Shown: positions 1-64,000 of the stretch, piece after piece
How positions within the stretch are numbered: the first letter of the stretch is position 1
How the letters are laid out: each line of letters begins with the position of its first letter
Origin: Gammaproteobacteria bacterium
GTDB taxonomy: Bacteria; Pseudomonadota; Gammaproteobacteria; BMS3Bbin11
Assembly: GCA_013150915.1 (NCBI GenBank)
Contig: JAADJE010000031.1
Coordinates: 11,139-75,138, forward strand
Length of the DNA stretch: 64,000 nucleotides
Reading direction: 5' to 3'
Made by a program: the position numbers and the translations under genes
Notes under the pieces: model-generated
What the model saw: the letters and a program-made list of their open reading frames with translations, nothing else
The model's database searches: none
What the model was told of the DNA's origin: nothing

Positions 1-113
1 AACGCGGCAATCTCTTGATGTAAGATCAGGATCCAAGTTCTCCACAATGATGTTTTGTTAACTGTGGCCTGAAGCTATTGAATATGAAGATTAGGACCAA
101 TTAAGGAATTGAA

Positions 114-590
114 ATGGAAAGTTTGCCATTAACCAGTAAGGGCGCAGAACGTTTGCGTGAAGAGCTTAAACATTTAAAGCAAGTTGCCCGCCCAAAAGTG
201 ATAGATGCTATTGCTGAAGCGCGCGCCCATGGTGATTTATCCGAAAATGCCGAATATCACGCTGCGCGTGAGGAACAGGGTTTCATAGAGGGCCGAATCA
301 AGGAGCTTGATAGTTCTCTAGGTCAGGCCCAGATTATAGATCCTACGACTCTGGATGCAGGTGGGCGTGTTGTTTTCAGTGCAACAGTGCAGTTGCTTAA
401 TATCGCTACAGGAGATGAAGTGACTTATCAGATTGTCGGCAATCTGGAATCAGATATTGAAAAATTGAAAATCTCTGTCAGTTCCCCTATTGCTCGTGCA
501 CTAATCGGCAAGGAAGAAGGCGATGAAGTTGCCGTGCAGACCCCAGGTGGCATAACTACGTATGAGATTTTATGTGTCAAATATATCTAA
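114..590 (+). CDS. greA: transcription elongation factor GreA
   Basis: 158-aa ORF with the typical GreA N-terminal coiled-coil and C-terminal FKBP-like region (…[21 protein letters not shown]…); conserved neighbourhood with yhbY/rlmE/ftsH. Confidence 0.9.
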
Positions 591-1056
591 TGGCAGAATT
601 ACGTTTAGAGCACTCCTCAACATTCAGCGTATCGTTCTGACACTCTGGATAGGGGGCCTGTGGACGGTAGGTTATTTAGTCGTCCCGGTGCTTTTCCATC
701 ACCTGCAAAATCCACTACTGGCAGGTCGGGTCGCAGGTGAGCTGTTTACCTTGATGAGTTGGTTTGGACTGGCTTCTGTACTGGTTCTTACAACTATTTA
801 TTCTTTTCTCGATCGTGCAAAATGGCGTTTCTTGGTTCTTTTTTTGGTTGCTGTTATTATTGCCATCAATCTATTTTACCTGATACCTGAAACTACCGGT
901 TTGAGGGATATGGCTGCTGATGTGTTAGAAAAAGGGACGAGGAACCACAATCGTTTCGCCATGTTGCATGGCATTGCTAGTGGACTTTATCTGCTGGTTA
1001 GCCTGTTAGGTTTATTGCTGGTGATTCGACAGCCCGAGAAGAGCTTACTTCCGTAG
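562..1056 (+). CDS. hypothetical small integral membrane protein (4 predicted TM helices)
   Basis: 164-aa ORF with strongly hydrophobic segments; start uncertain because it overlaps the greA 3' end; no recognisable family. Confidence 0.4.
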
Positions 1057-1083
1057 ATTATGAATTTATTTACACAAAGAATT

Positions 1084-1377
1084 TCACGCTGGAAGTTTAA
1101 TTTTATTTTTTTTACTTGGACGAAATATTACCGCAACCTTTCCAATCTGCTGGACCAGCTCAGCAGAGGTGGATGAGCAAATATCCTGAATAAGCTTTTT
1201 ACGCAAATCTCGGTTATCCGTGGCAATCCTTATTTTCAATAGCTCATGATACTTGAGTGTCGATTCAAGCTCAGACATAACCGCATCAGTAAGCCCGGAA
1301 GCACCGATACTGACTGCTGCAGATAATGGATGCGCCAGGCCACGTAGATAGGATGTTTGCAGACGGTTGAGAGACAT
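1084..1377 (-). CDS. yhbY: ribosome assembly RNA-binding protein YhbY (CRM domain)
   Basis: 97 aa, collinear match to E. coli YhbY (…LRGLAHPL…ELLKIRIATDNRD…IGKVAVIFRPSK…). Confidence 0.85.
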   Translation of the reverse strand: MSLNRLQTSYLRGLAHPLSAAVSIGASGLTDAVMSELESTLKYHELLKIRIATDNRDLRKKLIQDICSSTSAELVQQIGKVAVIFRPSKKNKIKLPA

Positions 1378-1498
1378 TTAATCAAACTCTGGGCATCGTA
1401 GCCCGAAAGAAAAGGCGTAATTGTACAATGAATAAGGCGAATATTCTCCTCGATAATAGTAGAGGTATAGGAGTCAAAGCTAGATGGGTTCATAAGGC

Positions 1499-2131
1499 AT
1501 GAGTTCTGGCAAAAAACATCGTTTTGGCCGTAACTGGATGAATGAGCACGTAAATGACAGTTATGTCAAAAAGGCTAAAAAGGCCGGTTATCGCGCCAGG
1601 TCTGCATATAAGCTGGAAGAAATAGATAAAAGGGACAGGCTTTTACGCCCCGGGATGAATGTGGTTGATCTGGGCGCAGCCCCCGGGAGTTGGTGTCAAT
1701 ATGCTCGTTCCCGGCTGGGGGAAAAGGACTGCCTGCTTGCTGTAGATTTACTCCCGATAGACGCTATAGAGGGTGTGGCGTTTCTACGGGGTGATTTTAC
1801 AGAAGAAAAGATTCGCTTAAAGCTTGGCGAGATGATGGATGGTAGGGGTGTTGACCTTGTGTTATCTGACATGGCCCCCAATATAAGTGGTATAGGCCTT
1901 TCTGATCAAGCCAGATCTATCGGTTTGGCGGAAGAGGTGCTGGACTGGAGTCGCTCGGTACTGGTGCACGACGGCACCCTGCTGATGAAGGTGTTTCAGG
2001 GCGGAGGCTTTGATCACCTTCGACAGGAGTTGTTGACTGTATTTCGTTCGGTTGTGTCACGGAAACCGGGCGCATCGCGTTCCCGCAGCTCGGAAGTCTT
2101 TTTGCTCGCTCGTGGCTTTAAGGGCGAATAA
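1499..2131 (+). CDS. rlmE: 23S rRNA (uridine2552-2'-O)-methyltransferase RlmE/FtsJ
   Basis: 210 aa; SAM-binding motif VVDLGAAPGSW; conserved position immediately upstream of ftsH. Confidence 0.9.
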   Translation: MSSGKKHRFGRNWMNEHVNDSYVKKAKKAGYRARSAYKLEEIDKRDRLLRPGMNVVDLGAAPGSWCQYARSRLGEKDCLLAVDLLPIDAIEGVAFLRGDFTEEKIRLKLGEMMDGRGVDLVLSDMAPNISGIGLSDQARSIGLAEEVLDWSRSVLVHDGTLLMKVFQGGGFDHLRQELLTVFRSVVSRKPGASRSRSSEVFLLARGFKGE

Positions 2132-2239
2132 AAGGCGAGAGGATCACCTATTATTTCCAGCTTTTCATTGTATCACGGTATCTGGCAGGGCAGAATGTAC
2201 ACATTGCTATCTTACTCATATAACTATTGAGGCACTAGT

Positions 2240-4150
2240 TTGAACAATATCTCTAAAAATCTCGTCATGTGGCTGGTTATTGCGATCGTGCTGATGACCA
2301 TATTCAACAATTTTGCACCACGTCAGCAGGCGCAGACGACAAAGCTGGATTACTCTTCATTCGTAGCCGATGTGAGACAGGGCCAGATAAGTAAAGTGAC
2401 CATATCTGGCCGAAATATTACAGGCACTCGTCAGGATGGGTCATCTTTCAAGACCTATTCACCGGATGATCCGGATTTGATCAATGACTTGCTCAAGAAT
2501 GGTGTTGTTGTTGATGCAAAAGAACCCGAGAAACCCTCATTGCTGATGAGTATTTTTATCAGCTGGTTCCCGTTGTTGCTGTTGATTGGTGTCTGGATAT
2601 TCTTCATGCGGCAGATGCAGGGTGGGGGAGGTCGCGGTGCCATGAGTTTTGGTAAGAGCAAGGCGCGTATGCTGTCCGATGACAAGAACAAGGTAACCTT
2701 CGAGGATGTCGCAGGCGTTGAAGAGGCCAAGGAAGAGGTTGCCGAACTGGTAGAATTTCTGCGTGACCCGTCACGGTTTCAGAAGCTGGGTGGAAAAATT
2801 CCTCAGGGTGTGTTGATGACAGGGGCACCTGGTACCGGTAAAACTCTACTGGCCAGAGCGATTGCCGGTGAGGCCAAGGTGCCGTTCTTCACCATTTCAG
2901 GTTCAGATTTTGTAGAAATGTTTGTCGGTGTTGGTGCTTCGCGTGTGCGTGATATGTTTGAACAGGGAAAGAAGCACGCTCCCTGTATTATCTTTATCGA
3001 TGAAATAGATGCGGTAGGTCGCCACCGTGGTGCCGGCCTTGGCGGTGGTCACGATGAACGTGAACAAACATTGAACCAGTTGCTGGTGGAAATGGATGGT
3101 TTTGAAGGTAATGAAGGCGTTATCGTTATTGCTGCCACAAACCGTCCTGACGTGCTTGATCCTGCGCTGCTCCGGCCCGGTCGTTTTGATCGCCAGGTTT
3201 ATGTGCCGTTGCCGGATATCCGTGGTAGAGAACAAATACTTAAAGTCCACATGCGCAAGGTACCCATTGATGATGATGTAGATGCCGGTATTATTGCGCG
3301 TGGTACACCGGGTTTTTCTGGCGCTGATCTGGCCAACCTGATCAATGAGGCCGCCCTGTTTGCAGCCAGAGGCAATCTACGAACCGTTAAAATGGAACAG
3401 TTTGAACTGGCCAAAGACAAGATTATTATGGGTGTTGAACGACGTTCCATTATCATGCCGGAAGAAGAACGGCGAAATACGGCCTATCATGAAGCCGGGC
3501 ACACAATTGTTGCCAAGGTGCTACCCGGTACAGATCCCGTACACAAAGTGACTATCATACCCCGCGGTAGGGCACTGGGCGTCACAATGCAACTACCGGT
3601 GGAAGATCGATACAGCCACACCCGCAGCTATCTGCTGTCCAATATCGCTGTGCTGATGGGTGGTCGTATCGGTGAAGAGATCTTTATGAAACAGATGACC
3701 ACTGGCGCATCGAACGATTTTGAACGAGCCACCGATATGGCCAGAAATATGGTCGTACGCTGGGGCATGAGTGACCTGATGGGGACCCGTGTTTATGGCG
3801 AAAATGAAAGCGAAATTTTCCTCGGTAGAGACGTAACGACGCATAAAAACCTGAGCAATTCGACGGCAGAGTTGGTCGATAAGGAGATCCGTCGAATTGT
3901 TGACGAACAATATGCACGTGCTCGGCAGGTTGTCGAAGAAAATAAAGATAAAATGGAAATCATGGCCAAGGCTTTACTTGAATGGGAAACGCTTGATTCC
4001 GATCAGATTGATGACATCATGGCCGGCAAGGATCCACAGCCACCGGCTGAGATTCCTGAGAATAAATCAGGCAAAGGTGATCCCTCCAGTGACAAGAGTG
4101 ATAAAAAGGGTCCTGAACCAAAAATGGATGAACCGGCAGGTGAACACTGA
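2240..4150 (+). CDS. ftsH: ATP-dependent zinc metalloprotease FtsH
   Basis: 636 aa; N-terminal TM anchor, AAA+ Walker A GAPGTGKT, second region of homology, zinc motif HEAGH; predicted TTG start at 2240 (in-frame ATG at 2267 is the alternative). Confidence 0.92.
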
Positions 4151-4229
4151 ACCATTTGTCATGGCGAGGAACGCAGTGATGCAGTCTTCTGAATGAATTA
4201 TTTTCATTTGGGGAGGTTGCCGCGCTTCG

Positions 4230-5132
4230 ATGCTCGTGACTGAGGAGTTGAAGAAATACCCGAAGGGTACAATGACGGGCTCCCCTAATTTAAAAACAAA
4301 AGATCGTTCTCCACTCCTGCAAACGGGGCGGGCAGCCATCATGGGCATACTCAATGTGACCCCCGATTCTTTTTCAGACGGGGGTCTTTTTCTTGGTGTT
4401 GATGAGGCAGTTGATCATGCAGCCAGAATGATTGATGAAGGTGCTGATATCATCGATATCGGGGGTGAATCAACACGACCGGGGGCAACTCCAGTCAATG
4501 TTGATGAAGAAATGCGGCGTGTTATTCCGATCATAGAGGGACTGGTAAGACGCTTTGATGTGGCCATTTCTATTGATACATCAAAGGCCATGGTGATGGA
4601 TGCAGCGGTGAATGCCGGTGCAACCATGATCAATGACGTGCACGCTCTAACGGAGAAAGATGCACTCAGTATTGCTGCAGAGCTAAACGTGCCAGTTTGC
4701 CTGATGCATATGCAGGGCCAACCAGGAACCATGCAACTTAACCCTGTTTATGAAGATGTGACGGCGAGCATCAGGGAATATCTGTCACAACGTGTAACTG
4801 CCTGCATAGAGGCTGGCCTGGATATCAAGAACTTGATACTCGATCCGGGATTTGGTTTTGGCAAGTCGCAGAAGCAAAATTTTACTCTATTAAATGAACT
4901 GCAGTCCGTCAGGAGCCATGGTCTGCCAATTCTGGCAGGTCTGTCTCGCAAGAGTGTGATTGGGCAGGCTTTGGGTTTGGCAGTTGATGATAGAGTCTCT
5001 GCCAGTATTGCACTGGCCTTGCTGGCGGTGCGTAATGGTGCCAATATTGTCAGGGTTCACGATGTGAAGGCAACAACGGAGGCTATACGTATAATGGAGG
5101 TAGTGGAAAAAGTGGGAAAAGAAAGTTCATGA
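4230..5132 (+). CDS. folP: dihydropteroate synthase
   Basis: Pterin-binding motif MGILNVTPDSFSDGG and DIGGESTRPG; start could be the internal ATG at 4341. Confidence 0.85.
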   Translation: MLVTEELKKYPKGTMTGSPNLKTKDRSPLLQTGRAAIMGILNVTPDSFSDGGLFLGVDEAVDHAARMIDEGADIIDIGGESTRPGATPVNVDEEMRRVIPIIEGLVRRFDVAISIDTSKAMVMDAAVNAGATMINDVHALTEKDALSIAAELNVPVCLMHMQGQPGTMQLNPVYEDVTASIREYLSQRVTACIEAGLDIKNLILDPGFGFGKSQKQNFTLLNELQSVRSHGLPILAGLSRKSVIGQALGLAVDDRVSASIALALLAVRNGANIVRVHDVKATTEAIRIMEVVEKVGKESS

Positions 5133-6472
5133 AATATTTTGGTACAGATGGCATCCGTGGCCGCATGGGGGAGGAGCCGATTACGCCCTCCACAGTGATG
5201 AAATTAGGTTGGGCACTGGGCAAGGTGCTGGGTAGCAATGGGGATACCCGTGGCAAGATAATCATAGGTAAAGATACTCGTGTTTCAGGCTACCTGCTTG
5301 AATCTGCAATGGAGGCTGGCCTCATATCCGCCGGTGTTGATGTCAGCCTTCTGGGGCCAATGCCGACACCGGGTATTGCCTATCTGGCGCGTACAGCGCG
5401 TGCACAGGCCGGGGTGGTAATCAGCGCTTCGCACAACCCTTATTCTGACAACGGCATCAAATTCTTCTCTACAGCGGGGGAGAAATTACCTGATGAGGCT
5501 GAACAGGCGATAGAACAGATGATGCAGCAGCCTTTCAAGACTGTTGATTCCCGCGACCTGGGTAAGGCCAGCCGATACCCTGATGCTGCTGGGCGTTATA
5601 TAGAATATTGCAAGGCGACAATTGGCAATCAAGTTAGCCTGGAAGGGCTGAATATTGTACTGGATTGTGCAAACGGTGCCAGTTATCACATTGCACCCAG
5701 TGTCTTATCAGAATTGGGGGCCCGATTACACGTGATCGGTGATGAGCCCGATGGTTTCAATATTAATGAAGGATACGGCGCTACGGATACCGCTGCATTA
5801 CGTTCTGAAGTTGTAAAGCAAGGTGCTGATCTGGGTATTGCACTGGATGGTGACGGTGATCGCCTGATCATGGTCGATCATCGTGGAGAGGTCATTAATG
5901 GTGACAAGTTGATTCTCATTATGGCACTGGCTCGATCTCAGCGTGGTGAACTGCAGGGTGGCATTGTTGGCACGGTGATGAGTAATCTTGGAATGGAACA
6001 GGCGTTGCGTGCAAATAAGATTGATTTTCTTAGGGCCGCCGTTGGTGACCGTTATGTGCTGGAAACGATGAAGAAAAATGGCTGGCAATTAGGGGGTGAA
6101 GCCTCCGGGCATATAATTTGCCTGGATAAATCAACCACAGGCGATGGTATTGTTGCGGCCCTGGAGGTGTTGCAAGTTATGCATGATAGCGGCAATACAC
6201 TGGCTGAACTTGCTGGAGAGATGGAAACTTGTCCACAAATGATGATTAATGTTGAGATTTCGTGTGATTTTAATCTAAACGATAACTCCCTTATCAGGAA
6301 TGCAGTGACCGCGACGGAAAAAGAACTTGGTGACCGCGGGCGCGTTGTACTCAGGCCATCTGGAACAGAAGCTTTGATCAGGGTAATGATTGAAGGCGTC
6401 GATGCCTCACAGGTAAAAAGCCATTGCGAGTCACTGGCTGAAGTCGTTCGCCAGGCAGCGGCTGCGAACTAA
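5129..6472 (+). CDS. glmM: phosphoglucosamine mutase
   Basis: 447 aa; N-terminal MKYFGTDGIRG, active-site SASHNP, GDGDR Mg-binding loop; ATGA overlap with folP. Confidence 0.92.
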   Translation: MKYFGTDGIRGRMGEEPITPSTVMKLGWALGKVLGSNGDTRGKIIIGKDTRVSGYLLESAMEAGLISAGVDVSLLGPMPTPGIAYLARTARAQAGVVISASHNPYSDNGIKFFSTAGEKLPDEAEQAIEQMMQQPFKTVDSRDLGKASRYPDAAGRYIEYCKATIGNQVSLEGLNIVLDCANGASYHIAPSVLSELGARLHVIGDEPDGFNINEGYGATDTAALRSEVVKQGADLGIALDGDGDRLIMVDHRGEVINGDKLILIMALARSQRGELQGGIVGTVMSNLGMEQALRANKIDFLRAAVGDRYVLETMKKNGWQLGGEASGHIICLDKSTTGDGIVAALEVLQVMHDSGNTLAELAGEMETCPQMMINVEISCDFNLNDNSLIRNAVTATEKELGDRGRVVLRPSGTEALIRVMIEGVDASQVKSHCESLAEVVRQAAAAN

Positions 6473-6551
6473 CTAACGTACATTGATTTTCAGGCGCTTC
6501 ACGCGTACCATTGCGCCCCCATCATATATGGTAAAAATACAGGAGTATTGA

Positions 6552-7307
6552 ATGCGTCGTCCCCTGGTTGCTGGAAACTGGAAGATGAATGGTGACTCAA
6601 AGAGCACTGTAAATTTGGTCAATGGTATTGCAAATGGTCGAGCTGAGGTTATCAATGCGGAAGTGCTTATTTGCCCACCTTATATATTAATCCCACGTGC
6701 AGCCGATACCTTAAACGGACGTGATGATGTTTTCCTTGGTGCCCAGGATCTGGATATAAATGAAAGCGGTGCATTTACTGGCCAGATATCTGCTTCCATG
6801 TTAGTAGATGCCGGCTGTAAGTATGTATTAGTTGGCCACTCAGAGCGTCGTGCACTCTATGGTGAAAGCGACCAGGACGTAGCAGCCAAGTTCGATGCCG
6901 CACAAAAGGGTGCTCTTATCCCCGTGTTATGTGTGGGCGAAACTCTGGCTGAAAGAGAGTCCGGTGACACTGAAACTGTTGTAGCTCGCCAGTTGCAGGC
7001 GATTATTGATCTCGTCGGTGCTGAAAAACTGGCAGATTCTGTCATCGCCTATGAACCTGTTTGGGCAATTGGTACCGGTGTTACAGCGTCACCGGAGCAG
7101 GCACAGGATGTCCACAAGTTTATACGCGATATGCTTGCAGTTCTGAGTACAGATTTAGCAGAAAATATGCAGATTCTTTACGGCGGGAGTATGAATCCTG
7201 GAAATGCCAGTGCACTCATCGGTATGCAAGATATCGATGGTGGTCTAATTGGTGGAGCATCTCTTCAGGCAGAGAGCTTTCTTGCAATATGTAAATCTGC
7301 TAATTAA
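6552..7307 (+). CDS. tpiA: triosephosphate isomerase
   Basis: 251 aa; NWKMNG start, catalytic VGHSERR and AYEPVWAIGTG motifs. Confidence 0.92.
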   Translation: MRRPLVAGNWKMNGDSKSTVNLVNGIANGRAEVINAEVLICPPYILIPRAADTLNGRDDVFLGAQDLDINESGAFTGQISASMLVDAGCKYVLVGHSERRALYGESDQDVAAKFDAAQKGALIPVLCVGETLAERESGDTETVVARQLQAIIDLVGAEKLADSVIAYEPVWAIGTGVTASPEQAQDVHKFIRDMLAVLSTDLAENMQILYGGSMNPGNASALIGMQDIDGGLIGGASLQAESFLAICKSAN

Positions 7308-7353
7308 TTATCCATATTGAACAATCAATATGTAATCGAATAAATCAATCATC

Positions 7354-7806
7354 ATGGTTAATATACTGATAGCAATACACGTACTGGTCGCCATAGCCAT
7401 CGTCGGACTGGTGCTGGTACAGCACGGTAAGGGTGCCGATGCAGGTGCTGCATTTGGCGGTGGAGGTGGGGGGGCTTCTGGATCTCTTTTTGGTAGTCAG
7501 GGTTCGGCGAATTTTCTTTCACGCACAACGGCGGTACTTGCTACGGTTTTCTTTTTGACGAGTCTGTCACTTACCTACCTTTACAGCAAGTCAGCAAAGC
7601 TGACCAGCGTAACAGACAGTGTTATTCAGGAGGTTGAGAAGACTCCACCTGTAAAGACAGAAACCATGCCGTCTATACCTGCCGGCGATGTTAATGGGTT
7701 AATAAAGAATGTCCCTGTATTACCAGCCACAGACACGGGTTCACCGACTGCTGATATTCCAGCAATCCCTGATTTACCCGAGGTGCCTGGTAAAAATAAG
7801 GAATAG
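7354..7806 (+). CDS. secG: preprotein translocase subunit SecG (with long Pro/Thr-rich C-terminal extension)
   Basis: N-terminal 75 aa match SecG (two TM helices flanking a Gly-rich loop GGGGGGASGSLFG); ~70 extra low-complexity residues at the C-terminus. Confidence 0.85.
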   Translation: MVNILIAIHVLVAIAIVGLVLVQHGKGADAGAAFGGGGGGASGSLFGSQGSANFLSRTTAVLATVFFLTSLSLTYLYSKSAKLTSVTDSVIQEVEKTPPVKTETMPSIPAGDVNGLIKNVPVLPATDTGSPTADIPAIPDLPEVPGKNKE

Positions 7807-7812
7807 AACATT

Positions 7813-7897
7813 GCCGAAGTGGTGAAATTGGTAGACACGCCGTCTTGAGGGGGCGGTGACGCAAGTCATGCCGGTTCGAGTCCGGCCTTCGGCACCA
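7813..7897 (+). tRNA. tRNA-Leu (anticodon GAG), type II tRNA with long variable arm, CCA encoded
   Basis: Near-identical architecture to E. coli leuU: GCCGAAG acceptor, D-arm GTGAAATTGGTAGAC, anticodon stem CCGTC/GGCGG with loop TTGAGGG, long variable arm, T-arm GGTTCGAGTCC, terminal CACCA. Confidence 0.85.
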
Positions 7898-7918
7898 TAA
7901 TTATTAAATAGGGGTGCC

Positions 7919-7950
7919 CTTCAGTCATAAGGCGGACTGAAATTTCTTTT
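7919..7950 (+). terminator. putative intrinsic terminator after secG-tRNA-Leu
   Basis: Inverted repeat CTTCAGTC…GACTGAA followed by TTTCTTTT. Confidence 0.4.
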
Positions 7951-8034
7951 CCTGCAATAAATAATACTTGTGCTGACTTTCCGAGGGATATTGTAAGTTA
8001 TTGAATTATAACAATTAATTAGTCTTGCTCTGGC

Positions 8035-8063
8035 TTGACACACGGGGCAAGCCGTCCTAGACT
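8035..8063 (+). promoter_or_regulatory. candidate sigma70 promoter of the nuo operon
   Basis: TTGACA - 17 nt - TAGACT about 70 nt upstream of nuoA, preceded by an AT-rich UP-like stretch. Confidence 0.4.
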
Positions 8064-8131
8064 GTGCGATTCGCTTTTTTGTCACGCGAAGGGGGGAGCG
8101 ACATGCCAAGAGCTACGGTCAATATTATAAA

Positions 8132-8512
8132 ATGACAATGCTTGAAAACTATATACCGATTCTGGTGTTCATTGCCGTGGGCTTTATGTTCGGTGCAATG
8201 CTTATCATGTTTGGCAAGATTTTTAGCAAGTTACTGAAAGTCGATCGTCCTGGTCCCGCCAAACTGTCACCTTTTGAATGCGGCTTTGATGAATTTGAAG
8301 ACGCACGCATGAAATTTGACGTACGCTACTATCTGGTAGCCATACTGTTTATTATTTTTGACCTTGAAATAGCCTTTCTTTTTCCCTGGGCGATCGTTTT
8401 ACAGGAAGAGTCCGTCGGCATGTTCGGCTTTGTCTCAATGATGATTTTCCTTGGAATACTGGTCATTGGTTTCATATATGAATGGACAAAAGGAGCGCTG
8501 GAATGGGAGTGA
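8132..8512 (+). CDS. nuoA: NADH-quinone oxidoreductase subunit A
   Basis: 126 aa, 3 TM helices, conserved FECGF and [14 protein letters not shown] motifs. Confidence 0.9.
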
Positions 8513-9012
8513 ATAACAGCGTTGATGAGAAAGGCATCATTGAACAGGGTGTTGCTGAAAGCGGCTGGGCCACAACCACGGCAGACAGCCTGATTAATTG
8601 GGCACGCACTGGATCGATGTGGCCAGTAACCTTTGGTCTTGCCTGTTGTGCTGTCGAGATGATGCAGGCAGGTGCTGCGCGCTATGACCTTGACCGATTC
8701 GGTATTATGTTCCGACCCAGTCCCAGGCAGTCTGATGTTATGATTGTCGCGGGTACTCTTACCAACAAGATGGCTGCCCCATTACGCAAGGTCTACGATC
8801 AGATGGCAGAGCCACGCTGGGTTATCTCCATGGGGTCCTGTGCCAATGGCGGAGGCTACTACCATTATTCCTATTCTGTTGTACGCGGTTGCGATCGAAT
8901 CGTGCCTGTTGATGTCTATGTGCCAGGTTGTCCGCCGACAGCTGAAGCATTGTTATACGGCATACTGCAGTTACAGAAGAAGATACGAACCAACACCATT
9001 GCTCGTACCTGA
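8503..9012 (+). CDS. nuoB: NADH-quinone oxidoreductase subunit B
   Basis: N2 cluster ligands CCAVEMM…GSCANGGG…CPP; start assigned to ATG 8503 with AAGGAG RBS (the six-frame ORF begins earlier at 8482). Confidence 0.9.
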
Positions 9013-9015
9013 CAG

Positions 9016-9621
9016 ATGAACAACATCGAAAGACTACAGGCGCTGCAAACGCGCATTACGGAAGTTGCGGGTAGTGCTATACAGTCTACTGAAATCGAAT
9101 TCGGTGAATTGACAATCGACCTGACTGACGATTCTCTGCATGATGTCTGTAGGAAATTACTCAGTGGTGAAAACTTCGCCTTTGATACCTTGATCGATGT
9201 TTGTGCGGTTGATTATCTTCATTATCGACAGGAGGCCGGCGAAAAATGGGATAAACCTAGATTTGCCGTGGTTTATCATCTACTTTCTACCTCTCGCAAC
9301 CAGCGTTTGCGGGTTCGCGTTTTCGTTGAAGAATCCTCGCCTGTGGTCGATTCAGTTATTGATATTTGGAGTTCTGCCAACTGGTTTGAACGTGAGGCCT
9401 TCGACCTTTTCGGTATCCTTTTCAAGGGTCACCCAGATCTGCGGCGAATTCTTACAGACTATGGGTTTGTCGGGCATCCATTTCGTAAAGATTTCCCACT
9501 GTCCGGTCATGTTGAAATGTGTTACGACGAAGAAAAAGGTCGGGTAATCTATCAGCCTGTTTCCATTGAACCTCGAGTTCTTGTCCCCAGGGTAATTCGG
9601 GAGGAGGGTTACGGTGCCTGA
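9016..9621 (+). CDS. nuoC: NADH-quinone oxidoreductase subunit C
   Basis: 201 aa 30-kDa subunit (…[12 protein letters not shown]…); not fused to nuoD. Confidence 0.9.
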
Positions 9622-10867
9622 AATACGCAATTACACAATGAACTTTGGTCCGCAGCATCCAGCGGCACATGGCGTGTTGAGACTGGTGCTTGAACTGGAT
9701 GGTGAAGTGATACAACGTGCCGATCCACATATTGGCCTACTACATCGTGCTACTGAAAAACTTGCTGAGAGTAAACCCTATAATCAAAGTATTGGCTATA
9801 TGGACAGGCTCGATTATGTCTCCATGATGTCGAATGAGCATGCCTATGTGCTGGCAATAGAAAAAATGCTCGGCGTAGAAGTCCCTTTACGCGCGCAGTA
9901 TATCCGGGTCATGTTTGATGAAATTACGCGCATTTTGAATCATCTACTATGGTTGGGTACACATGGTCTGGATATTGGCGCAATGACCATGTTTCTCTAT
10001 TGTTTCAGAGAACGTGAAGACCTGATGGATATTTACGAGGCGGTATCCGGTGCACGTTTACACGCGACCTATTATCGTCCTGGCGGTGTCTACCGGGATT
10101 TGCCGGATCGTATGTCGCAGTACGAGCCATCTAAATGGCATGACCAGAAAGCCGTCGACCGCATGAATGAGAACCGCCAGGGTTCCCTGCTTGATTTCAT
10201 CTGGGATTTCACCGAACGTTTCCCTGCTCACGTCGATGAGTACGAAACATTATTAACGGATAACCGTATCTGGAAACAGCGCACCGTTGATATTGGTATT
10301 GTTTCTCCTGAACGGGCAAGAAATCTCGGCTTTACCGGGCCTATGCTACGTGCTTCAGGTATTGAGTGGGATCTACGTAAAAAACAGCCTTATGAAGTGT
10401 ATGACCGCCTGGATTTTGATATTCCTGTGGGCACTCATGGCGACAACTATGACCGTTACTTGGTGCGTATAGAAGAGTTTCGTCAATCTAATCGTATAAT
10501 TCGTCAGTGTGTTGAGTGGCTACGCAATAATCACGGTGCGGTGATGGTGGAAGACCATAAGATTGTTCCACCTAAGCGTGAATCCATGAAGCACGATATG
10601 GAAGCCCTGATCCATCACTTTAAATTATTTACTGAGGGTTTTTGTGTGCCACAGGGCCAGGCCTATGCTGCCGTTGAACACCCTAAGGGTGAATTCGGTA
10701 TCTATCTTGTATCAGATGGCGCCAACAAGCCTTATCGACTCAAGATTCGTGCCCCGGGTTTTGCGCACCTCTCTGCAATGGATGAAATGTCTAACGGACA
10801 CATGCTGGCTGATGTGGTGGCTATTATTGGTACGCTGGATATTGTTTTCGGAGAAATTGATCGATGA
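9614..10867 (+). CDS. nuoD: NADH-quinone oxidoreductase subunit D
   Basis: 417 aa 49-kDa subunit; …[10 protein letters not shown]…, …[15 protein letters not shown]… motifs. Confidence 0.92.
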
Positions 10868-11355
10868 CTGCCCAGACTTTGTCTCCCGTCGCAATAAGCC
10901 AGATCGAAAAGGAACTTGAGAAGTATCCTGCTGATCGCAGACAGTCTGCAGTAATGGCCGCCTTACGTATTGTTCAGGAAGAGTTCCGATGGATTAGCAA
11001 CGATGTTATGCAGGAGGTTGCTGACTTGCTTGGTATTCCGGCTATCCATGTCTATGAAGTGGCTACGTTTTATTCCATGTATGAGCACAAGGATGTCGGT
11101 CTATACAAGATATGTGTCTGTACCAATATTTCCTGTCAGTTACGGGGGGCGAAAGAGATACTTGACTATCTACGGAAAAAAACAGGTATCGGGCCAGGTG
11201 AAACGACTGCGGATGGGCGCATTAGCATCAAGGAAGTGGAATGTCTGGGGGCCTGCGGCGGTGCGCCAATGATGCAGGTCAATAAGGAATATCATGAAAA
11301 TCTGACACCCGACAGTATCGACAATATACTTGATGGGCTGGATAGGCATGATTGA
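10864..11355 (+). CDS. nuoE: NADH-quinone oxidoreductase subunit E
   Basis: 163 aa 24-kDa subunit; thioredoxin-like [2Fe-2S] motifs CxxxxC…CLGACxxAP. Confidence 0.9.
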
Positions 11356-12637
11356 TAAAAACAAACTGAATCTTGTCTGTTTTCGTACCCGGAATAAGGA
11401 TGAGCCATGGAGTCTGAAAACCTATCTCGAAGTAGGGGGCTATTCAGCTCTGAAAAAGATTTTAAAAGAAAAAATACCTGCTGAGGAGATTATAGAAGAG
11501 GTCAAAGCATCCGGTTTGCGTGGCCGTGGTGGTGCTGGTTTTCCAACCGGTCTTAAGTGGAGTTTTATGCCCCGCACGGCAGCGGGACAGAAATATATCG
11601 TCTGCAATTCAGATGAAGGGGAGCCGGGTACGTTCAAAGACCGCGATATCCTGCGTTATAACCCACATCAGTTGATTGAGGGCATAATTATTGCGGGATA
11701 TAGCATCGGCGCATCGGTAGGCTACAACTACATACGCGGTGAATTCTGGGAGCCCTATGAACGTTTCGACGCTGCATTGACGGAAGCGAGAGAAGCGGGC
11801 CTGCTCGGCAAAAATATTCGGGGTTCTGGTTTTGATTTTGAGCTGCATATACATCTTGGTGCAGGGGCCTATATTTGCGGTGAAGAAACGGCATTGCTGG
11901 AATCACTTGAAGGGAAAAAAGGCCAACCGCGATTTAAGCCGCCATTTCCTGCTGGTTACGGTCTCTATGGTAGACCGACAACGATAAACAATACGGAAAC
12001 CCTGGCTTCAATACCGGTGATACTGGAAAAGGGCGGTAGCTGGTTTGCGAACCTGGGTAAACCCAATAACGGCGGTACCAAGCTTTTTTCACTCTCCGGT
12101 CATGTCACTAAACCGGGCAACTATGAAGTACCGATGGGTACCCCGTTCAAAGATCTGCTTGCCTTAGCCGGTGGTGTACGCGATGGCAGGACATTGAAGG
12201 CCGTGATTCCGGGGGGATCCTCGGTTCCGGTACTGCCGGGGGATGTCATGATGGAACTGGATATGGATTATGATTCGATTGCCAGTGTTGGCTCCATGCT
12301 GGGAGCAGGGTCGGTGATCGTGATGGACGAAACGACGGATATGGTCGATGTGCTGGAACGTCTTTCCTATTTCTACTATGAAGAATCCTGTGGTCAATGT
12401 ACACCGTGCAGGGAAGGGACGGGTTGGCTGTATCGGGTGATACACCGTATAAATTCAGGTGCTGGGAAAAGTGATGATCTTGATTTGTTGACTGACATGG
12501 CCAATAACATACAGGGCCGCACTATCTGCGCACTGGGGGATGCGGCGGCGATGCCGGTAATAAGCTTCGTCACGCGATTTAGAAGTGAATTTGAAGCAAA
12601 AATTAATATTAATATTAATCGAAAAGCAACGGCCTGA
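11348..12637 (+). CDS. nuoF: NADH-quinone oxidoreductase subunit F
   Basis: FMN/NADH-binding [10 protein letters not shown] and [13 protein letters not shown]3 cluster [10 protein letters not shown]; start taken as the ATG overlapping the nuoE stop (ORF track begins 18 nt earlier). Confidence 0.9.
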
Positions 12638-12661
12638 AGAAATCAGACAGGCACAAAAGAC

Positions 12662-15007
12662 ATGGTATCAATAGAAATTAACGGACAAAAGATAGAAGCA
12701 GAAGCAGGATCGATGTTGATCAGGGCGGCTGATGCAGCGGGTATTTATATCCCGCGATTCTGTTATCACGATAAGTTGTCCATTGCGGCGAACTGCCGTA
12801 TGTGTCTGGTCGAAGTAGAAAATGCACCGAAGCCGCTACCTGCCTGTGCCACACCCATTACGGATGGCATGAAGGTAGAAACACGGTCTGAACTGGCGCG
12901 TGCCGCACAGAAAAGCACCATGGAATTCCTGCTCATTAATCACCCACTGGATTGTCCGATCTGTGATCAGGGTGGTGAGTGCGAGCTACAAGATTTAGCC
13001 GTTGGCTACGGCAAAGATGTCTCACGTTTTTCTGAAGGTAAACGTGTTGTGTTCGATAAGAATTTAGGCTCACTGATTTCCACAGACATGACACGTTGTA
13101 TTCAGTGTACTCGCTGTGTACGTTTTGGCCAGGAAATAGCAGGCATTATGGAACTGGGCATGGTAAACCGTGGTGAACACAGTGAGATTATGACCTTTAT
13201 GGGACAGGCCGTCTGTTCTGAAATGTCGGGTAATGTCATTGATTTATGTCCGGTCGGTGCACTGACCTCCAAACCCTTTCGTTTCAAGGCGCGCAGTTGG
13301 GAAATGCAAGACCATGATGGCATCGCTGTTCACGATACCGTGGGTTCAAATGTCACAGTCCAGACACTACGTGGTGAGGTGTTACGTGTCTTACCGCGGG
13401 AGAATGAAGATATAAACCAGGAATGGTTATCAGATCGTGACCGTTTCAGTTACACCGCATACAAATCAGAGCAGCGTTTGACCACGCCTATGCTGAAGAT
13501 CAACGGTGAATGGAAAGAGGCCGACTGGCAGACAGCACTGGATAATGTCTCCAGTAAGCTGAAGAAGATTGTTGATGAATATGGCGCCGACAGCATTGGT
13601 GCACTGGCCTCGCCGACCGCCACGCTGGAAGAATTTTCCTTGCTGGCGAAATTGATGCGAGGATTGGGTAGCCAGAATATGGACTACCGTCTGCGCCAGC
13701 AGGATTTCAGGGCCGATGGCGCAATGTCTGCACCCTTACTGGGGGACAGTATTGTCAGTCTTGAATGCGCTAAAACTGTGTTACTGATAGGCAGTAATAT
13801 CCGTAAAGAGCAGCCTGTACTGGCAACGCGTCTACGCAAAGCAGCAAGAAAAGGCGCTAGTATTAGCGCTATCAACAGCACAAAATTCGATTTTGCCTTC
13901 CCGTTACAGGTCAATATTAGTGTTTCTCCATCATCCTTAGTGGCCACACTGGCCCGACTTGCTGTCATCGTTGCAGCGAAAAAGAAGGTGCCTACCAGTG
14001 GTACTGTGGAAGATATTGCTGAGTCATGTCCCGCGAATAAAGAATTAGAAGGACTGGCAGACAGCTTGATTGAAGCCGGTAATGACGGACAAATTATTGT
14101 TGGTTCGATGGCACAGATGGATGGCAATTATTCTCTGTTAGTCGCACTGGCTACGATTATCGGAAATATCAGTGAAGTCAAATTCGGGAGGCTGGAAGAG
14201 GGTAACGCGGTAGCGGCCTGGCAGGCATCGTTCCTGCCCTTTGCCGACAGGGGCACAGTCGGTAAGAATGCCACTGAGATGTTAAACCCGGCCCTGAAAG
14301 CCTGTTTGTTATTTAATATCGAACCATCCTTGGATTGCATTGCAGGCAATAGTGCGCTTGATGCCTTACGTGAGACGGGCATGCTCATCCATATCGGCTG
14401 TTATCGCAGTGAGGAAATTGAAGAGCTCGCACATGTCATGCTGCCATTAGCTTCTGTTTTTGAGAGTGATGGAACACACGTCAATTGTGAAGGTAATATG
14501 CAAAGCTGGAAAGCGGCAGTACATCCACAGGGTGAAGCAAGGCCTGGTTGGAAAATACTGCGCGTGCTGGCGAATTATCTTGACCTGGATGGTTTTAACT
14601 ATACATCAAGTGAAACTGTTCGAGACGAAGCTAGCCCCCTTATCAGCACAACAAAAAGAACAGCCAGTATGGATGTCTATGCCCCTGTACTTGTTGAACA
14701 GAATAGGTTGGCGTGTATCTCTCATCTTCCTTTATATCGTATTGATCCCTTTACGCGCCGCTCACAGCCGTTACAACAGACGCTGGACAATCCACCTGCA
14801 GCAGCGGGTATGCACCCGGATACCCTGGCATCTATGGGTATCGATGACGGTATCACGGTAGAACTGGCAAATGGAGGTGGGAAAATTGATATCAGTGTGT
14901 ATGCCAGTACATCAATACCGTTGAACTGCATCTTGCTGCCAACGGCACTGCAGGAAACCGCCGCATTAGGTAATGCAAACTGGTTGGAGGTGAAGTCCCG
15001 TGCCTGA
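12662..15007 (+). CDS. nuoG: NADH-quinone oxidoreductase subunit G
   Basis: 781 aa; N-terminal 2Fe-2S and 4Fe-4S cysteine clusters, molybdopterin-oxidoreductase-like fold. Confidence 0.92.
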
Positions 15008-16058
15008 ATGGATACTCTATTTGCTTGATTTCCTCCCCGATTGGGACTGGTTGCATGTTCTGCTTATCGCACTCATCAAGGTGGTGGCGATCTTCATACC
15101 CCTGGTTGTGGCGGTTGCCTATTTACCCTATGCGGAGCGAAAAATCATTGGCTATATGCAGATCCGTATCGGACCCAATCGGGTAGGCCCCAGGGGATGG
15201 CTGCAACCGATTGCGGATGCACTGAAGCTGATTCTTAAAGAAATCATCGTTCCAACTAAATCCAATAAATATCTGTTCATACTGGCACCGATACTGGCTA
15301 TGGGGCCAGCCATTGCTGTCTGGTCTGTAATTCCCTTTACTGACACATTGGTACTGGCTGACATCAATGCGGGTCTGCTGTTTGTCCTTGCCGTGAGCTC
15401 CATCGGTGTCTATGGCATCATCATTGCCGGTTGGGCATCCAATTCAAAATATGCATTTCTCAGCGCCATGCGTGCCTCTGCTCAGATTGTCTCCTATGAA
15501 CTGGCGATGGGTTTTGCGCTGGTAACGGTACTGATGGCGGCAGGTAGCCTGAACCTGCGTGAAATCGTTCTGGCACAGAGCGGGGGGTTAACAAACTGGT
15601 ATCTCTGGCCACTATTCCCGATGTTCATGGTGTACTTTATTTCAGGCGTTGCCGAAACCAATCGTGCACCTTTTGATGTGGCTGAAGGTGAATCAGAGAT
15701 TGTTGCAGGCTTTCATGTTGAATATTCCGGCATGACCTTTGCTGTTTTCTTCCTGGCGGAATACGCGAACATGATATTGATAGCTACCCTGACATCACTG
15801 ATGTTTCTCGGTGGCTGGATGTCACCATTTGGTGCGGCATCGGATATTATAATTCTTGGTGATGGCATTCATTGGCTGTTGCTGAAAACCAGTTTTTTAT
15901 TGTTCTTCTTCCTCTGGTTCCGGGCGACATTCCCGCGTTATCGCTATGACCAGATTATGCGCCTGGGCTGGAAGGTCTTTCTTCCGCTGACAATTTTCTG
16001 GATTGTTTTTATGGGTGTCATGATGTTTCTTACGCCATGGGGTTACCTGTTTCATTAG
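15000..16058 (+). CDS. nuoH: NADH-quinone oxidoreductase subunit H
   Basis: 352 aa, 8 TM helices; [21 protein letters not shown] motif. Confidence 0.92.
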
Positions 16059-16068
16059 GGGGGGCATA

Positions 16069-16560
16069 ATGATAAAAAAAGCAATTTATACCATTAAGAG
16101 TCTATTCCTGATCGAGTTGATGAAGGGTTTGTCCGTAACGGGCAAACACCTGTTTAAAAGAAAGATCACGGTGCAGTATCCTGAAGAAAAAACACCAATG
16201 TCTTTCCGTTTTCGTGGTTTGCATGCACTGCGCCGCTATCCGAATGGCGAAGAACGCTGTATTGCCTGTAAATTGTGTGAGGCAGTATGTCCGGCCCTGG
16301 CAATAAAGATAGATTCTGAAGTCAGAGAGGATGGCTCACGCCGCACAAAAAGATACGATATTGATTTAACGAAGTGCATATTCTGCGGTTTCTGTGAAGA
16401 GGCCTGCCCTGTAGATGCCATCGTCGAAACGCGTGTGTTTGAATATTTCGGCGAAAAAGCAGGTGATCTTTATTACACCAAGGACATGTTGCTGGCTGTT
16501 GGAGACCGCATGGAAGCAAGTATTGCAAGCGACAGGAAACAGGATGCCGTTTACCGGTAG
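16069..16560 (+). CDS. nuoI: NADH-quinone oxidoreductase subunit I
   Basis: Two ferredoxin-type motifs [12 protein letters not shown] and [12 protein letters not shown]. Confidence 0.92.
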
Positions 16561-16584
16561 CTGTATGAAGGTATATAAAAACCT

Positions 16585-17190
16585 ATGACATTTGAACAAC
16601 TGGTATTTTATTTTCTCGCATCGGTAGCCGTGATAGCGGCTGGCCTGGTGATTACCGTACGTAACCCGGTACGGGCAGCCTTGTTCCTGATTCTGACATT
16701 TTTTACAGTAGCCGTGATCTGGTTATTACTGGAAGCAGAATTTTTAGCCATTGTGCTGGTGCTGGTATATGTCGGCGCAGTAATGGTGTTGTTCCTGTTT
16801 GTGGTGATGATGCTTGATATTGATACTGATCAGCTACGAGAAGGCTTTGCTGAATACTTGCCCATCGGTGCGACAGTGGCAGTCATCATACTGCTGCAAC
16901 TGGTTATCGTTTTCAGTTTCGGCCCTTTTGATCTAGAACAGATGCCGGCTCCAGCCGCAGCGGCTGTTGACTACAGCAACACACACCAGCTGGGCCTGTT
17001 GCTCTACACATACTATGTTTACCCATTTGAACTGGCGGCAGTTTTACTGCTGCTGGCAATGGTTGCAGCTATTGCTTTGAGCCTGAGAGGGCGCCTGTCT
17101 GCAAAACGGCAGAGACCAGATGCCCAGGTGCGTGTCCGTAAAGAAGACCGTTTACGCATAGTGAAAATGAATGCTGAGAAGCAGGACTGA
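16585..17190 (+). CDS. nuoJ: NADH-quinone oxidoreductase subunit J
   Basis: 201 aa membrane protein, conserved NuoJ N-terminal helices. Confidence 0.9.
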
Positions 17191-17245
17191 CCGGGGTTTA
17201 CTCACATGGGTTTACGGACAAAGGATAAATGACCAGGACTTTATA

Positions 17246-17551
17246 ATGATTGCTTTATCAGACTATTTGATACTAGGCGCCATACTGTTCTCGATTAGTG
17301 TGACCGGGATCTATTTGAACAGGAAAAATGTCATCATCCTGCTAATGTCTATCGAGTTGATGCTGCTCTCAGTCAATCTCAACTTTATTGCCTTTTCGTA
17401 TTATTTGAATGATCTGGCAGGACAGGTCTTTGTGTTTTTTATCCTTACCGTAGCGGCAGCAGAATCTGCAATTGGCCTGGCCATAATCATTGTTCTATTT
17501 CGGCGCAGGCATACCATTAACATCGAAGATTTGGACAGTTTAAAGGGATAG
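17246..17551 (+). CDS. nuoK: NADH-quinone oxidoreductase subunit K
   Basis: 101 aa from the internal ATG ([15 protein letters not shown]…); the longer 17171 ORF start would overlap nuoJ and add a non-conserved leader. Confidence 0.88.
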
Positions 17552-17552
17552 C

Positions 17553-19532
17553 ATGATGGATGACATGAAACTCATTTATCTAGCAATCCCATTAGTGTGT
17601 TTGTTTGCTGCACTGATAGCGGGAGTCTTTGGGCGCCAGATTGGCCGTGTTGGGGCACACAGTATCACCGTGGCGGGTGTAGCAGTAGCCTTTGCCCTAT
17701 CGCTCTATGTCTATCTAGATGTGATTGCAGGCAATACATTCAATGGCACTATATATATCTGGGGTGTCAGTGATAACTTTCCCTTTGAAGTGGGCTTTCT
17801 GATTGATAGCCTGACTGCCACCATGATGGTGGTAGTGACCTTTGTTTCACTGATGGTACATATCTACACCATTGGTTATATGCGTGATGATCCGGGCTAT
17901 CAGCGTTTCTTTAGCTATATCTCCTTATTCACTTTTGCAATGCTTATGCTGGTGATGTCGAATAACTTCCTGCAGTTGTTCTTTGGCTGGGAACTGGTCG
18001 GGCTAGTTTCCTATCTATTGATCGGTTTCTGGTATACCCGAGAGACCGCAATTTACGCGAACATGAAGGCGTTTTTGGTCAACCGTATTGGTGACCTTGC
18101 CTTCCTGATTGGTATCGCTGCGATATATGCCACATTTGGTACGCTGGACTACAGTGCCGTTTTTGCCTCAGTACCGGAAGTACTCGGGCAGACCATTGAA
18201 ATTCTGCCAGGCAGTGAATGGAGCATCATTACCTTTATCAGTATCCTGTTGTTCATTGGAGCCATGGGAAAATCAGCCCAGGTTCCATTACATGTCTGGC
18301 TACCTGATTCAATGGAAGGTCCGACACCTATCTCTGCATTAATCCACGCAGCGACTATGGTGACCGCTGGCATATTCATGGTGGCACGTACCTCACCCAT
18401 ATTTGAATTTTCAGAAACTGCATTGAGTGTGGTGATGATCATCGGTGCGATCACAGCATTTTTCATGGCCTTACTTGGTCTGGTACAAAACGACATCAAG
18501 CGTGTTATTGCTTACTCAACATTGTCACAGTTGGGTTATATGACAGTAGGTCTTGGCGCATCGGGCTATGCGGCATCCATTTTCCATCTAGGCACCCATG
18601 CGTTTTTCAAAGCGCTGCTTTTCCTCGCTGCAGGCTCTGTCATAATCGCCATGCACCATGAGCAGGATATGCGCAAAATGGGAGGGCTTAGGAAGTTTCT
18701 GCCCTGGACTTATATCACGGCAGCGATTGGCTCACTGGCACTGGCTGGTATTCCACCCTTTGCTGGATTCTTCTCCAAGGACATGATCATTGAAAGCGTA
18801 CACCAATCAGAGTTATTCGGTTCCGGTATCGCCTATGCAGCCGTACTGAGCAGTGTAGTACTGACCGCCTTTTATTCTTTCCGTTTAATGTTTATGACAT
18901 TCCATGGTCGCCCACGTATGGATCAGCATACGTTGCAGCACCTGAAAGAATCACCAATGGTCATTGTACTGCCCTTACTGCTTTTGGCGATTCCTTCCGT
19001 GATCGCAGGTGCCTTATTTATTAATCCTATGGTTTTTGGTGATTACTTTTCGGGTGCAATTTTTGTTTTACCACAGCATGATGTAATCGGCGCGATTGCG
19101 GAAGACTATCAGGGGAAATCAGACCTGGCAGTTGTGTTCAGCTTTATGTTTCACGGTATTCTTCAGCCGCCATTCTGGCTGGCTATCAGCGGCATATTTC
19201 TTGCGTGGCTGTTTTATATTCGACTACCGGAATTGCCGGGTAAGGCCGTTGCATTAGTCAAGCCTCTGTATAGCCTGTTGATGAATAAATATTACATTGA
19301 CGAATTTAACCAGAAATTCCTCGCTAACGGTACGGTTGGTGTGGGTCGTCTCTTGTCAAAATTCGGCGATACGATATTTATCGATGGCTGGCTTGTGAAC
19401 GGTACTGCAAAAGTGATTGGCTATTTCTCAAGAGCATTAAGGCCACTGCAGTCGGGACTGGTCAATCACTATGCTTTTGCCATGATAATCGGTCTATTGG
19501 TACTGATGACCTGGTTTGTACGAATTAATTAA
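17553..19532 (+). CDS. nuoL: NADH-quinone oxidoreductase subunit L
   Basis: 659 aa antiporter-like subunit with long C-terminal extension (lateral helix). Confidence 0.92.
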   Translation: MMDDMKLIYLAIPLVCLFAALIAGVFGRQIGRVGAHSITVAGVAVAFALSLYVYLDVIAGNTFNGTIYIWGVSDNFPFEVGFLIDSLTATMMVVVTFVSLMVHIYTIGYMRDDPGYQRFFSYISLFTFAMLMLVMSNNFLQLFFGWELVGLVSYLLIGFWYTRETAIYANMKAFLVNRIGDLAFLIGIAAIYATFGTLDYSAVFASVPEVLGQTIEILPGSEWSIITFISILLFIGAMGKSAQVPLHVWLPDSMEGPTPISALIHAATMVTAGIFMVARTSPIFEFSETALSVVMIIGAITAFFMALLGLVQNDIKRVIAYSTLSQLGYMTVGLGASGYAASIFHLGTHAFFKALLFLAAGSVIIAMHHEQDMRKMGGLRKFLPWTYITAAIGSLALAGIPPFAGFFSKDMIIESVHQSELFGSGIAYAAVLSSVVLTAFYSFRLMFMTFHGRPRMDQHTLQHLKESPMVIVLPLLLLAIPSVIAGALFINPMVFGDYFSGAIFVLPQHDVIGAIAEDYQGKSDLAVVFSFMFHGILQPPFWLAISGIFLAWLFYIRLPELPGKAVALVKPLYSLLMNKYYIDEFNQKFLANGTVGVGRLLSKFGDTIFIDGWLVNGTAKVIGYFSRALRPLQSGLVNHYAFAMIIGLLVLMTWFVRIN

Positions 19533-19547
19533 TGAGACCGCCCTTAC

Positions 19548-21029
19548 ATGTTTGAAGTTAATCAATTAAGCCTCGCGATCTGGTTGCCGATAATCGGTGG
19601 TATTGCGGTGTTAACAATAGGTAATGATCAACACGCAGCACGGGTAAGGGTGGTTGCTTTGCTGGTCAGTATTGCAACATTCCTGGTAACACTGCCGCTG
19701 TATATCAGCTTCGACAAAACAGTGGGCGAGATGCAGTTTATCGAACATCTTCGGTGGATACCGGCACTGAATATAAATTATTCTCTGGGGATAGATGGTA
19801 TTGCTCTGTTACTGATCCTGTTAACGGCTTTTATTACCATTATTGTAGTGATATCTGCCTGGCAAGTGATTCAGGAGAAGGTGGCACAATACATGGCAGC
19901 CTTCCTGATTATGGAAGGGCTAATGATAGGTGTGTTTTCAGCCACTGACGCCATTTTATTTTATGTTTTCTGGGAAGCTATGTTGATACCCATGTTCCTG
20001 ATTATTGGTATATGGGGTGGGCCGAACAGGATTTACGCCACGATAAAGTTCTTCCTCTATACCCTGCTTGGTTCATTATTAATGCTGGTGGCGCTAATCT
20101 ATCTTTACGTCAAAAGTGGCAACAGTTTCGCGCTTGCCGATATGTATGCCGTGAAGCTCAACCTAACTGAGCAGATATGGTTGTTTGCCGCATTTTTCAT
20201 GGCCTTTGCCGTCAAAATACCAATGTTCCCAGTGCATACCTGGCTGCCTGATGCGCATGTTGAGGCTCCCGCAGGCGGTTCTGTGGTGCTGGCGGCAATT
20301 ATGTTGAAGATGGGCGCCTACGGCTTTATCCGATTCAATTTACCCATCACTCCAGATGCCAGTCACAGCCTATCAGGTGTCATTATTGCTCTGTCACTAA
20401 TCGCTATAGTCTATATCTCCATGGTTGCACTGGCGCAGACAGACATGAAGAGATTGATTGCCTACTCGTCGATCGCACACATGGGGTTTGTCACGCTGGG
20501 TTTGTTTGTGTTTAACAAGATGGCGGTGGAAGGTGCGATCATCCAGATGATCTCGCACGGTTTTATCTCCGGGGCAATGTTCCTTTGTGTCGGCGTGCTC
20601 TATGATCGTATGCACACACGGAAGATGAGTGACTATGGTGGCGTGGCGAATACGATGCCTAAATTTGCAGCATTTATGATGTTTTTTGCAATGGCCAATG
20701 TTGGCCTGCCGGGGACTTCCGGTTTTGTCGGTGAGTTCCTGGTGATATTGGGTGTCTTCCAGGTTAACGCATGGTACGCAATCATCGCTGGCACGACTTT
20801 GATTCTGGGGGCGGCCTACACTTTGTGGATGTATAAACGGGCCATTTATGGTGCCGTGAGCAATGACATGGTTAAGGCGCTAAAGGATATCAACAGCAGA
20901 GAAGGTTTCTTCCTGCTGATACTTACTCTTAGTGTACTCATCATGGGGCTATGGCCGGCGCCATTCCTGGAAATCATCCATACTTCTGTCGACAAGCTGC
21001 TTACGCTTTCGGCAGTAAGCAAACTGTAA
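19548..21029 (+). CDS. nuoM: NADH-quinone oxidoreductase subunit M
   Basis: 493 aa; HTWLPDAHVEAPAGGS motif. Confidence 0.92.
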   Translation: MFEVNQLSLAIWLPIIGGIAVLTIGNDQHAARVRVVALLVSIATFLVTLPLYISFDKTVGEMQFIEHLRWIPALNINYSLGIDGIALLLILLTAFITIIVVISAWQVIQEKVAQYMAAFLIMEGLMIGVFSATDAILFYVFWEAMLIPMFLIIGIWGGPNRIYATIKFFLYTLLGSLLMLVALIYLYVKSGNSFALADMYAVKLNLTEQIWLFAAFFMAFAVKIPMFPVHTWLPDAHVEAPAGGSVVLAAIMLKMGAYGFIRFNLPITPDASHSLSGVIIALSLIAIVYISMVALAQTDMKRLIAYSSIAHMGFVTLGLFVFNKMAVEGAIIQMISHGFISGAMFLCVGVLYDRMHTRKMSDYGGVANTMPKFAAFMMFFAMANVGLPGTSGFVGEFLVILGVFQVNAWYAIIAGTTLILGAAYTLWMYKRAIYGAVSNDMVKALKDINSREGFFLLILTLSVLIMGLWPAPFLEIIHTSVDKLLTLSAVSKL

Positions 21030-21039
21030 CGGTTAGTCC

Positions 21040-22488
21040 ATGAGCAATATATTCGCAGACATCCAGCTTGCCACTCCCGAAATTTTCGTGTTTTCTATGG
21101 CTTGTGTAATCCTGTTGCTCGACAAAGTCACCCATGAACGTATGCCAAAGGCGAGTTTTTTACTGACACAGCTTACTCTGCTTGTGGGTTTATACCTGGT
21201 TACGATCACCGTTCCGGAAGGAGGCTCGATAAAGGCATTCAATGATATGTTTGTCCTTGATGGTATGGCGGTGCTGAGTAAACAGGTTATTCTTTTCCTG
21301 ACATTCGTCGTGCTCATTTACTCCTATTCGTATATTACTGAACGCAAGATGTATCGCGGTGAGTATTTTGTCCTGATCCTGAATGCAGTGCTCGGAATGA
21401 TGGTAATGACTTCAGCCAGTCATTTCTTAACCATTTATATTGGCCTTGAGTTATTATCATTGTCGCTCTATACACTTGTTGCTATGAACCGTGATTCTGA
21501 TCTAGCAACTGAAGCGGCGATGAAATATTTTGTCCTGGGTGCTCTGGCCTCCGGCCTTTTGCTCTATGGTATGTCGATGATCTACGGTGCAACAGGTAGC
21601 CTCGATATAGAAACCATCAGAAGCGCCATACAGGGAATGGAATCAGATGATACCATGCTGATTCTTGGGCTTGTTTTCATTATAGTGGGAATTGGCTTCA
21701 AGCTTGGTGTCGTACCCTTCCACATGTGGATACCCGATATCTATCAGGGTGCGCCGACTTCGGTTGTTCTGTTCCTGGGGACTGCTCCCAAGGTTGCCGC
21801 ATTTGCCTTTATCATGCGTTTGTTAGTGGATGGTTTTCAGGGTCTTGCTGAAAACTGGTCTGATATGTTGACTATCATTGCCGTGCTCTCTATGGCGACG
21901 GGTAATATACTGGCAATAATTCAGACCAACCTGAAGCGCATGCTGGCTTACTCAACTATTTCTCATATGGGCTACTTCCTGCTGGGTATACTGAGTGCTA
22001 ATCCAAATGGATACAGTGCATCCCTTTTCTATGTCATTGTTTATTCGTTCACCAGTCTGGCGGCATTTGGTCTTATTATTATGATGTCACGAGCTGGGTT
22101 TGAAGCAGAAGAAATTAGTGATTATAAGGGATTGAATAAGCGACACCCGTGGTTTGCGTTTCTGGTAGCCCTGGTTATGTTTTCCATGGCCGGAATACCA
22201 CCGACTGTTGGGTTCTTTGCCAAGTTATCCGTTATTCAGGCTCTAATAGATGTAGAAATGTACTGGCTTGCTGTTGTTGCAATACTGTTTGCAGTTATCG
22301 GCGCCTACTATTACCTGAGAATTATCAAAACTGTGTACTTTGACAAACCAGAAAGAAATGAGCCGATAACGGCCAGGTTTGGCATGCAGTTCGTACTAAG
22401 TGCGAATGTGTTTGCACTGGTGCTCATTATGCCATGGATCGGTGTAATAATGGATGCTGTCAGTAACGCAATCAGTGCCATGGGGTAA
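21040..22488 (+). CDS. nuoN: NADH-quinone oxidoreductase subunit N
   Basis: 482 aa; FHMWIPDIYQGAP motif. Confidence 0.92.
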   Translation: MSNIFADIQLATPEIFVFSMACVILLLDKVTHERMPKASFLLTQLTLLVGLYLVTITVPEGGSIKAFNDMFVLDGMAVLSKQVILFLTFVVLIYSYSYITERKMYRGEYFVLILNAVLGMMVMTSASHFLTIYIGLELLSLSLYTLVAMNRDSDLATEAAMKYFVLGALASGLLLYGMSMIYGATGSLDIETIRSAIQGMESDDTMLILGLVFIIVGIGFKLGVVPFHMWIPDIYQGAPTSVVLFLGTAPKVAAFAFIMRLLVDGFQGLAENWSDMLTIIAVLSMATGNILAIIQTNLKRMLAYSTISHMGYFLLGILSANPNGYSASLFYVIVYSFTSLAAFGLIIMMSRAGFEAEEISDYKGLNKRHPWFAFLVALVMFSMAGIPPTVGFFAKLSVIQALIDVEMYWLAVVAILFAVIGAYYYLRIIKTVYFDKPERNEPITARFGMQFVLSANVFALVLIMPWIGVIMDAVSNAISAMG

Positions 22489-22538
22489 TTGAATCATAAA
22501 GGCACCCTAACGGTGTACAACAGAGGGTTATATTTAGA

Positions 22539-22880
22539 GTGGTTACGAATATCATAAGCAAAGCAAAATATGCATTAGTTATTTCTGTACTATTGTTAGC
22601 TGTCAGCGGCTGCTCCAGTTATGGTGCTGCGAAGATACAATCCATACCTTCAGGTGCTGAAGTCGTGAATCTTGAAGATGATTCATTGTTAGGGACTACC
22701 CCTGTGATGATTCACTGGAAAAATGACCGCGAAGAATCAAAGCTTATCACGGTACGTTTTCATAAAGCCGGATATAACGACAAAGTGACAGCATTCTGGG
22801 TCAATATGCGCCATGGTTCCCGAGCAGATGCTGAAAAAGAACCACAGCCAGTTAAGGTTGAGTTGAAGCCGAAAAAGTAG
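22539..22880 (+). CDS. small lipoprotein with PEGA-like domain
   Basis: GTG start; signal peptide with lipobox LAVSGC; PEGA-like signature IPSGAEVV…LGTTP…KAGY. Confidence 0.55.
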   Translation: MVTNIISKAKYALVISVLLLAVSGCSSYGAAKIQSIPSGAEVVNLEDDSLLGTTPVMIHWKNDREESKLITVRFHKAGYNDKVTAFWVNMRHGSRADAEKEPQPVKVELKPKK

Positions 22881-22891
22881 GACAGTGTGAT

Positions 22892-23254
22892 ATGAAACCA
22901 ACGTTTATTTTCTTTTTACTTTCTATATTACTGCTTTTATCTGCCTGCAGTAGCACGCCTAAAGTAATACCACTAAAGGTCTACTCCGAGCCTGCGGGGG
23001 CTTATGTAATTTATCGCATAAGCCGCACTTCTACAGATGCCCCCTGGGTGTATCTTGGAACCACACCACTGGAATCCGCTTTACAGCTTAATAGTGATAT
23101 GGCTAAGAATTCCAGTAAACTCAGTGTTCGTGTTATGAAAGAAGGGTATTTTGATATCAAGAAGGAATGGGATGCTGAAAAGCTCAAAAAAGAATCTAAA
23201 CAGAGAAAAATGCTATTCTGGAATCCAAGTCTGGTTGAACATCAGGTGAGGTGA
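22892..23254 (+). CDS. small lipoprotein with PEGA-like domain (paralogue of preceding gene)
   Basis: Signal peptide with lipobox LLSAC; PEGA-like signature EPAGAYVI…LGTTP…KEGY. Confidence 0.55.
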   Translation: MKPTFIFFLLSILLLLSACSSTPKVIPLKVYSEPAGAYVIYRISRTSTDAPWVYLGTTPLESALQLNSDMAKNSSKLSVRVMKEGYFDIKKEWDAEKLKKESKQRKMLFWNPSLVEHQVR

Positions 23255-23440
23255 AAGACAGAGGAACGGTAAAAGAGGAAAAGAAAGTCAAAACCTGGTT
23301 GCTTTCACGGTGATATGAATAATTTTTCTGTGGATGCGAAAACACAGTTGAATACAAGATATAGAATAAAGATAGATTCCACATCAAAATGATAAGACCC
23401 CCAGCCGTGTGCCAGCATAATAAATAAATCCCTTCGGATG

Positions 23441-23469
23441 TTGAAAAATAATCCCGTCATGAGTATGAT
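23441..23469 (+). promoter_or_regulatory. candidate sigma70 promoter for tRNA-fMet/rimP-nusA-infB operon
   Basis: TTGAAA - 17 nt - TATGAT ending 13 nt before the tRNA 5' end. Confidence 0.35.
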
Positions 23470-23482
23470 GCCCTCCGTCTGA

Positions 23483-23559
<77 letters not shown>

Positions 23560-23576
23560 AGGATTTATAAAAATAA

Positions 23577-23604
23577 GGCCCCGCAATGCGGGGTCTTGTT
23601 TTTT
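23577..23604 (+). terminator. intrinsic terminator/attenuator between tRNA-fMet and rimP
   Basis: GGCCCCGC-AAT-GCGGGGTC hairpin followed by TTGTTTTTT. Confidence 0.6.
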
Positions 23605-23660
23605 CGGGCTCAGATTGCCGTGTGCCCGATTTGTTTGGACCTAATAGTGGCTAGGGTAGA

Positions 23661-24122
23661 ATGGATAGGCTGAAAAAGAGGTTAAGTGATATGTTTGAGC
23701 CGGTTGTTGAATCAATGGCTTACGAACTTGTTGGTGTTGAGCTGACGGGTAGTGGTAATGGTACGATCCTGCGCATATATATTGACGCAGCGAAGGGAAT
23801 AACGGTAGAGGATTGTCAGGCGGTCAGCTACCAGATCAGCGGTATACTTGAGGTTGAAGATCCCCTGGATAACCGTTACACACTGGAAGTCTCATCACCG
23901 GGGCTGAACAGGCTGCTGGTTAAACCTGAACATTTTAAGCGGTTTGTAGGTGAGTTAGTAAAAATTCGCAGTACTGAAGCTGTTCTTGGAAGAAAAAATT
24001 TCAAGGGTGTACTTGAAGCATTTGATGGAAAGAATCTGTTTGTTGCGGTCGACAATGAGGAATATGAAATACCTCTTGATATCGTCGAAAAAGCAAATCT
24101 GGTACCCGTGTTGGATAGTTAG
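23661..24122 (+). CDS. rimP: ribosome maturation factor RimP
   Basis: 153 aa; collinear with E. coli RimP (…LVGVEL…LRIYID…LEVSSPGL…). Confidence 0.88.
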   Translation: MDRLKKRLSDMFEPVVESMAYELVGVELTGSGNGTILRIYIDAAKGITVEDCQAVSYQISGILEVEDPLDNRYTLEVSSPGLNRLLVKPEHFKRFVGELVKIRSTEAVLGRKNFKGVLEAFDGKNLFVAVDNEEYEIPLDIVEKANLVPVLDS

Positions 24123-24133
24123 CGAGGCTTATT

Positions 24134-25630
24134 ATGCAAAATGAAATTCTCATGATGGCTGATGCCGTCTCACGCGAGAAAGGACTTGAAAAAGAAGTTA
24201 TTTTTCAGGCAATTGAGGCAGCACTGGCAGCAGCAACGTGTAAGCTTAATCCTCTGGATATTGATGCCAGGGTAGAGATTGATAGAAGTACGGGCGAGTA
24301 TCAAAGCTTTCGCGTATGGGAAATTATTGATGATGAGTCAATTGAAGATGGACAGGGGCTTGAGTATCCTGACAAGCAGTTACTGCTAAGTTCAACTAAA
24401 GAAGACTACCCTGAGTTAGTCGCCGGTGATGTGATTGAAGAAAGTATCGAACCAGTAGTATTTGGCAGAATTGCCGCCCAGGCGGCCAAGCAGGTTATTA
24501 TGCAGAAAGTTCGCGAGGCAGAGCGCGAACAAATTGTCAAAGATTTTGAAGGCCGTCAGGGTGAGATGATCACCGGTATTGTAAAAGGTATGGAACGAGG
24601 TGATGTCATCGTCGAAATCAATGGCACCGAAGCACTGTTGCCTAAGCGCAATATGATTCCAAGAGAAGGATTGCGCAAAGGTGATCGAATAAGGGCTGTC
24701 CTGGAAGAAGTTCGTTATGCAAATCGGGGGCCGCAACTTTTACTTAGCCGGATTTCACCGGAATTACTGATAAAACTCTTTGAGCTTGAAGTGCCGGAAG
24801 TTGGTGAGGGTTTGATCAAGATACACGGTGCAGCCAGGGATCCGGGTTCTCGTGCAAAGATAGCCGTACAATCCATGGATGGTCGCATTGATCCTGTCGG
24901 GGCCTGTGTAGGCATGCGGGGATCGCGTGTACAAAGTGTATCGAATGAGATTGCCGGAGAACGCGTAGACATCATTAAATGGTCGCCAGAAGTCCCTGAG
25001 TTTGTCATAAACTCATTGGCCCCGGCAGAAATTCTGTCCATCATGGTTGATGAAGAAAACCATTCCATAGATGTAATCGTTGATGAAACCCAGCTTGCGC
25101 AGGCGATAGGGCGCAGCGGCCAGAATGTTCAGCTGGCTTCAAAGCTCACCGGTTGGGTGCTAAATGTCATGTCCGAAACTGGGGCAGAAGAAAAGGGGCA
25201 GGGTGAAGCACAAAAATTAATTGAGATGTTCTCCACTCAGCTTGATGTGGACGAAGATGTCGCGATGATACTGGTACAGGAGGGCTTTACCTCTGTAATG
25301 GAAGTCGCTTATGTCCCTCGTCAGGAAATGGAGGCAATTGAAGAATTTGACGATGCTTTGATTGACGAGCTCCGTAACCGTGCGGCAGACGCACTACTTA
25401 CTTCAGCCATTGCTGAAGAAGAAGCTTTACAAAATGCCAAACCGAATGCCGACCTGTTGCTACTGGACGGGATGGACGAACACACAGCTAAAGTACTGGC
25501 AAACAACGGCATAGTGTCGCAGGAAGACCTGGCGGAGCTTGCTGTTGATGAGTTGCTCGATATCCAGGAAATGGACGAAGAACGTGCCAAGCAGTTAATC
25601 ATGGCTGCAAGAGCACCCTGGTTTGAGTAA
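24134..25630 (+). CDS. nusA: transcription termination/antitermination factor NusA
   Basis: 498 aa; S1, KH1/KH2 and two C-terminal acidic repeat domains. Confidence 0.93.
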   Translation: MQNEILMMADAVSREKGLEKEVIFQAIEAALAAATCKLNPLDIDARVEIDRSTGEYQSFRVWEIIDDESIEDGQGLEYPDKQLLLSSTKEDYPELVAGDVIEESIEPVVFGRIAAQAAKQVIMQKVREAEREQIVKDFEGRQGEMITGIVKGMERGDVIVEINGTEALLPKRNMIPREGLRKGDRIRAVLEEVRYANRGPQLLLSRISPELLIKLFELEVPEVGEGLIKIHGAARDPGSRAKIAVQSMDGRIDPVGACVGMRGSRVQSVSNEIAGERVDIIKWSPEVPEFVINSLAPAEILSIMVDEENHSIDVIVDETQLAQAIGRSGQNVQLASKLTGWVLNVMSETGAEEKGQGEAQKLIEMFSTQLDVDEDVAMILVQEGFTSVMEVAYVPRQEMEAIEEFDDALIDELRNRAADALLTSAIAEEEALQNAKPNADLLLLDGMDEHTAKVLANNGIVSQEDLAELAVDELLDIQEMDEERAKQLIMAARAPWFE

Positions 25631-25701
25631 TGCAAGTAAGGGCTAATAGGGTAGAATAGGCTGAGTTTTTGCACACCCTGAAAAGGGTAGAGAGATGAGT
25701 T

Positions 25702-28227
25702 ATGTCAGAGACCAATATTAAAAGTTTTGCGCAGAAAATCGGTGTTGAACCGAAGCATCTGTTGAAGCAGTTAACTGCAGCAGGCATCAAGGGCAAAAAA
25801 GTGGGTGATGATCTGACTAATGATGAAAAAATGCTCCTGCTCAAGTACCTGAGCGGCGATGTTGATGCGGGGTTACCAAAATCACGTAATAAGATCACCC
25901 TTAATCGAAGAACCTCCAGTGAAATTCGACAGACATCGCGTACGGGTAGCGCACATGCAGTACAGGTGGTCGTACGCAAAAAACGCACATTTGTTAACAA
26001 GGGAGTCATTGATGAAGTCCAGGCCAAAGAAGAAGAAAAGCTCAGATTAGAGAAAGAAGCAGAAGAAAGAAAACAGGCTGAAATCAATGCAGCTAAAGAA
26101 GCTGAGATGTTAGCTAAAAAGTCTGCAGAGGAAGAGGCTGCCAGGATTAGGGCGGAAGCTGAGACAGAAGAATTACGTAAGGCTGCCGCAGAAAAGACGG
26201 CAAAGGGAGAGGCCAAAAAATCGCCCAAAACTGACAGTACTGAGGGAACTAAAAAAAGCGCTGGCCCTCGACCGGGTAAACAGGCCCCGGCCAAGAAAGA
26301 TAAATCGGCCCATCACAAGGATCATGGTGGTTTTGGTAAGGGACGAGAGCAACTTCATGTTGCCCCCGGTAAAGGTAAACGACGCAAGCCCAAGCGTCGT
26401 GGTAATCAGAAAGTCCAAACAAGTATCACGGATCAGCACGTATTTGAAAAACCGACTGAGCCCGTGATCTACGAGGTAGAGATACCTGAAACCATTACCG
26501 TTGCAGATCTTGCGGCCGCCATGTCTGTTAAGGCAGGTGAAGTAATTAAAGTCCTTATGGGTATGGGTATGATGGTGACCATTAACCAGATGCTTGATGG
26601 TGATACGGCTACCTTGCTTGTTGAAGAAATGGGCCATATTGCAAAAGAGGCTAAGGCGGAAACACCTGAAGATGTTTTCTCACAGATTGATGACGGTGAG
26701 CATGAACTTAAGCCACGTTATCCAATTGTTACCGTCATGGGCCATGTTGATCATGGCAAGACATCTCTGTTGGATTATATTCGTGAAACACGTGTTGCCA
26801 GTGGTGAGGCAGGTGGGATTACCCAGCATATTGGTGCCTATCATGTAGAGACGGGGCATGGTGGTATGACCTTCCTTGATACACCGGGTCATGAGGCGTT
26901 CAGTGCCATGCGTGCACGTGGTGCAGGGGCTACTGATATCGTTATTATCGTTGTTGCCGCCGATGACGGTGTAAAACCACAAACTATTGAAGCGATACAC
27001 CACGCTCGCACTGCGGGTGTTCCAATTGTAATCGCTATCAACAAAATTGATAAGGAAGGTGCAGATACTGAGCGGGTGAAATCAGAGTTGAGTTCTCATG
27101 ATGTCTTTGTCGAGGATTACGGCGGAGATGTTATGTCCGTTGCTGTTTCTGCACATACCGGGGAGGGGGTGGATACATTGCTTGAAAGCGTGTTGCTGAC
27201 ATCAGAGATACTGGAATTACGGGCCCCTGTAACTGGGCCTATGAAGGGAATGGTCGTTGAAGCACGTCTTGATAAGGGTCGTGGCCCAGTGGCTACCGTT
27301 CTTGTTCAGGATGGGACGCTACACAAGGGTGACATTATCATTGCCGGGCAGGAAAGTGGAAAGGTGCGTGCCATGCATAATGATTCTGGCGGAGTAATCA
27401 AGGAGGCAGGGCCATCAATTCCCGTCGAGCTGCTTGGTTTGTCCGGTGTTCCTACAGCAGGTGATGAGGTGCTGGTAGCTGGTGATGAACGACAGGCGCG
27501 CGAGATAGCCATGTACCGAAAAAGTAAGGCTAAAGAATCGAAACTGGCACGTCAACAGGCAAGTAAACTGGAAAATATTTTCCAGAATATGGAAGATTCA
27601 CAAAGTAAAAAGAAGACACTCAATCTGCTGGTGAAAGCAGATGTGCAGGGCTCAGTAGAGGCACTTAGCCAGTCATTAGAGAAAATGTCTTCTGATGAAG
27701 TCAAAGTCACCGTTGTCCATGGCATGGTTGGTGGTATTTCAGAATCAGATGTGAATCTGGCTCTGGCCTCACAGGCAATCATCATCGCCTTTAATGTCCG
27801 TGCTGATATGACTGCCAGAAAACTAATCGAAAATGAAGGTGTTGAGGTTTATTACTATAAGGTGATTTATGATGCAGTTGATCAGGTGAAGGCTGCTATT
27901 GAAGGTATGTTATCACCCGAAGTTAAAGAAGAGATTACCGGTCTGGCAGAAGTGCGGGATGTGTTTATGGTTTCAAAGGTTGGTGCGATTGCAGGTTGTA
28001 TGGTTATTGATGGTTCAATCAAACGCAACAACCCGGTTCGGGTATTGCGGGATAATGTTGTTATCTTCGAGGGTAAACTCGATTCATTACGCCGCTTTAA
28101 AGAGGATGTGAACGAGGTCAAGTCAGGCCTGGAATGCGGCATCGGGGTGAAAAACTACAACGACATTAAGGTCGGTGACCAGATTGAAGTGTTTGAGGTC
28201 ATTGAAACAAAAAGAACACTCGATTAG
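25702..28227 (+). CDS. infB: translation initiation factor IF-2
   Basis: 841 aa; Lys/Glu/Ala-rich N-terminus, GTPase G1 GHVDHGKT, G3 DTPGH, G4 NKID. Confidence 0.93.
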
Positions 28228-28237
28228 CCGTTTCGTA

Positions 28238-28609
28238 ATGCCCAGAGATTTTAGTCGTTCCACCCGAGTATCCGAGCTTATTCAGCGGGAGGTCGCTAAT
28301 GTCGTCCAGCAGAGTATGAATGACCCGCGTGCTGCTGCCGTTACCATCACTCACACCAGGATGACACGGGACATGTCCTCTGCACGAATTTTTTTCATCA
28401 TGCAGGGCGATAAACAGGCCATTAAGGAGACGGAAAAAGTACTCAATAAAGCTTCTGGTTTTATTCGCCACGAGCTAATCAGCCGTATCGAACTCCGTTA
28501 CATCCCGAAATTACATTTTGCATACGACCAATCTATTGAACGTGGTTTGCGTATCGGCAAGTTAATTGATGACGTTATGTACAAAGAACGGGGCAAAAAC
28601 AAAGGGTGA
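28238..28609 (+). CDS. rbfA: ribosome-binding factor A
   Basis: 123 aa from the internal ATG (MPRDFSRSTRVSELIQREV…) just after the infB stop; the longer 28175 ORF start lies inside infB. Confidence 0.85.
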   Translation: MPRDFSRSTRVSELIQREVANVVQQSMNDPRAAAVTITHTRMTRDMSSARIFFIMQGDKQAIKETEKVLNKASGFIRHELISRIELRYIPKLHFAYDQSIERGLRIGKLIDDVMYKERGKNKG

Positions 28610-29517
28610 GCAGATGGTCTCAGTACTCTCTCAACCCGGTGGATGGCATCCTCCTGCTGGACAAAGGGCTGGGGATCTCCTCAAACAGAATCCTGCAGCA
28701 GGTCAAATGTCTGTTCAATGCCAGAAAAGCAGGCCATACAGGAAGTCTTGATCCTCTTGCCACTGGCTTACTTCCACTGTGTTTTGGTGAGGCTACTAAA
28801 CTAAGCCAGTACCTGCTGAATTCTGATAAACGTTATCTGACCACTTTCAAGCTTGGTGAAACAACGACTACTGGCGATGCTGAAGGCAAGCTTATTTCAC
28901 AGAAAGCAGTTAATATCTCCAGTCGGCAGCTTGAGTCAGTACTGAATAAATATAGGGGTATTATTGAGCAGGTGCCGCCTATGTATTCGGCATTGAAGAA
29001 AAATGGCCAGCCTCTGTATAAACTTGCCAGAAAGGGAATAGAAATTAGGCGTAAGCCGCGCTCAGTTGAAATCTTCGATTTATCATTACTGGCATTTGAT
29101 GATGAATTGCTTACGCTGGACGTCCATTGCTCTAAAGGTTTCTATATTCGCAGTCTTGCTTTTGATATTGGTGAGATGCTGGGCTGTGGTGCACATGTGA
29201 TTGGGTTGAGAAGGACAGCTGCCGGTAAATTTGATGTCCGTGATGCAGTAAAACTAGAACAGTTAGAGGAAATGGACAGTCAGCAACGTCTACAACAACT
29301 GATGCCAGTAGATGCCGGTATAGACGATATGCCACGGGTTAGTCTCGCACAGGATGCCTCCGATTATTTTCGACAGGGTCAAACGGTGCGTACAGATGAG
29401 GCCCCGCAGGTCGGTCTGGTGCGTGTGTACAGTGAAGATGTGTGTTTTATCGGTATTGGAGAGGCCTTGGAAGGGAGGCGAATAAAGCCCAAAAGACTGC
29501 TCAGTACAAATAACTGA
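28606..29517 (+). CDS. truB: tRNA pseudouridine(55) synthase TruB
   Basis: 303 aa; catalytic GHTGSLDPLATGLL motif, PUA-like C-terminus; ATGA overlap with rbfA. Confidence 0.9.
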   Translation: MSRWSQYSLNPVDGILLLDKGLGISSNRILQQVKCLFNARKAGHTGSLDPLATGLLPLCFGEATKLSQYLLNSDKRYLTTFKLGETTTTGDAEGKLISQKAVNISSRQLESVLNKYRGIIEQVPPMYSALKKNGQPLYKLARKGIEIRRKPRSVEIFDLSLLAFDDELLTLDVHCSKGFYIRSLAFDIGEMLGCGAHVIGLRRTAAGKFDVRDAVKLEQLEEMDSQQRLQQLMPVDAGIDDMPRVSLAQDASDYFRQGQTVRTDEAPQVGLVRVYSEDVCFIGIGEALEGRRIKPKRLLSTNN

Positions 29518-29684
29518 TCGTAATATTTTTGATAAAATATTAATTAAAACAATAAGTAATATACTAAAGCTAACGTAAATAATTGTTGCATCCAGGAATT
29601 ATGGAAACAAATATTTCTTATCATTATTCGGCATTGCACCCTACGGGTACTGCAGGATGAGTAGTGCCGCCAACCTTACTGTCA

Positions 29685-29716
29685 CGGCCGCCGTAACGCG
29701 GCAATCTCTTTATTTT
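29685..29716 (+). terminator. putative terminator hairpin downstream of truB
   Basis: GCCGC-CGTAAC-GCGGC hairpin followed by AATCTCTTTATTTT; contains a 16-nt sequence repeated at window positions 1-16. Confidence 0.3.
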
Positions 29717-29813
29717 AAACCGGGCATTATGGGATTGTTTCCTCACCACATTTCTCACAACGACGATCTATTTTTTGTCTACCCTATTATTCAACATTTC
29801 AGATATATTAGTA

Positions 29814-29842
29814 TTGAGGAATATACAACACACAGGTAGAAT
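29814..29842 (+). promoter_or_regulatory. candidate rpsO promoter
   Basis: TTGAGG - 17 nt - TAGAAT about 50 nt upstream of rpsO in an AT-rich spacer. Confidence 0.4.
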
Positions 29843-29893
29843 ACGCGGGTTTTATCGACTGTAACCAGTAAGGATTATCCAGAGAGGAAGAAA

Positions 29894-30163
29894 ATGGCCT
29901 TGAATGCAGAAACAAAGGCGCAGATTGTTGAAGAATATCAGACCGGTACAACAGATACCGGTTCGCCAGAAGTACAGGTTGCCCTGATGACCGCACGGAT
30001 CACTGATCTGACCGGCCATTTTAAAGAGCATATCCATGATCATCATTCACGACAGGGTTTGTTGCGTCTGGTAAGCAAGCGTCGTAAATTGCTTGATTAT
30101 CTTAAAAGTCGCGATTCAGAACGCTATCGTAATTTAATTTCACGTCTAGGTCTGCGTAAGTAA
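29894..30163 (+). CDS. rpsO: 30S ribosomal protein S15
   Basis: 89 aa, near-complete match to bacterial S15 (…[16 protein letters not shown]…[15 protein letters not shown]…). Confidence 0.93.
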
Positions 30164-30234
30164 TCGTAAATCAACAGCGGCACAACTCATCGTAATTTAA
30201 GTTAGTCGGACAGTATCCGAGTAGAGGATAAATT

Positions 30235-32330
30235 TTGAAAAAGGTAAGCAAGTCATTTCAGTACGGTGAGCACACCGTCACGTTGGAAACAGGTGAAATT
30301 GCACGTCAGGCCGATGCCGCAATTATTGCGAGCATGGAAGACACAGTTGTTCTGGTCACAGTGGTTGGTGCTAAAAGTGCCCGTCCCGGACAGGATTTCT
30401 TTCCACTTACAGTCGATTACCAGGAAAAAGTCTTTGCAGCCGGTCGTATTCCGGGTGGTTTCTTCCGCCGCGAAGGTCGTCCCTCTGAAAAGGAAATTCT
30501 AATCTGTCGTCTGATTGACCGGCCTATGCGCCCTTTATTCCCAAAGGGGTACGTGAATGAGGTGCAAATCATCTGCACAGTCATTTCAATCAATCCTGAT
30601 ATTGATCCTGATATCATCGCTATGCTTGGTACCTCAGCAGCATTGGCCACTTCAGGGCTGCCGTTCAATGGCCCGGTTGCTTGTGCTCGTGTTGGATACA
30701 TCGACGGTGAATATGTGCTCAATCCCGGCGCTGAGGCACTAAAAGATTCAGACCTTAACCTGGTTGTTGCAGGCACTGAAAGTGCTGTTTTGATGGTTGA
30801 ATCTGAAGCAAAAGTCTTATCAGAAGAAGTTATGCTTGGTTCTGTCATGTATGGTCATGAACAATCAAAAATAGCAATCAAAGCAATCCGTGAACTGGCA
30901 GCAGAAGTAAATACTGATGTACGTGAATTTGTTGCAGCGGAGAAAGATGAGGCACTGGCTGAAAAAGTTTCGGCTATCGGTAAAGTGGGTTTTGAAGAGG
31001 CCTACAGCATAGCTGAAAAGATGTCTCGTCAGGATAAATGCTCATCAGTACGCAGTCTGATCATGGATGAACTGACAAACGAAGAAAGCACATCCGAAGA
31101 TATTGAAAAAATCTCGGGTGCGATAAAGGGACTTGAGAAATCGATCGTCCGCGGCCGTATCCTTGATGGTCAGCCACGTATCGATGGTCGTGGCACACGC
31201 ACTATCCGTCCTATTACAATTCGTACAGGCGTACTGCCACGCACCGATGGTTCAGCCCTGTTTACCCGTGTGAAACCCAGGCACTGGTCGTCACCACACT
31301 CGGTACGGAGCGTGATTCACAGATTATTGATGCGCTGGAAGGGAGTTACCGTGATCCCTTCATGCTGCATTACAATTTCCCGCCCTACTCGGTTGGTGAA
31401 ACGGGCCGAGTAGGTAGCCCCAAGCGTCGAGAAATTGGACACGGTAAATTGGCCAAGCGTGCCGTTGCTGCCGTCATTCCGACTCTGGAAGAATTCCCTT
31501 ATGTGATTCGTGTAGTCTCTGAGATAACAGAAAGTAATGGTTCAAGCTCAATGGCCACTGTCTGCGGAGCATCACTTTCGATGATGGATGCGGGTGTAAA
31601 AACCAAAGCACCTGTTGCGGGTGTTGCCATGGGGTTGATCAAAGATGGCGACAAGTTCGCCGTACTGTCAGACATCCTCGGTGATGAAGATCATCTTGGC
31701 GACATGGATTTCAAAGTAGCCGGTACGACTGAAGGTATAACCGCGCTGCAAATGGACATCAAGATCGAAGGCATCACGCGTGAGATCATGGAAATCGCTC
31801 TGAGTCAGGCTAAAGAAGGCCGTGAGCACATTCTTGGTGAGATGGCTAAAGTTATTGAAGCCCCGCGTGAAGAAATGTCTGATTATGCCCCGCGCATTAT
31901 CACCCTGAAGATACCTACGGACAAGATTCGTGACGTTATTGGTAAAGGGGGTTCAACCATCCGCTCAATCTCTGAAGAGACGGGTGCAACGGTTGATATT
32001 CAGGATGACGGTACGGTTAAGATCGGCTCAATCGATAATGCCGCTGGGCAGGAAGCAAAACGTCGCATCGAACAGATCACGGCCGATGTTGAAGTCGGAA
32101 CAATCTATGAAGGCAAGGTCGCCAAATTGATGGACTTTGGTGCTTTTGTAACTATTCTGCCGGGCAAAGACGGTCTGGTACATATCTCACAGATCTCTCA
32201 CGAGCGTGTAGAGAAAGTTAGCGATAAGTTGTCTGAAGGTGATGTGATCAAGGTAAAGGTGCTTGAGGTAGATCGCCAGGGCCGCATACGCTTGAGTATG
32301 AAGGCCATCAGCGATGAAGATGCGGCCTGA
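30235..32330 (+). CDS. pnp: polynucleotide phosphorylase (PNPase); reading frame interrupted by an apparent 1-nt deletion near 31270 (two ORFs 30235-31413 and 31362-32330)
   Basis: TTG start with GAGGA RBS as in E. coli pnp; N-terminal ORF matches PNPase RNase-PH domain 1 up to …GSALFTR, after which the continuation [44 protein letters not shown]… is in the +1 frame; second ORF carries RNase-PH domain 2, KH and S1 domains. Confidence 0.8.
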
Positions 32331-32360
32331 TTGCTGATCAAAAAGTTGTTTAAGATATTA

Positions 32361-32386
32361 TAAAAAAGGCCGCGAGGTCTTTTTTT
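32361..32386. terminator. bidirectional intrinsic terminator between pnp and dksA
   Basis: AAAAAAGGCC-GCGA-GGTCTTTTTTTT: A-tract/GC stem with GNRA loop/T-tract, symmetric on both strands. Confidence 0.5.
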
Positions 32387-32567
32387 TAGTGAATGCTGTG
32401 GACTCAAACTCAAACAGCCTAATACAACAGAAATGTTACTATTGGGGCACCGTTTTTTCGTTCCCGCAGCAGGCAGGCGGTGTCAACAAAATCGCCATCT
32501 CGCAGTTTTATGCGCTTTCGTGAATAGGGATTGCGAAACAGCCATACCGATGTGAATGGCATGGTGT

Positions 32568-33011
32568 TCAGGCGCGTTGTTTTTCGCGAATTTCATCCAA
32601 TGTCTTACAATCAATACACATGGTGGCCGTTGGGCGTGCTTCCAGGCGTTGAATACCGATCTCTACACCGCAGGAGTCACAATAACCGTAGTCTGAGGTT
32701 TCGATGAAATCTATTGATTCATCAATCTTCTTGATCAATTTGCGCTCACGATCACGGCTACGCAGTTCCAGGGAGATATCTGTCTCCTGGCTGGCGCGAT
32801 CATTTGGGTCAGGGTGATTTTCAGTTTCATCCTGCATTGAGTGTACTGTGCGTGAGACCTCATCCAGCAGTTCCTGCCGCCAGGCGGTCAGAATATTGCG
32901 AAAATGCTCGTGCTGTTTTGGGTTCATATACGCCTCACGTTTCTTTGCAACGTAGGGTTCGATCCCATGAATCAGTCTATCTGTCTGGTCATTTTTTTTG
33001 CTGGCCGGCAT
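32568..33011 (-). CDS. dksA: RNA polymerase-binding transcription factor DksA
   Basis: 147 aa from MPASKKN…; coiled-coil with acidic tip residues and C4 zinc finger CDSCGVEI…CIDC. Confidence 0.88.
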
Positions 33012-33120
33012 GTGGTGTCTCCTGCCATAATCTGTGGAAATTTTAACGACGCGCATCTATAGCAGATTTATACGGTGTGTTGCAACAAGGATTTTCTGAT
33101 AAACGGAAAATTAAATTTAT

Positions 33121-33882
33121 ATGTCACTTAACGCATTGATTTTCGATGTTGATGGGACTTTGGCCGATACCGAGTTGAAAGGCCATCGTGTAGCCTATAA
33201 TAGGGCATTCGAGCAATTAGGAATAGACTGGCACTGGACCGAGGCTACTTATACTGAGTTGCTCGTCGTCAGCGGCGGCAAAGAGCGAATGAAATATTTT
33301 ATTGATAATTATCAACCTGATATTCCCTCTGACATGGTCTTAGAGACCTTAATTGCCAGGATCTACAGTAGCAAGACACAAATATTTAAAGATATGTTAC
33401 TAACGGGCTTGATCCCTCTACGCAGTGGTGTTGAGAGGCTATTCAAAGAGGCATACCAGGCAGGAATCCACTTAGCCATTGCGACAACAACCGCGCTTTC
33501 GAATGTACAATGTTTACTGAGCAGTAACCTGGGTGAAGAATCTCTGGATTGGTTCGACATCATTGCCGCCGGGGATATCGTCGAGAACAAGAAGCCCTCG
33601 GGTGAGATCTACCAGTTGGTGCTGGATAAAATGGGCTGGCAGGCAGATGAATGCGTTGCTTTTGAGGATTCCGAGAATGGCTGCTTGTCTGCCAGGGCTG
33701 CGGCCCTGCCGGTAATCATCACCGTGACTGCCTACACGCGCGATGAGGCGTTTATTGACGCTGACCTTGTGCTTGACCGCCTTGGTGATGAAAATGATCC
33801 AGCAAAGGTAATAAACGACCCCGATGGCTCATTTAAGGGGCAAATGCTGACTGTTGATTACCTGATTGAAAGATACGGTTGA
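33121..33882 (+). CDS. HAD-superfamily hydrolase, CbbY-like phosphatase
   Basis: 253 aa; HAD motif I FDVDGTLADTE, motif IV-like AAGD at 33.57 kb; overall CbbY-like length and layout. Confidence 0.75.
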   Translation: MSLNALIFDVDGTLADTELKGHRVAYNRAFEQLGIDWHWTEATYTELLVVSGGKERMKYFIDNYQPDIPSDMVLETLIARIYSSKTQIFKDMLLTGLIPLRSGVERLFKEAYQAGIHLAIATTTALSNVQCLLSSNLGEESLDWFDIIAAGDIVENKKPSGEIYQLVLDKMGWQADECVAFEDSENGCLSARAAALPVIITVTAYTRDEAFIDADLVLDRLGDENDPAKVINDPDGSFKGQMLTVDYLIERYG

Positions 33883-35049
33883 ATGTCCATCAGGTTGGCT
33901 GCAAGGGCCCAGGCGATAGAGCCCTTCCATGTGATGAGAATCCTGGCACAGGCGCGGGAACTGGAAGCTCAGGGGCGCTCAATCATACATATGGAAATCG
34001 GTGAACCGGATTTTCCGTCCCCTGAACCCGTCATTGCGGCGGGTAGGCAGGCCCTGGATAATAAATTAACCCACTATACGGCTGCAAACGGCTTACCGGA
34101 GCTAAGGCAGGCTATTGCAGATCAGTATGATCTTTGTTCGAATCTGGATGCGGCCAGAATACTGGTCACACCCGGTTCATCCGGTGCCCTGCAACTGGTG
34201 ATGGCAATGCTGCTAAACAGTGGGGACGGCATCATGTTGGCTGATCCAGGCTATCCCTGTAATCGTCATATCGCCAGGCTGTTTACTGCAGAAGTTCAAT
34301 CTATTGCGGTTAACGAATCGACGGATTATCAACTGACGGCTGAACTGGTCGAGAAATACTGGCAGAAAAACACCAAAGTGGTCCTGATAGCCAGTCCTTC
34401 AAACCCGACCGGCACTATGATCTCATACGAACAACTGTCTGACATCTATCATCTGCTACAGGAGAAAGGGGCGGCTCTGGTCGTTGACGAGATTTATCAC
34501 GGGCTGGTGTACGGTGAGAAGCCCGACAGTGCGTTGAATATTGGCGATCAGGTATTTGTTATCAACAGTTTTTCAAAATATTACGGAATGACCGGTTGGC
34601 GAGTCGGCTGGCTGGTGGTGCCCCCGGACGAATTTATCGAAGCAGCAAATCGTCTGGCTCAGAATATGTATCTTGCCGCACCGACCCTATCTCAATATGC
34701 CGCACTGGCAGCCATTGGGCAGGAGGCTAAAGAAGAACTGACCCGACGCCGTGATGTGTTTCATCTGCGCAGAGATGTGCTACTGCCCCTGGTCGAGGCG
34801 GCGGGGTTTACAGTCAGAACAAAACCGACAGGCGCTTTTTACATCTACGCAGACTGCAGCGAAATCGCTGATGATTCGATGGCCTTATGTGAGACACTTT
34901 TGCATCAGGCGGGTGTGGCGATTACTCCTGGAGCTGATTTTGGTTCTTACGAAAGCAACAAGTATGTTCGATTCTCTTATGCGAATGCCATTGAGAATTT
35001 GCAGGAAGGGATGATGCGTATACAGAGATGGATCAATGATAATCAGTAA
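33883..35049 (+). CDS. pyridoxal-phosphate-dependent aminotransferase, class I (aspartate/aromatic aminotransferase family)
   Basis: 388 aa; fold-type I aminotransferase with SFSKYYGMTGWRVG lysine motif; start abuts stop of preceding gene. Confidence 0.8.
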   Translation: MSIRLAARAQAIEPFHVMRILAQARELEAQGRSIIHMEIGEPDFPSPEPVIAAGRQALDNKLTHYTAANGLPELRQAIADQYDLCSNLDAARILVTPGSSGALQLVMAMLLNSGDGIMLADPGYPCNRHIARLFTAEVQSIAVNESTDYQLTAELVEKYWQKNTKVVLIASPSNPTGTMISYEQLSDIYHLLQEKGAALVVDEIYHGLVYGEKPDSALNIGDQVFVINSFSKYYGMTGWRVGWLVVPPDEFIEAANRLAQNMYLAAPTLSQYAALAAIGQEAKEELTRRRDVFHLRRDVLLPLVEAAGFTVRTKPTGAFYIYADCSEIADDSMALCETLLHQAGVAITPGADFGSYESNKYVRFSYANAIENLQEGMMRIQRWINDNQ

Positions 35050-35257
35050 TGAAGCCTAAAAGCAAAACCCTGGCAGCACTCCCCCACATAGACAACTGCT
35101 GTCTCAACGACGTGAGGCATTTTGTTCCGGGCGTCAATGAAAAAGAGGGGGGTGAATCTCCAGGATCCAGGTTCCAAATTTCAAGAAAAAATAAACCCCC
35201 TGTGGCCTCTGTGGTAGTGGGTTTTTGATTTTCTCACCTGGAACTTCTTTTTAGTGT

Positions 35258-35286
35258 TTGACACCCATCGCATGGGTCAGTATTGT
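35258..35286 (+). promoter_or_regulatory. candidate sigma70 promoter upstream of alaA-like gene
   Basis: TTGACA - 17 nt - TATTGT ~50 nt upstream of the 35334 start. Confidence 0.3.
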
Positions 35287-35333
35287 TTGCTGTTTTGTTG
35301 GAACAGGTGGCCCAGCGTTTTAGTTGAGTAGAA

Positions 35334-36512
35334 ATGGAAGAATTTGCACGCATCAAAAGACTCCCTCCATATGTATTTAATATTGTAAATGCCCTCAAGG
35401 CAGAGGCGAGACAACGAGGTGAGGATATTATTGATTTTGGGATGGGAAACCCTGATCAGCCGACGCCGCAGATTATCGTCGAGAAGCTGTGCGAGGCTGC
35501 CCGTCGACCGGATACACATCGCTACTCCCTCTCCAGGGGTATACCTCGTCTACGTAAAGCTATTTGTGATTGGTATCAACGCAGATATAATGTTGACCTG
35601 GATATGGAAAATGAGGCCATTGTCACCATCGGGTCCAAGGAAGGGCTGGCGCATTTAGCACTGGCTACAGTAGAAGCGGGTGACGCGGTACTGGTGCCAA
35701 ATCCCAGTTATCCAATCCATCCTTACGGGTTTGTCATCGCTGGCGCGGATATCCGTCATGTACCGCTGGTTAAAGACGGTGATTTTTTTGCTGAAATAGA
35801 AAAAGCGATTAAAAATTCCTGGCCAAAACCCAAGATGCTGGTAATCAACTTTCCGGGGAATCCTACTACACAATGTGTTGATCTGGATTTTCTTGCCCGC
35901 GTTGTGGGAATAGCCAAAGAGCACAATATCTGGGTGGTGCATGATGTGGCTTATGCGGATATCGTTTTTGATGGTTATAAGGCCCCCTCGATTCTTCAGG
36001 TGCCCGGTGCCAAAGACGTTGCTGTTGAATTCTTCAGCCTGTCAAAGAGTTATAACATGCCGGGATGGCGGGTTGGTTTTATGGTTGGGAATAATGAACT
36101 GGTCTCAGCTCTGGCAAGAATGAAGTCCTATCTCGATTACGGTATGTTTACACCCATACAGGTTGCGGCGATAGTCGCACTGGAGCAGTGTGATGATGAA
36201 GTGAAAAAAATCCGCGATATGTATCAGCATCGCCGGGATGTGCTATGTGAAGGACTGACTGCTGCCGGTTGGCCAGTGGATAAGCCAAAGGCAACCATGT
36301 TTGTCTGGGCAGAGATACCAGATCAGTATAAAGAGATGGGGTCACTGGAGTTCGCTAAAAAACTCCTGCTGGAAGCGAAAGTGGCTGTTTCTCCGGGTGT
36401 TGGCTTTGGTGAATACGGCGATGATCATGTCCGTTTCAGCCTGATAGAAAATGAACAGCGCACCCGTCAAGCCGTTCGTGGGATACGAGAAATGTTGCGA
36501 AAAGGGGCATAA
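35334..36512 (+). CDS. alanine-synthesising transaminase (AlaA/AlaC-like class I aminotransferase)
   Basis: 392 aa; N-terminal …[36 protein letters not shown]… typical of AlaA-type enzymes, [14 protein letters not shown] lysine motif. Confidence 0.8.
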
Positions 36513-36587
36513 TATGATGAGTAGGCAGATCCGCCGGTAGTTATGAAAAATACCTAGAAACAAATCTGGAAATATAGAAGACAATCA

Positions 36588-37904
36588 ATGAAACCTGTAA
36601 ATATTGGCATACTGGGGCTGGGCACTGTCGGTGGTGGAACAGTAAATGTTCTTAATCGTAATGCCGATGAAATTACTCGGCGCGCGGGACGTGAAATACG
36701 GGTCACGATGGCTTCGGTACGCTCACTGGATAAACCACGAATCTGTGATACCAGTTCGATCAAACTGACCACAGACTCATTTGAAATCATTAATCATCCG
36801 GATATCGATGTGGTGGTAGAATTGATCGGTGGTGATACGCTGGCACTGGAGCTGGTTCAAAAAGCCATCACCAATGGCAAGCATGTGGTGACGGCCAATA
36901 AAGCATTAATTGCGGTGCATGGAAACGAGGTTTTTGCTGAAGCGCAGAGGATGGGTGTCACCGTCGCCTTTGAGGCAGCAGTGGCAGGTGGCATACCAAT
37001 CATCAAGGCAGTACGAGAAGGTCTGGCAGGTAATCGCGTGCAATGGTTGGCAGGTATCATCAACGGTACCAGTAATTTTATTCTCACCGAGATGCGTGAC
37101 AAAGGCCGTAGTTTTGAAGATGTACTGGCTGAGGCGCAGAAACTGGGCTACGCAGAAGCTGACCCCACCTTTGATGTGGACGGTATTGATGCCGCACATA
37201 AGCTGACCATACTGGCTTCAATCGCATTTGGTATTCCATTGCAGTTTGACAAAGCCTATATCGAAGGAATCCGATCTCTGACAACACAGGATGTTACCGA
37301 TGCAGCTGATCTGGGTTTCCGACTCAAACTTCTGGGAATAGCAAAACATACAGACAACGGTGTCGAACTTCGCGTTCACCCTACACTGATTCCTGAAAAA
37401 CGCCTGCTCGCAAATGTTGATGGGGTGATGAATGCAATACTGGTGAATGGTGATGCGGTGGGGCCTACGCTGTATTACGGTGCCGGAGCCGGGGCTGACC
37501 CAACGGCATCAGCAGTGGTTGCTGATCTGGTTGACGTTGTACGTGCCCTGACCACTGACCCTGAAAATCGTGTTCCTCACCTGGCCTTTCAGGCTGATGC
37601 GCTGAATGATACGGTAATCCTGCCAATTGAAGAGGTGAGCAGCGCCTGGTTTCTCCGCTTGCAGGCCCAGGATCAGCCCAATGTGTTGGCTAATGTCACT
37701 AAAATACTGGGCGAAAATGCTATAAGCATTGAAGCTATAGTACAGAAAGCACCGCACCAGCAAGGCGCCAATGTACCTATTGTTATTCTAACTCATAGCG
37801 TGTTTGAAAAGGCGATGAATCAGGCGTTAGGCAAGATCAGTAAGTTGCCTGAGATTGAGCCAGATATTACCCGCATTCGAGTAGAGTATCTGGGTTCGGA
37901 TTAG
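36588..37904 (+). CDS. hom: homoserine dehydrogenase
   Basis: 438 aa; NAD-binding GLGTVGG, catalytic domain and C-terminal ACT domain; no thrC follows. Confidence 0.9.
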   Translation: MKPVNIGILGLGTVGGGTVNVLNRNADEITRRAGREIRVTMASVRSLDKPRICDTSSIKLTTDSFEIINHPDIDVVVELIGGDTLALELVQKAITNGKHVVTANKALIAVHGNEVFAEAQRMGVTVAFEAAVAGGIPIIKAVREGLAGNRVQWLAGIINGTSNFILTEMRDKGRSFEDVLAEAQKLGYAEADPTFDVDGIDAAHKLTILASIAFGIPLQFDKAYIEGIRSLTTQDVTDAADLGFRLKLLGIAKHTDNGVELRVHPTLIPEKRLLANVDGVMNAILVNGDAVGPTLYYGAGAGADPTASAVVADLVDVVRALTTDPENRVPHLAFQADALNDTVILPIEEVSSAWFLRLQAQDQPNVLANVTKILGENAISIEAIVQKAPHQQGANVPIVILTHSVFEKAMNQALGKISKLPEIEPDITRIRVEYLGSD

Positions 37905-38202
37905 TTAAGGCAGGAGCGTCGTCTCATCCGGCACCGGTTCCTGGCCAAGGTCAATACCAACAAATGAACAGATCGCCCTGGAACCATATAAGGCTTCTTC
38001 TGCTACAGGGTCGAATAAAGCAAACCAGTGCTGAAGAAAATGAATACGACGCATTCTTTCAAGACCCACTGTCTACCTGCTTGATGACCTGACACAGTTC
38101 TTTTCGGGGAGTGATCTGTTCCCTGTCTTTGAGAAATAGTTCTTTATGTGTTGGTTTGCAGTATTCCTCAAACCCATCGGTATTTTGGGATTGTTGGCGC
38201 AT
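37905..38202 (-). mobile_element. IS5-family transposase pseudogene fragment (N-terminal ~115 codons, internal stop plus frameshift)
   Basis: Minus-strand translation from ATG 38202: MRQQSQNTDGFEEYCKPTHKELFLKDREQITPRKELCQVIKQVDSGS*, then in the +1 frame RMRRIHFLQHWFALFDPVAEEALYGSRAICSFVGIDLGQEPVPDETTLLP*. Collinear with E. coli IS5 InsH residues ~30-115 (…EIFLSRMEQILPW…[24 protein letters not shown]…LPDRTTIMNF…). Truncated directly against the hom stop codon. Confidence 0.7.
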
Positions 38203-38335
38203 GGTTATTTCGCTGTCTGTTGGGATAGCGTATTATCGCATTTAATCGGAATTAATCAGAGATTCCTTAGCTTTATCTCCCGTTTCGCCCTTCTGATACT
38301 TATTTCTCTTTTTTAATTTTCAGGAGGATACAATT

Positions 38336-38611
38336 TTGAAAAAAATTTTTGTCGGTGGTTTACCACCGGATGCCGACGAAACAAGTGTTACGGAACTTTT
38401 CTCGAAATATGGCAAGGTTCGTTCCATTAAGTTGGTGACAGACGTATTTTCTGGTCGCTGTCGTGGTTTTGGTTTTGTTGAAATGGAAGGGCATGAAGCA
38501 CGTGCCGCCATTGAGGCACTTGATGGTCGGATACACAATAACACTCCGCTTAAAGTCTGTTTTGAAGACACCACACGCCGTAAAGGTAAAGGACGTGGAC
38601 GTCGTCGCTAG
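38336..38611 (+). CDS. RNA-binding protein with single RRM domain and Arg/Gly-rich tail
   Basis: TTG start 8 nt after GGAGGA; RNP2 IFVGGL and RNP1 RGFGFVEM motifs; C-terminal RRKGKGRGRRR. Confidence 0.75.
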   Translation: MKKIFVGGLPPDADETSVTELFSKYGKVRSIKLVTDVFSGRCRGFGFVEMEGHEARAAIEALDGRIHNNTPLKVCFEDTTRRKGKGRGRRR

Positions 38612-38976
38612 TATTATTCATTACAACCCACTCGATTTTCATCCGAACCTCTGTCGAACAGAACAACCCTATAAGGCTACTCATTATTTATTGGATACAG
38701 ACAGGCACATCAATGTGTCCGTCCACTGCCCTGTGTGATACGGCCAGTTTTACGTTACCCTTATGTGCAGCGGCTATACCGTCGAGCACGATCACCGTTA
38801 TGTCCGAGCGCTGATTATTACCCCGACCCGCAGGTTTAGTGATTGCGGCAAGGTGTGGAAGTACCTGCTTTGTCGGCAAGTCAGTTTAATGAATGTTTGA
38901 GATTATTTCGTCACTTCATACCTCGAAATGACGAATGATCAGAAGCTCCCTGGGTTTTACAACAACCGTAAACCGA

Positions 38977-39609
38977 TCACTTACTCTCGAGATTTTCTAA
39001 CTGCCTGTCATGGATATTCGATAATAGAGACAACGCGGTGATGGCGCCGACCAATGCTAAAAACATATCCCACTGTGTATCCCAGATGTCGCCTTGTGTG
39101 GACAGAAAGGCATCGGCTTTCCCACCGTACTGTAGAGCGGCCCACCATTCGATCAGTTCGTAGAAGGCACTAATGGCCAGGCTGATCGAGGCAACAATGA
39201 AAAAGAGCATTTTCCCTGGTAACAGGGTTGTTTTTCTGAGTAATATTTCTCGTGCAAGGATGGCTGGCACAAAGCCCTGAGCAAAATGGCCGAGGCGGTC
39301 GTAATGGTTACGCTCTAGATCAAAAGCCTCCTGAAACCAGATCCCGACAGGGACATCGGCGTAGGTATAGTGACCACCAACCATCAGGATTAGCCCGTGA
39401 AAAAATATTAGAAGATACAATAAGCGGGTGAGTGGGAAACTTTGCCAGGTATAGGTCAGTATGGGCAGTGCAATCAGTACTGGTAAAACTTCCATAAACC
39501 AGGTTGTTCGGTCTTTCGGCGCGATATTTGACCAAAGTAAAATGATCAACGTTGCTGTCAGTAACAGGACCAGAAAACGAGCATTGCTATCAGCCTCCTT
39601 CGCCATCAA
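38977..39609 (-). CDS. integral membrane protein, possibly DUF2238/YjdF-like
   Basis: 210 aa, ~6 TM helices; family assignment from memory only. Confidence 0.5.
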   Translation of the reverse strand: MMAKEADSNARFLVLLLTATLIILLWSNIAPKDRTTWFMEVLPVLIALPILTYTWQSFPLTRLLYLLIFFHGLILMVGGHYTYADVPVGIWFQEAFDLERNHYDRLGHFAQGFVPAILAREILLRKTTLLPGKMLFFIVASISLAISAFYELIEWWAALQYGGKADAFLSTQGDIWDTQWDMFLALVGAITALSLLSNIHDRQLENLESK

Positions 39610-39637
39610 CGTAACTTTTGACAGACGGCTGATGTGC

Positions 39638-40120
39638 TTAGTCCCGGAAATTATTGAACTGGAGTGGAACGTCGAAGCTTTGTTCTTTTAACAAAGCTAT
39701 CACGGCCTGTAAATCATCTCGTTTCTTGCCGGTAATACGGATTTTTTCACCCTGTATGGTGGCCTGTACTTTCATTTTTTTATCTTTGACAGTTTTAACG
39801 ATTTTCTTGGCTGTTTTCTGATCCACACCCTCTTTCAGGGTGATGTTCTGTCGGGTATGCCGTCCACGCTGTTCGGGCTCTCCCACATCGAGGCAGGCGA
39901 TGTCAATGCCCCTTTTAACGAGTTTATTATGAAGGATATCCAGCATCTGTTGCAGTTGAAAATCGTTATCTGATTCCAGCAGGATATTTTGCCCATCTAG
40001 GCTAAAACTCGCATTGCCACCACGAAAGTCAAAGCGGGTGTCTATTTCACGGTTGGCCTGGTCAATGGCATTCGATGCTTCGTGTGAATCATATTCAGAA
40101 ACAATGTCGAAAGTAGGCAT
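39638..40120 (-). CDS. yajQ: YajQ-family nucleotide/cyclic-di-GMP-binding protein (UPF0234)
   Basis: 160 aa from MPTFDIVSEYD…; collinear with E. coli YajQ (…FDFRGG…ASFSLDG… tandem ferredoxin-like halves). Confidence 0.85.
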   Translation of the reverse strand: MPTFDIVSEYDSHEASNAIDQANREIDTRFDFRGGNASFSLDGQNILLESDNDFQLQQMLDILHNKLVKRGIDIACLDVGEPEQRGRHTRQNITLKEGVDQKTAKKIVKTVKDKKMKVQATIQGEKIRITGKKRDDLQAVIALLKEQSFDVPLQFNNFRD

Positions 40121-40295
40121 TTTTCCTCCATTCGCAGAGAGTATCATAGGCACGTAGAATCATAGCATTTATCCAGGTGATCTTCCTCATGAAATGTAGG
40201 TGATCTGACGATCTTTATCTTTCCAATATTGAGGCGGTCGAGTATAGTATGGACTCTATTCTGTCCTTGCAGCGGCGATAATAATAATCGTAAAA

Positions 40296-42422
40296 ATGCT
40301 CCACCCATACAGCCCATTTTGCACCCAACCTCGTTATCTTTCATGTCGCTTCATTATTATTTTTAATGAATACGTTAGATTCTTAGCCCCTGTTTTACTC
40401 CTATTGTGGGTTTTTCCACAGGCGGCGAGTGCTGACCACCTGTTGGGACAGTATGATTTACAATGCGATAAGATATTCCCCTGCCCGGACGAGTTGAAGC
40501 CCCGTGTCTCTTTCTGGGTCGATGTGTTTACGAAATACGGAGATGACACCATTGTGTTGCATGATTCACATAATCCGCATCGTGTTTACAAGGTAATCAA
40601 GACAAAAGCCCAATGTTCGCGCCGGCGCGAACCGCGCCTAATAAGAAATGCAAAAAGTAAGTTACGAAAGCAGCTTTTGCAGATTGCTGATAAACGCGCT
40701 AAAGGCGTAAGGGCATTCAGCGGCGAGAAAAAACACCTTGCTGAACTTCTCAAAGATGAGAAACCGTCAGAAATACGTAAGGCCGCAAGACGAATAAGAT
40801 GCCAGGGCGGGGTGGCTGACCAGTTTCATGCAGCTCTCGGGCGACACGATAAATATGGGCCGATGGTCGTTAAAACCCTGAAGCAGGTCGGTCTGCCAAC
40901 AGACATCCAGTACCTCCCTTTTGTTGAGTCCTCCTACCGGCCGACAGCCTATTCCAGGGTTGGGGCGGCTGGCATGTGGCAGATTATGCCACGTACGGCA
41001 CGTATTTTAGGTTTGAGGATTTCTTCCACTGTTGATGAACGACTCGACCCAGTACTCGCCTCTAGTGCGGCGGCGCGTTATTTTCTCAAAAGCAGGAAGA
41101 AGTTGGGTGACAAGGCGCGCAGTATTAAGTCTTCGAAAAAACACAGCCTGTATCCTTATGTTATCACCTCTTACAATTATGGTGCTGCAGGCATGTTACG
41201 GGCCATGGACAAGGTGGGTGTGGATTACATGGACGTACTGAACAAATATAAAGCCCGCGGGTTTCGGATGGCGGTGAAAAATTTTTATTCCAGCTTTCTT
41301 GCCGCACGGCACGTCGCTCAGAACGTGGACAAATATTATCCCAATCACAGGGTAAGACAGCCGCTAGAAATGGATGTGGTAACAATCAAAACACCGGTTT
41401 CAACTGACCGGTTGATGACTACCTTTTCAGTTTCAGAGGGCACACTGAAAAAATATAATCCCTCATTGATGCGCCTGGTGTGGTCGGGTCGGCGGTTTGT
41501 ACCTAAGGGTTACAAGCTCAAGTTACCCAAAGCTAGAGGTGGACGCAGTGAACAGGTGGCGAAATTGAACGCATTGCAGCCGGAGAAACCAAAATATGCA
41601 GAATACTCCTACCGGGTACGACGGGGGGATACGGCTTGTGATATCGCGAGAAAGGAGGCAGTTTCCTGTCGTGAACTTATTCTGCTGAATAACCTGGGTC
41701 GTCGTGCCTTTATACGTGCGGGACAGATTATTATTATCCCCGGTATGCCGACAAAAGTGGCTAAAAAGAAGGCCAGAAAGCCGGCAAAGAAGGCTGTGAG
41801 AAAGCTTAAGAAACAACCGGCTAAAGTTGTGCTTGCAAGAAATAAAATCAGTATAGAGCCAGAGAAACAAACAAAGAAAAGACAGCTGGCTGTGGTTGCA
41901 ATCAGTCCCAACCCACACAAACCAGAACCGGTGATCAAGTCTATCCCCGATATCCCTGAATCAATCTTTGGTGTGGGTGATGACCTGTTAATCCAGCTGT
42001 CCAAGAAAGCCGGTAAAATCCGCTACTCAATTGTCGTTGAACCGGATGAGGCACTGGGTCTTTTTGCCAACTGGATGGGTATAAGATATACCAGTCGTAT
42101 CCGAAAAATGAATAACATAAAAAAATCACGCAAAGTCCGTATAGGCAAGGTAATTTATTTACCGATTAGAAACACCGCACAACGGGAAAAATTTGATCAG
42201 CAACGTCTGGATTATCACCGTGAATTGCAGGATGAATTTAGATTACGCTTTAAGATTGTCGGTGTTGAAACGTACAGGATTCACTTCGGTGATAATGCGT
42301 GGAACATTTCTATCAAGCAACGCGTTCCGCTGTGGCTACTGAAGCGCTACAACCCGAAGTTATTCACTATGCAATCGCGACCGGGGGATGTGATAAACCT
42401 GCCGGTTATAGAGGCGTCGTAA
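40296..42422 (+). CDS. mltD: membrane-bound lytic murein transglycosylase D-like protein (SLT domain plus two LysM domains), with long N-terminal extension and Lys-rich linker
   Basis: SLT catalytic motif LPFVESSYRP…AAGMWQIMPRTAR, family-1 motifs SYNYGAAG; two C-terminal LysM-like segments separated by a KKKARKPAKKAVRKLKK linker; start codon uncertain. Confidence 0.8.
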   Translation: MLHPYSPFCTQPRYLSCRFIIIFNEYVRFLAPVLLLLWVFPQAASADHLLGQYDLQCDKIFPCPDELKPRVSFWVDVFTKYGDDTIVLHDSHNPHRVYKVIKTKAQCSRRREPRLIRNAKSKLRKQLLQIADKRAKGVRAFSGEKKHLAELLKDEKPSEIRKAARRIRCQGGVADQFHAALGRHDKYGPMVVKTLKQVGLPTDIQYLPFVESSYRPTAYSRVGAAGMWQIMPRTARILGLRISSTVDERLDPVLASSAAARYFLKSRKKLGDKARSIKSSKKHSLYPYVITSYNYGAAGMLRAMDKVGVDYMDVLNKYKARGFRMAVKNFYSSFLAARHVAQNVDKYYPNHRVRQPLEMDVVTIKTPVSTDRLMTTFSVSEGTLKKYNPSLMRLVWSGRRFVPKGYKLKLPKARGGRSEQVAKLNALQPEKPKYAEYSYRVRRGDTACDIARKEAVSCRELILLNNLGRRAFIRAGQIIIIPGMPTKVAKKKARKPAKKAVRKLKKQPAKVVLARNKISIEPEKQTKKRQLAVVAISPNPHKPEPVIKSIPDIPESIFGVGDDLLIQLSKKAGKIRYSIVVEPDEALGLFANWMGIRYTSRIRKMNNIKKSRKVRIGKVIYLPIRNTAQREKFDQQRLDYHRELQDEFRLRFKIVGVETYRIHFGDNAWNISIKQRVPLWLLKRYNPKLFTMQSRPGDVINLPVIEAS

Positions 42423-42446
42423 GTCAAAATCATAAAGACCCAGGAC

Positions 42447-42752
42447 CTAAGACTGAATTTTTATTATATCTTCCGCAATAAACTCATCAAGTACGCGGTA
42501 AACATCTTTTGAAATGATATCACGGGCATCGGGGTAGCTTTCCTCAAGTAGATCGATTATTTCCCTGACTGAGAATTCCCCGTTACACAAAGACCATACC
42601 AGAGAGCTGGAGTCATTGAGTTTGATTAGTGTTTTGCCTTCACTGTTTTCCAGATACAGACAGCAGGGCAGACGTCTGATTTTATGGGTATCATCCCGTA
42701 TGGGCAGGCTGTCATCGGGTAGTTGTGGGTGTACGTCGAGGCTCATGATCAA
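42447..42752 (-). CDS. PqqD-family protein (RiPP recognition element-like small chaperone)
   Basis: 101 aa; C-terminal 70 aa fit the PqqD/RRE pattern (…LIKLNDSSSLVWSLCNGEFSVREIIDLLEESYPDARDIISKDVYRVLDEFIAEDII…). Confidence 0.7.
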   Translation of the reverse strand: MIMSLDVHPQLPDDSLPIRDDTHKIRRLPCCLYLENSEGKTLIKLNDSSSLVWSLCNGEFSVREIIDLLEESYPDARDIISKDVYRVLDEFIAEDIIKIQS

Positions 42753-42813
42753 TTTTGGGCTGCAATAAATGAGGTGAGAAAATACACGTATACTTAGTGT
42801 GCTGCAAGTGGAT

Positions 42814-43476
42814 TCAGGGAATGTTTTTGATCAGAAGAAAAACCCGTTCATCAAGTCGACTAAGTCCTTTTGCCTGAAATCGTGGTTCATTGGCCAGGCA
42901 GTCTTCTGCGATTATTGATTCAACGATAAATTGCTGCCCAAATAACTGTTTAACATCAGCTTCACCGACAGAAAAAGGTGGGCCGTTCATTTCCTGTTGT
43001 GGGTAGTCGAGTGTGATTAACAAGGAACGTGCTGTGTCCGGTATCAGGCGCGCCAGCTGCGTCACATAGTCGGGCCGTATGTCCTGCGGCAGAGCAATTA
43101 AGGATGCGCGGTCATACACGGCATCAATATGCGGTAGGTCAGCTGAATGGATGTTGAAGAAGTCTGCGCAGAGGATGTTTATGCTGTCCGATTGATACAT
43201 CAGTCCCCATTCGTATTCACTGATGTCATGTTCTATATTATTTTCGGCAAAGAAGGCATCAACGGCAACTGGGCTGATCTCTATGCCGGTGACCCGAAAA
43301 TTCTGTTCGCATAACCAGATCATGTCGAGGGATTTGCCACAGAGGGGGACGAGAATATGATCGCCCGGCCCTATGCCCAGGAGATCTATAAATCGTGTCA
43401 TGTGGGCATTGTACTCGTGTCGATGGAAGCCGATCTCTCCGGCTTGCCAGCGTTGAAGCCAAAAGTCTGCTTGCAT
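42814..43476 (-). CDS. tpm: thiopurine S-methyltransferase family protein (Tpm)
   Basis: 220 aa; TPMT signature …FWLQRWQAGEIGFH…ILVPLCGKSLDMIWL…GIEISPVAV…FF…. Confidence 0.8.
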   Translation of the reverse strand: MQADFWLQRWQAGEIGFHRHEYNAHMTRFIDLLGIGPGDHILVPLCGKSLDMIWLCEQNFRVTGIEISPVAVDAFFAENNIEHDISEYEWGLMYQSDSINILCADFFNIHSADLPHIDAVYDRASLIALPQDIRPDYVTQLARLIPDTARSLLITLDYPQQEMNGPPFSVGEADVKQLFGQQFIVESIIAEDCLANEPRFQAKGLSRLDERVFLLIKNIP

Positions 43477-43665
43477 AGGGGCGCACTCCAGTGTCGTGTT
43501 TATGGTAACACCAATCTCACAGGGTCTTTAAATCCCACGGTGGTCAATTGAGAAAAATCTGCAGGTTCAAATTTATTCAAACATGATTTTGAGTCCGTTG
43601 ATTTATTGCGGCGCGGATGAATTTGCCCCTACATGTAAACGTCCTTTTCCCTCAGTAGTGGTTAA

Positions 43666-44619
43666 TTATTTCCAGGCATTTCTCATCATGGCGATGCCAT
43701 GTGCGCCATGTGATTGCATTTCTGTAAGGTGATCATCAGTCATACCACCCAGGGCATATACTGGAATCGGGTATTCAGCAATTATTTTACTCATGCCGGT
43801 AATCCCTATGGGCATTGCATCGGGGTGTGATGCCGTTTTTAATATCGGTGACAGTACTACGAAATCCAGTTCGAGTTTAACTGCCTGGTTCAACTCCGCT
43901 AGATTATGACAGGATCCAGCTACAAGCTCAAAATCCGGGCGTTGATCGAGCTTCATTAAGTGGAGACTGGTCAAATGGATACCGGAAAAATATTTTCTTT
44001 GTGCGACAGGTATTGCAGAATTAATCAGGGTGGTCACGCCTGCAGGTTCAGTAACAGACAGTACTCGATCCACCAGTTGTTCCAGTTGACAGGGAGGCAT
44101 GTTTTTCTCACGTATTTGTAACATGCGCAGACCATTTTCAATTGCCTTAGGTAAATACCCCATAAATTTTTCTTCACCGATTTCGCCCGCACAGGATATG
44201 GCGTAGGTGTTGGGCAGCAGTAAGGCACGAATGATCGCTTCATTGGCTGCCAGCAGTGGGGATATTGTTAGTTGTGAAAGGTTCTGCCAGGAAAGTCTCT
44301 GACCCTCTTCACCGTGCTCATGACCTGTCCAGGCCGTGACGATGAAGAAGTGCAGTAACACTGATGCATGCGGATAGCTGTGGGCCAGGGTAACCCAGGG
44401 CCTGGCTTCTGTGATACTAATCGCCAATTCTTCCCTGATTTCCCTGTCCAGTGCCTGACGGGCCGATTCACCCGCTTCGATTTTTCCACCAGGGAATTCC
44501 CATTCTCCCGCACAGGCTTTTCCTGAAGGTCTTTCAGCGAACAGTACCTTGCCATCTCCACGTTTGATAATGGCAACGGCAACATCTTTGCACAATGGAG
44601 TATTCGTTACAGCAGCCAT
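43666..44619 (-). CDS. mutT: Nudix hydrolase (MutT-like 8-oxo-dGTP diphosphatase) fused to a thiamine-phosphate-synthase (ThiE/TenI)-like domain
   Basis: N-terminal Nudix box GEWEFPGGKIEAGESARQALDREIREELAI; C-terminal ~190 aa TIM-barrel ThiE-like (…LQIREKN…, …ALGGM… motifs); same fusion as in pseudomonad MutT. Confidence 0.8.
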   Translation of the reverse strand: MAAVTNTPLCKDVAVAIIKRGDGKVLFAERPSGKACAGEWEFPGGKIEAGESARQALDREIREELAISITEARPWVTLAHSYPHASVLLHFFIVTAWTGHEHGEEGQRLSWQNLSQLTISPLLAANEAIIRALLLPNTYAISCAGEIGEEKFMGYLPKAIENGLRMLQIREKNMPPCQLEQLVDRVLSVTEPAGVTTLINSAIPVAQRKYFSGIHLTSLHLMKLDQRPDFELVAGSCHNLAELNQAVKLELDFVVLSPILKTASHPDAMPIGITGMSKIIAEYPIPVYALGGMTDDHLTEMQSHGAHGIAMMRNAWK

Positions 44620-44972
44620 CGTTTGGCACTGTCAAATTCAAGGAAAAATTTTATGTTCATACCCCGGTTATTGGCAGTTGTTTCGAGGAAATGGATATGC
44701 TCAAGGTACTTTGGGTGACAGATAATGGCGATTCGAAGGCTGGATATATCCAGGGTTTTAAAGAAAGTTGCCAGCTTGTATAGATCAAGCACTTCATCCA
44801 GGACGTACTGGCGATGGGTCTCATCGATCAGGATATTTTTATGCCCCTGTCCTTTACATAATTCAGTTATCTCGCGTGCGTAGCGGCTGACTTCATCCAG
44901 ATCATTACTCTTTCCGTGACTTTTAACAAAGAGATATTTTTTCTTATTTTCAATACTGTATTTAATGCTCAT
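44607..44972 (-). CDS. hypothetical protein (121 aa), possible STAS/SpoIIAA-like fold
   Basis: ORF embedded in an overlapping same-strand gene run; no confident family assignment. Confidence 0.4.
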   Translation of the reverse strand: MSIKYSIENKKKYLFVKSHGKSNDLDEVSRYAREITELCKGQGHKNILIDETHRQYVLDEVLDLYKLATFFKTLDISSLRIAIICHPKYLEHIHFLETTANNRGMNIKFFLEFDSAKRWLL

Positions 44973-45101
44973 TCTCGAGGTTTTTTCCTTGATTTTTGAG
45001 GTTTCTTTGAATTAATCAGAGGATTCCTGGAATATAGATATATTGCAATTCCCGATGTCAATGAATAGAGTCCTTCATATGTATCAGGAGGCATGTCAGG
45101 G

Positions 45102-45887
45102 TTACTGACCGGTATAGCGAAAGGAGCGGAATGACTGTCCCAGGCTAATGTCGGTTCGCAGTGCCAGCAGATTTTTAATCAGGCTTGCTGACTCGCGATG
45201 TTCTGTTAATGACTTGCCGGTACGGCCGCCGATCTCATCTGCTGCAGCGATTATTTCCTCCAGATCTGAATAGGAATCAAGCAGGCGTGCTGCTGTCTTC
45301 GAACCGATACCGGGTACACCCGGCAGAGAATGCGATTTATCACCGACCATTGCCAGATAATCGTTCAACTGGCTAGTTTTAACCGAAAAACGCTGCTGGA
45401 TAGTCTCTGCTGTGATTGCTTCCTGTTTGAAGTGATTATATTGCCTGATACCTGGTCGTAATAATTGTGCCTGCCCCATGTCAGTCGATAATACAGTAAC
45501 TTCTGCACCCTGTGCGGCGGCCTTTATTGCGGCGCTGGAGATGATGTCATCGGCTTCCATCCCAGCAATATTCAATGTGAAAACACCGTTATCCTGAATC
45601 TCCCGTTTAAGCCGGGAAAAAATTTCAACCAGTTCCTCTGGCATAACAGGGCGATCTTTTTTGTAATCAGGGAAGACTTCATGCCGCCATGTCGAGCCGT
45701 CACATTCGAAGGCACATAAGGTATGTGTCGGTGTATGTTGTTTTAGGGCACGGGAAAGAGATTGTAGTGATGATGTGATGGTCTGTTCGATGATCTGGCT
45801 TTGTTTGTCTGGGGGAATGGCCGCATGAATGCGCCGGATAAGGTTCGGGGCATCAATCAGTAAAAAACGGACACCCGTGAGTTGCAT
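45102..45887 (-). CDS. xni: flap endonuclease Xni (ExoIX, 5'-3' exonuclease family)
   Basis: 262 aa from MQLTGVRFLLIDAPNLIRRIHA…; collinear with E. coli Xni including GMEADD metal site and H3TH/GVPGIGSKTA motif. Confidence 0.85.
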   Translation of the reverse strand: MQLTGVRFLLIDAPNLIRRIHAAIPPDKQSQIIEQTITSSLQSLSRALKQHTPTHTLCAFECDGSTWRHEVFPDYKKDRPVMPEELVEIFSRLKREIQDNGVFTLNIAGMEADDIISSAAIKAAAQGAEVTVLSTDMGQAQLLRPGIRQYNHFKQEAITAETIQQRFSVKTSQLNDYLAMVGDKSHSLPGVPGIGSKTAARLLDSYSDLEEIIAAADEIGGRTGKSLTEHRESASLIKNLLALRTDISLGQSFRSFRYTGQ

Positions 45888-45888
45888 C

Positions 45889-47367
45889 TCAGAAGCTGGC
45901 CAACTGCTGTTCAGTCGGTTCAGCACAACAGTACCAGGATTCCGAGTGCGTGGGGATGCTGTTCCCAGAATGATCTTCGGTGACATCCAGAGCATTTCTG
46001 CCAGTAGCTTTTAATGCGATACGACGTATCCCATTAAAAATCTGTAGCCTGCTAAGACCATCATTTTCAGCTTTTTCAGTCCAGTGTCGTATGTTTTCCT
46101 GCAACAGATCCAACTGGGGGTCTTTGTGTACCCAGGTATAACCCAGTGATGCAGGGTTGAAGTCGGTAACGCAGGTTTCTTCTTTTGGTAACTCGAGTAG
46201 ACGGGAGCCGTTGGGTATTAACAGGCGCAAGGAGAGTTGTACAGGATTGACACTCATGATTAATTTCAGTTCTGCGATCCTGTTCAGTAGATTGATATAG
46301 TTATCGATAGTTGTCCAGGGTGTAAAAGGAATGAAGGTCGGTGCCAGTGCGATGTTGTGTTTATTCATCATAGTGACGACCATCTCAAACTCTGCGGCAG
46401 TATGTCCTTTGTCAAGACGCTCAAGGATTCTGTTCTCAACCGATTCCACCGCGGTGGTCACCAGAATGCAGCCGCTGTCTCTCAGGAAGGGGAGAAATTC
46501 TGGATACTTGATAATGTGCTCAATTTTAATGACTGCATCGTAGCTAAGTGCAGGAAATTCCTCATGCATGGCCTCGATAATGCGTCGGGCATGTCGTGGC
46601 CCGTTAAGGAAGTCTGGGTCACCGAATGATATATGCTGTGCACCCTTTGCTACCTGTTGGCGTATATCTTCGAGGACAATATCGGCCGGTACTACATAAA
46701 AATGGCCTCTGTACACAGGGACCACCGGGCAGTGCCGGCAAAGGTGTTTGCAGCCGCGGGTCGTATCGGTAAAGCCCATGATACGTCTGGATCCGTCCGG
46801 TAGCACCAGTTGGGCATACTTTTCCAAAGCAGGTAGTGATTGGCGGTCAGGGACTAAAAATTTAATCCGACTCAGATTGATGACTGTTTCTGTGCGTGCG
46901 GGATGATCATCTTCATCGGTAATGGAGGCCGTGTAGGCTAGCATATCGTCTTCGGATTCACCGCCAAATACTGCATCGACACCCCGGTCTCTCAGGAACT
47001 GTTCATTGACCGGTGCATACCAGCCAAAGACCGCTATTCTTGCTTGTGGTGCCATTTTCTTTATGCGCGGCATGGCCTCGATAGCGATACGTGTGGCGGT
47101 GAGCATGCTCAGGTATAAAAAGACCGTCGTTGCAGGAGCCAGCACCTCAGTTGTTAGCTTTTGTTGCGATAGATCCAGACATTTCACCTCGTAACCCGCC
47201 TGGCTGAACAGCGCGGCAGGTTCTGCCAGAGCAAAAGGTTGTCGGCCGAGGTCGTATGGACTGATCAGTACGATTCTTTGTTTATCAGACAGGTTCTGTG
47301 CTGAATCCTGTTTATCCGTTGTCTCTATCAAACAGGTCGTGCTGCAAGTATTTTTCATGGTTGTCAT
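45889..47367 (-). CDS. B12-binding-domain radical SAM protein with C-terminal CCAEP tail (CUAEP/CCAEP-tail rSAM family)
   Basis: 492 aa; N-terminal cobalamin-binding-like domain, radical SAM CxxxCxxC (TRGCKHLCRHCPV), C-terminus …SESWYCCAEPTEQQLASF. Confidence 0.8.
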   Translation of the reverse strand: MTTMKNTCSTTCLIETTDKQDSAQNLSDKQRIVLISPYDLGRQPFALAEPAALFSQAGYEVKCLDLSQQKLTTEVLAPATTVFLYLSMLTATRIAIEAMPRIKKMAPQARIAVFGWYAPVNEQFLRDRGVDAVFGGESEDDMLAYTASITDEDDHPARTETVINLSRIKFLVPDRQSLPALEKYAQLVLPDGSRRIMGFTDTTRGCKHLCRHCPVVPVYRGHFYVVPADIVLEDIRQQVAKGAQHISFGDPDFLNGPRHARRIIEAMHEEFPALSYDAVIKIEHIIKYPEFLPFLRDSGCILVTTAVESVENRILERLDKGHTAAEFEMVVTMMNKHNIALAPTFIPFTPWTTIDNYINLLNRIAELKLIMSVNPVQLSLRLLIPNGSRLLELPKEETCVTDFNPASLGYTWVHKDPQLDLLQENIRHWTEKAENDGLSRLQIFNGIRRIALKATGRNALDVTEDHSGNSIPTHSESWYCCAEPTEQQLASF

Positions 47368-47384
47368 GGTTTACTGTCTTATCC

Positions 47385-48158
47385 TTAACTACGTATCCCA
47401 ATGCCTTTTTTAAGTAAATAAAGTAAGGCGGCTGTTAGTACGGTAATAAAGCCGAAAATGATAATAAATGCAATGCCAATATTGAGGTCGGATTGACCCA
47501 GCACACCATAACGAAAGGCATTTACCATATACAGGATTGGATTGCTCAGGGAAACCTTCTGCCAGAAAACAGGTAACAGCTTGATGGAATAAAAGACACC
47601 GCCGAGATAGGTAAGCGGAGTGAGTACAAAGGTGGGAACGATTGTAATATCGTCAAAATTCTGTGCGAAAACGGCATTGATCATACCGGCAAGTGAAAAC
47701 AGAATGGCGGTCATCACAATCACAGTAACAGTGATTAGATAATTATCAATAGACAGGCCCGTGAAGAGTAGCGCGATGATCGTTACGATAGCCCCCACTA
47801 TCAGGCCACGTGCCACACCGCCGGTAACAAAACCGGCAAGGATAATAAAATTGGGGACAGGAGCGATCAGTATTTCTTCAATTGATCGCTGGAATTTCAT
47901 GCTGAAGAAGGACGATACAACATTGGCATAGGAACTGGTGATAACCGACATCATTATCAGACCGGGAACGATAAATTCCATATAGCTGAAACCATCCATG
48001 GTACCAATGCGCTTGCCAATAAGATTTCCGAAAATAATGAAGTACAGCGTCATGGTAATTGCGGGTGGCAGGATGGTTTGTGGCCAGATACGCATAAATC
48101 GCGTGATTTCGCGGTTGACGATGGTTTTATAGGCGGTGAAGTGGACGGTGTTGCTCAT
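47385..48158 (-). CDS. yadH: ABC-2 type transporter permease YadH
   Basis: 257 aa; collinear with E. coli YadH over full length (…EITRFMRIWPQTILPPAITMTLYFIIFGNLIG…); no cognate ATPase gene upstream. Confidence 0.9.
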   Translation of the reverse strand: MSNTVHFTAYKTIVNREITRFMRIWPQTILPPAITMTLYFIIFGNLIGKRIGTMDGFSYMEFIVPGLIMMSVITSSYANVVSSFFSMKFQRSIEEILIAPVPNFIILAGFVTGGVARGLIVGAIVTIIALLFTGLSIDNYLITVTVIVMTAILFSLAGMINAVFAQNFDDITIVPTFVLTPLTYLGGVFYSIKLLPVFWQKVSLSNPILYMVNAFRYGVLGQSDLNIGIAFIIIFGFITVLTAALLYLLKKGIGIRS

Positions 48159-48299
48159 ATCATATTCTAACTTATTTGGTAGTTATTAATTTAAGGAAGC
48201 TCTGATCATTCAGCTTTTTTTAAAAATTATCATTTTGATTTTTGTGAAAATACTCAATCCTGTTCAGACGTGACGATTTTTCATCGTTATTCATCAAAT

Positions 48300-48475
48300 T
48301 CCATACCAAAGTACCACGGGTTTCCTTTACGTGTCTTGTCCTTGTTTTTGGCCGAACTCGGTGCATTGATGATCGTTGTATCAACAAGGGTGCCACGGGC
48401 AACCTTCATACCGTTCTCGGCAAGATAGACGTGTTAGAGACGAACTCTATCAAGTACACTTCTGTCGGGGAAAAT
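48300..48475 (-). mobile_element. IS5-family transposase pseudogene fragment (central ~60 codons)
   Basis: Minus-strand translation …[57 protein letters not shown] matches IS5 InsH residues ~120-195 (…[35 protein letters not shown]…KKGNQWHFGMKAHIGVD), truncated at both ends; lies where the yadG ATPase gene would be expected. Confidence 0.65.
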
Positions 48476-48623
48476 AAAGTTTATGTAACTTCGCGCCCCT
48501 GTCCCTATAATTGAGCCCAGCGCTATTGGTATGTGTGGGGGCTTACAGCAGCGTTATACGGCGCCCTTAAGCGGGATTAAAACAGAGATAAACAATGTGA
48601 CAATAAGTAATATTCGTTCCGCG

Positions 48624-49727
48624 ATGAGTACACCACTGGCATCAATATTTGGCAGTGGGTTTCTTGTGGTTGTGCCTATCCTGGCCAGCGCAGTTGGTCC
48701 CTATGCTGTGTTCGCCATGGCAGTGGTTGCGATTGTCGCCTTTCTGGTCGGTGGCATTGTCCGACACAATATACTTTGTGCCGAACCTGTACTGGCAAAG
48801 GGGAACAAGTCATTTACTGTAATCGTTGAAAGGCTCTCAGACCTTGCGCTAGTGGGAGCCTACGTGGTTTCGGTCTGCCTTTATATTCACATCCTTTCTA
48901 CTTTTGTCCTCGCTAATTTCGATCTGGATACTGATCGCAATAAAAGCATACTGACCAGCATAATAATAGGCGTTATCACGATTATCGGCCTGTTTGGAGG
49001 GCTAAAGCCACTTGAAAAACTGGAACGATGGGCACTTTATGTGACTATACTGATTCTTGCAGTATTGCTCATTATGTTCGGTATCTATGATGCCAATCAG
49101 TTTCTGGCACAGCGCCAGTTTACTTTTCCTGAAATACCGGAACGTACCGCATGGGAAATTGCAACTATCGTGGCCGGTACGCTCATTGTTGTACAGGGGT
49201 TTGAAACAACACGTTATCTGGGCAAATACTTTGACTCAGCTACGCGTATTCGTGCTTCTCGTTGGTCTCAATATTTTTCACTCAGTGTTTATGTGTTGTT
49301 TGTTGCCCTAGCATTACCCATTGTCCCGGCACTAAACGGAAATTATGCTGACAACAGTCTGATCAAACTGGCTGCGACGGCTTCATTACTTTTACCAATA
49401 CCTCTGATTGTCGCCGCCAGCATGTCGCAATTTTCCGCCGCAGTTGCGGATACCCTGGCAGCGGCTGCCAACATACAGGAAGCAAGCCATCAACGTGTTG
49501 GTACACGCTGGGGATATTTGTTTGTTGGTGTAAGCGCAATGCTGTTGGCCTGGACCAGTTCAACCTTTGAGATTATTGCGCTGGCATCGCGCGCTTTCGC
49601 ATTTTACTACTTGCTACAGTGCCTGGTGGCATTCTCAGTTTGCCGCAACCATCTTGAACGTGCCCGTTTTGTCTTTATTGCGATTATCCTTAGCTTTGTC
49701 CTTATCTTTGCCGTGCCAGCAGGCTGA
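48624..49727 (+). CDS. hypothetical polytopic membrane protein (~10-11 TM helices)
   Basis: Long hydrophobic ORF; start set at MSTPLASIFGSGF… (ORF track starts 31 codons earlier); no recognised family. Confidence 0.5.
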   Translation: MSTPLASIFGSGFLVVVPILASAVGPYAVFAMAVVAIVAFLVGGIVRHNILCAEPVLAKGNKSFTVIVERLSDLALVGAYVVSVCLYIHILSTFVLANFDLDTDRNKSILTSIIIGVITIIGLFGGLKPLEKLERWALYVTILILAVLLIMFGIYDANQFLAQRQFTFPEIPERTAWEIATIVAGTLIVVQGFETTRYLGKYFDSATRIRASRWSQYFSLSVYVLFVALALPIVPALNGNYADNSLIKLAATASLLLPIPLIVAASMSQFSAAVADTLAAAANIQEASHQRVGTRWGYLFVGVSAMLLAWTSSTFEIIALASRAFAFYYLLQCLVAFSVCRNHLERARFVFIAIILSFVLIFAVPAG

Positions 49728-49863
49728 ATTACAAGCAGGCAATACATTGTGGCATCGGGGCAACGACTTAACAATGTAGACAGGAAACGCAGTGAAAGCT
49801 GAAAAACTTGACCTGTGTGTTACACATATGTTCTACACTTCTGTTTAAGTAAATTATAGGAGA

Positions 49864-50166
49864 GTGGGCATGGTAAATGATCCGGTCTGTGGGATGACAA
49901 TAGAAGTGAGTAATGCGGCGGCGCAGGAAAGGTACCAGGGCACAACCTGGTATTTTTGCTCTGACAGCTGTCACAGTAAATTTCTGGTGGATCCTGCCAG
50001 GTATGCGCAACATGAGACGATGACTGATCCGGTGTGCTACATGGAGGTATCTCTGGATTCGGGTTATCATGCGGAATACGAGGGGAAGACTTATTACTTT
50101 TGCTGTGAGTCTTGTCTCGGTAAGTTCATGAAGGATCCTACGCAATACGGGCGGGCAGATGCATAA
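49864..50166 (+). CDS. tandem YHS-domain (TRASH-like) metal-binding protein
   Basis: Two repeats of DPVCxM…(Y/W)YFCS(D/E)SC(H/L)xKF…DP…Y in 100 aa. Confidence 0.7.
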   Translation: MGMVNDPVCGMTIEVSNAAAQERYQGTTWYFCSDSCHSKFLVDPARYAQHETMTDPVCYMEVSLDSGYHAEYEGKTYYFCCESCLGKFMKDPTQYGRADA

Positions 50167-50288
50167 CGTGGAACTACTGTGACAGGGTTTTCTGTTTCAG
50201 GCCCACAATACCAGCGTGAAATACTGCATCACTGCATTTAATATATTGCTGCCTCTGACGATTCCTGCTAGTTTCCCCCCGTATATGA

Positions 50289-50318
50289 TCGGTATCGGTA
50301 TCGGTTCGGTATGCGTAT
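50289..50318. repeat. short imperfect hexamer microsatellite (CGGTAT)n
   Basis: cggtatcggtatcggttcggtatgcgtatg in the gnd upstream region. Confidence 0.3.
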
Positions 50319-50587
50319 GACTTTGTTACCCGGCATGTGCGGCGTCTGCCGACGGCAGCAGGACTTCCCGGTCTAAAATAATACTCATCATACGGTAAAC
50401 CGGATGTTGGACACACACTCGGATAATGACAAGCCTTGCCGCATGGGTACGTGATACAAATCTGTGAATCAGTTACGATGAAACCTCCTGGCTTGACTGC
50501 CTGGAATTATTGGTAATGATCTGCCCGAATACCAGGGTGGTTAGTTCTAAGACTGTCATTTAGGATACGGAAAAGGGAGAATTGGTG

Positions 50588-51610
50588 ATGCAGCTTGGTA
50601 TGGTCGGTTTGGGACGGATGGGGGCGGCGATGGTTCGCCGCCTAATGCGTGCGGGTCATGAGTGTGTCGTATTCGACCGTAATCCAGAGGCCGTCAGAGA
50701 ACTGGAGGTGGAAGGGGCAAGCGGAGCGGCTGATCTGTCCGATCTCGTGGCCAGAATGGATAAACCCAGTGCCATCTGGATCATGGTGCCTGCAGCCGTG
50801 GTGAACAGTGTCATCAAGGCACTGGGTAAAGAAGTGGCGGCAGGCGATATCCTCATTGATGGCGGAAATTCTTACTATAAAGATGATATTACCCGTGCGG
50901 CACAGCTCAAATCTAGCGGTATTCACTATCTAGATGTCGGCACTAGTGGTGGTGTACTCGGCCTGGAGCGTGGCTACTGCCTGATGATAGGGGGGGAGAC
51001 TGAACCCGTGCAACATCTTACACCGGTATTTTCAGCACTGGCGCCTGGTCTGGGAAAGGTACCGCGTACCCTGGATCATCAGGGTGATCCGACACCGGCC
51101 GAGCAGGGCTACCTGCACTGTGGCACATGTGGTGCGGGACATTTTGTCAAGATGGTTCATAACGGTATCGAATATGCGTTGATGGCTGCTTATGGAGAGG
51201 GTTTCAATATTCTGCAACACGCCAACGTCGGGAAGCACGACACAGATATCGATGCCGAAACTACACCGTTACGTGATCCGCATGCCTTTCGGTATGACAT
51301 TGATATTGGTGCTGTCGCTGAAGTATGGCGGCGTGGCAGCGTTATTTCCTCCTGGTTACTGGACCTTAGTGCGGCTGCATTGCATGATGATCCAAATCTG
51401 GACAATTATCAGGGGCAGGTTTCTGATTCCGGTGAGGGACGCTGGACCAGTATAGCGGCCATTGAATCCGGGGCACCGGCACCGGTACTCAGTACGGCGC
51501 TGTATGAACGCTTTACTTCGCGTGGTGAAAGTGATTTCTCCAACAAGCTGTTGTCTGCCATGCGCTACGGATTTGGTGGTCACCTGGAAAAGAAGAAAGA
51601 ACACTCCTGA
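50588..51610 (+). CDS. gnd: 6-phosphogluconate dehydrogenase (decarboxylating), short Gnd/YqeC-like form
   Basis: N-terminal Rossmann MVGLGRMG; 6PGDH C-terminal helical domain; AAGGGAG RBS ~10 nt before ATG 50588; adjacent to zwf. Confidence 0.8.
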   Translation: MQLGMVGLGRMGAAMVRRLMRAGHECVVFDRNPEAVRELEVEGASGAADLSDLVARMDKPSAIWIMVPAAVVNSVIKALGKEVAAGDILIDGGNSYYKDDITRAAQLKSSGIHYLDVGTSGGVLGLERGYCLMIGGETEPVQHLTPVFSALAPGLGKVPRTLDHQGDPTPAEQGYLHCGTCGAGHFVKMVHNGIEYALMAAYGEGFNILQHANVGKHDTDIDAETTPLRDPHAFRYDIDIGAVAEVWRRGSVISSWLLDLSAAALHDDPNLDNYQGQVSDSGEGRWTSIAAIESGAPAPVLSTALYERFTSRGESDFSNKLLSAMRYGFGGHLEKKKEHS

Positions 51611-51622
51611 GAAAAATGCACT

Positions 51623-53185
51623 GTGCCACATACCAAGATAAAGACTGAAACGCTTCCAGCACCCTCCTGCATTATGGTCATTTTTGGTGCTGCCGGAGAT
51701 CTGGCCAAACGCAAGCTGTTTCCCGCACTTTACTATTTGTCTGCGCTGAACCAGCTGCCGGAACATTTTGCAATATTGGGTGTCAGCCGAGAAGACTTCA
51801 GTACTGAAAGTTACCGTGAGCTGATGAATACTGAAAGTCGCGTACACCTCGACGCTGATTATTCAGAGGATGTCTGGAAACGCCTGATCAAATGCTCTTA
51901 CTACCTGCAGGGTGACTTTCGTGATCCGGCAGCGTACCAGGCGCTGGCAGAGAAACTGTGTAAGCTGGACGATCAACACAAAATACCGGGTAATTACCTC
52001 TTTTATATGGCAACACCACCAGCTTTCTTCGGTGATATCGCCGAGCAAATTGCTGCAGCGGGCCTGACAACCGAGCAAGATGGTCATTGGCGTCGTCTGG
52101 TTATCGAAAAACCATTTGGACGCGATCTACAATCTGCCCGCGATCTTAATCGCAGGTTATTAAACGTATTTGATGAACACCAGTTGTATCGAATTGACCA
52201 TTATCTCGGCAAGGAGACCGTACAGAATTTCCTTGCTTTTCGTTTTGCCAACGGCGTCATCGAACCCATCTGGAATCGCCGTTATATCGATCATGTACAA
52301 ATCACTGTGGCCGAGCCTCTGGGTGTTGAAAACCGCGCAAGTTATTACGAAGGCACTGGTGCACTACGGGATATGGTTCCCAATCATTTACTGGCGGTAC
52401 TTGCGATTATCGCCATGGAACCACCGATATCATTCAATGCCGATGAAATCCGCGATGAACAGGCTAAGGTATTACGTGCTATTCAGCCTCTGACACCAGA
52501 AGAAGTCCTTATCCATACAGTGCGAGGCCAGTACGGATCGGGTGTTATGGGTGATGGAACTCACGTAGCGGCTTATCGTCAGGAAGCGGGTGTTGCAAAG
52601 GATTCACAGACTGAAACATTTGTCGCTCTGAGCCTCATGATAGACAGTTGGCGTTGGGCCGGTGTACCTTTTTATCTGCGTACGGGAAAGCGTTTACCTG
52701 GGCGTTTCACTGAGATTATGATCCAGTACAAGCACGCACCGAATGCTGCTTTTAAACGCTCGATTCTAAAGGAAAAACGTGTAGAACCTAATGTTATGGT
52801 ACTGCGCATACAACCCAGCGAAGGAATCAGCCTGGGGATCAATGCCAAGGTACCCGGCCAGGCATTACAGTTGAGCCCAGTGGAAATGAACTTCAGCTAT
52901 GACGATTATTTTGGTAATGAACCCAGCACGGGGTACGAAACATTGATTTATGACTGCATGCAGGGTGACCCCACATTGTTTAAACGTGCAGACATTATCG
53001 AAATAGCCTGGCAGTTAATGGAGCCAATACTCGATATTTGGAGTGCGCTACCACCGCGTGACTTTCCGAACTACGCCGCCGGGGAATGGGGGCCCTCTGA
53101 GGCTGATGATCTGCTCCAGCGTGATGGCCGCTCATGGCGCATATGTACACCGGGCGGATGTGTCCGTAGAACGAACAACGAATAG
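51623..53185 (+). CDS. zwf: glucose-6-phosphate 1-dehydrogenase
   Basis: 520 aa; NADP-binding GAAGDLAKRK, catalytic RIDHYLGKE motif. Confidence 0.92.
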   Translation: MPHTKIKTETLPAPSCIMVIFGAAGDLAKRKLFPALYYLSALNQLPEHFAILGVSREDFSTESYRELMNTESRVHLDADYSEDVWKRLIKCSYYLQGDFRDPAAYQALAEKLCKLDDQHKIPGNYLFYMATPPAFFGDIAEQIAAAGLTTEQDGHWRRLVIEKPFGRDLQSARDLNRRLLNVFDEHQLYRIDHYLGKETVQNFLAFRFANGVIEPIWNRRYIDHVQITVAEPLGVENRASYYEGTGALRDMVPNHLLAVLAIIAMEPPISFNADEIRDEQAKVLRAIQPLTPEEVLIHTVRGQYGSGVMGDGTHVAAYRQEAGVAKDSQTETFVALSLMIDSWRWAGVPFYLRTGKRLPGRFTEIMIQYKHAPNAAFKRSILKEKRVEPNVMVLRIQPSEGISLGINAKVPGQALQLSPVEMNFSYDDYFGNEPSTGYETLIYDCMQGDPTLFKRADIIEIAWQLMEPILDIWSALPPRDFPNYAAGEWGPSEADDLLQRDGRSWRICTPGGCVRRTNNE

Positions 53186-53235
53186 ACCGATTTTTGGGAC
53201 TCATTGACCCGTAATGGGTCAGAAAACAGACCTCA

Positions 53236-54228
53236 TCATTTTTTACTTAAACGGTAGGCCAGTTGCCGTGCGCCCAGTAGCCCCGCCTGCTGATTCAGAA
53301 TAAGTTTTACAGGAATCTTTTTAAGTAATTTTTGCATGGGACTCTTATTGCTGAAAGCCGTCAAAAATGCGGGTGACTGCATGAACGATACATTTTTTGC
53401 CGCGATCCCACCGCCAATATACAGGCCATCATACGGCAGGGTAGTCAGAGCCAGATTTCCGGCTTGTGAACCATATATTGTTGTAAAAAGAGTCATCGCC
53501 TGGGCCGCCAGAGACTGATTATCTTTTTGAGCGGCACGACTAATAGCTACTGGATTGCTGGTTGTCAATTTGCTGTTTAACTCAGGGTCAACCAGCTCCG
53601 GATGCTGTTGTTCGAGGAAATGATAAATATTAACGATCCCCTGACCTGAAAGAACCTTTTCACAGGAGATGCGCGGGTGTTCTTTGCGCAGGTAGCTGGC
53701 AAGCTTAAATTCAATATCAAGGACAGGGGCGTAATCCGCATGCCCGCCTTCCATCCCGTACACCTCATACCGGTTTTGCTGGTAAACCAGCAGCGCTTCC
53801 CCCAGGCCCGTACCGGCACCAATTATGGCCCTGCGGGTACCGGCCTGTGCCTGTCCTTCCTGCAGAACCAGGATGTCATCCTTGTTGAGTACTTCGATGC
53901 CATAACCAATAGCCTTGAAGTCATTAATAATTTTTACGACAGGAATATCGAATTGTGCTGCCAGCTCGAGGTTATTGATTTGCCAGGGGAGGTTGGTTAC
54001 CTGTACAGATTGTTTCTCATCTTCAGTTGCAACGGGACCCGCGACAGCAAGACAGGCGATTTGGGGTTTGGGCTGCCCCTGGAGAAAAACATCCAGTGCC
54101 TGATCGAAGGATTTATATTCCCCGCTTATCAGGCGTTGCTGGTAGATAATATTTAATTGGTGATTGCCGATGTCACAAAGCTGTAACAGGGTCTTTGTGC
54201 CGCCAATATCGGCCGAGAGAATAACCAA
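53236..54228 (-). CDS. glk: glucokinase
   Basis: 330 aa ROK-less Glk family: ADIGGTKTLLQL phosphate-1 motif, overall collinearity with E. coli Glk. Confidence 0.85.
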   Translation of the reverse strand: MVILSADIGGTKTLLQLCDIGNHQLNIIYQQRLISGEYKSFDQALDVFLQGQPKPQIACLAVAGPVATEDEKQSVQVTNLPWQINNLELAAQFDIPVVKIINDFKAIGYGIEVLNKDDILVLQEGQAQAGTRRAIIGAGTGLGEALLVYQQNRYEVYGMEGGHADYAPVLDIEFKLASYLRKEHPRISCEKVLSGQGIVNIYHFLEQQHPELVDPELNSKLTTSNPVAISRAAQKDNQSLAAQAMTLFTTIYGSQAGNLALTTLPYDGLYIGGGIAAKNVSFMQSPAFLTAFSNKSPMQKLLKKIPVKLILNQQAGLLGARQLAYRLSKK

Positions 54229-54471
54229 AACAGTGTACCTCTTGCTGCACTTTCATCCAGAAACCAGAAAAGCCCCCCGCTAGGGATTATACCCTGTATA
54301 AGGATGTTTTCCTGATACATTTGATGTAAATATCTCGGTCAAAACAGGGTTCTTTCTCTTTCCTGTAGCAAGGATCAGCACATTTCTGGCGTTGTTTTTA
54401 GAAGTAATGCAGCAGTCCTTTAACTTTCCAGGTTGATGAGTTGTTCAGGTAGTCGGTACGGGTACAGGCCT

Positions 54472-56865
54472 TCATTCAGGTTCTACGACTTCGATCCGGT
54501 AACTGCCTCGTGTTTTCCCATCTGCCGTGTTCGCTTCGATGGTGAAATGCAACGATTCGCCGATGCCCAGTGTCTTTACCGGCAAGGTGATCCTGTGCAG
54601 GTCAAAACCCGCAGGTGTTGTTTTCACCTCATTGGTATCCGGTGCGTCGCCGACCAGAAATTGTATAGTGGCAGGTTGTGGCAGGCAGATACACAGGGCC
54701 TCGCCCTGGAAAATCGTATCGATGGGCGCCATGGGTGTCCATACCGCGAGTATCGCCTTCGGGCGTTGGCCATCATAGCGCTCCCATACCGTGTCGAGCC
54801 GGTCCACGGGATAGCCCGCAGCGCGAGAATGCGCCAGTTTGATAAATTCCGCGTGGGCCCATACCAGCGGCATCGCCGATCCTGTCGCCTGGCCGGGGTA
54901 CAGTCGCCGTTCGGGGATGGGTTCGGCATCCCAGACCTGCTCCGGGAGCATGCCGCCGCGTCCTGCCATTGCGGCCATGGCACCCAGATAGGGCAGGGGG
55001 TCGTTGCCGGCCAGCAATTCGTAGTGGCCACGCTCCCCTGTGAGCAGCGGCCAGGGGCGACCGTGGCCGGTGCCATTGAAAGCAGAACCATCACGGTGTT
55101 CGCCATAGCCGTCTCCATTGTAGCGGTACCAGGCCGAACCATTCGGCGTCTCCGCCCTGAGCAGGGCATCGACGACCCGGACGCTGTCCCTGATCAATGG
55201 GTCATCGGCTCGCCGTAACCCGAAACGCACCAGCTGTAGAAAGTCAGTGCTGATCTGTTCCGCTGCGGATAACCCGGGATCCTGCAGCCGATTCTTGATG
55301 GGTAACTGCTGGCTCACCGCTTCCTCATCCATAATCGCTTTTGCTGGTGCAGTTCGAATGTAATAGCCGGCTACCCCGTGCTTTCGTGCCAGCGCGGTAT
55401 CGCGCACAACGGTCCATGATTCGATCCGGCTGTTCCAGAAGTCTGCGATGGCCAATGAAGTTTCCCGGTTCTGGCCCTTCAGGAAATCCGCACCGCTGAC
55501 CAGTGCGGCAATACAGATCGCCAGGGTAAAAGTGTTGACTCCTGCATTTTCCTCCCAGCGATCCTGGTCGGAGGCGGGGCCGTTGTGCGCGATGAAGCTA
55601 AGGGCGCGGGATACCATGTCAGCAACCTCGATACCATCCAGCGATCCACGCGCTGCAAGCTCTGCCGCCAGCAACACCGGGAATGCGGCTTCGTCGAGCT
55701 GGGTCCCCTGCCAGTAAGGTTTTCCACCGAGCCACTGGTTCTGGTACCAGTGGCCGTCTTCGAGCTGGGTGGCAATAAGATAACGCAGGATTTCGCGTGC
55801 CTTGTCATCCGCCCCCAGCATTAATAGCGCACCCGCGCTTTCTACCAGGTCGCGTGGCCAGACCAGGTGGTAGCCACCGCGTTCGTTGCGCGTTTCGCCC
55901 CAGGGGATGCTGAGGCTGGCAATCATGGCACCGGTAAAAATCTGATCCTGATGGGTGCGTAGCACCATCGCCGAGATTTTTAATTCATTGAGCAGGGCTT
56001 CGGGCAGATCCAGGTTGAGTGCGCATCGCAGGTCGCAGTTCGAATGCCAGTCGCGCCAGTCGTTGATCTGTTGTTGCCATGGACTGTCAAAGGATCTCGG
56101 CAGGGCGGACAGAGCCACTGTGGCAGCTGATTCCCTGCTGCTGGCAAAGCCGAGCGCCAGTACCGAGTAGCGGGGCAGACCGCCGGTCAGTGCAACATTA
56201 CCGGGACCGGCCTGCTTGTAGCGCCAGTGCATGGCTCCGTTACGATTGAAGTCCTGCCAGCCGTCGCTACCACCGACATAACCGGCACTGACTTCCTGCC
56301 AGGCATCACGCTGGTTGGTGTCCACGGCCGCCAGCGCCAGGCCGAATGGACCCTGTTTCGCCCACAGCACACGGCGGCCTCGGTAGCGCGCTACCGCGGC
56401 CTGGTTGTCATAACCGGTCCCTCCCAGGCGGGGGGCCAGCAGCACATAGGGCCGCAACGATGCGTCACCTTGCAGCCGGCATTCAATCAGTAGCACATCG
56501 CGCTGTGGATCGGGTGTGATGCGGAGTGTCAGCGTGAAACGTGGGTGCCGGTGGATCAGGGTGTAAGCGGGTATGCCGGGCTCGGGCTGGCTGAGGGTAT
56601 AATCATCCAGACGTTTGACCTCTACCCAGAAGCCGGCACCATCGGCGATGATGAAGCCGAGATCGCGGATCTGCGGCAGGTCGACACGTGGATAGTAGAC
56701 CTCATTGATGATACCTCGGCCGAGTGTAAACCACAGGCGTGACGGCCCCAGCGAACACCCCACGGCATTCTTGCGCCCACCGCTCCAGGTCGGTGGGATA
56801 CCTGGTCTGCCGGGTGCATGGCCGGTAACCTCGTAGGACTCAGAAACGAGTGGCAACTCGCTCAT
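54472..56865 (-). CDS. glycoside hydrolase family 15 protein (glucoamylase/trehalase-type)
   Basis: 797 aa; N-terminal beta-sandwich plus (alpha/alpha)6 catalytic domain with GH15 hallmarks VWPRDLVESAGALL and catalytic DRWEENAG; visibly GC-richer than upstream genes. Confidence 0.85.
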   Translation of the reverse strand: MSELPLVSESYEVTGHAPGRPGIPPTWSGGRKNAVGCSLGPSRLWFTLGRGIINEVYYPRVDLPQIRDLGFIIADGAGFWVEVKRLDDYTLSQPEPGIPAYTLIHRHPRFTLTLRITPDPQRDVLLIECRLQGDASLRPYVLLAPRLGGTGYDNQAAVARYRGRRVLWAKQGPFGLALAAVDTNQRDAWQEVSAGYVGGSDGWQDFNRNGAMHWRYKQAGPGNVALTGGLPRYSVLALGFASSRESAATVALSALPRSFDSPWQQQINDWRDWHSNCDLRCALNLDLPEALLNELKISAMVLRTHQDQIFTGAMIASLSIPWGETRNERGGYHLVWPRDLVESAGALLMLGADDKAREILRYLIATQLEDGHWYQNQWLGGKPYWQGTQLDEAAFPVLLAAELAARGSLDGIEVADMVSRALSFIAHNGPASDQDRWEENAGVNTFTLAICIAALVSGADFLKGQNRETSLAIADFWNSRIESWTVVRDTALARKHGVAGYYIRTAPAKAIMDEEAVSQQLPIKNRLQDPGLSAAEQISTDFLQLVRFGLRRADDPLIRDSVRVVDALLRAETPNGSAWYRYNGDGYGEHRDGSAFNGTGHGRPWPLLTGERGHYELLAGNDPLPYLGAMAAMAGRGGMLPEQVWDAEPIPERRLYPGQATGSAMPLVWAHAEFIKLAHSRAAGYPVDRLDTVWERYDGQRPKAILAVWTPMAPIDTIFQGEALCICLPQPATIQFLVGDAPDTNEVKTTPAGFDLHRITLPVKTLGIGESLHFTIEANTADGKTRGSYRIEVVEPE

Positions 56866-56871
56866 GTTAGT

Positions 56872-58239
56872 TCAGGCTAGCCGGCCGAGTAACACCTGTG
56901 CCGCCAGTCCAATGCCCAGGGTAAAGGTGAAGGTGATCCCCAATACCCACTTTACCAGTGGTATCGGCGCGGAACCTGATGCTGTGATAATGGGTTGCTG
57001 ATACATTGGTACGATTATACGCAGATACACCGCCAGTGACAGCACACTGTTGAGTATGGCTATTACAGCAAGCCAGGTGAAGCCTGCCTCAATCGATGCA
57101 CCGAACAACAGAAACTTGCCGACGAAGCCGGCGAGTGGCGGGATACCGGCCAGTGAAAGAAGAAACACCACCATTGCTACACCTATAGCAATATTTTTAC
57201 GCCCGATGCCAGAGAATACATCAAGCGTTCGACCTGCATGCATAACGACAGCAAAGGCACCCAGATTCATTGCGGCGTAGGCGGCAGAAAAAACAATAAT
57301 GGACGTAAATGCGAGTGGGCTCGCCCCCACCGCGACAATACCGATAAGAAAATAACCCGCCTGGGCAACCGACGAATAGGCGAGTAGTCGCACAATATTG
57401 TCTTGCACCAACGCAGCCAGATAGCCATAGGTCATAGTTATCACAGAGACCACAGCAATGACCAGCGGCCAGCCTGTACTCATGGGTAAATCGCGAACCA
57501 CCTGTGTCAGGGCCAGGATTGCACCAATCTTGGGTACTACCGACAGATAAGCGGCTATCGACACGGGCGCACCCTCGTAGGCATCCGGTGCCCAGAAATG
57601 AAATGGCACCAGTGAGGCCTTGTAACCCAGTCCGACGATGACGGCGATCAGGCCAACGGCGGCGACAACCGGTTTTTCTTCAAGGCGGGATAGATCGCTA
57701 AGCAGTGTCGAACCGGTGCCGCCGAACCAGTAACTGAGACCAAAGATCATGATAGCACCGGTGACTGCGGCGAAGACAAAAAATTTCATGGCGGCTTCGG
57801 TGGCACTATCATTACGCGGATAAGCGACCAGGGCAAAGGAACCGAGGCCTGACAGCAATATGCCCAATACGAGCAGCATGCTGTCACCGGCACCGGCTAG
57901 CACCAGGGAACCCAGGGTCACAAAACAGACCAGACTGTAAACAGTACCTTCCCGGTCACTGCCACCAAGTTCTGTACGTGCCAGCAAGACAGACAGTACG
58001 GTCGCGGGCAACAAGATGAGTTTGGCCCAGACACTCAGCATATCTATGCGGAACGTGCCACCGAATATGCTGGTATCCGCGCCAAGCAGGGGCAGGGTCA
58101 TGCCGGTCGCGAGCAGTAGTCCGGTAACTGTAACTGTCAGTGCAATACGGGGCAGGCGCAGCATCTCAGCCACCAGTGCGACGACACCAGTCAGCAGCAC
58201 GATGATCTCAGGGATAATTAAGGCGAGATCACGCTCCAT
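56872..58239 (-). CDS. complex I-like antiporter-type subunit, NuoN/ND2-like (divergent second copy)
   Basis: 455 aa, ~14 TM; FHFWAPDAYEGAP motif; high GC. Confidence 0.8.
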   Translation of the reverse strand: MERDLALIIPEIIVLLTGVVALVAEMLRLPRIALTVTVTGLLLATGMTLPLLGADTSIFGGTFRIDMLSVWAKLILLPATVLSVLLARTELGGSDREGTVYSLVCFVTLGSLVLAGAGDSMLLVLGILLSGLGSFALVAYPRNDSATEAAMKFFVFAAVTGAIMIFGLSYWFGGTGSTLLSDLSRLEEKPVVAAVGLIAVIVGLGYKASLVPFHFWAPDAYEGAPVSIAAYLSVVPKIGAILALTQVVRDLPMSTGWPLVIAVVSVITMTYGYLAALVQDNIVRLLAYSSVAQAGYFLIGIVAVGASPLAFTSIIVFSAAYAAMNLGAFAVVMHAGRTLDVFSGIGRKNIAIGVAMVVFLLSLAGIPPLAGFVGKFLLFGASIEAGFTWLAVIAILNSVLSLAVYLRIIVPMYQQPIITASGSAPIPLVKWVLGITFTFTLGIGLAAQVLLGRLA

Positions 58240-59708
58240 CAGAATTGCAGTGCCGCGGTGGTCTTGTGAATAACATCAAGCACCCAGGCCGGGACGACGC
58301 CCACCGCGACGATCAGTATCAGCAGTGGGCTCAACGCAAGTACTTCACGCACATTCAGATCGGCCATGTTTGTCCACTTTTCACGAGGTTCGCCGAGAAA
58401 CACCTTGCCAATGGCTCTCAGGTACAGGCCCGCAGTAATGACGATACCAAGGATGGCAATAACGGCCACGGGTTCAACCTGCAGTGTCGCCAGGAAGATC
58501 TGGAACTCGGCCGGAAAGTGAGCCAGTCCAGGCAATCCCAATGAAGCAAACGCGGCGAGTACGAAGGACCAACCGAGTATCGGTATTACATTCAGTAACC
58601 CTCCAAACTGATCCATCTCCCGGGTATTGGCGCGATCCTGCAACATGCCAACCAGTAAGAACAATGCACCGGTGACCAGTCCGTGGCTGACCATTTGCAG
58701 GACCGAGCCGTCCAGTGCGGTAGCACGAATCGCTGGATCGGTTGCCAACGCTGCAATCGCCACCCCGATGATGATATAACCCATGTGATTGACCGAGGTA
58801 TAGGCGACCAGGCGTTTGAGATCGCTCTGTGCCAGTGCGGCGAAGGCACCGTAGAGAGCAGCGACTACGCCGAACACCAGGATGACGATCCCGGCGTCAC
58901 GAAAGGCATCCGGTGTCATCTGAAATGCAAAGCGTACCAGACCATAGGTGCCGAATTTCAGCATCACCCCGGCGAGGATCACGCTGCCCGCAGCCGGTGC
59001 CTGGACATGTGCCGCAGGCAGCCATGTGTGAAACGGGAACACCGGCGTCTTGACCGCAAAAGTAATCAGCATCGCTACCAGTGCAAGCATGGCCGCAGTA
59101 CCATTTAATGGTGGGTTGCTGATCCAGTCGCGCATGTCGAAGGTATGTGGGTCGCTACCAAGATATAAGCCGAGAATGGCAAGCAGTAACGGCAGGCTGC
59201 CGAGAAATGTATAGATAAAAAACATCAGCGCTGCGCGTTGACGATCTTCATGTCCCCATTCAGCAATCATGAAGTACATGGCAACCAGCGACACCTCAAA
59301 GAAAACATAGAATAAAATTGCATCCAGCGCGGTGAAGACGCCAATAGAAGCCGTCTCCAGCAATAGCATCAGCGCGACGAAGGCATGAGATTGTTTGCGG
59401 ACCTTGGCAGAATAAATAAAGGTCACGAAGAACAACAGCGCAGTTAGCAGTACCAGAGGCAAACTAATGCCATCCACGCCAACACGGTAGGCAGCGCCAA
59501 TTGAAGGCATCCAGTCGAGCTGTTCAAGCTGGGCAAAGCCTGTCTCGTTAACACCGCGTGACCACATCCTTACCACACCCATGAGTGTCAGCCCGCTGGT
59601 AACGATGCCGATGGTGTGTACGACCTGTACGGGAGCTTTGCGCAAGGTCATAACAAGCAGCGCTCCAAGGAGCGGCAGGAACAGGGTGATGGACACGATG
59701 GGCAGCAT
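58239..59708 (-). CDS. complex I-like antiporter-type subunit, NuoM/ND4-like (divergent second copy)
   Basis: 489 aa; FHTWLPAAHVQAPAAGS motif. Confidence 0.8.
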   Translation of the reverse strand: MLPIVSITLFLPLLGALLVMTLRKAPVQVVHTIGIVTSGLTLMGVVRMWSRGVNETGFAQLEQLDWMPSIGAAYRVGVDGISLPLVLLTALLFFVTFIYSAKVRKQSHAFVALMLLLETASIGVFTALDAILFYVFFEVSLVAMYFMIAEWGHEDRQRAALMFFIYTFLGSLPLLLAILGLYLGSDPHTFDMRDWISNPPLNGTAAMLALVAMLITFAVKTPVFPFHTWLPAAHVQAPAAGSVILAGVMLKFGTYGLVRFAFQMTPDAFRDAGIVILVFGVVAALYGAFAALAQSDLKRLVAYTSVNHMGYIIIGVAIAALATDPAIRATALDGSVLQMVSHGLVTGALFLLVGMLQDRANTREMDQFGGLLNVIPILGWSFVLAAFASLGLPGLAHFPAEFQIFLATLQVEPVAVIAILGIVITAGLYLRAIGKVFLGEPREKWTNMADLNVREVLALSPLLILIVAVGVVPAWVLDVIHKTTAALQF

Positions 59709-59723
59709 TCAGGAGTCTCCTTA

Positions 59724-61553
59724 TCAATAAACCAGTAAAGCCAGCAACAGGGCGGCGAGGATCAGCGCAGTTCCCACGACAGTGATTGCCATTTCACGGT
59801 GAATCAGGCCGCTCTGCAATGAGCGGGCGCGGCTGCCGAGTTCGACCGTGTTGCGCACCAATGAAAATATCAGCCCGTCGATGCCTTGTTCGTCATTGCG
59901 GCGTACGGCTCGACCGATATCGAGTCCAAATCGACCCACTGCAAATACGCCTGCGTACAGGATGCGTTCCAGCCTTTCACAGCTGCGGGCGATGGCGAAT
60001 GCGGGCCGCACCATCAAGTTATCGAAACCGCCGGCAATGGTAAAACCCTGCTGTACCCAGGGTAACAAAGGGCCAAGTAGTCGCCGCGCCGTGAAGAACC
60101 AGCCAAGTATCAAACCACCCACTGCTGCACCCAGCCCGAAAATTTCGGGGGGAAATCGGGTGGGGGTGTTTTCGGGTAGGCGGGTGTTCAGCAAGGTCTC
60201 GATAGCAGGGAAGGCGACACCCAGGATAACGGCCAGTGTGACCAGTCCGGCCAGTCCCGCACCCATCCAGTATAGCCCCACGATCTTGTGGCTCTTGCGG
60301 TCACCATGCCACAGGATGCGCAGCGCTCGGGCCATGTAGGCGCCGGTCAACAGGGTGCCGGCCAGCGCCAGCGGCGCAAGTAATAGCACGTTGGGTGAGG
60401 CCAGCGAGGCGGCAATAATGGCTTCCTTGGAAAAGTAGCCACTCATAGGAGGGATACCGGCCAGCGCCAGTGCTGCCAGTGCATAACCGAAAAATACGCG
60501 TGGTCTATCACGCCCGGCACCTTGCAGATTTACCAGTACCGTGCTGTTACGGCTGTGCTGAAATATACCAGCACCAAGAAACAGGCCACTCTTTATGGTC
60601 GCGTGAGCGATCAGGTGCAGCAGTGCCGCCAGTGGCACACCGGCGCCCACGGCCACCAGCATCAGGCCGTACTGGCTGGAAGTTGATGCGGCGGTCAGGC
60701 GTTTTAGATCACGCTCGCCCAGCGCAATCAGGCCGGTGACCACGGTGGTGACGCCACCGACGAGGCCAATCACCAGTAGCACCTCAGGCGGCAGCATCGG
60801 CGCCACACGGATCAGCAGGATGGCACCAGCCGCCACCAGAGTGGCCGAGTGCAGCAGCGCCGAGACCGGTGTGGGACCGGCCATGGCGCGCTGTAACCAG
60901 TCGTGTAACGGTGTTTGTGCGGACTTGCCCATCGCCGCGACAAGTAAGAAGAACCCGGCCGCAATAGCCGCATTGCCTCCGGTGTTCAGTGTGGTAGCTA
61001 TATCGCTGCTGCCGGCGCTGGCAATAAGAATGAACACCGCGATATAGAGCCCCAGATCGGCGCTGCGGGTAACCAGGAAGGCGCGGGTGGCGGCTGATGT
61101 GACACCCGGTCGGCGGTACCAGAAGCCGATCAACAGATAACTGCTCAGGCCAATAAGTTCCCATGCCGCGAGCAGCAAAATCCAGTCGCCGGCAAGTACC
61201 AGAGTTTGCATGGCCGAGACGAACAGCAGCATGGTGGCGAAGAAACGTACTTTTTCACTGTCCTTTTTCATGTAGCCGACGGCATAAACCAGCACCAGGC
61301 TGCTGACCCCAGCAACCAGGGTTGAAAGCAATGCAGTCAGCGGCGTCGAGATAAGACGCAGTGGCATATCCGGCAGGCCGGGCAAAATCAACTGATTGCC
61401 CTGGCCATTAAAAGCGTCAGCCAGCAAGTACAGACTGGCGAACATACCAACAGCAGCACCCAACAGCGCCAGCGCTGCGGGGAAACGCCGCAGTAGCAGG
61501 ATCAGCACCATCATGGAGAGAGGCGCAAGAATGGCTGCGGCTATGAGGTTCAT
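59724..61553 (-). CDS. complex I-like antiporter-type subunit, NuoL/ND5-like (divergent second copy)
   Basis: 609 aa; NuoL-like helices plus C-terminal extension; conserved GWEL(I/V)GL…SY…IGFW region. Confidence 0.8.
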   Translation of the reverse strand: MNLIAAAILAPLSMMVLILLLRRFPAALALLGAAVGMFASLYLLADAFNGQGNQLILPGLPDMPLRLISTPLTALLSTLVAGVSSLVLVYAVGYMKKDSEKVRFFATMLLFVSAMQTLVLAGDWILLLAAWELIGLSSYLLIGFWYRRPGVTSAATRAFLVTRSADLGLYIAVFILIASAGSSDIATTLNTGGNAAIAAGFFLLVAAMGKSAQTPLHDWLQRAMAGPTPVSALLHSATLVAAGAILLIRVAPMLPPEVLLVIGLVGGVTTVVTGLIALGERDLKRLTAASTSSQYGLMLVAVGAGVPLAALLHLIAHATIKSGLFLGAGIFQHSRNSTVLVNLQGAGRDRPRVFFGYALAALALAGIPPMSGYFSKEAIIAASLASPNVLLLAPLALAGTLLTGAYMARALRILWHGDRKSHKIVGLYWMGAGLAGLVTLAVILGVAFPAIETLLNTRLPENTPTRFPPEIFGLGAAVGGLILGWFFTARRLLGPLLPWVQQGFTIAGGFDNLMVRPAFAIARSCERLERILYAGVFAVGRFGLDIGRAVRRNDEQGIDGLIFSLVRNTVELGSRARSLQSGLIHREMAITVVGTALILAALLLALLVY

Positions 61554-61861
61554 CCTTTCAACTCTGCCGCTTCTTCCATTTCCACGGAGCCTTTGGCGCG
61601 GAAGCGTGCAATGGCTACGCCGAATCCCACCGCCATCTCTATCGCCATCACGGTCATTATGATCAGTACGAACATTTGACCGGCAGGGTTGTCCGGGTGC
61701 AGGTAGCGCCAGAATGCGACCAGGTTGACCATGGCTCCGGCAAGAATCAGTTCTATCCCCATCATGATCATCACCAGATTGGTCTGCGACAGTGCACCAT
61801 AGATGCCGACACCAAACAGCGCGGCGCCAGTGATTAGTGCGAGAAGAAGTTCAATACTCAT
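61550..61861 (-). CDS. complex I-like subunit NuoK/ND4L-like
   Basis: 103 aa, 3 TM; conserved glutamates in TM2/TM3 (MGIELILAG…AIEMAVG). Confidence 0.75.
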   Translation of the reverse strand: MSIELLLALITGAALFGVGIYGALSQTNLVMIMMGIELILAGAMVNLVAFWRYLHPDNPAGQMFVLIIMTVMAIEMAVGFGVAIARFRAKGSVEMEEAAELKG

Positions 61862-62376
61862 TGTTCACGAGTCCTTTTAACAGGTTGTATGGCCACCGCC
61901 GTAGCAGCAATCATGGCGGTAAGAATGGTGATTCCGGCAGTTTCAAAAATCAGCATTGAACGACCCAGCAGTTCAAGGCCCAGATCTATAGTCTGTTGTG
62001 CAGCATCCGGTGAAACGCTGGCCACAGGTCCCCAGTCGACAAATACGGCTACGGCCACGGCGGCCACGAAGGAAACAATTCCGGCGCCTAAGGAGAGGCG
62101 CTTCTGATGAGTCATGTCCATCTCACCAAGTCCGCCGGGATCCATCATGAACATCACCATAAAAATAGCCATGATGCTCATTTCAGTGGCCATCATCATG
62201 ATTTGTAATACGCCGAGGAACTCCGCCTGCATACTCAGAAACATCGCACCAAGAGCCGTCTGAGAGAAAAGCAGAGCCAGCGCAGAACGTACCATCGAAA
62301 ACGTGCGGAAAACAACGATACCGAACCACACTCCGGCGAGTCCGAAGAAACCAATGAAGAACATTTGAGCAGTCAT
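61858..62376 (-). CDS. complex I-like subunit NuoJ/ND6-like
   Basis: 172 aa; N-terminal helices align with nuoJ of the first operon (…SQTALGAMFLSMQAEFLGVLQIMMMATEMSIMAIFMVMFMM…). Confidence 0.7.
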   Translation of the reverse strand: MTAQMFFIGFFGLAGVWFGIVVFRTFSMVRSALALLFSQTALGAMFLSMQAEFLGVLQIMMMATEMSIMAIFMVMFMMDPGGLGEMDMTHQKRLSLGAGIVSFVAAVAVAVFVDWGPVASVSPDAAQQTIDLGLELLGRSMLIFETAGITILTAMIAATAVAIQPVKRTREQ

Positions 62377-62507
62377 TTTACTGGGTACCTCAGTTGAACG
62401 GTTCGTAGTAGTTCACCAATAAAATGAACCGAGGCACAGCTTTTAACAAAGTTGTTGTGTCCATAATGTCAGGCTCATAAATTAGCGGTCAATTGTGGAA
62501 CCCAGGA

Positions 62508-63404
62508 TCAGGGAAACACCAGTACGAGTACACCAACGAGAAGTATATTCAGCAACGCCAGTGGGATGCCCAGCATCCAGCACCATGCCAGCAGGTCTGC
62601 TTCGCGGATGCGTGGCATATAACGCCCGGCCAGCAACATTATCGTGGTAACTGCCAGTATTTTGATTGTGCTCCATGCCCAGGGCGGTAGTAATGGTCCC
62701 TGCCAGCCACCGAGGTAGAAAATTACAGTGGCGGCCGCCAGGGTGATAATCAGCGCCAGGCGTCCCAGCCGGAATACCGCCAGCCGTACGCCGGCATATT
62801 CAGCTTCTACGCCGCCTGCGAGTTCGCCTTTCGATGTAGTTAAATCGAATGGCGGTAGAAATGCCAGTGCCATGGCCGCGATGAAAAACAGGATAAATCC
62901 CAGTGGTTGATAAATAATGTTCCATACACCTGCCTGGGAGACAACGACCTGTGTCGTCAGTAATGATTCGGCACGCATCACGACGGCGGTGATGGGCATA
63001 ACGATTAGCATTGCGTAGGCGATAAGCTGGCCCAGAAAACGCCAGCCACCGATCATGGCATAGGCACCATCCGGACCCCAGCCCGCCATCAGCAGGGCAA
63101 CCAGGACGTAGACCAGCGCCGCATTGATGAACAATGCGCCAGTAGCCATATCTGTGATGATCAGATCTGGAGTTAGCGGCACGACGGCTGCTGCGAGTAT
63201 TGCAGAGATCAACAGCAGAAACGGGGCGACTTCAAAGAAAATCCGGTCGGGTTTGCGCGGTACAATGGATTCCCGCCCCAGCAGTGCGATGCCGGCAAGT
63301 ACCGGTGCGGTCAGCCGAAATCGTCCGCTCACAGTCCAGTCTTCGAGTACTGCGACCAGATACGCACCAACCGCCAGCAACAGCAGCAAAAGAACGGTTG
63401 TCAT
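62508..63404 (-). CDS. complex I-like subunit NuoH/ND1-like (HycD/EchB-like)
   Basis: 298 aa, 8 TM; FDLTTSKGELAGGVEAEYAG corresponds to NuoH FDxxEGESELVAGxxxEYSG loop. Confidence 0.75.
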   Translation of the reverse strand: MTTVLLLLLLAVGAYLVAVLEDWTVSGRFRLTAPVLAGIALLGRESIVPRKPDRIFFEVAPFLLLISAILAAAVVPLTPDLIITDMATGALFINAALVYVLVALLMAGWGPDGAYAMIGGWRFLGQLIAYAMLIVMPITAVVMRAESLLTTQVVVSQAGVWNIIYQPLGFILFFIAAMALAFLPPFDLTTSKGELAGGVEAEYAGVRLAVFRLGRLALIITLAAATVIFYLGGWQGPLLPPWAWSTIKILAVTTIMLLAGRYMPRIREADLLAWCWMLGIPLALLNILLVGVLVLVFP

Positions 63405-64000
63405 TGCCGCACCTCCCAGGGTGATAGATCCAGGGAACTGACCGCCAGCAGTGCGTCGCCCAGCTCCTGCTGTTCGATCAGTGGGTTGATTAGTGCAAGA
63501 TGGTGCGTCGAAGGTGTGTCCAGTTGTGCCGTAGTAACCTTACCCATCTCCAGTGTTAGTCGAAGTCTGGCCACCCCGCGAGGGGTCTCGACTACCGCTT
63601 CGCCTGTTCCCGATATTTCGCCGATAATGGCCGGTACAGGTAACTCTATGGCGCCAGCCGCTTCGATAAGCGCGAGGCTATGTATTATCTCATCCAGGCG
63701 GACATGCAGGCGAGCGAGGGCATCACCTGTCTTTCGACTGACTGTTTTGAACCCTAGTGTAGTACAGACCTTGTCTGCACTGCGTGCATCGTCGCCGATC
63801 CCAGTAGCGCGTGCCACAGGGCCACGCAGTGTGGCATCCGTTGCTAGCAGGCCAACACCTGCCATTCGTGATTTCAGTAAAGGAGTTCGTTGCAATCGTT
63901 TAGTCAGGGTCAATATGGCTGGTTTTAGCGCCACGATCTGTTCCAGGTCGGCATGCTGGAACTTCAATTGTAGAGAGGCGGTGCGTCGCATTAGCCAGTC
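63401..64000 (-). CDS. complex I 49-kDa/NuoD-like subunit, partial (5' end beyond window edge), lacking hydrogenase Ni-binding cysteines
   Basis: C-terminal 196 aa align with NuoD C-terminus (…VETPRGVARL… ~ [10 protein letters not shown]; …TPSTHHLALINPL… ~ [13 protein letters not shown]); no C-terminal CxxC. Confidence 0.7.
   Translation of the reverse strand, partial: DWLMRRTASLQLKFQHADLEQIVALKPAILTLTKRLQRTPLLKSRMAGVGLLATDATLRGPVARATGIGDDARSADKVCTTLGFKTVSRKTGDALARLHVRLDEIIHSLALIEAAGAIELPVPAIIGEISGTGEAVVETPRGVARLRLTLEMGKVTTAQLDTPSTHHLALINPLIEQQELGDALLAVSSLDLSPWEVRQ

Follow-up and report, generated by a model that had tools for sequence, protein, structure and literature searches.

A one-base frame break in the pnp gene of a gammaproteobacterial metagenome contig and the intact gene of its conspecifics

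The pnp gene (30235-32330, + strand) in a 64,000-nucleotide stretch of gammaproteobacterial DNA, here called the window, is not read in a single frame, and this raises the question of whether the organism has lost its PNPase, makes it in two pieces or is misrepresented by the assembled sequence. All three explanations were offered in an initial annotation that placed the break at about 31270. This position is confirmed, because the frame changes between 31269 and 31270. The N-terminal ORF (30235-31413) has a TTG start, encodes 392 amino acids and is PNPase-like up to codon 345 (cgt, ending at 31269), after which come 47 out-of-frame codons (VKPRHWSS...) and a stop at 31411-31413. The frame from 31272 contains the conserved PNPase continuation and remains open until the stop at 32328-32330. 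With the intact orthologue P0004 as tblastn query, residues 1-345 matched frame 1 with 91% amino acid identity and residues 347-698 matched frame 3 with 97.7%. Judged by this similarity of the two halves to an intact orthologue, the split in pnp is no chance pattern of ORFs.

Addition of one G at the break (cgt/Ggtgaa) gives a PNPase of 698 amino acids, in agreement with the length of about 698 that had been predicted for a repair by one nucleotide. In a Pfam scan the repaired protein contains RNase_PH (twice), RNase_PH_C, PNPase, KH and S1, every family above its gathering score, and this five-family architecture is present only once the one-base repair has been made. As written, the gene does not have the single uninterrupted ORF of about 700 amino acids by which PNPase is recognised but two ORFs of 392 and 322 amino acids that overlap by 52 nt. 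Repair of the frame by the ribosome needs a -1 (or +2) shift. The missing G is one of two adjacent G, which makes the site a minimal run of 2 nt and not strictly non-homopolymeric; of the earlier description of the site as non-homopolymeric, what stands is that there is no long run. The features of the locus are collected in Table 1.

Table 1. Coordinates in the window of the two parts of pnp, the altered positions and the adjoining features
Feature	Position	Strand	Remarks
rpsO (ribosomal protein S15), conserved upstream neighbour of pnp, intact	29894..30163	+	
pnp codons 1-345, TTG start: RNase PH domain 1, alpha-helical PNPase domain and first strands of RNase PH domain 2	30235..31269	+	Original frame; 91% amino acid identity to P0004
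GGC codon, Gly for the usual Asp/Asn in RIDGR(D/N) (D320G)	31192..31194	+	Common to the conspecific contigs
GAT codon, Asp for His338 (PRTHGS motif)	31246..31248	+	Only on this contig; 24 nt upstream of the deletion
Missing-G site, cgt/gtgaa; relatives have cgtGgtgaa or cgcGgcgaa	31269..31270	+	From alignments
pnp codons 346 (remaining bases gt) to 698 and stop: remainder of RNase PH domain 2, KH and S1	31270..32330	+	Displaced frame without a stop; 97.7% amino acid identity to P0004 (347-698)
Out-of-frame tail of the N-terminal ORF, ...KRAE, 47 codons and stop	31270..31413	+	Identical to the tail of database protein P0121
Downstream ORF called by the JGI pipeline, 322 amino acids, starting at PNPase Met377 and lacking the first ~50 residues of RNase PH domain 2	31362..32330	+	Equals P0253
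GC-rich hairpin followed by a T run just past the pnp stop, likely intrinsic terminator (putative)	32359..32388	+	Inverted repeat I1 and sequence

The break is accompanied by a second change in the same part of the gene. The strand HGSALFTRGETQ, invariant at the start of the second RNase PH domain (PH2), is not preserved in the window, where His338 is replaced by Asp and the frame breaks between R345 and G346. His is found at the residue-338 column in all homologues with a residue there (119/119) and in the aligned PDB PNPases, and its replacement (H338D) is due to a C-to-G change in a codon that reads CAT in two conspecific contigs, L103 and L111. A literature search found no publication on residue 338 of PNPase. 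The possibility that the replaced His is the catalytic H403 of E. coli PNPase was rejected, since the alignment with PDB sequences places it at residue 338 in PRTHGS, and H403 belongs to the RREIGHG motif, which is intact in the window. Residues R398, R399, H403, S437-S439, D486, D492 and K494 are all present, with the same numbering, in the repaired protein. Catalytic or RNA-binding roles have been described for these PH2 residues in E. coli (PMC2723993, PMC5416783).

An unusual Gly was found at a third position, D320G, where all 119 homologues with a residue in the column have Asp or Asn. It was dropped as a third lesion because the intact conspecific genes have the same Gly, which makes it a trait of the species that does not belong to the lesion; from the comparison of sequences it appears to be a tolerated change at species level. 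The only radical changes specific to the window in 2.1 kb are H338D and the deletion. Two lesions 24 nt apart fit one local event or error better than gradual decay.

Comparison with other contigs shows that the defect is confined to this one assembled sequence and that the species has an ordinary pnp. Metagenome contigs were scanned with the 21-mer between the two suspicious positions. The scan returned 24 contigs, all of which (24/24) have G-G at the break site. The nucleotide identity to the window is 98.55% over 14 kb for L103 (VAPH01045334.1) and 98.5% over 18.7 kb for its near-twin L111 (IMG 3300003886, contig Ga0063293_10000971). The IMG data set derives from TVG10 hydrothermal sediment of the South Mid-Atlantic Ridge and is an IDBA-UD assembly of HiSeq 2000 reads (PMC6946796). 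The two contigs, which come from a hydrothermal-sediment sample, both read ...CACC CAT GGTTCAGCCCTGTTTACCCGT G GTGAAACC... and encode an intact pnp product of 698 amino acids, and the window reads ...CACC GAT ...CGT - GTGAAACC... at the same stretch.

The presence of an intact gene in L103 and L111 means that pnp is normal in the species, and that the break arose either as a defect of assembly or sequencing or as a very young knockout at strain level. These contigs come from another strain and another sample than the window (98.5% identity), and their intact state is supportive, not decisive. A comparison with pnp of close relatives had been called for in the initial annotation, and its outcome is uniform: the G is present in both conspecifics and in all six relatives aligned at the nucleotide level, which have CGTGGTGA or CGCGGCGA vs CGT-GTGA in the window.

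The pnp ORF is continuous in the conspecifics and in 120 relatives among the matches listed. Amino acid identity of pnp is 92-95% across the genus-level clade, and the full-length homologues among the matches listed are all intact. The nearest named relatives among these matches are MAGs labelled Arenicellales or Gammaproteobacteria and 'bacterium BMS3Abin11/BMS3Bbin11', and the relatives are free-living, from hydrothermal sediment and sulfide deposits. The sister species, with 88% nucleotide identity over 12 kb, has an intact pnp in the same gene order (nuoN...rimP-nusA-infB-rbfA-truB-rpsO-pnp), and the conserved placement of rpsO-pnp downstream of nusA-infB-rbfA-truB is also found in the window.

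Close species differ in the order of the genes that follow pnp (32331 onward, compared with L081-L086). In the window, in its conspecifics and in L001 these are dksA, a HAD hydrolase and an aminotransferase, and in the sister species (88%) an ORF for 116 amino acids rich in Thr is followed by msrQ-like, msrP-like and COX15 genes. At position 32433, between the pnp terminator and dksA, the window cleanly lacks a segment of 407 bp that L103 and L111 carry (8965-9370 in L111). This segment encodes a protein of 74 amino acids with a signal-peptide-like N-terminus (MKKNHSQITVLSLVLLFAPGQALA...) and no Pfam match, and it represents strain-level variation in gene content adjoining pnp.

If pnp had been without function for some time, traces of relaxed selection would be expected. 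Relative to L103, 20 codons of pnp differ synonymously and 8 nonsynonymously, and the corresponding numbers for ten neighbouring genes together are 91 and 24. In the 352 codons after the break the differences are 14 synonymous and 1 nonsynonymous, and at this lone nonsynonymous site the window keeps the ancestral state, as seen in the nearest outgroups P0001 and P0004, the change having arisen in the other strain. Had constraint been lost during an appreciable part of the 1.5% divergence, nonsynonymous changes would form the majority of the new ones. In a relative-rate test with the sister species (P0004) and three outgroups, there were 16 vs 10 lineage-specific replacements, which is not significant (chi-square 1.4), and these replacements are conservative with the exception of H338D. 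Thus neither relaxed selection nor several dispersed lesions were found in pnp by the L103 codon comparison and the relative-rate test, the lesions being confined to 24 nt. With no relaxation of selection on the gene, the lesion is either evolutionarily instantaneous or not real.

The remainder of the window was searched for other signs of decay. It had been suggested that frameshifted housekeeping genes be sought genome-wide; within the 64-kb window no broken gene other than pnp was found, some 60 further genes being apparently full-length. The nine genes from nuoN to rpsO all align with a relative over their whole length. Full-length family matches were obtained for greA, ftsH, folP, glmM, tpiA, secG, nuoA-N, nusA, infB and truB, among others, and further for dksA, hom, zwf, glk, the glucoamylase and a second complex-I-like cluster. 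The coding density is high, and no repeats of at least 25 nt were found in the window.

When the window is compared with L111 over 18.7 kb there are 281 substitutions and eight indel events, and the pnp deletion is the sole coding one of these. The other five small indels (32340, 32469, 35120, 35146 and 38308) are all intergenic and consist of homopolymer or tandem length changes (+AA, +GCAG, +TT, -G and -T). About 300 bp on the - strand (37905-38205) is a remnant of the N-terminus of an IS5-type transposase (Pfam DUF772, E = 2e-8), which is frameshifted and truncated and abuts the stop of the homoserine dehydrogenase gene. Approximately 244 nt of the spacer with this remnant is missing from L111 (alignment gaps of 165 and 79 nt at 37926-38187). 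No further IS elements were found in the 64-kb window, and the remnant shows strain-level flux, not genome decay. The earlier proposal that a recent pseudogene would be consistent with IS scars thus agrees with one IS5-type remnant but finds no other IS element, repeat or broken gene in 64 kb on its side.

Other features of the window were noted in passing. Besides the complete nuoA-N operon at 8132-22488, there is a second complex I / Mrp-like cluster at 56872-64000 (- strand) with three Proton_antipo_M proteins, NuoK-, NuoJ- and NuoH-like proteins and a 49-kDa-like subunit. It adjoins the glucoamylase gene (54472-56865), glk, zwf and a short 6PGD-like gene. A single ORF at 43666-44619 (- strand) encodes both a NUDIX domain (residues 14-131) and a thiamine-phosphate synthase (TMP-TENI) domain (residues 139-313). 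Two small ORFs of 113 and 120 amino acids, located between nuoN and tRNA-Met (22539-23254, + strand), have no Pfam or NCBIfam match and show 94% and 87% amino acid identity in the sister species.

The origin of the sequence bears on how the break should be understood. A protein search with the N-terminal ORF, tail included, gave P0121, a 100% identical protein of 392 amino acids from one JGI contig of 83,215 bp. The 322-amino-acid downstream ORF, P0253, is from the same contig, and both are singletons among approximately 15 billion proteins. Their location on one JGI contig indicates that the window comes from a metagenome-assembled contig and not from a finished genome.

The missing G (31269/31270) and the C-to-G change (His338Asp) are probably defects of this one metagenome contig, which would most likely have entered together, and not a property of the species. 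Erroneous reads or an erroneous consensus might be responsible, or the assembler might have followed a rare defective haplotype through a single graph bubble, which is feasible because a single k-mer length spans both changes. An artefact or unfixed variant of this kind, rather than a fixed mutation, is the explanation that we favour with moderate confidence. By the same measure, the pnp of the organism is probably an ordinary PNPase gene, selectively maintained in its nusA-infB-rbfA-truB-rpsO-pnp context. The lesion is seen on one contig only and is absent from the two conspecific assemblies. Indel errors occur at about 1 per 100 kb in short-read metagenome assembly, and this rate probably exceeds the chance that a strongly conserved core gene is a fixed pseudogene in one strain.

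Losses of one base at the same pnp codons were also found in contigs from two unrelated bacteria, GGGG to GGG in L112 (ENA NODE_61677, coverage 3.2x) and CCC to CC in L113 (Logan SRR31481330_15798). The sequences at these losses are ACCCGGGTGAAACC and ACCGGGGTGAAACC, and the out-of-frame tails resemble that of the window. The occurrence of these losses in public contigs shows that such breaks do arise in assemblies, and the two contigs were probably found only because the query held the out-of-frame tail. For the same reason a mutational hotspot, considered on account of database proteins with a similar tail (P0144, P0151 and P0163), was rejected, as these were retrieved because the query included the tail.

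However, the contig is clean in other respects, which speaks against an artefact. Five of the six small indels relative to L111 are intergenic, like real polymorphism filtered by selection, and this avoidance of coding sequence implies that error indels are rare in the contig. A contig of 83 kb implies reasonable coverage, in which case two consensus errors 24 nt apart would be uncommon. The strain also has real structural differences from its conspecific in the IS5-type remnant and the gene-sized indel of 407 bp, so genuine strain-specific change does occur in the region. The assembly or sequencing error put forward in the initial annotation is considered the most likely reading.

The main alternative is that the break is a genuine and very recent loss-of-function allele of pnp, carried by the dominant strain of the sampled population. 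One mutational event, for example in an error-prone repair tract, would then have made both the H338D transversion and the -1 deletion and cut PNPase short within the catalytic second RNase PH domain. Survival of the strain would be possible because PNPase is dispensable when other 3'-exoribonucleases are present. Deletions of pnp in E. coli are viable and cold-sensitive, and are lethal only in combination with the loss of RNase II or RNase R; null mutants of pnp are viable in other bacteria as well. The description of pnp as an essential-type gene was thus an overstatement. If the DNA is as written, it would constitute a null or severely crippled pnp allele, which need not be lethal.

Several observations agree with a genuine allele: the break is present in the deposited sequence, in which the JGI pipeline recognised two genes, the contig has a considerable length, and its other small indels behave as real polymorphisms and not as random errors. 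Two damaging changes in a short tract are also what is expected of a multi-nucleotide mutation, and the strain differs from its conspecific by the IS5-type remnant (37905-38205) and the missing 407-bp segment at 32433. On the other hand, the allele is absent from both conspecific contigs, and the codons after the break have gained no nonsynonymous change, which would require an allele that is extremely young and yet dominant. It would also have arisen in a gene that is highly conserved in the genus-level clade and intact in the full-length homologues among the matches listed, in a strain with no other pseudogenes in 64 kb. We consider this alternative possible but the less likely of the two. 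Somewhat more doubtful still is the specific case of a natural PNPase-null strain of an uncultured hydrothermal gammaproteobacterium, belonging to the Arenicellales-labelled clade that includes 'bacterium BMS3Bbin11', in which one repair event produced a knockout that is dominant in one sample. The rise of such a strain could be due to selection on RNA decay or biofilm formation. No relevant report of a natural pnp pseudogene emerged from a literature search.

Other origins of the lesions were also considered. A chimeric join at the break was rejected because of the equal divergence from the conspecific on both sides, which is 1.45% before and 1.42% after the site. The intact allele has an inverted repeat of 7 nt (GTGGTGA...TCACCAC), and inspection by eye for a quasi-palindrome or template-switch origin showed that the deletion weakens and does not perfect it. 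Slippage between the similar 9-mers ACCCATGGT and ACCCGTGGT, which hold the two lesions, would remove 24 nt and not 1, and neither the repeat nor the 9-mers provide a mechanism.

Far less probable than either explanation above is a break that is functional, with the frame restored by the ribosome or the RNA polymerase (-1 frameshift or slippage) or with PNPase working in two pieces. Both halves are stop-free and highly conserved, and the two ORFs overlap; however, the conservation of both halves is also explained by a very young lesion. No slippery heptamer of the type X_XXY_YYZ was found in the zero frame at 31150-31413, and no homopolymer of at least 6 nt is present near the break. The RNA of the region 31255-31360 folds no better than shuffled sequence (MFE -28.1 kcal/mol vs a shuffle mean of -29.2, z = 0.28). 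The shifted arrangement is conserved in none of the conspecifics or the 120 relatives among the matches listed, which have an uninterrupted gene. Recoding is unsupported when heptamer, run, structure and conservation are all lacking, and programmed frameshifting and transcriptional slippage were rejected on these grounds.

The suggestion that the organism tolerates a split PNPase fares no better, since the cut falls inside the second RNase PH domain, and the downstream ORF, which begins at Met377, is without the RIDGR and HGSALFTRGETQ strands. The only Shine-Dalgarno-like motif of this ORF is GGGAG at 31340-31344, which is poorly spaced, as it lies 17 nt before the ATG. Least probable is that pnp has long been a pseudogene in a genome that is decaying, host-restricted or IS-ridden, because apart from the one IS5-type remnant the lesions are confined to 24 nt of a gene otherwise under normal purifying selection, the conspecifics are intact, the other ORFs are full-length Pfam matches in densely coding DNA with no repeat of at least 25 nt, and the relatives are free-living. 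Recoding and long-standing decay together account for only a very small part of the probability.

An artefact or unfixed variant thus remains the preferred explanation, and its biological weight is small. The practical value lies in the procedure: when a core gene of a metagenome contig is frameshifted, conspecific contigs and reads should be consulted before decay or a split enzyme is inferred, and here the comparison with conspecifics shows a normal pnp in the species. Were the lesion confirmed by reads, the strain would represent a documented natural knockout of pnp among free-living bacteria of chemosynthetic habitats, of modest interest for the dispensability of RNA-decay enzymes in nature.

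By sequence, architecture and context, this pnp is an ordinary member of the PNPase family, from which it departs only in ORF continuity and in the HGSALFTRGETQ strand, and only in this contig. The repaired protein of 698 amino acids has the same order of domains as bacterial PNPase (Pnp, EC 2.7.7.8; E. coli, PDB 3GCM/3CDI/7OGK), namely PH1, alpha-helical domain, PH2, KH and S1. Its PH2 region aligns without gaps to residues 306-540 of E. coli PNPase (E ~1e-116), and in E. coli pnp is likewise located directly downstream of rpsO. The window differs in that its frame is interrupted at codon 345/346, His338 is Asp and a Gly is found in RIDGR(D/N).

Neither of the two explanations that survive is new in kind, as assembly indels and strain-specific frameshift pseudogenes are both well known. 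Like indel errors and minor-variant paths in short-read assemblies, the break is an isolated loss of 1 nt in a short G run on a single contig, and comparable losses are found at the same codons in public contigs of low coverage. Unlike these, the run is only 2 nt, a second substitution lies nearby, the contig is long and there is no other coding indel in the comparison with L111. Young strain-specific frameshift pseudogenes of free-living bacteria also have one disrupting indel that is polymorphic within the species, alongside strain-level differences such as the IS remnant and the gene-sized indel seen here. In contrast to them, pnp is a strongly conserved core gene of RNA decay and not an accessory gene, and selection on it is not relaxed. 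The likeness to programmed frameshifting (dnaX, -1; prfB, +1) and transcriptional slippage is superficial, consisting of one protein encoded in two overlapping frames, whereas the window lacks the heptamer, the stimulatory structure, the A/T run and the conserved shift of those systems.

Follow-up and report, generated by a model that had tools for sequence, protein, structure and literature searches.

The window, a 64,000 nt stretch of gammaproteobacterial DNA, encodes a 492 aa radical SAM protein that is an ordinary Cys-form addition to a named and already known family, the CUAEP/CCAEP-tail radical SAM (seleno)proteins. The only studied relative of this family is ArsL, and its conserved genomic partner is an L-amino-acid ligase. 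By analogy, we give nearly an even chance to the reading that the window protein is a [4Fe-4S]/SAM enzyme working like ArsL, which would move SAM's 3-amino-3-carboxypropyl (ACP) moiety to a soft atom that its C-terminal tail holds.

A Cys-form member of the CUAEP/CCAEP-tail family

The radical SAM gene starts with ATG and stops with TGA, and its product ends in SWYCCAEPTEQQLASF (Table 1). As the earlier note had claimed, the protein combines a CxxxCxxC site with a CCAEP tail. The cluster motif, C206-KHL-C210-RH-C213, is invariant in both homolog alignments, and Pfam PF04055 (Radical_SAM) scores 45.5 bits against a cutoff of 29.5. The C-terminal C-[C/U]-A-E-P motif is present within residues 478-492, WYCCAEPTEQQLASF, and both of its Cys residues are encoded by TGT. 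The AF2 model of the protein has a pLDDT of 85.3 and a pTM of 0.84.

Table 1. Features of the radical SAM (rSAM) gene, its product and the neighboring genes in the window
Feature	Position	Strand	Remarks
CCAEP-tail radical SAM protein gene	45889..47367	minus	ORF and translation, 492 aa
YadH-like ABC-2 permease	47385..48158	minus	stop 17 nt upstream of the rSAM ATG; NF011648 410 bits, cutoff 225
Xni-like flap endonuclease / 5′-3′ exonuclease	45102..45887	minus	ATG 1 nt after the rSAM TGA
Nudix-ThiE fusion		minus	NF006530 365 bits, cutoff 245
Tpm		minus	NF009732 261 bits, cutoff 213; TIGR03840 TMPT_Se_Te 254 bits, cutoff 223
PqqD-like		minus	five genes from rSAM; Pfam 46.6 bits, cutoff 23.4; NCBIfam PqqD 39.5 bits, below the cutoff of 46
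Extension carrying the C8/C12 pair	residues 1-27		probably disordered
Rossmann-like 'B12-binding-like' domain	residues ~31-165
Radical SAM core	residues ~186-415		C206/C210/C213
Helical insert before the tail	residues 417-453		no counterpart in ArsL
Tail	residues 475-492		SESWYCCAEPTEQQLASF
Tail codons S475-F492	45892..45945	minus	include vicinal Cys480-Cys481 (TGT TGT)
N-terminal Cys pair codons, C8-S-T-T-C12	47332..47346	minus	clade-specific; low-confidence, probably disordered extension

NCBIfam model NF040546 (CUAEP/CCAEP-tail radical SAM (seleno)protein) matches the protein at 574.2 bits (cutoff 500) with E = 1.9e-172, which excludes a chance match. The match is full-length, residues 32-490 aligning with model positions 1-467 of 468, and the CCAEP/CUAEP tail is retained in 119 of 120 homologs. 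The placement made in the earlier note thus stands, as the profile search gave no well-characterized family without the conserved tail. GenBank already lists close homologs under the name CUAEP/CCAEP-tail radical SAM. Proteins with such tails occur in at least 586 species-level genomes, and several hundred clusters at 50% identity are found when the CUAEP/CCAEP and ArsL groups are counted together. In a literature search (CUAEP/CCAEP, RCCLKC, ArsL-like, ACP-radical, rSAM selenoprotein), no characterization of the CCAEP family was found. The family, rightly described beforehand as poorly characterized, is still called uncharacterized (Haft, 2022, preprint).

Selenocysteine (Sec, UGA) had been expected at the second tail Cys in some members, and an in-frame TGA was indeed present at 15 of 86 scored tail sites in the related loci. 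At these TGA-type sites the conserved AEPT..QL frame continues after the TGA; across the tail sites compared, the residues beyond AEPT vary among phyla. Thirty-eight of about 86 representatives with readable tails terminate at W[YF]C, and roughly 40% of the sequence clusters have Sec as the second residue of the tail pair. The position of Cys481 is thus Sec in many family members, while the window protein is of the Cys-Cys form. Since the window gene uses TGT-TGT, Sec machinery in the window is of little weight; no tRNA-Sec was found there, the Rfam matches in the window being two tRNAs only. The frequent exchange of Cys and Sec at one position places this family among the few radical SAM selenoprotein families, and the frequency of Sec argues for a chemically active tail, either nucleophilic or metal-binding.

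The cobalamin-binding-type domain proposed in the earlier note was upheld by the predicted fold, but not by the Pfam score: PF02310 (B12-binding) reached only 18.4 bits (E = 0.002), below the gathering threshold (GA) of 32.1. The best structural match to the model is AprD4 (TMq 0.68), to our knowledge an enzyme with a B12-like domain that does not use cobalamin, and OxsB, TsrM, MgmA, CysS and TokK follow at 0.5-0.64; MiaB and RimO are also among the matches. By sequence, solved structures gave remote matches only (AprD4, E = 4.6e-07), and no ArsL structure turned up. As the fold resembles both cobalamin-dependent (OxsB, TsrM) and cobalamin-independent (AprD4) enzymes, 'B12-binding' is best taken as a label for the modeled fold and not as evidence of cofactor use.

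A cobalamin-dependent class B methyltransferase acting on an unactivated carbon or heteroatom would share this fold with OxsB, TsrM, MgmA, CysS and TokK, and would explain the weak B12-binding match together with matches of 24-40 bits to the NCBIfam models for PhpK-type P-methyltransferases, the MCR glutamine C-methyltransferase and RiPP C-methyltransferases. We consider it very improbable, as every class B family scores far under its cutoff, the B12-binding match is itself sub-threshold, and the top structural match is to an enzyme that is not known to use cobalamin. Cobalamin is also not named among the components of the ArsL reconstitution, which are ArsL, SAM, As(III) and a reductant. On the scores and on missing motifs, assignment to the class B methyltransferases was not favored.

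Gene neighborhoods of the window gene and of the family

The surroundings of the gene are as previously described, with the ABC-2 permease gene 17 nt away and xni following after 1 nt. The whole co-directional run is on the minus strand. The identities of the neighbors also held: yadH, mutT-thiE and tpm exceed their NCBIfam cutoffs, whereas the xni and PqqD-like genes are identified by Pfam, the Xni-like protein reaching both Pfam exonuclease domains with 248 bits to NF007017, just below the cutoff of 261. No cognate ATPase for the YadH-like permease was found across the window. The yadH-like gene is probably co-transcribed with the radical SAM gene, and xni is probably co-transcribed or translationally coupled with it. 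A promoter and terminator scan gave counts not above the shuffled expectation and no clear minus-strand terminator inside the run, and was uninformative for operon limits.

To score the recurrence of these genes, each window neighbor was searched by tblastn against 80 genome-derived or related loci. The xni and mutT-thiE genes adjoin the radical SAM gene only in three loci of relatives with 76-90% identity (L007-L009), and a PqqD-like gene is near it only in one of them (L007). Besides close relatives, yadH was found about 2 kb upstream of the radical SAM gene in one locus (L013). The tpm gene is present in 4 of 80 loci and in one further lineage only (L021/L024), where it lies about 1 kb from the radical SAM gene in convergent orientation and its product is 42% identical to the window Tpm; this recurrence is a weak signal. 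Homologs at about 50% identity reside in unrelated gene contexts. The window neighbors are therefore mostly local, clade-level synteny and not conserved partners. The functional hint that had been seen in the tpm, PqqD, xni and yadH run is not sustained by this comparison, in which the synteny is mostly that of close relatives (at least 76% identity). We rejected a function read from tpm, PqqD, xni, mutT-thiE or yadH as a family signal because the genes recur essentially in close relatives only, and the neighbors of the window gene give little functional information.

It is accordingly most improbable that the yadH-to-pqqD run encodes a local pathway in which the radical SAM protein acts with Tpm and/or the PqqD-like protein on a selenium metabolite or in RiPP maturation. 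Its genes are co-directional with short gaps and without a convincing intrinsic minus-strand terminator between them, Tpm exceeds the cutoff of a Se/Te methyltransferase model, and tpm lies near the radical SAM gene in a second lineage of a family whose members use Sec. Set against this are the sparse recurrence of PqqD, xni, mutT-thiE and tpm, the mixture of unrelated housekeeping genes (DNA repair, Nudix/thiamine) in the run, and the pairing of the radical SAM gene with an amino-acid ligase instead in about 65% of loci. As for a PqqD-partnered RiPP or PQQ type, the PqqD-like gene is absent from all loci other than L007, and neither a precursor peptide nor any further RiPP gene was seen.

The conserved partner of the family is a different gene, which was absent from the earlier note, as were the closeness to ArsL and the strand of the gene. 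An ATP-grasp protein of the L-amino-acid ligase type is encoded directly downstream of the radical SAM gene in 46 of 68 informative genomes from at least five phyla. It carries the Pfam domains ATP-grasp_4 and LAL_C2, and its best PDB match is BL00235 (E = 1.5e-33). A search of the window found no L-amino-acid ligase. We rejected the idea that this partner modifies the C-terminus of the radical SAM protein itself in the manner of LysX/RimK, since the residues following AEPT differ from phylum to phylum and the partner has LAL_C2 and matches a free-amino-acid ligase over its full length.

Other recurrent neighbors of CCAEP genes are YggX (33 loci), DUF971 (22 loci), aconitase (11 loci), DUF169, suf genes and housekeeping genes. 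In Arenicellales the order sufC-sufD-sufS-sufU-sufT-rSAM is found on a single strand. These Fe-S-themed neighbors, together with MiaB and RimO among the structural matches and weak matches to MiaB-family models, could point to a role in Fe-S or sulfur trafficking, in which the tail would take a persulfide from a cysteine desulfurase relay for sulfur insertion or transfer as in MiaB/RimO/LipA, with no free amino acid formed. We regard this role as improbable: the auxiliary-cluster Cys triad is missing from the N-domain, where C63 alone is conserved, the MiaB-family models give 20-31 bits where at least 250 are required, no TRAM-domain Pfam match was obtained, and the Fe-S neighbors may simply reflect upkeep of an oxygen-labile cluster in aerobes. 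A MiaB/RimO methylthiotransferase identity was rejected on the scores, the missing triad and the lack of a TRAM match. The sulfur-trafficking role overlaps the ArsL-like model if the tail-borne atom is sulfur.

Relationship to ArsL and a possible mechanism

The second-best NCBIfam model for the window protein is that of ArsL (NF040542), with 251.2 bits over residues 33-425 against a cutoff of 450, which was not reached. After ArsL the next family scores only 40 bits, and with this gap no other family comes near ArsL as a guide to function. BLASTP aligned the protein with an RCCLKC-tail protein of B. cereus over 404 colinear residues (31% identity, E = 4e-66), and tblastn aligned it with an annotated ArsL of P. 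amygdali (27% identity, 80% of the query). Forty-eight columns are invariant across the CCAEP and ArsL families, including RGC.H.C..C, F.D.D, P..W, R381 and W412, and the vicinal CC of both tails align together in MAFFT. In a rough NJ tree, the ArsL clade falls within the CC/CU-tail diversity. LAL-type ATP-grasps also occur in some ArsL-family clusters.

In the synthesis of the antibiotic arsinothricin, ArsL makes the carbon-arsenic bond and cleaves SAM to MTA and ACP. It has been described as the sole radical SAM enzyme bearing the canonical CxxxCxxC motif that forms an ACP radical instead of the 5′-deoxyadenosyl (5′-dA) radical. Its tail cysteines bind arsenic; without the tail, the enzyme still cleaves SAM but no longer forms the C-As bond, and a variant with the CC pair alone is highly active on methylarsenite.

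If the window protein works like ArsL, its flexible tail would hold a soft, thiophilic atom on Cys480-Cys481 (Cys-Sec in many relatives) and deliver it to the active site, where the ACP group would be passed to the tail-borne atom yielding an amino acid of the gamma-substituted 2-aminobutanoate type. The adjacent L-amino-acid ligase, present in about two thirds of lineages, could then build a dipeptide from this product; the conserved ligase partner fits an amino-acid product. The window clade is devoid of a nearby ligase, and its extra N-terminal Cys pair could act as a hand-off site. The genes of the CCAEP family lie outside arsenic islands, next to ligase, YggX, DUF971, DUF169, suf and housekeeping genes, and so their neighbors indicate no substrate. 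A sulfur or selenium species on the tail (persulfide or selenide) would fit these neighborhoods slightly better than arsenic. Several observations run against the ArsL-like model: the ArsL score of 251 bits stays below 450, the tail has two thiols and not three and follows an insert without counterpart in ArsL, the CCAEP genes lie outside arsenic islands, and the ligase is missing from the window. Radical SAM families often change chemistry at 27-31% identity, which also counts against it.

Alternatively, the protein may be a 5′-dA-radical enzyme that abstracts hydrogen from a small-molecule or protein substrate, with the Cys-Cys or Cys-Sec tail serving as a redox or H-atom donor, a counterpart to the mobile Cys-Sec at the C-terminus of mammalian thioredoxin reductase. 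Selenoprotein Sec usually has a redox role, the CxxxCxxC motif and the partial TIM-barrel core are canonical, the best structural neighbors (AprD4, then OxsB and MiaB) use 5′-dA chemistry or the canonical fold, and the divergence from ArsL at 27-31% identity is large. However, ArsL itself performs ACP chemistry with the canonical motif and fold, so that the fold cannot discriminate between the two models. The gap between the ArsL score of 251 bits and at most 40 bits elsewhere, and an amino-acid-ligase partner that is simpler to explain if the enzyme makes an amino acid, render the 5′-dA reading rather unlikely in our judgment.

Extended to the whole family, ArsL-like ACP transfer leads to a bolder and somewhat unlikely proposal. 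The CUAEP/CCAEP proteins might be a large unrecognized radiation of noncanonical, ArsL-type radical SAM enzymes, of which arsinothricin synthase would be a single specialized offshoot. With the ACP group moved from SAM onto a tail-borne chalcogen or metalloid, they would produce a novel amino acid with a C-S, C-Se or C-metalloid bond, and the ligase would turn this into a dipeptide, either an antimetabolite or a thiol/selenol of low molecular weight; the window clade would be a ligase-less variant with an N-terminal Cys-pair hand-off arm. If ArsL chemistry were common to this much larger sister family, many soil and aquatic bacteria would cleave SAM in the noncanonical way, which would then be no mere curiosity of arsenic metabolism, and an unrecognized amino acid or dipeptide metabolite would be expected. 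Clear handles for experiments are the tail, the products of SAM cleavage and the partner ligase.

Comparison with known systems

Within NF040546, the window protein has the common CxxxCxxC core and W-Y-C-C/U-A-E-P-T tail and no family-level differences; it is of the Cys-Cys form, its gammaproteobacterial clade has an additional pair of N-terminal Cys, and its gene has no adjoining L-amino-acid ligase. With AprD4-type and class B enzymes it shares the two-domain fold at 14-18% sequence identity, but these enzymes have no comparable Cys/Sec tail.

The likeness to ArsL is colinear and comprises the Rossmann-like N-domain, the radical SAM core and a short flexible tail with vicinal Cys. In contrast to the three-thiol RCCLKC tail of ArsL, whose three Cys bind arsenite, the window protein lacks this motif, has only the vicinal CC in common with it and ends in WYCCAEPT..QL..F with two thiols (thiol and selenol in Sec relatives). 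Immediately preceding the third cluster Cys, the window protein carries His212 and ArsL a Tyr, and the helical insert of 60 residues ahead of the tail is absent from ArsL. Their contexts also differ. ArsL genes are in arsenic islands, with neighbors such as ArsR, ArsM, aquaporin, ArsN1 and ACR3, and all five ArsL-family genes inspected had an ars-type context, whereas CCAEP genes are without arsenic-resistance or ArsM context, no ars genes being found among the window neighbors scanned or the recurrent neighbor clusters of the 80 genome loci.

A second parallel, by analogy only, is MerA, in which a flexible C-terminal vicinal Cys pair takes a soft metal ion into the buried active site and an N-terminal Cys pair (the NmerA CxxC domain) passes the ion to the C-terminal pair. 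The window protein likewise has a C-terminal CC and an N-terminal C-x3-C, but the fold and chemistry of MerA are unrelated and the two have no sequence homology.

Family membership, selenocysteine forms and predicted fold

The 492-aa ORF that the earlier note had described as a CCAEP-tail radical SAM (rSAM) enzyme was confirmed by translation, on the minus strand. Its product carries the cluster motif C206-KHL-C210-RH-C213 and the C-terminus ...HSESWYCCAEPTEQQLASF, in which both tail cysteines are encoded by TGT (Cys form). Against NCBIfam NF040546 ('CUAEP/CCAEP-tail radical SAM (seleno)protein'; cutoff 500 bits) the protein gave a full-length match of 574 bits (E = 1.9e-172), in agreement with the proposed assignment. 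A gammaproteobacterial MAG in GenBank holds a 100%-identical protein, and several close homologs already bear the family name. The window gene is an additional, ordinary Cys-form member of a family that NCBI has already defined and named and that one preprint (Haft 2022) terms uncharacterised. The tail SE.WYCCAEPT.QQL..F was kept in 119 of the 120 best homologs (identity down to 51%), the sole exception being a truncated fragment, and is therefore no local accident. When one genome per species was scanned by pattern, relatives turned up in at least 586 genomes of Proteobacteria, Acidobacteriota, Actinomycetota, Chloroflexota, Verrucomicrobiota, Methylomirabilota and other phyla. Of 1.84 billion cluster representatives searched exhaustively with HMMER, 405 reached E <= 1e-30 and 1352 reached E <= 1e-10.

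The second tail Cys had been noted to be selenocysteine (Sec, UGA) in some members, and this was evident in the related loci that we fetched. At the 86 tail sites scored, the codon was TGC in 58, TGT in 13 and TGA in 15, and the conserved AEPT..QL frame ran on past TGA in all 15. Distant representatives with readable C-termini carried CCAEP (41) or the near variants CCSEP, CCAAP and CCAMP (7), while 38 further ones ended abruptly at W[YF]C, as a gene caller yields on halting at a Sec codon. The hairpin ~15 nt past UGA averaged -19.1 kcal/mol in Sec-form loci versus -12.5 in Cys-form loci, a difference that a bacterial SECIS element would be expected to produce. WP_012643191 from the cultured aerobic thermophile Thermomicrobium roseum DSM 5159 is annotated to end at ...ESWFC, and the in-frame AEPLEDP after TGA (...ESWFC*AEPLEDP) marks it as an unrecognised Sec form. 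Neither tRNA-Sec nor any relevant Rfam match was found within the window. The fairly stable hairpin at the 3′ end of the window rSAM gene could be a SECIS-like relic, tied to translational coupling, or due to chance.

An N-terminal Cys pair (NC.T.C, NCC or DCKTC), borne on a disordered extension, was present in nearly all of the window protein's clade and in 44 of 114 homologs overall; it is confined to members of at least 59% identity (homologs P0001-P0052) and missing from more distant ones. By analogy with the C-terminal Cys pair and NmerA of MerA, it could serve as a second thiol hand-off site.

The AlphaFold2 model of the window protein, built on a 16-sequence alignment, was confident (mean pLDDT 85.3, pTM 0.84), with residues 1-27 disordered and a less confident tail (pLDDT 60-68). 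Its top structural match was AprD4 (TMq 0.68), followed by the cobalamin enzymes OxsB, TsrM, MgmA, CysS and TokK, and MiaB/RimO. AprD4 has a B12-like Rossmann domain and is not known to use cobalamin. The cobalamin-binding-type domain of the earlier note thus stands at the level of fold (AprD4, OxsB, TsrM) and not by Pfam B12-binding, which scored 18.4 bits against a threshold of 32.1; the label describes a fold and is no firm guide to the cofactor. A cobalamin-dependent methyltransferase, which the matches to cobalamin enzymes would suit, is very improbable.

Local and conserved gene neighbourhoods

Profile searches bore out most of the neighbour identities named earlier. The window order, yadH-rSAM-xni-orf121-mutT/thiE-tpm-pqqD followed by mltD and yajQ, places the permease stop codon 17 nt upstream of the rSAM ATG and the rSAM stop 1 nt before the ATG of the xni-like gene. 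This order recurred in locus L007 (76% identity) and partially in L008 and L009, and the contexts were unrelated once rSAM identity was ~50%. With each window neighbour as a tblastn query against all fetched loci, xni was found in three loci, mutT-thiE in two with one further weak match, pqqD in one, yadH in L007-L009 and also ~2 kb off in L013, and tpm in L007, L008 and a second gammaproteobacterial lineage (L021/L024; rSAM identity 49-50%). The latter, the only tpm recurrence beyond close relatives, offers a weak lead. Since the neighbours recur almost only in close relatives, reading a function from the co-directional run finds no support at the family level, and a local tpm/PqqD pathway is the least probable of the explanations considered.

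In L007, yadH is preceded by ABC ATPase and MMPL genes; tblastn detected neither across the 64-kb window, indicating a synteny break immediately upstream of the window yadH. The 121-aa orf121 matched no Pfam or NCBIfam profile and is probably a real gene, given the 61% identity kept in L007. Genes for zwf and glk, in some cases with gnd, lie within 2-7 kb of rSAM in the window and in nine loci of Acidobacteriota, Verrucomicrobiota and Dormibacterota (L049, L064, L065, L067, L068, L074, L083, L084 and L085); spacing and orientation vary between loci, and the proximity may be coincidental.

Features of the window and of selected related loci
Feature	Position	Strand	Remarks
rSAM ORF	45889..47367	minus	492 aa, ATG start, TGA stop
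N-terminal Cys pair, C8-STT-C12	47332-47346	minus	within the disordered extension
Hairpin over PTEQQLA codons	45889-45948	minus	final 60 nt of rSAM; -19.1 kcal/mol, z = -1.5; end coincides with stop codon and xni start
YadH-like ABC-2 permease	47385-48158	minus	410 bits, cutoff 225; with upstream to ~48500, orphan permease at synteny breakpoint
Xni			248 bits, slightly below 261-bit equivalog cutoff; both 5'-3' exonuclease Pfam domains
orf121	44607-44972	minus	13-nt overlap with mutT-thiE gene start
Nudix-ThiE (mutT-thiE) fusion			365 bits, cutoff 245
Tpm			261 bits, cutoff 213; Se/Te TPMT model 254 bits, cutoff 223
PqqD-like protein			Pfam 46.6 bits, cutoff 23.4
100-aa ORF	49864-50166	plus	two CGM/CYM...YFC..C repeats resembling tandem YHS/TRASH metal-binding domains; weak, sub-threshold NCBIfam 'YHS domain-containing (seleno)protein' match (33 bits, cutoff 70)
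gnd, zwf, glk	50582-54228	plus, plus, minus	
tpm homolog, L021	12439-13083		42% Tpm identity, convergent, ~1 kb downstream of rSAM
tpm homolog, L024	2293-2946		as in L021
suf-rSAM run, L045	6483-11416	one strand	Arenicellales MAG
WP_012643191 gene, L088	8935-10440		megaplasmid NC_011961

ORFs called in 84 loci, clustered and counted for co-occurrence revealed a ~430-aa protein directly downstream of rSAM on the same strand. Its Pfam domains (ATP-grasp_4, LAL_C2, ATPgrasp_N) and its closest solved structures (BL00235, full length, E = 1.5e-33; then BacD) identify it, at the sequence level, as an L-amino-acid ligase (LAL). By tblastn, 52 of the 80 genome loci carried the ligase; of the 68 loci whose sequence reached 1.5 kb or more downstream, 46 had the ligase directly after rSAM, one before it and two ~8 kb off. 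Such pairs occurred in Betaproteobacteria, Gammaproteobacteria, Acidobacteriota, Verrucomicrobiota, Dormibacterota and Methylomirabilota. Further neighbours that recurred were the Fe(2+)-trafficking/oxidative-damage protection protein YggX (33 loci), DUF971 (22 loci, immediately upstream of rSAM in Betaproteobacteria), a putative aconitase identified from its sequence (11 loci) and DUF169 (10 loci, mostly sandwiched by rSAM and ligase). In Arenicellales MAGs (L045, L051, L075), rSAM closes a complete sufC-sufD-sufS-sufU-sufT operon, all on one strand, which ties the family in that lineage to an operon for Fe-S assembly and cysteine desulfurase. No exporter or tailoring enzyme was consistently present around the rSAM genes of the fetched loci, and neither ligase nor YggX was found in the window. 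The Fe-S-themed neighbours suggest a role in sulfur trafficking or sulfur insertion, an improbable reading that would partly coincide with ArsL-like chemistry if the tail-borne atom were sulfur.

Relationship to ArsL and proposed chemistry

The second-best NCBIfam model was NF040542, the RCCLKC-tail family of the arsinothricin enzyme ArsL (251 bits, residues 33-425), and the third-best family scored 40 bits. By tblastn we recovered 36 RCCLKC-tail/ArsL genes on plasmids (27-31% identity over 80% of the query), one of them from an annotated arsQ-arsL-arsM-aquaporin-arsN1 cluster of Pseudomonas amygdali. In BLASTP, the window protein and the B. cereus member aligned colinearly over 404 residues at 31% identity (E = 4e-66). 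The joint alignment contained 48 invariant columns, including G41/Q43/P44, R204-G205-C206, H208, C210, C213, F248/D250/D252, E308, K320, P350-W351, R381, G387-S388, W412 and D420. In a midpoint-rooted NJ tree, rough and indicative only, the ArsL clade formed one long branch within the CC/CU-tail diversity, and Sec and Cys forms were interleaved.

Reductive cleavage of SAM by ArsL, at the C-gamma-S bond, gives MTA and a 3-amino-3-carboxypropyl (ACP) radical, and the enzyme makes the C-As bond of hydroxyarsinothricin; without the RCCLKC tail, product is lost and SAM cleavage kept, and the reaction components named for its reconstitution include no cobalamin (10.1101/2024.02.01.577332). The tail cysteines bind arsenic, which is proposed to attack an Fe-ACP organometallic intermediate (10.64898/2026.04.29.721666). 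A tail cut to 'MCCA' gave the most active variant on a methylarsenate-derived substrate (PMC13598754), so that two vicinal cysteines in a flexible tail suffice to present a soft atom to the ArsL active site.

We tentatively favour ArsL-like chemistry for the window protein, at somewhat below even probability. The [4Fe-4S] cluster would generate a cluster-bound ACP group out of SAM and pass it to a soft atom carried on Cys480-Cys481, yielding a gamma-substituted 2-aminobutanoate, which the adjacent ligase of most lineages would turn into a dipeptide. Family membership, tail conservation, Sec usage, homology to ArsL and the pairing with the ligase are established here, and the way SAM is cleaved, the carrier function of the tail and the product are inferred. 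Canonical 5'-dA chemistry with a redox-active tail, instead of this cleavage mode, is rather unlikely. No arsenic gene occurs among the scanned window neighbours or the recurrent neighbours in the 80 genome loci, which disfavours arsenite as the source of the tail-borne atom; a sulfur or selenium species is weakly favoured by the neighbouring suf, YggX and DUF971 genes, by the sporadic tpm and by the interchange of Cys and Sec.

The quantitative closeness of the family to ArsL, its conserved ligase partner along with the Fe-S-related neighbours, and the N-terminal Cys pair specific to the window protein's clade appear in no searchable paper, and they make the family's function directly testable.

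The vicinal CC of both tails falls in the same columns of the MAFFT alignment. In contrast, the window protein has a ~60-residue helical insert (417-453) ahead of its tail, two tail thiols where ArsL has three, and His212 rather than Tyr before the third cluster Cys. ArsL-family genes are located in arsenic islands; on plasmids of B. cereus, Klebsiella, Alicyclobacillus and Pantoea (L089, L091, L092, L093) they form a recurring module with genes for an LAL-type ATP-grasp, an MFS transporter, ArsM and a GTP-binding protein, which suggests a dipeptide form as the product of some arsinothricin clusters. These ATP-grasps are distant relatives of the CCAEP-family ligase (~23% identity).

Follow-up and report, generated by a model that had tools for sequence, protein, structure and literature searches.

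Results

A complex I-like cassette and a GH15 gene adjoin glk

The window analyzed here, a 64,000-nt stretch of a Gammaproteobacteria bacterium contig (JAADJE010000031.1, positions 11,139 to 75,138), ends in a run of minus-strand genes next to glk (Table 1). Nearest to glk lies a gene for a GH15 protein, presumably a starch-degrading enzyme, possessing both a Glucodextran_N and a GH15 catalytic domain, which scored 585 bits against the TIGR01535 equivalog, below its cut-off of 741.9. Beyond it are homologues of the membrane subunits of respiratory complex I, whose best NCBIfam matches are Nuo families and not Mrp or Hyf, and the end of a fusion gene. The GH15 and nuoN-like genes are joined by a conserved TGA-N6-ATG junction, found also in Thiohalobacter MAGs, and a weak terminator-like hairpin (54,274-54,286, minus strand) lies downstream of GH15 within the glk-GH15 spacer. 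ORF and profile annotation thus bore out the GH15 plus divergent complex I-like gene content proposed in the first-pass annotation, with nuoB, C, E, F, G and I absent; nuoC, E, F, G and I were likewise missing from the cassette in all of the 80+ loci examined. The far end of the block lies outside the window, and extrapolation from a related locus (L001) places it ~1.9 kb past the edge, for a full block of ~11.4 kb. On the other side of glk, the window encodes an APC-type permease and a tandem YHS/TRASH protein, families that directly adjoin the cassette in many other genomes.

Table 1. Features of the block and its flank (window positions; block genes run from GH15 to the fusion gene)
Feature	Position	Strand	Remarks
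APC-type permease	48,531-49,727	+	Host-like GC, baseline divergence
Tandem YHS/TRASH metal-binding protein	49,864-50,166	+	Host-like GC, baseline divergence
glk	53,236-54,228	-	Host-like flank, GC 0.483
glk-GH15 spacer	54,229-54,471		243 nt, AT-rich; holds GC change point 54,450
GH15 glucoamylase/glucodextranase-like	54,472-56,865	-	797 aa; PF09137 1e-80, PF00723 8e-27
NuoN-like antiporter-type subunit	56,872-58,239	-	455 aa; profile matches
NuoM-like	58,239-59,708	-	489 aa; TIGR01972 502.5 bits, above cut-off
NuoL-like	59,724-61,553	-	609 aa, full length; profile matches
NuoK-like	61,550-61,861	-	103 aa; both membrane glutamates retained
NuoJ-like	61,858-62,376	-	172 aa; GC4 only 0.50
NuoH-like	62,508-63,404	-	298 aa; profile matches
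Fusion gene, C-terminus	63,401-64,000	-	~199 codons, cut at window edge; identified from relatives

The cassette holds homologues of NuoA, H, J, K, L, M and N, the NuoA-like subunit being known from relatives, and their channel residues are complete in L, M, K and A and partial in N and H. The NuoM-like protein retains all six residues checked (E144, K234, K265, H322, H348 and E407) and the NuoL-like protein retains E144, K229, H254, H334, H338, K342 and K399, as the NuoA-like proteins of relatives do their acidic residues. The NuoN-like protein keeps K217, K247 and K395 but has L in place of E133 and Q in place of H305 (E. coli numbering), and the NuoH-like protein keeps D213, E220, E228 and R293, having lost E157, E216 and E218. 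More than 21 public contigs encode an identical NuoK-like protein.

In relatives, the fusion gene is preceded by nuoA-like and encodes 658-753 aa, comprising a NuoB-like part, 1-4 copper-type HMBD repeats and a NuoD-like part, with His/Met-rich linkers between the two Nuo-like halves. Profile searches matched residues 39-92 to NuoB/MbhJ, indicating homology to MbhJ/NDUFS7, the repeats to the Cu-ATPase N-terminal domain, and residues 343-656 to the whole NuoD/NdhH/MbhL subunit. In an AF2 model the NuoD-like domain had a pLDDT above 90, and Foldseek aligned it to NdhH, HycE, Nqo4, MbhL and MbsL with target TM scores of 0.67-0.71. The NuoB-like domain has no cysteine in residues 1-147, so that the four N2 ligands are absent and cluster N2 cannot bind. 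In the NuoD-like domain, the GPxHPxxHG loop is replaced by GPFFPGLPGG and the D-Y position by D-P, invariantly in 32 family members; the His of this loop and the Tyr of D-Y, which we take to be the quinone head-group ligands as in T. thermophilus Nqo4, are thus predicted to be lost. A search of the same domain for NiFe or other catalytic ligands returned a single, non-conserved Cys. Judged by its sequence, the cassette lacks any redox cofactor site and keeps a putatively proton-translocating membrane arm.

The block is GC-rich, for two separable reasons

The first-pass annotation had placed a GC step at ~54.4 kb, within the 243-nt spacer, between a host of ~45-50% GC and a richer block. This was confirmed on each count: GC ranged from 0.426 to 0.510 in all 1-kb windows over 1-54,000 and from 0.521 to 0.615 over 55,001-64,000, and a single change-point maximum-likelihood analysis (LLR 154) placed the shift at 54,450, at the junction of the spacer and the GH15 3' end, with GC of 0.471 to the left and 0.569 to the right. 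The eight block genes had a mean GC of 0.557 (minimum 0.511), compared with 0.470 ± 0.028 (maximum 0.536) for 51 host genes (Mann-Whitney p = 4e-6), a GC3 of 0.603 compared with 0.470 ± 0.043 for the same number of genes (p = 6e-6), and a four-fold-site GC (GC4) of 0.50-0.69 compared with a host mean of 0.497 (maximum 0.590; p = 1.6e-4). The codon-usage contrast claimed between the two sets of nuo genes also held, GC and GC3 being shifted the same way in all six pairs of canonical nuoH, J, K, L, M and N (15,000-22,488) and block copies, as did the greater density in the block of CCGG (3.96 to 8.38 per kb, host to block), GCCGGC (0.20 to 1.26) and GGCG (4.44 to 8.17). The tetranucleotide distance between block and host was 0.358, against 0.116 ± 0.014 between equal-sized host chunks (z ~17.6). 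The GC-normalised dinucleotide signature of the block (61.7) was not distinctive, that of the canonical nuoH-N genes being 64.2, and the signal is therefore essentially one of G+C content.

Roughly half of the ~10-point GC excess resides in codon positions 1 and 2, i.e., in a GC-rich amino-acid composition shared family-wide in nearly all hosts: of 64 hosts carrying the cassette, 61 had a higher GC at these positions (GC12) in it than in its flanks (mean +0.049), and the GC12 of GH15 was ~0.57 in each host looked at. The remainder is synonymous (GC4 0.65 vs 0.50), and here the offset of the cassette from its flanks differs by host, from -0.24 to +0.25. In Thiogranum longum the cassette reaches a GC4 of 0.70-0.82 vs ~0.62 for its neighbours; in Alcanivorax it falls below its flanks by 0.14 to 0.24.

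The cassette is mobile and associated with copper-resistance genes

The eight-gene cassette was found in 80 loci of four bacterial classes (Gamma-, Beta- and Alphaproteobacteria and Rubrobacter), at 65-98% identity and in identical gene order. It is carried on 11 plasmids, four of them conjugative, usually within copper-resistance islands; on one plasmid it is bracketed by IS elements, and Rubrobacter (Actinomycetota) carries it in a plasmid copy as well. Its chromosomal site differs between close relatives. Of 53 long loci, at least 31 have copper or metal genes within 10 kb of the cassette. T. longum has CopA/MerR at 5-8 kb; in the window itself, the sole nearby gene of this type is that of the YHS protein. 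The cassette is best read as a derivative of respiratory complex I that moves widely and is tied to copper islands.

Block and flanks probably have different histories

We compared the window (W) with two related lineages, A and B, whose host background is ~47% GC like its own and whose block is equally GC-rich. Housekeeping genes are only ~84-92% identical between W and A, against 96-98.5% for the block, and identity to lineage A rises from ~88% to at least 97% across roughly 54,100-54,470. Synonymous divergence at four-fold sites (dS4) between the window and 'bacterium BMS3Abin11' had a median of 0.36 (range 0.10-0.71) for 22 housekeeping and flank genes and was 0.09-0.21 for block genes, which were at 0.035-0.116 against lineage A (p = 2e-4 and 3e-5, respectively); the baseline is heterogeneous (canonical nuoJ 0.07-0.10, nuoI 0.16-0.22) and overlaps the block values against lineage B. 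Within the block, GH15 is the most GC-rich gene (0.606; GC4 0.691) and the one least diverged from lineage A (dS4 0.035). The flanks give the tree ((A,B),W), whereas in the block W and A are as close as A and B, or closer. Block alleles are mosaic: between the related loci L086 and L083, the block is 75-98% identical and more diverged than the flank (97-99.6%), and N2 is W/A-like in L085 and not in L083, despite the same flanks. Differences between W and A in the block are weakly GC-biased (91 vs 68).

The arrangement CTI gene, cassette-GH15, glk-zwf recurs in at least nine independent assemblies (L001, L083-L089, L092, L093, L097 and L098), and the isolate genome of T. longum shares the cassette-GH15-zwf neighbourhood, its block proteins (80-89%) being no nearer to the window than zwf (87%). 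GH15 remains adjacent to glk even where the glk identity of relatives is 74-84%. The spacer between them is only 64 nt in lineage B, ~170 nt of the window spacer (54,243-54,410) being missing there, and a search of the window spacer for repeats or IS remnants found it unique. Following the suggestion to look for tRNA or integrase signatures, we searched the window to 30 kb from the boundary, as well as five related loci, and detected no tRNA gene. No integrase or IS element was present in the window, and no integrase or transposase in relatives, whose annotation extended 6 kb past the far end. Neither were there direct or inverted repeats of at least 10 nt at the two block boundaries, nor an empty site among the relatives returned by our scans, all of which, where this glk is present, have GH15 adjoining it. 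Of the marks of a genomic island, the block thus shows atypical composition and codon usage and discordant divergence; tRNA, integrase, repeats and patchy presence were not found.

Discussion

Of the proposed horizontal acquisition, movement draws support from lines of evidence that do not depend on base composition, namely dS4, tree conflict, mosaicism and plasmid carriage; a fresh insertion at 54.4 kb was not borne out. Since T. longum shares the cassette-GH15-zwf neighbourhood, the data speak for alleles being exchanged at an accessory locus that is itself old and conserved. We consider it probable that the block is a mobile, copper-linked accessory unit at such a site, exchanged by homologous recombination and GC-rich for the two reasons given above. 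The GC-rich tract (54,472 to beyond 64,000) would then be a single minus-strand transcription unit, ordered nuoA-like, NuoB-like/HMBD-repeat/NuoD-like fusion, nuoH-, J-, K-, L-, M- and N-like and GH15, residing between the CTI gene and glk in ~47% GC hydrothermal-vent Gammaproteobacteria. Homologous recombination would hand it on among related lineages and thereby account for a block that is 96-98.5% identical despite housekeeping identity of ~84-92%. As lineages A and B share both the ~47% GC background and the GC-rich block, recent exchange by itself leaves the GC excess unexplained; its synonymous part would fit a block that arose in GC-richer relatives, or is still being imported from them, with incomplete amelioration, Thiogranum/Thiohalobacter (cassette GC4 0.70-0.82) being candidate sources.

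The alternative that fares best differs from this reading solely in the cause of the synonymous excess. It holds that the block is native and a recombination hotspot, where GC-biased gene conversion and gene flow, rather than a GC-rich donor, keep synonymous GC high. Frequent recombination and mosaicism are indeed demonstrated in the block, all three ~47% GC lineages have the same GC-rich block, the T. longum cassette is GC4-richer than its neighbours too, and the genes of highest GC4 (GH15 and L2) show the lowest dS. Yet the W/A differences are only weakly GC-biased and in several hosts, Alcanivorax among them, the flanks exceed the cassette in GC4, leading us to regard this explanation as rather unlikely.

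Less likely again, and in our estimate improbable, is strictly vertical inheritance, by which the block was always resident, its GC reflects intrinsic composition and synonymous-site selection, and its low dS results from slow synonymous evolution. The family-wide GC12, the neighbourhood kept as far as T. longum, with protein identity there on par with zwf, and the lack of mobile-element scars in our searches all agree with it. However, GC4 is raised as well, with offsets of either sign in other hosts, block and flank trees conflict, and N2 differs between L085 and L083 under the same flanks. Moreover, the block being more diverged than the flank between L086 and L083 excludes a uniformly slow block rate.

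A classical island freshly inserted near 54.4 kb by site-specific integration or transposition would produce a sharp GC step within an intergenic spacer, and elsewhere the cassette does occupy differing sites in related genomes and an IS-bracketed position on a plasmid. The missing island hallmarks, the unique spacer and the persistent GH15-glk adjacency largely refute such an event, which we judge very improbable. That two organisms were joined near 54.3 kb by assembly or binning is harder still to credit: the window does come from a MAG contig with an abrupt composition break, but the glk-GH15-cassette junction recurs across samples and pipelines and the T. longum isolate is similarly arranged.

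Returning to the accessory unit exchanged by recombination, its function may be read from the domains present, the genomic setting and a single transcriptome study. The cassette would be a copper-responsive, ion-translocating machine, preferably read as one that handles or exports Cu(I) in a manner coupled to the proton-motive force, in which the HMBD and Met/His-rich segments would capture cytoplasmic copper where the quinone module once sat; the Cys/His sites of the HMBDs could also bind Zn or Fe in place of Cu. More speculatively, and in our view somewhat unlikely, it may represent a metal-handling machine of a class not recognised before, spread across phyla on copper-resistance plasmids. 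Here the membrane arm of complex I, its L and M proton channels intact, would be coupled to a cofactor-free NuoB/NuoD-like module whose HMBD and Met/His-rich segments bind Cu(I) instead of serving quinone chemistry. If so, proton-motive force would drive the expulsion or sequestration of cytoplasmic copper or, conversely, copper would trigger ion pumping.

As a locus, the block resembles compositionally atypical islands of the Lawrence-Ochman type and 'flexible' loci that homologous recombination exchanges at conserved sites: it has an accessory function, its GC and GC3 step up sharply, its phylogeny is incongruent and it is less diverged than its flanks. It differs from them in having no integrase, tRNA or repeat signature and no empty site in the relatives sampled, and in that its GC excess is partly intrinsic.

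As a machine, it resembles complex I (NDH-1, NuoA-N) and its superfamily (NDH-1L/MS, Fpo, MBH, MBS, FHL/Hyf and Mrp) in having NuoA, H, J, K, L, M and N homologues in canonical order and NuoB-like and NuoD-like folds in its peripheral protein. Unlike complex I, it has these two folds fused around 1-4 HMBD repeats, has no NuoC, E, F, G or I, and lacks several E-channel/TM5 acidic residues in its NuoH-like and NuoN-like subunits; its proteins are only 26-41% identical to the window's own complex I. Unlike Mrp, MBH, MBS and FHL, it has neither Mrp-specific small subunits nor NiFe catalytic ligands.

Also comparable is a complex I-like operon lodged among the cop genes of the Marinobacter atlanticus copper-resistance cluster, with which it is co-expressed (Eddie et al. 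2021, PMC8233155); by analogy, this co-expression would support the copper link. More than 20 Marinobacter loci carry a cassette of the window's type, with H-like proteins 70-78% identical and CopA, CopB and cupredoxin flanks, and the eight-gene order and adjacent Cu-resistance genes seen across loci are those of a Marinobacter-type copper-island cassette. The published operon, which we compared by its description, is given as NuoADHJKL, without M or N and with an L lacking the long helix (PMC8233155), whereas all Marinobacter loci examined have M- and N-like genes and the L-like protein of the window is full length; the fusion architecture and the cofactor loss are absent from that paper. Finally, marine actinomycetes have a partial nuo operon, outlined as nuoA - hypothetical - nuoHJKLMN and read as a proton/sodium pump for salinity adaptation, with no copper link reported in that outline (Penn & Jensen 2012, as cited in PMC6676996). 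By published gene order, this operon matches the cassette, likewise placing an unannotated gene between nuoA and nuoH and standing as an extra set beside a full complex I.

The right end of the window carries a GC-rich block of divergent complex I-like genes

The block comprises a GH15 gene and divergent complex I-like genes, as the first-pass annotation had described, all on the minus strand (table). Within the window, the block lacks nuoB, C, E, F, G and I. Its right boundary falls outside the window and was inferred from near-identical relatives (loci L001 and L083-L088), in which the NuoD-like ORF forms the C-terminal part of a protein of 658-753 aa whose gene follows a nuoA-like gene. The complete cassette thus has eight genes: nuoA-like, a fusion gene, and nuoH-, J-, K-, L-, M- and N-like. 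The proteins of the source contig (83,215 nt), part of a MAG, are deposited in NCBI as NOY16106-NOY16121; an exact-protein look-up of H-like, GH15, M-like, P0001, NuoI and S15 gave no match. The block copies share 26-41% identity with the window's canonical Nuo subunits, and are therefore not recent duplicates of canonical nuo. A TGA-N6-ATG junction between the N-like and GH15 genes recurs in Thiohalobacter MAGs, and in this clade GH15 and the cassette are probably transcribed together.

Genes of the block in the window, and associated genes at related loci (Pyr_redox_2, flavoprotein gene; HMBD, metal-binding repeat)
Feature	Locus	Position	Strand
GH15 glucoamylase-like	window	54,472-56,865	-
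NuoN-like	window	56,872-58,239	-
NuoM-like	window	58,239-59,708	-
NuoL-like	window	59,724-61,553	-
NuoK-like	window	61,550-61,861	-
NuoJ-like	window	61,858-62,376	-
NuoH-like	window	62,508-63,404	-
NuoD-like protein, C-terminal part, cut by window edge	window		-
Pyr_redox_2 gene near nuoA-like	L007	4709-6067	
Pyr_redox_2 gene near nuoA-like	L009	6440-7633	
Pyr_redox_2 gene near nuoA-like	L015	6258-7442	
Pyr_redox_2 gene near nuoA-like	L016	6593-7786	
Pyr_redox_2 gene near nuoA-like	L037	~6310-7461	
Fusion gene with variable HMBD number	L001	407-2527	
Fusion gene with variable HMBD number	L083	6482-8458	
Fusion gene with variable HMBD number	L087	407-2668	

The abrupt shift in base composition claimed for this region held up quantitatively. 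In 1-kb windows, GC stays within 0.426-0.510 over the first 54 kb and ranges from 0.521 to 0.615 between 55 kb and the edge, and a single change-point likelihood scan placed the break at 54,450 (LLR 154; GC 0.471 to the left vs 0.569 to the right), i.e., at the 3' end of GH15 and the edge of the 243-nt glk-GH15 spacer where it had been placed. Host and block genes differ in GC (0.470 +/- 0.028, maximum 0.536, n=51, vs 0.511-0.606, n=8), GC3 (0.470 +/- 0.043 vs 0.523-0.670) and four-fold-site GC (GC4; 0.497, maximum 0.590, vs 0.50-0.69), with every Mann-Whitney p <= 1.6e-4. The difference in codon usage noted between the two nuo-type copies was likewise found, all six paralog pairs being shifted in the same direction in GC and GC3, and CCGG, GCCGGC and GGCG are enriched in the block 2.1-fold, 6.3-fold and 1.8-fold, respectively. 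By tetranucleotide composition, the block lies ~17 standard deviations beyond the host's own variation. We dropped the GC-normalised dinucleotide signature as evidence; the canonical nuoH-N region (15,000-22,488) is equally deviant, so the block signal is G+C content as such.

Elsewhere in the window, the polynucleotide phosphorylase-like gene downstream of rpsO (30235-32330) appears split into two overlapping ORFs (30,235-31,413 and 31,362-32,330); an assembly error, a frameshift or pseudogenisation could account for this. In a ~1-kb stretch (37904-38977), neither strand has an ORF of >=100 aa, and Rfam gave no match at the gathering threshold.

The block is less diverged than its genomic background

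We compared the window's lineage (W) with two related ones: lineage A (L001 (HyVt-414), L087 and L086, mutually identical) and lineage B ('bacterium BMS3Abin11'; L083 and relatives). Between W and A, the flank genes APC, gnd, zwf and glk share 86-90% nucleotide identity, and the stretch from GH15 through D-like 96-98.5%; the four-fold-site JC distance (dS4) of five flank genes is 0.28-0.63, that of the eight block genes 0.035-0.116. To check the flank as an outlier, the canonical nuo-rimP-nusA region of the BMS3Abin11 assembly (L102) was added as a baseline. Over 22 housekeeping and flank genes, W-B dS4 has a median of 0.36 (range 0.10-0.71), compared with 0.09-0.21 in the block of the same BMS3Abin11 genome (p = 2e-4 vs baseline); the W-A block values also fall below this 22-gene baseline (p = 3e-5). 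Moreover, canonical copies are more diverged than their cassette counterparts across the six paralog pairs (p = 0.03). On the same-genome housekeeping baseline, we rejected the reading that the flank, instead of the block, is the divergent outlier. Uniformly slow synonymous evolution of the block is ruled out by the reversed pattern between L086 and L083, whose flanks on the side of the fatty-acid cis/trans isomerase gene (CTI) are 97-99.6% identical vs a mosaic block (75-82% over the nuoA-like and fusion genes, 90-99% elsewhere).

The trees conflict as well. In the flank, A lies close to B (94% identity in zwf, 97.5% in glk), which gives the flank tree ((A,B),W), whereas in the block W and A are as close as, or closer than, A and B. 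At another locus, L085, the N-like allele is of W/A type and the rest is B-type. Horizontal exchange, in line with the acquisition suggested by the first-pass annotation, is supported by dS4 and tree evidence independent of GC.

Within the housekeeping operon, canonical nuoJ and nuoI (16069-17190) have dS4 values to lineage B of 0.07-0.10 and 0.16-0.22, vs 0.3-0.5 for their neighbours, and may represent a separate short recombination tract. An apparent lack of any >=90% relative for canonical NuoM (a singleton 90% cluster) was ruled out by direct comparison, at 92.7%.

The block probably occupies an old position

The block is not a fresh insertion. No empty site was found: a metagenome glk scan gave three loci, with GH15 adjoining glk in all three, and GH15 still lies beside glk in more distant relatives (glk 84% and 74% identical). 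In the isolate Thiogranum longum the cassette is followed by a flavoprotein gene, GH15 and zwf in that order, and genes for a YHS/HMBD Cu-ATPase and a MerR regulator lie 5-8 kb away; here block proteins are 80-89% and zwf 87% identical to those of the window, the block being no closer. The junction is present in at least nine independent assemblies, which excludes a metagenomic chimera.

Marks of insertion were sought at both ends. We found no tRNA near the block in the window or in five related loci, and no repeat of >=10 nt common to both boundaries. Integrase signatures beyond the window were sought in relatives: those extending 6 kb past nuoA-like have no integrase or transposase there, and carry CTI, an amino-acid permease and a PLP decarboxylase. 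The glk-GH15 spacer is unique; searches of it gave neither a repeat nor an Rfam family, and its promoter/terminator matches were weak and at chance level, the sole feature being a weak terminator-like hairpin. About 170 nt of it (54243-54410), non-repeated and with no Rfam match, are present in W and A and missing from lineage B, whose spacer is 64 nt.

The CTI gene beside nuoA-like is broken into two ORFs in lineage B (L083/L084/L085:3467-5963) and intact (792 aa) in L086:3531-5909; in L009, L011, L016 and L024 it adjoins the cassette in other orientations. On the other side, W-A synteny stops immediately left of the APC permease gene (window <48531 vs L090:1-7900), where the genes differ: W encodes an ABC-2 transporter and a radical-SAM protein, lineage A a glutamate dehydrogenase, a sucrose-synthase-like glycosyltransferase and a RelE/HTH toxin-antitoxin pair.

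The cassette is widespread and associated with copper genes

A scan of one genome per species yielded 80 loci with the identical eight-gene order A-(B'/HMBD/D')-H-J-K-L-M-N. Hosts include Gammaproteobacteria (Thiogranum, Thiohalobacter, Marinobacter, Halomonas/Vreelandella, Alcanivorax), Betaproteobacteria (Pusillimonas), Alphaproteobacteria (Sulfitobacter, Nitratireductor and others) and Actinomycetota (Rubrobacter), with H-like proteins 65-98% identical across host groups. The chromosomal site differs among close relatives, and the cassette is found on 11 plasmids, four of them predicted conjugative. Of the 53 loci that span 15 kb or more, at least 31 have a copper/metal-resistance gene within 10 kb of the cassette. 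On a Sulfitobacter plasmid it has CusA/CzcA on one side and CopB/multicopper oxidase on the other, bracketed by two ISKra4-like transposases, and on a Rubrobacter plasmid it sits amid P-type ATPase, multicopper oxidase and DUF305 genes. In many genomes, Marinobacter included, an APC-type permease and a YHS protein directly adjoin the cassette; in the window these genes lie at 48,531-50,166, 4-6 kb left of the block, with host-like GC and divergence at baseline.

On Sulfitobacter sp. SK025 plasmid unnamed5 (L081:6834-20109), the cassette and a porin gene lie between ISSusp4 and ISSusp3, an arrangement that resembles a composite transposon. A ~395-aa Pyr_redox_2 flavoprotein gene recurs just upstream of nuoA-like in several Gammaproteobacteria (table) and may work together with the cassette; in T. 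longum (L100:8576-9928) a gene with Pyr_redox_2 and a dimerisation domain lies between N-like and GH15.

The horizontal-transfer interpretation, with these qualifications, is supported. The block is most likely an old, fixed-position accessory locus whose alleles pass between related vent Gammaproteobacteria by homologous recombination, and the core cassette, on a wider scale, a copper-island module borne on plasmids and IS.

The GC excess has two components

The GC excess marks foreign origin only partly. GC at codon positions 1+2 (GC12) is higher in the cassette than in its flanks in 61 of 64 hosts (mean +0.049), and that of GH15 is ~0.57 in every host examined; this excess is intrinsic to the cassette proteins, and intrinsic protein composition makes up about half of the compositional signal. 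The cassette-flank GC4 offset varies among hosts from -0.24 (Alcanivorax) to +0.25 (L003), and this component reflects each locus's history. In the window the GC4 excess is ~+0.15 (0.65 vs 0.50), concentrated in GH15 and the K-L-M-N-like genes and weak in J-like and D-like. Cassette GC4 reaches 0.70-0.82 in T. longum and ~0.71 in Thiohalobacter MAGs; a donor assignment by tetranucleotide similarity, in which Thiohalobacter and Thiogranum flanks came closest, was set aside as driven mainly by GC. The synonymous excess fits a block that arose in GC-richer relatives or was repeatedly imported from them, with incomplete amelioration; GC-biased gene conversion at a recombination hotspot is a live alternative cause. 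Lineages A and B share the anomaly with W (~47% GC background, 57% GC block), which therefore predates recent exchange among them. The GC step does mark horizontally exchanged DNA here, in a non-textbook way, and GC-based island callers would give the right answer for a partly wrong reason.

A cofactor-less fusion protein with copper-type modules

The fusion protein consists of a NuoB-like domain, one to four HMBD repeats, a Met/His/Asp-rich stretch and a NuoD-like domain, copper-type binding modules thus being inserted between the B-like and D-like halves. The N-terminal domain matches MbhJ (2e-8) and NDUFS7 (3e-6) profiles, yet residues 1-147 contain no cysteine, so Fe-S cluster N2 cannot be held. 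The repeats (YTCPMHPE...GSCPKCGM), separated by His-rich linkers, match the N-terminal metal-binding domain of Cu-ATPases. The NuoD-like domain is complete but divergent (AlphaFold pLDDT >90), its model aligning in Foldseek with NdhH, HycE, Nqo4, MbhL and MbsL (target TM 0.67-0.71). In place of the quinone-His loop GPxHPxxHG of NuoD it has GPFFPGLPGG, and at the tyrosine position D-Y is replaced by D-P, both invariant in 32 family members.

The family counts thousands of database proteins (~514-1055 aa, with one to four or more repeats) under generic or misleading names such as 'Ni,Fe-hydrogenase III large subunit' and 'formate hydrogenlyase subunit 5'. HMBD copy number differs even between near-identical lineages (fusion proteins of 658, 659, 706 and 753 aa), many metagenomic contigs end within the repeat region (L088, L092-L095), and the D-like/HMBD gene is the block's most divergent part between lineages A and B (~76% nt).

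In the membrane arm (E. coli numbering), the L- and M-like subunits keep all checked proton-channel residues, K-like keeps both glutamates and A-like keeps D79/E81; N-like has lost the TM5 Glu and H305, and H-like has lost E157, E216 and E218.

Possible function and relation to known systems

We found no characterisation of the fusion protein in the searchable literature, and only two sightings of similar operons, in Marinobacter atlanticus and marine actinomycetes. The loss of all redox-centre ligands, the retained proton-path residues of L, M, K and A, the inserted copper-type modules and the genomic and transcriptomic association with cop genes lead us to favour, tentatively and at somewhat less than even confidence, a putative copper-responsive ion-translocating complex, most simply one that couples the proton motive force to Cu(I) handling or export. 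Two other readings remain in contention. In M. atlanticus the Nuo-like operon interrupts the cop genes and is co-expressed with them, and Eddie et al. suggested a copper-redox-driven pump (PMC8233155); against this, the HMBD repeat number is variable, unlike a fixed electron wire. A Na+/H+ pump for osmoadaptation has been proposed for actinomycetes: the 'partial nuo operon' of marine species (nuoA-hypothetical-nuoHJKLMN), whose gene order is that of the cassette, has been read as a salinity adaptation (PMC6676996).

Cultured hosts of the cassette include Thiogranum longum, Marinobacter and Sulfitobacter. We consider the cargo a more interesting result than the transfer itself: judged from its sequence, it appears to be a copper-linked form of the complex I scaffold that lacks the cofactors and is uncharacterised, and if proton flow is indeed coupled to copper handling, this would be a new use of that scaffold.

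Follow-up and report, generated by a model that had tools for sequence, protein, structure and literature searches.

Why does a gene for a GH15 family glycoside hydrolase begin only six nucleotides behind a partial nuo-like gene cassette, and do the two belong together? We addressed this question in a 64,000-nucleotide stretch of DNA from a Gammaproteobacteria bacterium (GCA_013150915.1 JAADJE010000031.1:11139-75138), referred to as the window. The reading we favor, with a probability of roughly 65%, is that GH15 is the coupled ninth cistron of this cassette and that its product would release glucose from stored alpha-glucan into the reactions of Glk, Zwf and Gnd. The nuo-like genes, GH15 and the glucokinase gene glk all lie on the minus strand, and the cassette side of the locus is organized as follows.

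63401..64000, minus strand: 3' part of the second cassette gene, a NuoB-like/HMBD-repeat/NuoD-like fusion, cut by the window end
62508..63404, minus strand: NuoH-like gene (NADHdh, 1.1e-55), overlapping the fusion gene by 4 nt
61858..62376, minus strand: NuoJ-like gene (Oxidored_q3, 2.1e-18)
61550..61861, minus strand: NuoK-like gene (Oxidored_q2, 3.5e-19)
59724..61553, minus strand: NuoL-like antiporter-type subunit (Proton_antipo_M, Proton_antipo_N; 36% identity to canonical NuoL)
58239..59708, minus strand: NuoM-like gene (TIGR01972, 502 bits, cutoff 264; 38% to canonical NuoM)
56872..58239, minus strand: NuoN-like gene, 455 aa, last gene of the core cassette (Proton_antipo_M, 2.9e-52; 32% to canonical NuoN)
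56866..56871, minus strand: 6-nt spacer ACTAAC, keeping GH15 in frame with nuoN
54472..56865, minus strand: gene for a glucoamylase-type GH15 hydrolase of 797 aa, predicted to close the operon as its ninth cistron

The NuoN-like gene ends with a TGA at 56874-56872 and the GH15 ATG starts at 56865, both on the minus strand, which bears out the 6-nt gap claimed in an earlier note on this DNA: the plus strand reads CAT (56863-56865), GTTAGT (56866-56871) and TCA (56872-56874), corresponding to TGA, ACTAAC and ATG on the coding strand. This ATG is the earliest start codon of the GH15 open reading frame, and in an alignment with four other lineages protein conservation starts exactly there, which points to 56865 as the true start. 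The junction of TGA, six nucleotides and ATG is identical in the window and in four diverged lineages, whose GH15 and NuoN proteins are 95% and 97% (L106), 89% and 82% (L108), 88% and 82% (L109) and 78% and 69% (L114) identical to those of the window; the same-species copies L001 and L082 also carry it. Host GC among the lineages keeping the junction ranges from 49% to 70%, and the nuoN stop codon is TGA in 5/5. While the spacer sequence varies (ACTAAC, ACAGCC, GCAATC, GCAACC, ACCGCC), its length is constant at 6 nt, and the spacing is exact even though the flanking coding ends carry indels. The other gaps of the operon, in contrast, differ by lineage (H-J 131, -1 or -4; L-M 15, 12 or 49; M-N -1 or 13), as do the genes 3' of GH15 (glk; an MFS gene and a Na/H exchanger; a Na/H exchanger; UvrB). 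Conservation of the neighborhood, suggested earlier as a check, thus extends to the junction in four further lineages but not to the downstream genes, and GH15 is absent from most cassettes. The junction is interrupted by a disulfide-reductase gene in Thiogranum longum, with gaps of 217 nt and 72 nt, and by four genes, two of them on the opposite strand, in L100; tight coupling is therefore dispensable. Part of the invariance in five lineages could be plain inheritance without selection.

According to the earlier note, six nucleotides are too few for a promoter or a Shine-Dalgarno sequence. This argument does not hold as stated, since both can sit within the upstream gene and the gap alone excludes neither. 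Inspection of the sequences nonetheless agreed with its outcome: a Shine-Dalgarno-like sequence upstream of the GH15 ATG was found in none of the five junction lineages, and a conserved internal promoter was likewise not found. A terminator has no space within the spacer. GH15 thus looks like a coupled operon member: it is on the same strand, follows after a very short gap that cannot hold a terminator, and has no Shine-Dalgarno sequence of its own. In addition, GC3 is 0.603 in the nuo-like genes and GH15 versus 0.473 +/- 0.043 in 36 other genes of the window (Mann-Whitney p = 1.4e-5), with GH15 alone reaching 0.670 (z = +4.5), and this common elevation supports a shared unit. For glk, zwf and gnd, GC3 is no different from background (p = 0.40); glk (0.50) equals the genome background. 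Co-transcription of GH15 with the nuo-like genes, as originally proposed, is the best reading of the shared codon composition and of the junction kept in L106, L108, L109 and L114, and we infer that co-transcription together with translational coupling is well supported.

Downstream of GH15, the following features were identified.

54229..54471, minus strand: GH15-glk intergenic region, 243 nt
53236..54228, minus strand: glucokinase gene glk (PF02685, 6.3e-98; TIGR00749, 273 bits, cutoff 225)
51623..53185, plus strand: glucose-6-phosphate dehydrogenase gene zwf (G6PD_N, G6PD_C), convergent with glk
50582..51610, plus strand: gnd, short decarboxylating 6-phosphogluconate dehydrogenase (TIGR00872, 408 bits, cutoff 297), immediately upstream of zwf

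These three genes had been described as lying immediately downstream of GH15. Their identities, all above the family thresholds, and their adjacency stand, but glk is 243 nt away, and zwf and gnd converge on it from the plus strand and so cannot share the GH15 transcript. What we find does not amount to one transcription unit of GH15, glk, zwf and gnd, as the strands are opposed and the 243-nt gap contains a terminator-like hairpin (54286-54274). Unlike GH15, glk is preceded by a Shine-Dalgarno sequence (AAGAGG). The gap also contains a lineage-specific insertion of ~180 nt (about 54242-54420), which is absent from L106; the intergenic region has no Rfam match and folds no better than shuffled sequences (z = -0.8). 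The chain of glucose release, phosphorylation and entry into the oxidative pentose-phosphate pathway remains coherent, as linkage of GH15 to zwf, glk, gnd, GlgP, MalQ, GH57 and phosphoketolase genes recurs elsewhere.

The GH15 protein consists of an N-terminal beta-sandwich, an (alpha/alpha)6 catalytic barrel and a C-terminal beta domain, with matches to Glucodextran_N (PF09137, residues 17-274, 1.1e-80) and Glyco_hydro_15 (PF00723, residues 303-678, 7.7e-27). TIGR01535 (glucan 1,4-alpha-glucosidase) aligns end to end (1-662 of 662 model positions) with 585 bits, which lies under its equivalog cutoff of 741.9, and we filed the protein by its sequence as a GH15 enzyme of glucoamylase type rather than as a proven glucan 1,4-alpha-glucosidase. 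Solved structures matched in sequence comprise only glucodextranases and glucoamylases (1ULV, 5.9e-108; 1LF6, 2.6e-103). A structure model (pTM 0.85) gave the same picture in Foldseek, with 1UG9 (E = 4.7e-49, query TM 0.79) and 1LF6 (E = 7e-45, target TM 0.87). The oligosaccharide-amylase model TIGR01577 reaches 66 bits against a cutoff of 820.7 and covers residues 238-482 only. From the former label, glucoamylase/trehalase, the glucoamylase/glucodextranase part can be kept, while trehalase does not fit the sequence and fold matches; the trehalase/oligosaccharide-amylase branch was rejected on the weak TIGR01577 match and the structure matches.

Two glutamates, E438 (DRWEEN) and E642 (LPEQVWD), are invariant among 33 homologues and align to positions 430 and 628 of the 1ULV chain, which we take to be the catalytic residues of the glucodextranase structure. 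The protein is most likely a catalytically competent exo-alpha-glucosidase of the glucoamylase/glucodextranase type, with stored alpha-glucan as its predicted substrate. No signal peptide or other export feature was found in it, in line with the earlier impression, and the enzyme is predicted to be cytoplasmic. The closest characterized relatives, the glucoamylase of Thermoanaerobacterium thermosaccharolyticum (1LF6) and the glucodextranase of Arthrobacter globiformis (1ULV/1UG9), have the same order of beta-sandwich and (alpha/alpha)6 barrel, share 31-32% identity over the full length and conserve both catalytic glutamates. The additional C-terminal beta domain can be aligned to the longer of the two, glucodextranase, whose last domain is missing here. 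The present enzyme differs from both in its lack of a signal peptide, its predicted cytoplasmic location and its score below the TIGR01535 equivalog cutoff.

The core cassette in front of GH15 comprises eight genes, nuoA, the NuoB-like/HMBD/NuoD-like fusion and nuoH, J, K, L, M and N, and is a second copy, as a complete canonical nuoA-N operon is located at ~8.4-22.5 kb of the same window. All seven membrane subunits (A, H, J, K, L, M, N) have Pfam matches and are 29-38% identical to their canonical paralogues in the window. The NuoH-like protein (29%) falls below every NCBIfam NuoH cut-off; for the NuoN-like protein, with ~14 predicted membrane helices, the top NCBIfam models are NuoN, all under cutoff. 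The part of the fusion gene within the window matches Complex1_49kDa (7.5e-16), and its full-length orthologue in L001 (706 aa) shows four HMBD repeats (PF19335, 3.2e-57), a weak NuoB match at the N-terminus and a C-terminal domain with a predicted NuoD fold (Foldseek probability 1.00, target TM about 0.68). Across 46 homologues no conserved cysteine was found in NuoB-like residues 1-140, invariant cysteines being confined to the HMBD repeats, and the NuoD quinone-binding His and Tyr are replaced, as read by eye from the sequence.

The four NuoB cysteines of cluster N2 are thus not conserved, and the cassette lacks NuoC, NuoI and Fe-S cysteines altogether; the ORF list contains no NuoI gene in the 131-nt NuoH-NuoJ gap, and NuoE, F and G, the NADH-oxidizing module, are absent from the complete cassettes of L106, L114, L116 and L119. 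The term "complex I-like module" used previously therefore suits the membrane subunits, but a respiratory complex I was rejected because NuoC, E, F, G, I and the Fe-S cysteines are missing and heavy-metal-binding domains are present. Judged by its gene content, the cassette fits no described type of redox complex I. It has the membrane-arm subunits A, H, J, K, L, M and N in common with the 11-subunit complex I-like enzymes NDH-1, Fpo and Nuo11, but compared with Nuo11 it has no NuoC, NuoI or NuoB cysteines for cluster N2. Antiporter-like subunits are common to Mrp antiporters, complex I-like enzymes and the cassette, which in contrast to Mrp retains homologues of NuoH, NuoA, NuoB and NuoD.

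The cassette stops at nuoN and GH15 is not nearby in 19 of the remaining metagenomic loci with nuo-like genes (sequence 3' of the cassette extends for 10 kb in eight of these and for less than 1.5 kb in five). Cassettes without GH15 were also found in Marinobacter-type contigs and on a conjugative Paracoccus plasmid, so the cassette does not need GH15. It is horizontally mobile and occurs on plasmids of Paracoccus, Sulfitobacter and Rubrobacter. In the GH15 tree, all nuo-linked proteins fall within one clade and occur on both of its basal branches; seven proteins of the same clade are encoded away from nuo genes (L002, L003, L110-L113, L115). For example, GH15 adjoins glk-zwf-gnd-GlgP-MalQ-GH57 in L111 and enolase-ackA-phosphoketolase-GlgP in L115. 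Elsewhere in Proteobacteria, the usual neighbor is zwf, which lies within 10 kb of GH15 in 25/90 loci and directly upstream on the same strand, at 6-96 nt, in 11 more distant loci. This distribution indicates that GH15 was added later, and within a restricted clade, to a mobile eight-gene cassette that ends at nuoN in most carriers. A later insertion not conserved with the nuo-like set had been named as one case against coupling; half of it is what we observe, as GH15 appears to be a late addition, yet the junction is kept in several relatives.

It is possible, though we consider it doubtful, that GH15 landed once behind nuoN and has since been transcribed by read-through, with no functional tie and a junction retained by descent. 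Such neutral hitch-hiking would agree with the absence of GH15 from most carriers of the core cassette, with the half of its clade that is unlinked to nuo, with the tolerated insertions at the junction (L107 and L100) and with zwf as the ancestral and widespread partner. It does not readily account for a spacing that stays exact across such different GC contents, despite coding-end indels and reshuffled downstream genes, nor for a GH65 gene, which encodes another alpha-glucoside enzyme and lies right in front of nuoA in the GH15-less locus L096. The latter gene would also suit an unlikely reading in which GH15 cleaves a compatible solute or disaccharide (trehalose, kojibiose or a glucosylglycerol-type compound) within an island for osmo- or ion-adaptation. 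Genes for Na+/H+ exchangers, Usp, DedA/VTT, CTI, CFA-synthase and PLD recur around the cassette and GH15, the nuoA-hypothetical-nuoHJKLMN operon has been reported as a marine/salt adaptation trait (PMC3314556, PMC6676996), and trehalases exist within the GH15 family (PMC11327188). The full-length sequence and fold similarity to glucoamylase and glucodextranase, the weak oligosaccharide-amylase match and the clustering of clade members with GlgP, MalQ and GH57 speak against such a substrate.

Two further possibilities concern expression. GH15 might have its own promoter in the 3' end of nuoN, independent of the nuo-like genes, and one candidate is the pair of hexamers

57042-57014, minus strand: CTGTCA-17-TATAAT within nuoN, promoter-like (10 of 12 matches), probably not functional

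which is the top sigma-70-like match in 8.5 kb scanned and lies ~150 nt upstream of the ATG. The scan returned eight sites versus 7.2 expected in shuffled sequence, and the TATAAT occurs only in the window and L106, being lost in L108, L109 and L114, where the junction is kept; in L108 and L114, a plus-strand promoter-like site was not found in the corresponding stretch of nuoN either. An independent transcript without a Shine-Dalgarno sequence would moreover be poorly translated, and we regard a separate promoter as improbable. Read-through of the single in-frame TGA, yielding a NuoN-GH15 fusion that tethers the hydrolase to the membrane complex, is very improbable. GH15 lies in the nuoN frame, separated by the TGA and two sense codons, in 5/5 lineages, but the prior for this is 1 in 3 and the frame would be inherited once. 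Fused proteins are absent from the best 120 GH15 homologues (514-830 aa), and the NuoN C-terminus presumably faces the periplasm, going by complex I topology and ~14 helices, while GH15 has no export features.

We therefore return to GH15 as a coupled ninth cistron. In a clade of Thiogranum-related sulfur-oxidizing Gammaproteobacteria, GH15 would have come to close a mobile partial nuo cassette as its last cistron, and the cassette promoter would drive a polycistronic mRNA including GH15. Because GH15 has no Shine-Dalgarno sequence, we propose that ribosomes terminating at the nuoN TGA restart 6 nt further on. The enzyme would then split glucose off stored alpha-glucan, either glycogen or maltodextrin, for phosphorylation by Glk, and Zwf and Gnd would oxidize the product to yield NAD(P)H and ribulose-5-P. 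Each induction of the membrane cassette, with ionic, metal or energy stress as plausible triggers, might thereby also mobilize reserves. This physiological logic and the substrate are our interpretation; a role in storage-glucan use appears to be backed by the clade neighbors GlgP, MalQ, GH57 and phosphoketolase.

A similar logic, feeding released glucose into the oxidative pentose-phosphate pathway, is shared by zwf-GH15 pairs (with or without gnd and glk) of Beta-, Gamma- and Alphaproteobacteria, whose GH15 proteins belong to the same family (55-65% identity, ~790 aa); unlike in these pairs, zwf and gnd are convergent here and GH15 is predicted to be driven from the nuo-like operon. In Salinispora, marine Streptomyces and Kocuria, the partial operon nuoA-hypothetical-nuoHJKLMN has been reported among the genes of marine adaptation (PMC3314556, PMC6676996), and the cassette matches it in gene order, by comparison with the description in PMC6676996, and as an extra copy. 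These two reports describe neither a glycoside hydrolase as ninth gene nor the "hypothetical" gene as a NuoB-like/HMBD/NuoD-like fusion. The nuoN/GH15 junction, kept in several related sulfur bacteria, is best seen as a clade-specific add-on and not as a universal link. Full-length homologues of the fusion gene are found on plasmids of the actinobacterial genus Rubrobacter.

The GH15 gene, which encodes a glucoamylase-type hydrolase, directly follows the nuoN-like gene of a nuo-like module, referred to here as the cassette. Rechecking of the ORFs and gene identities confirmed the coordinates and gene calls of the earlier note. The relevant features of the window are:

About 8482-22488, plus strand: canonical complex I operon nuoB-G, H, I, J, (K), L, M, N, assigned by size and BLAST
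48531-49727, plus strand: gene of a PF27187 (APC_Aq_097)-type membrane protein, beyond gnd
49864-50166, plus strand: gene of a YHS-domain protein, beyond gnd
50582-51610, plus strand: gnd, short type, convergent with glk
51623-53185, plus strand: zwf, convergent with glk
53236-54228, minus strand: glk, 243 nt after GH15
54472-56865, minus strand: GH15 ORF, 797 aa, ATG at 56865
56866-56871, minus strand: spacer of 6 nt, ACTAAC (GTTAGT on the plus strand)
56872-58239, minus strand: nuoN-like ORF, 455 aa, stop codon TGA at 56874-56872
56872-64000, minus strand: nuo-like cassette, present in full in two comparison loci (L001, 8-9053; L106, 1123-9994)

Upstream of GH15, the nuo-like genes (the NuoD-like 3' part, nuoH, J, K, L and M) overlap with or almost abut their neighbours; of the NuoD-like gene only the 3' part is present, truncated at the window end.

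The enzyme itself is an ordinary, new member of a known family. It combines a bacterial Glucodextran_N domain with the GH15 catalytic domain and aligns end to end with TIGR01535 (glucan 1,4-alpha-glucosidase) at 585 bits, under the equivalog cutoff of 742, while the oligosaccharide-amylase model gives a weak match (66 bits). Only two solved structures were matched by sequence, namely Arthrobacter glucodextranase (5.9e-108) and Thermoanaerobacterium glucoamylase (2.6e-103), and both were also the best fold matches of the AlphaFold model (pTM 0.85), which consists of a beta-sandwich (residues 14-241), an (alpha/alpha)6 barrel (residues 244-697) and a C-terminal beta domain (residues 706-794). 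E438 and E642 align to both catalytic glutamates of the solved enzymes and are invariant in 33 homologues. Model scores and structural neighbours are of the glucoamylase type, and the trehalase that the earlier note had considered as an alternative was rejected on these grounds. Homologues are annotated as glucoamylase or GH15 protein, including that of the nearest cultured relative, Thiogranum longum (83% identity). The impression that a signal peptide is lacking was borne out: the N-terminus has no hydrophobic segment (maximum hydropathy of 0.69 in 11-residue windows over the first 50 residues), and the enzyme is therefore cytoplasmic.

To what extent this arrangement is shared depends on the set of relatives. 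A genome scan with GH15 (80 loci) revealed nuo-like flanking genes only in L001, a contig of the same species (98% identity), and a metagenome scan with NuoN (22 loci) revealed a directly adjacent GH15 only in L082 (99% identity). The reading of the junction as a species-specific accident was dropped after contigs of closer GH15 homologues yielded four more lineages.

Table. Loci related to the nuoN-GH15 junction of the window (GH15 identity to the window protein; position of GH15; following genes)
L106: 95%; 6 nt after nuoN; glk, zwf, gnd
L108: 89%; 6 nt after nuoN; MFS, Na/H exchanger
L109: 88%; 6 nt after nuoN; Na/H exchanger
L114: 78% (NuoN only 69%); 6 nt after nuoN; UvrB
L107 (Thiogranum longum): 83%; one disulfide-reductase gene inserted; DUF2231, zwf, transaldolase
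L100: 78%; four genes inserted after nuoN; CusB-type gene

All five aligned junctions (window, L106, L108, L109 and L114) consist of TGA, 6 nt and ATG. The sequence of the spacer differs among the five lineages, and conservation of the GH15 protein begins at the ATG. The nuoN-GH15 gap is constant, whereas other gaps of the operon differ by lineage (H-J 131, -1 or -4; L-M 15, 12 or 49; M-N -1 or 13). Host GC content across the junction-bearing genomes ranges from 49% to 70%. Given the 70% GC of the L114 host, where GC3 is about 0.92 in all genes including the flanking uvrB, versus 48.6% in the window, the junction has outlasted a large compositional divergence. In T. longum, the gene separating nuoN from GH15 (SMFX01000001.1, 8576-9928) encodes a class-I flavoprotein disulfide reductase. 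Its nearest models are those of glutathione reductase, MerA and lipoamide dehydrogenase, although no cutoff is reached. At a distance of 5-9 kb downstream (17905-21168) there are genes for a MerR regulator and for a CopA-type ATPase that contains YHS and HMBD domains.

Composition sets GH15 apart from the pentose-phosphate genes. The seven nuo-like genes and GH15 have a mean GC3 of 0.603, compared to 0.473 +/- 0.043 for the remaining 36 genes in the window (Mann-Whitney p = 1.4e-5), and GH15 itself deviates most (0.670, z = +4.5). Values for glk, zwf and gnd (mean 0.494) resemble the background (p = 0.40), and the canonical nuo membrane genes range from 0.48 to 0.56. On this pattern, GH15 groups with the cassette, and the two form a compositional island at 54472-64000 with its border at the GH15 stop codon.

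This shared composition fits a co-inheritance of GH15 and the cassette, which were probably transferred together as one unit. The history of the link was further addressed by neighbor-joining trees, which carry no support values and were used for the coarse pattern only. In the GH15 tree, every nuo-linked gene falls within one clade of 14 sequences with at least 76% identity to the window protein. Linked members are found on both basal branches, and seven other members (L002, L003, L110, L111, L112, L113 and L115) are not nuo-linked. In the NuoM+N tree, GH15-linked and unlinked cassettes are intermingled, and L114 branches close to the base. The simplest reading is that GH15 was captured once, at an early stage of the clade, in the position behind nuoN, and that loss or rearrangement followed repeatedly; alternatively, the cassette and GH15 may have been transferred as a nine-gene unit. 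As to conservation in relatives, which the earlier note had raised, the link of GH15 to the membrane module is conserved in this one clade only: GH15 was added to a mobile cassette and is not part of its core.

Co-transcription of GH15 with the complex I-like module had been proposed on the grounds that the spacer leaves no room for a promoter or a Shine-Dalgarno sequence. This argument is insufficient, because such signals may lie within nuoN. Indeed, nuoN contains a sigma-70-like pair (CTGTCA-17-TATAAT, 57042-57014), but the scan found 8 such sites with 7.2 expected, and in L108, L109 and L114 the -10 hexamer is missing and no comparable site was found. An internal promoter for GH15 was therefore rejected, as the site is not conserved among the lineages. 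A Shine-Dalgarno-like motif upstream of the GH15 ATG is absent in all five lineages, and in each of them GH15 is in frame with nuoN, with the TGA and two sense codons in between. Read-through of this TGA would join NuoN and GH15 in one protein; no such fusion was found among the best 120 GH15 matches. Altogether, the comparison strengthens the hypothesis of co-transcription and extends it to a putative translational coupling.

Downstream, glk has its own Shine-Dalgarno sequence (AAGAGG). The GH15-glk gap measures 243 nt in the window versus only 64 nt in L106, and an insertion of ~180 nt (about 54242-54420, minus strand) is present in the window and L001, not in L106. It carries a TATAAT box beside a terminator-like, GC-rich hairpin with a T-run (54286-54274). 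An Rfam search of the junction and the GH15-glk spacer gave no match at E <= 1, and the spacer folds no better than shuffled sequences (z = -0.8), so that a structured or known RNA was rejected. No second copy of the inserted segment occurs in the window.

The earlier note had further placed glk, zwf and gnd downstream of GH15 as one coherent module. For glk, on the same strand, this stands; zwf and gnd lie on the plus strand and converge with it, so the genes are a real neighbourhood but not a single transcription unit. GH15 is widely linked to zwf, glk and gnd in Proteobacteria. In 25/90 loci, zwf is no more than 10 kb away from GH15, and in 11 loci of related GH15 groups it is found on the same strand 6-96 nt upstream. 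The PF27187 and YHS genes beyond gnd are assigned by a gene order common to L106, the latter also having weak direct matches; a Pfam search of the window ORF 48531-49727 gave no match. In Marinobacter-type contigs, the convergent PF27187 gene comes next after nuoN, and GH15, glk, zwf, gnd and the YHS gene of the window thus intervene. The gene order suggests that the PF27187 gene marks the original end of the cassette neighbourhood. A second GH15 (L110, DRJJ01000344.1; 85% identical) occurs in the same HyVt-414 MAG as L001 (DRJJ01000037.1), away from nuo genes and followed by a Na+/H+ exchanger, Usp, DUF202, DedA/VTT and a two-component system; it is either a paralogue or derived from a co-binned related strain.

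We consider the cassette more intriguing than GH15 itself. The complete cluster consists of nuoA, a fusion gene, nuoH, J, K, L, M and N, and genes for NuoC, NuoI and NuoE, F and G are absent. The fusion protein (570-850 aa or more), annotated as 'Ni,Fe-hydrogenase III large subunit' or 'heavy metal-binding domain-containing protein', comprises an N-terminal domain weakly matching NuoB, one to four HMBD repeats (PF19335, 3.2e-57) and, at 16-21% identity, a C-terminal domain of NuoD fold (Foldseek probability 1.00). Among 46 homologues, the NuoB-like part has no conserved cysteine, and the quinone-ligand motifs of NuoD look altered, as judged by eye. With a fusion subunit devoid of Fe-S ligands, the cassette cannot be a conventional redox-driven pump. 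The canonical nuo set of the window and the nuo-like paralogues are 29-38% identical. In gene order, the cassette matches the partial NDH-1 operon nuoA-hypothetical-nuoHJKLMN, which is known from Salinispora, marine Streptomyces and Kocuria as a 'marine adaptation' trait gained by horizontal transfer and is proposed to pump Na+ or H+ (PMC3314556, PMC6676996). Its 'hypothetical' gene is the NuoB-like/HMBD/NuoD-like fusion, which raises a bigger question than the original one; no described function for the HMBD-fusion cassette was found in the literature.

In Marinobacter-type contigs the same eight genes are present, with nuoN as the last. This also applies to a conjugative Paracoccus plasmid (L119; Paracoccus aerodenitrificans p1, NZ_CP115780.1, 11636-20505), where transposases and a heavy-metal P-type ATPase flank the cassette; this location and these flanks identify the cassette as mobile element cargo. 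Marine Alphaproteobacteria and Rubrobacter likewise carry it on plasmids that are conjugative or mobilizable (plasmid hits H1-H12). Upstream of nuoA there are often genes for membrane-lipid remodelling (L081, 71-2287; L106, 1-967; L083, 13-1215; L090, 929-2281), encoding a fatty-acid cis-trans isomerase, a PLD/cardiolipin-synthase-like protein or a cyclopropane-fatty-acid (CFA) synthase, which hints at a membrane-stress context.

What GH15 might contribute is indicated by its neighbours. It adjoins VTT-glk-zwf-gnd-GlgP-MalQ-GH57 in L111, and enolase, acetate kinase, phosphoketolase and GlgP in L115. Together with the widespread zwf linkage, these clade neighbours point to intracellular alpha-glucan breakdown, with the released glucose entering the oxidative pentose-phosphate or the phosphoketolase route. 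Genes around the cassette and GH15 (Na+/H+ exchangers, Usp, DedA/VTT, fatty-acid cis-trans isomerase, CFA synthase, PLD, YHS, CopA/MerR and CusB) suggest a setting of membrane, ion or metal stress, under which glycogen could quickly provide NAD(P)H or carbon skeletons.

One possible explanation, to which we assign a probability of only about 0.1, is that GH15 is a functional accessory of an undescribed, Fe-S-free complex I-like machine, coupling its stress induction to the release of glucose from glycogen. This would be a mobile assembly with a fused NuoB/NuoD head carrying one to four heavy-metal-binding domains, whose 'quinone' site may have been repurposed, e.g. to handle metals or ions, with the antiporter-like subunits either driving this process or being driven by it. 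The machine would be induced by stress of a metal, ionic or redox kind, translational coupling would hard-wire glucose release to this induction, and Glk, Zwf and Gnd would convert the glucose to yield NADPH; the junction gene of T. longum encodes an NAD(P)H-dependent disulfide reductase. In a stronger form, GH15 would be physically bound to the complex.

A literature search for a GH15-nuo linkage or an HMBD-bearing complex I-like enzyme returned only reports of the 'partial nuo operon'. The novelty lies in the operon architecture, with a storage-glucan hydrolase grafted onto the end of a mobile partial nuo cassette. The link offers a handle on the regulation and physiology of a cassette that has been named as a 'marine adaptation' trait in the literature for over ten years: its inducers should likewise induce glycogen breakdown in junction-bearing bacteria.

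The flanks of cassettes without GH15 are heterogeneous (response regulators, CFA synthase, ammonium transporters, PLD), and a single sugar-related gene, for a GH65 enzyme, was found among their 84 flanking ORFs. Both GH65 and GH15 are members of one (alpha/alpha)6 clan. The GH65 glycoside hydrolase/phosphorylase (854 aa; L096, 26-2590, plus strand) is encoded on the same strand 175 nt upstream of nuoA, next to a cassette that has no GH15, and is a second, independent link of the cassette to an alpha-glucoside enzyme.
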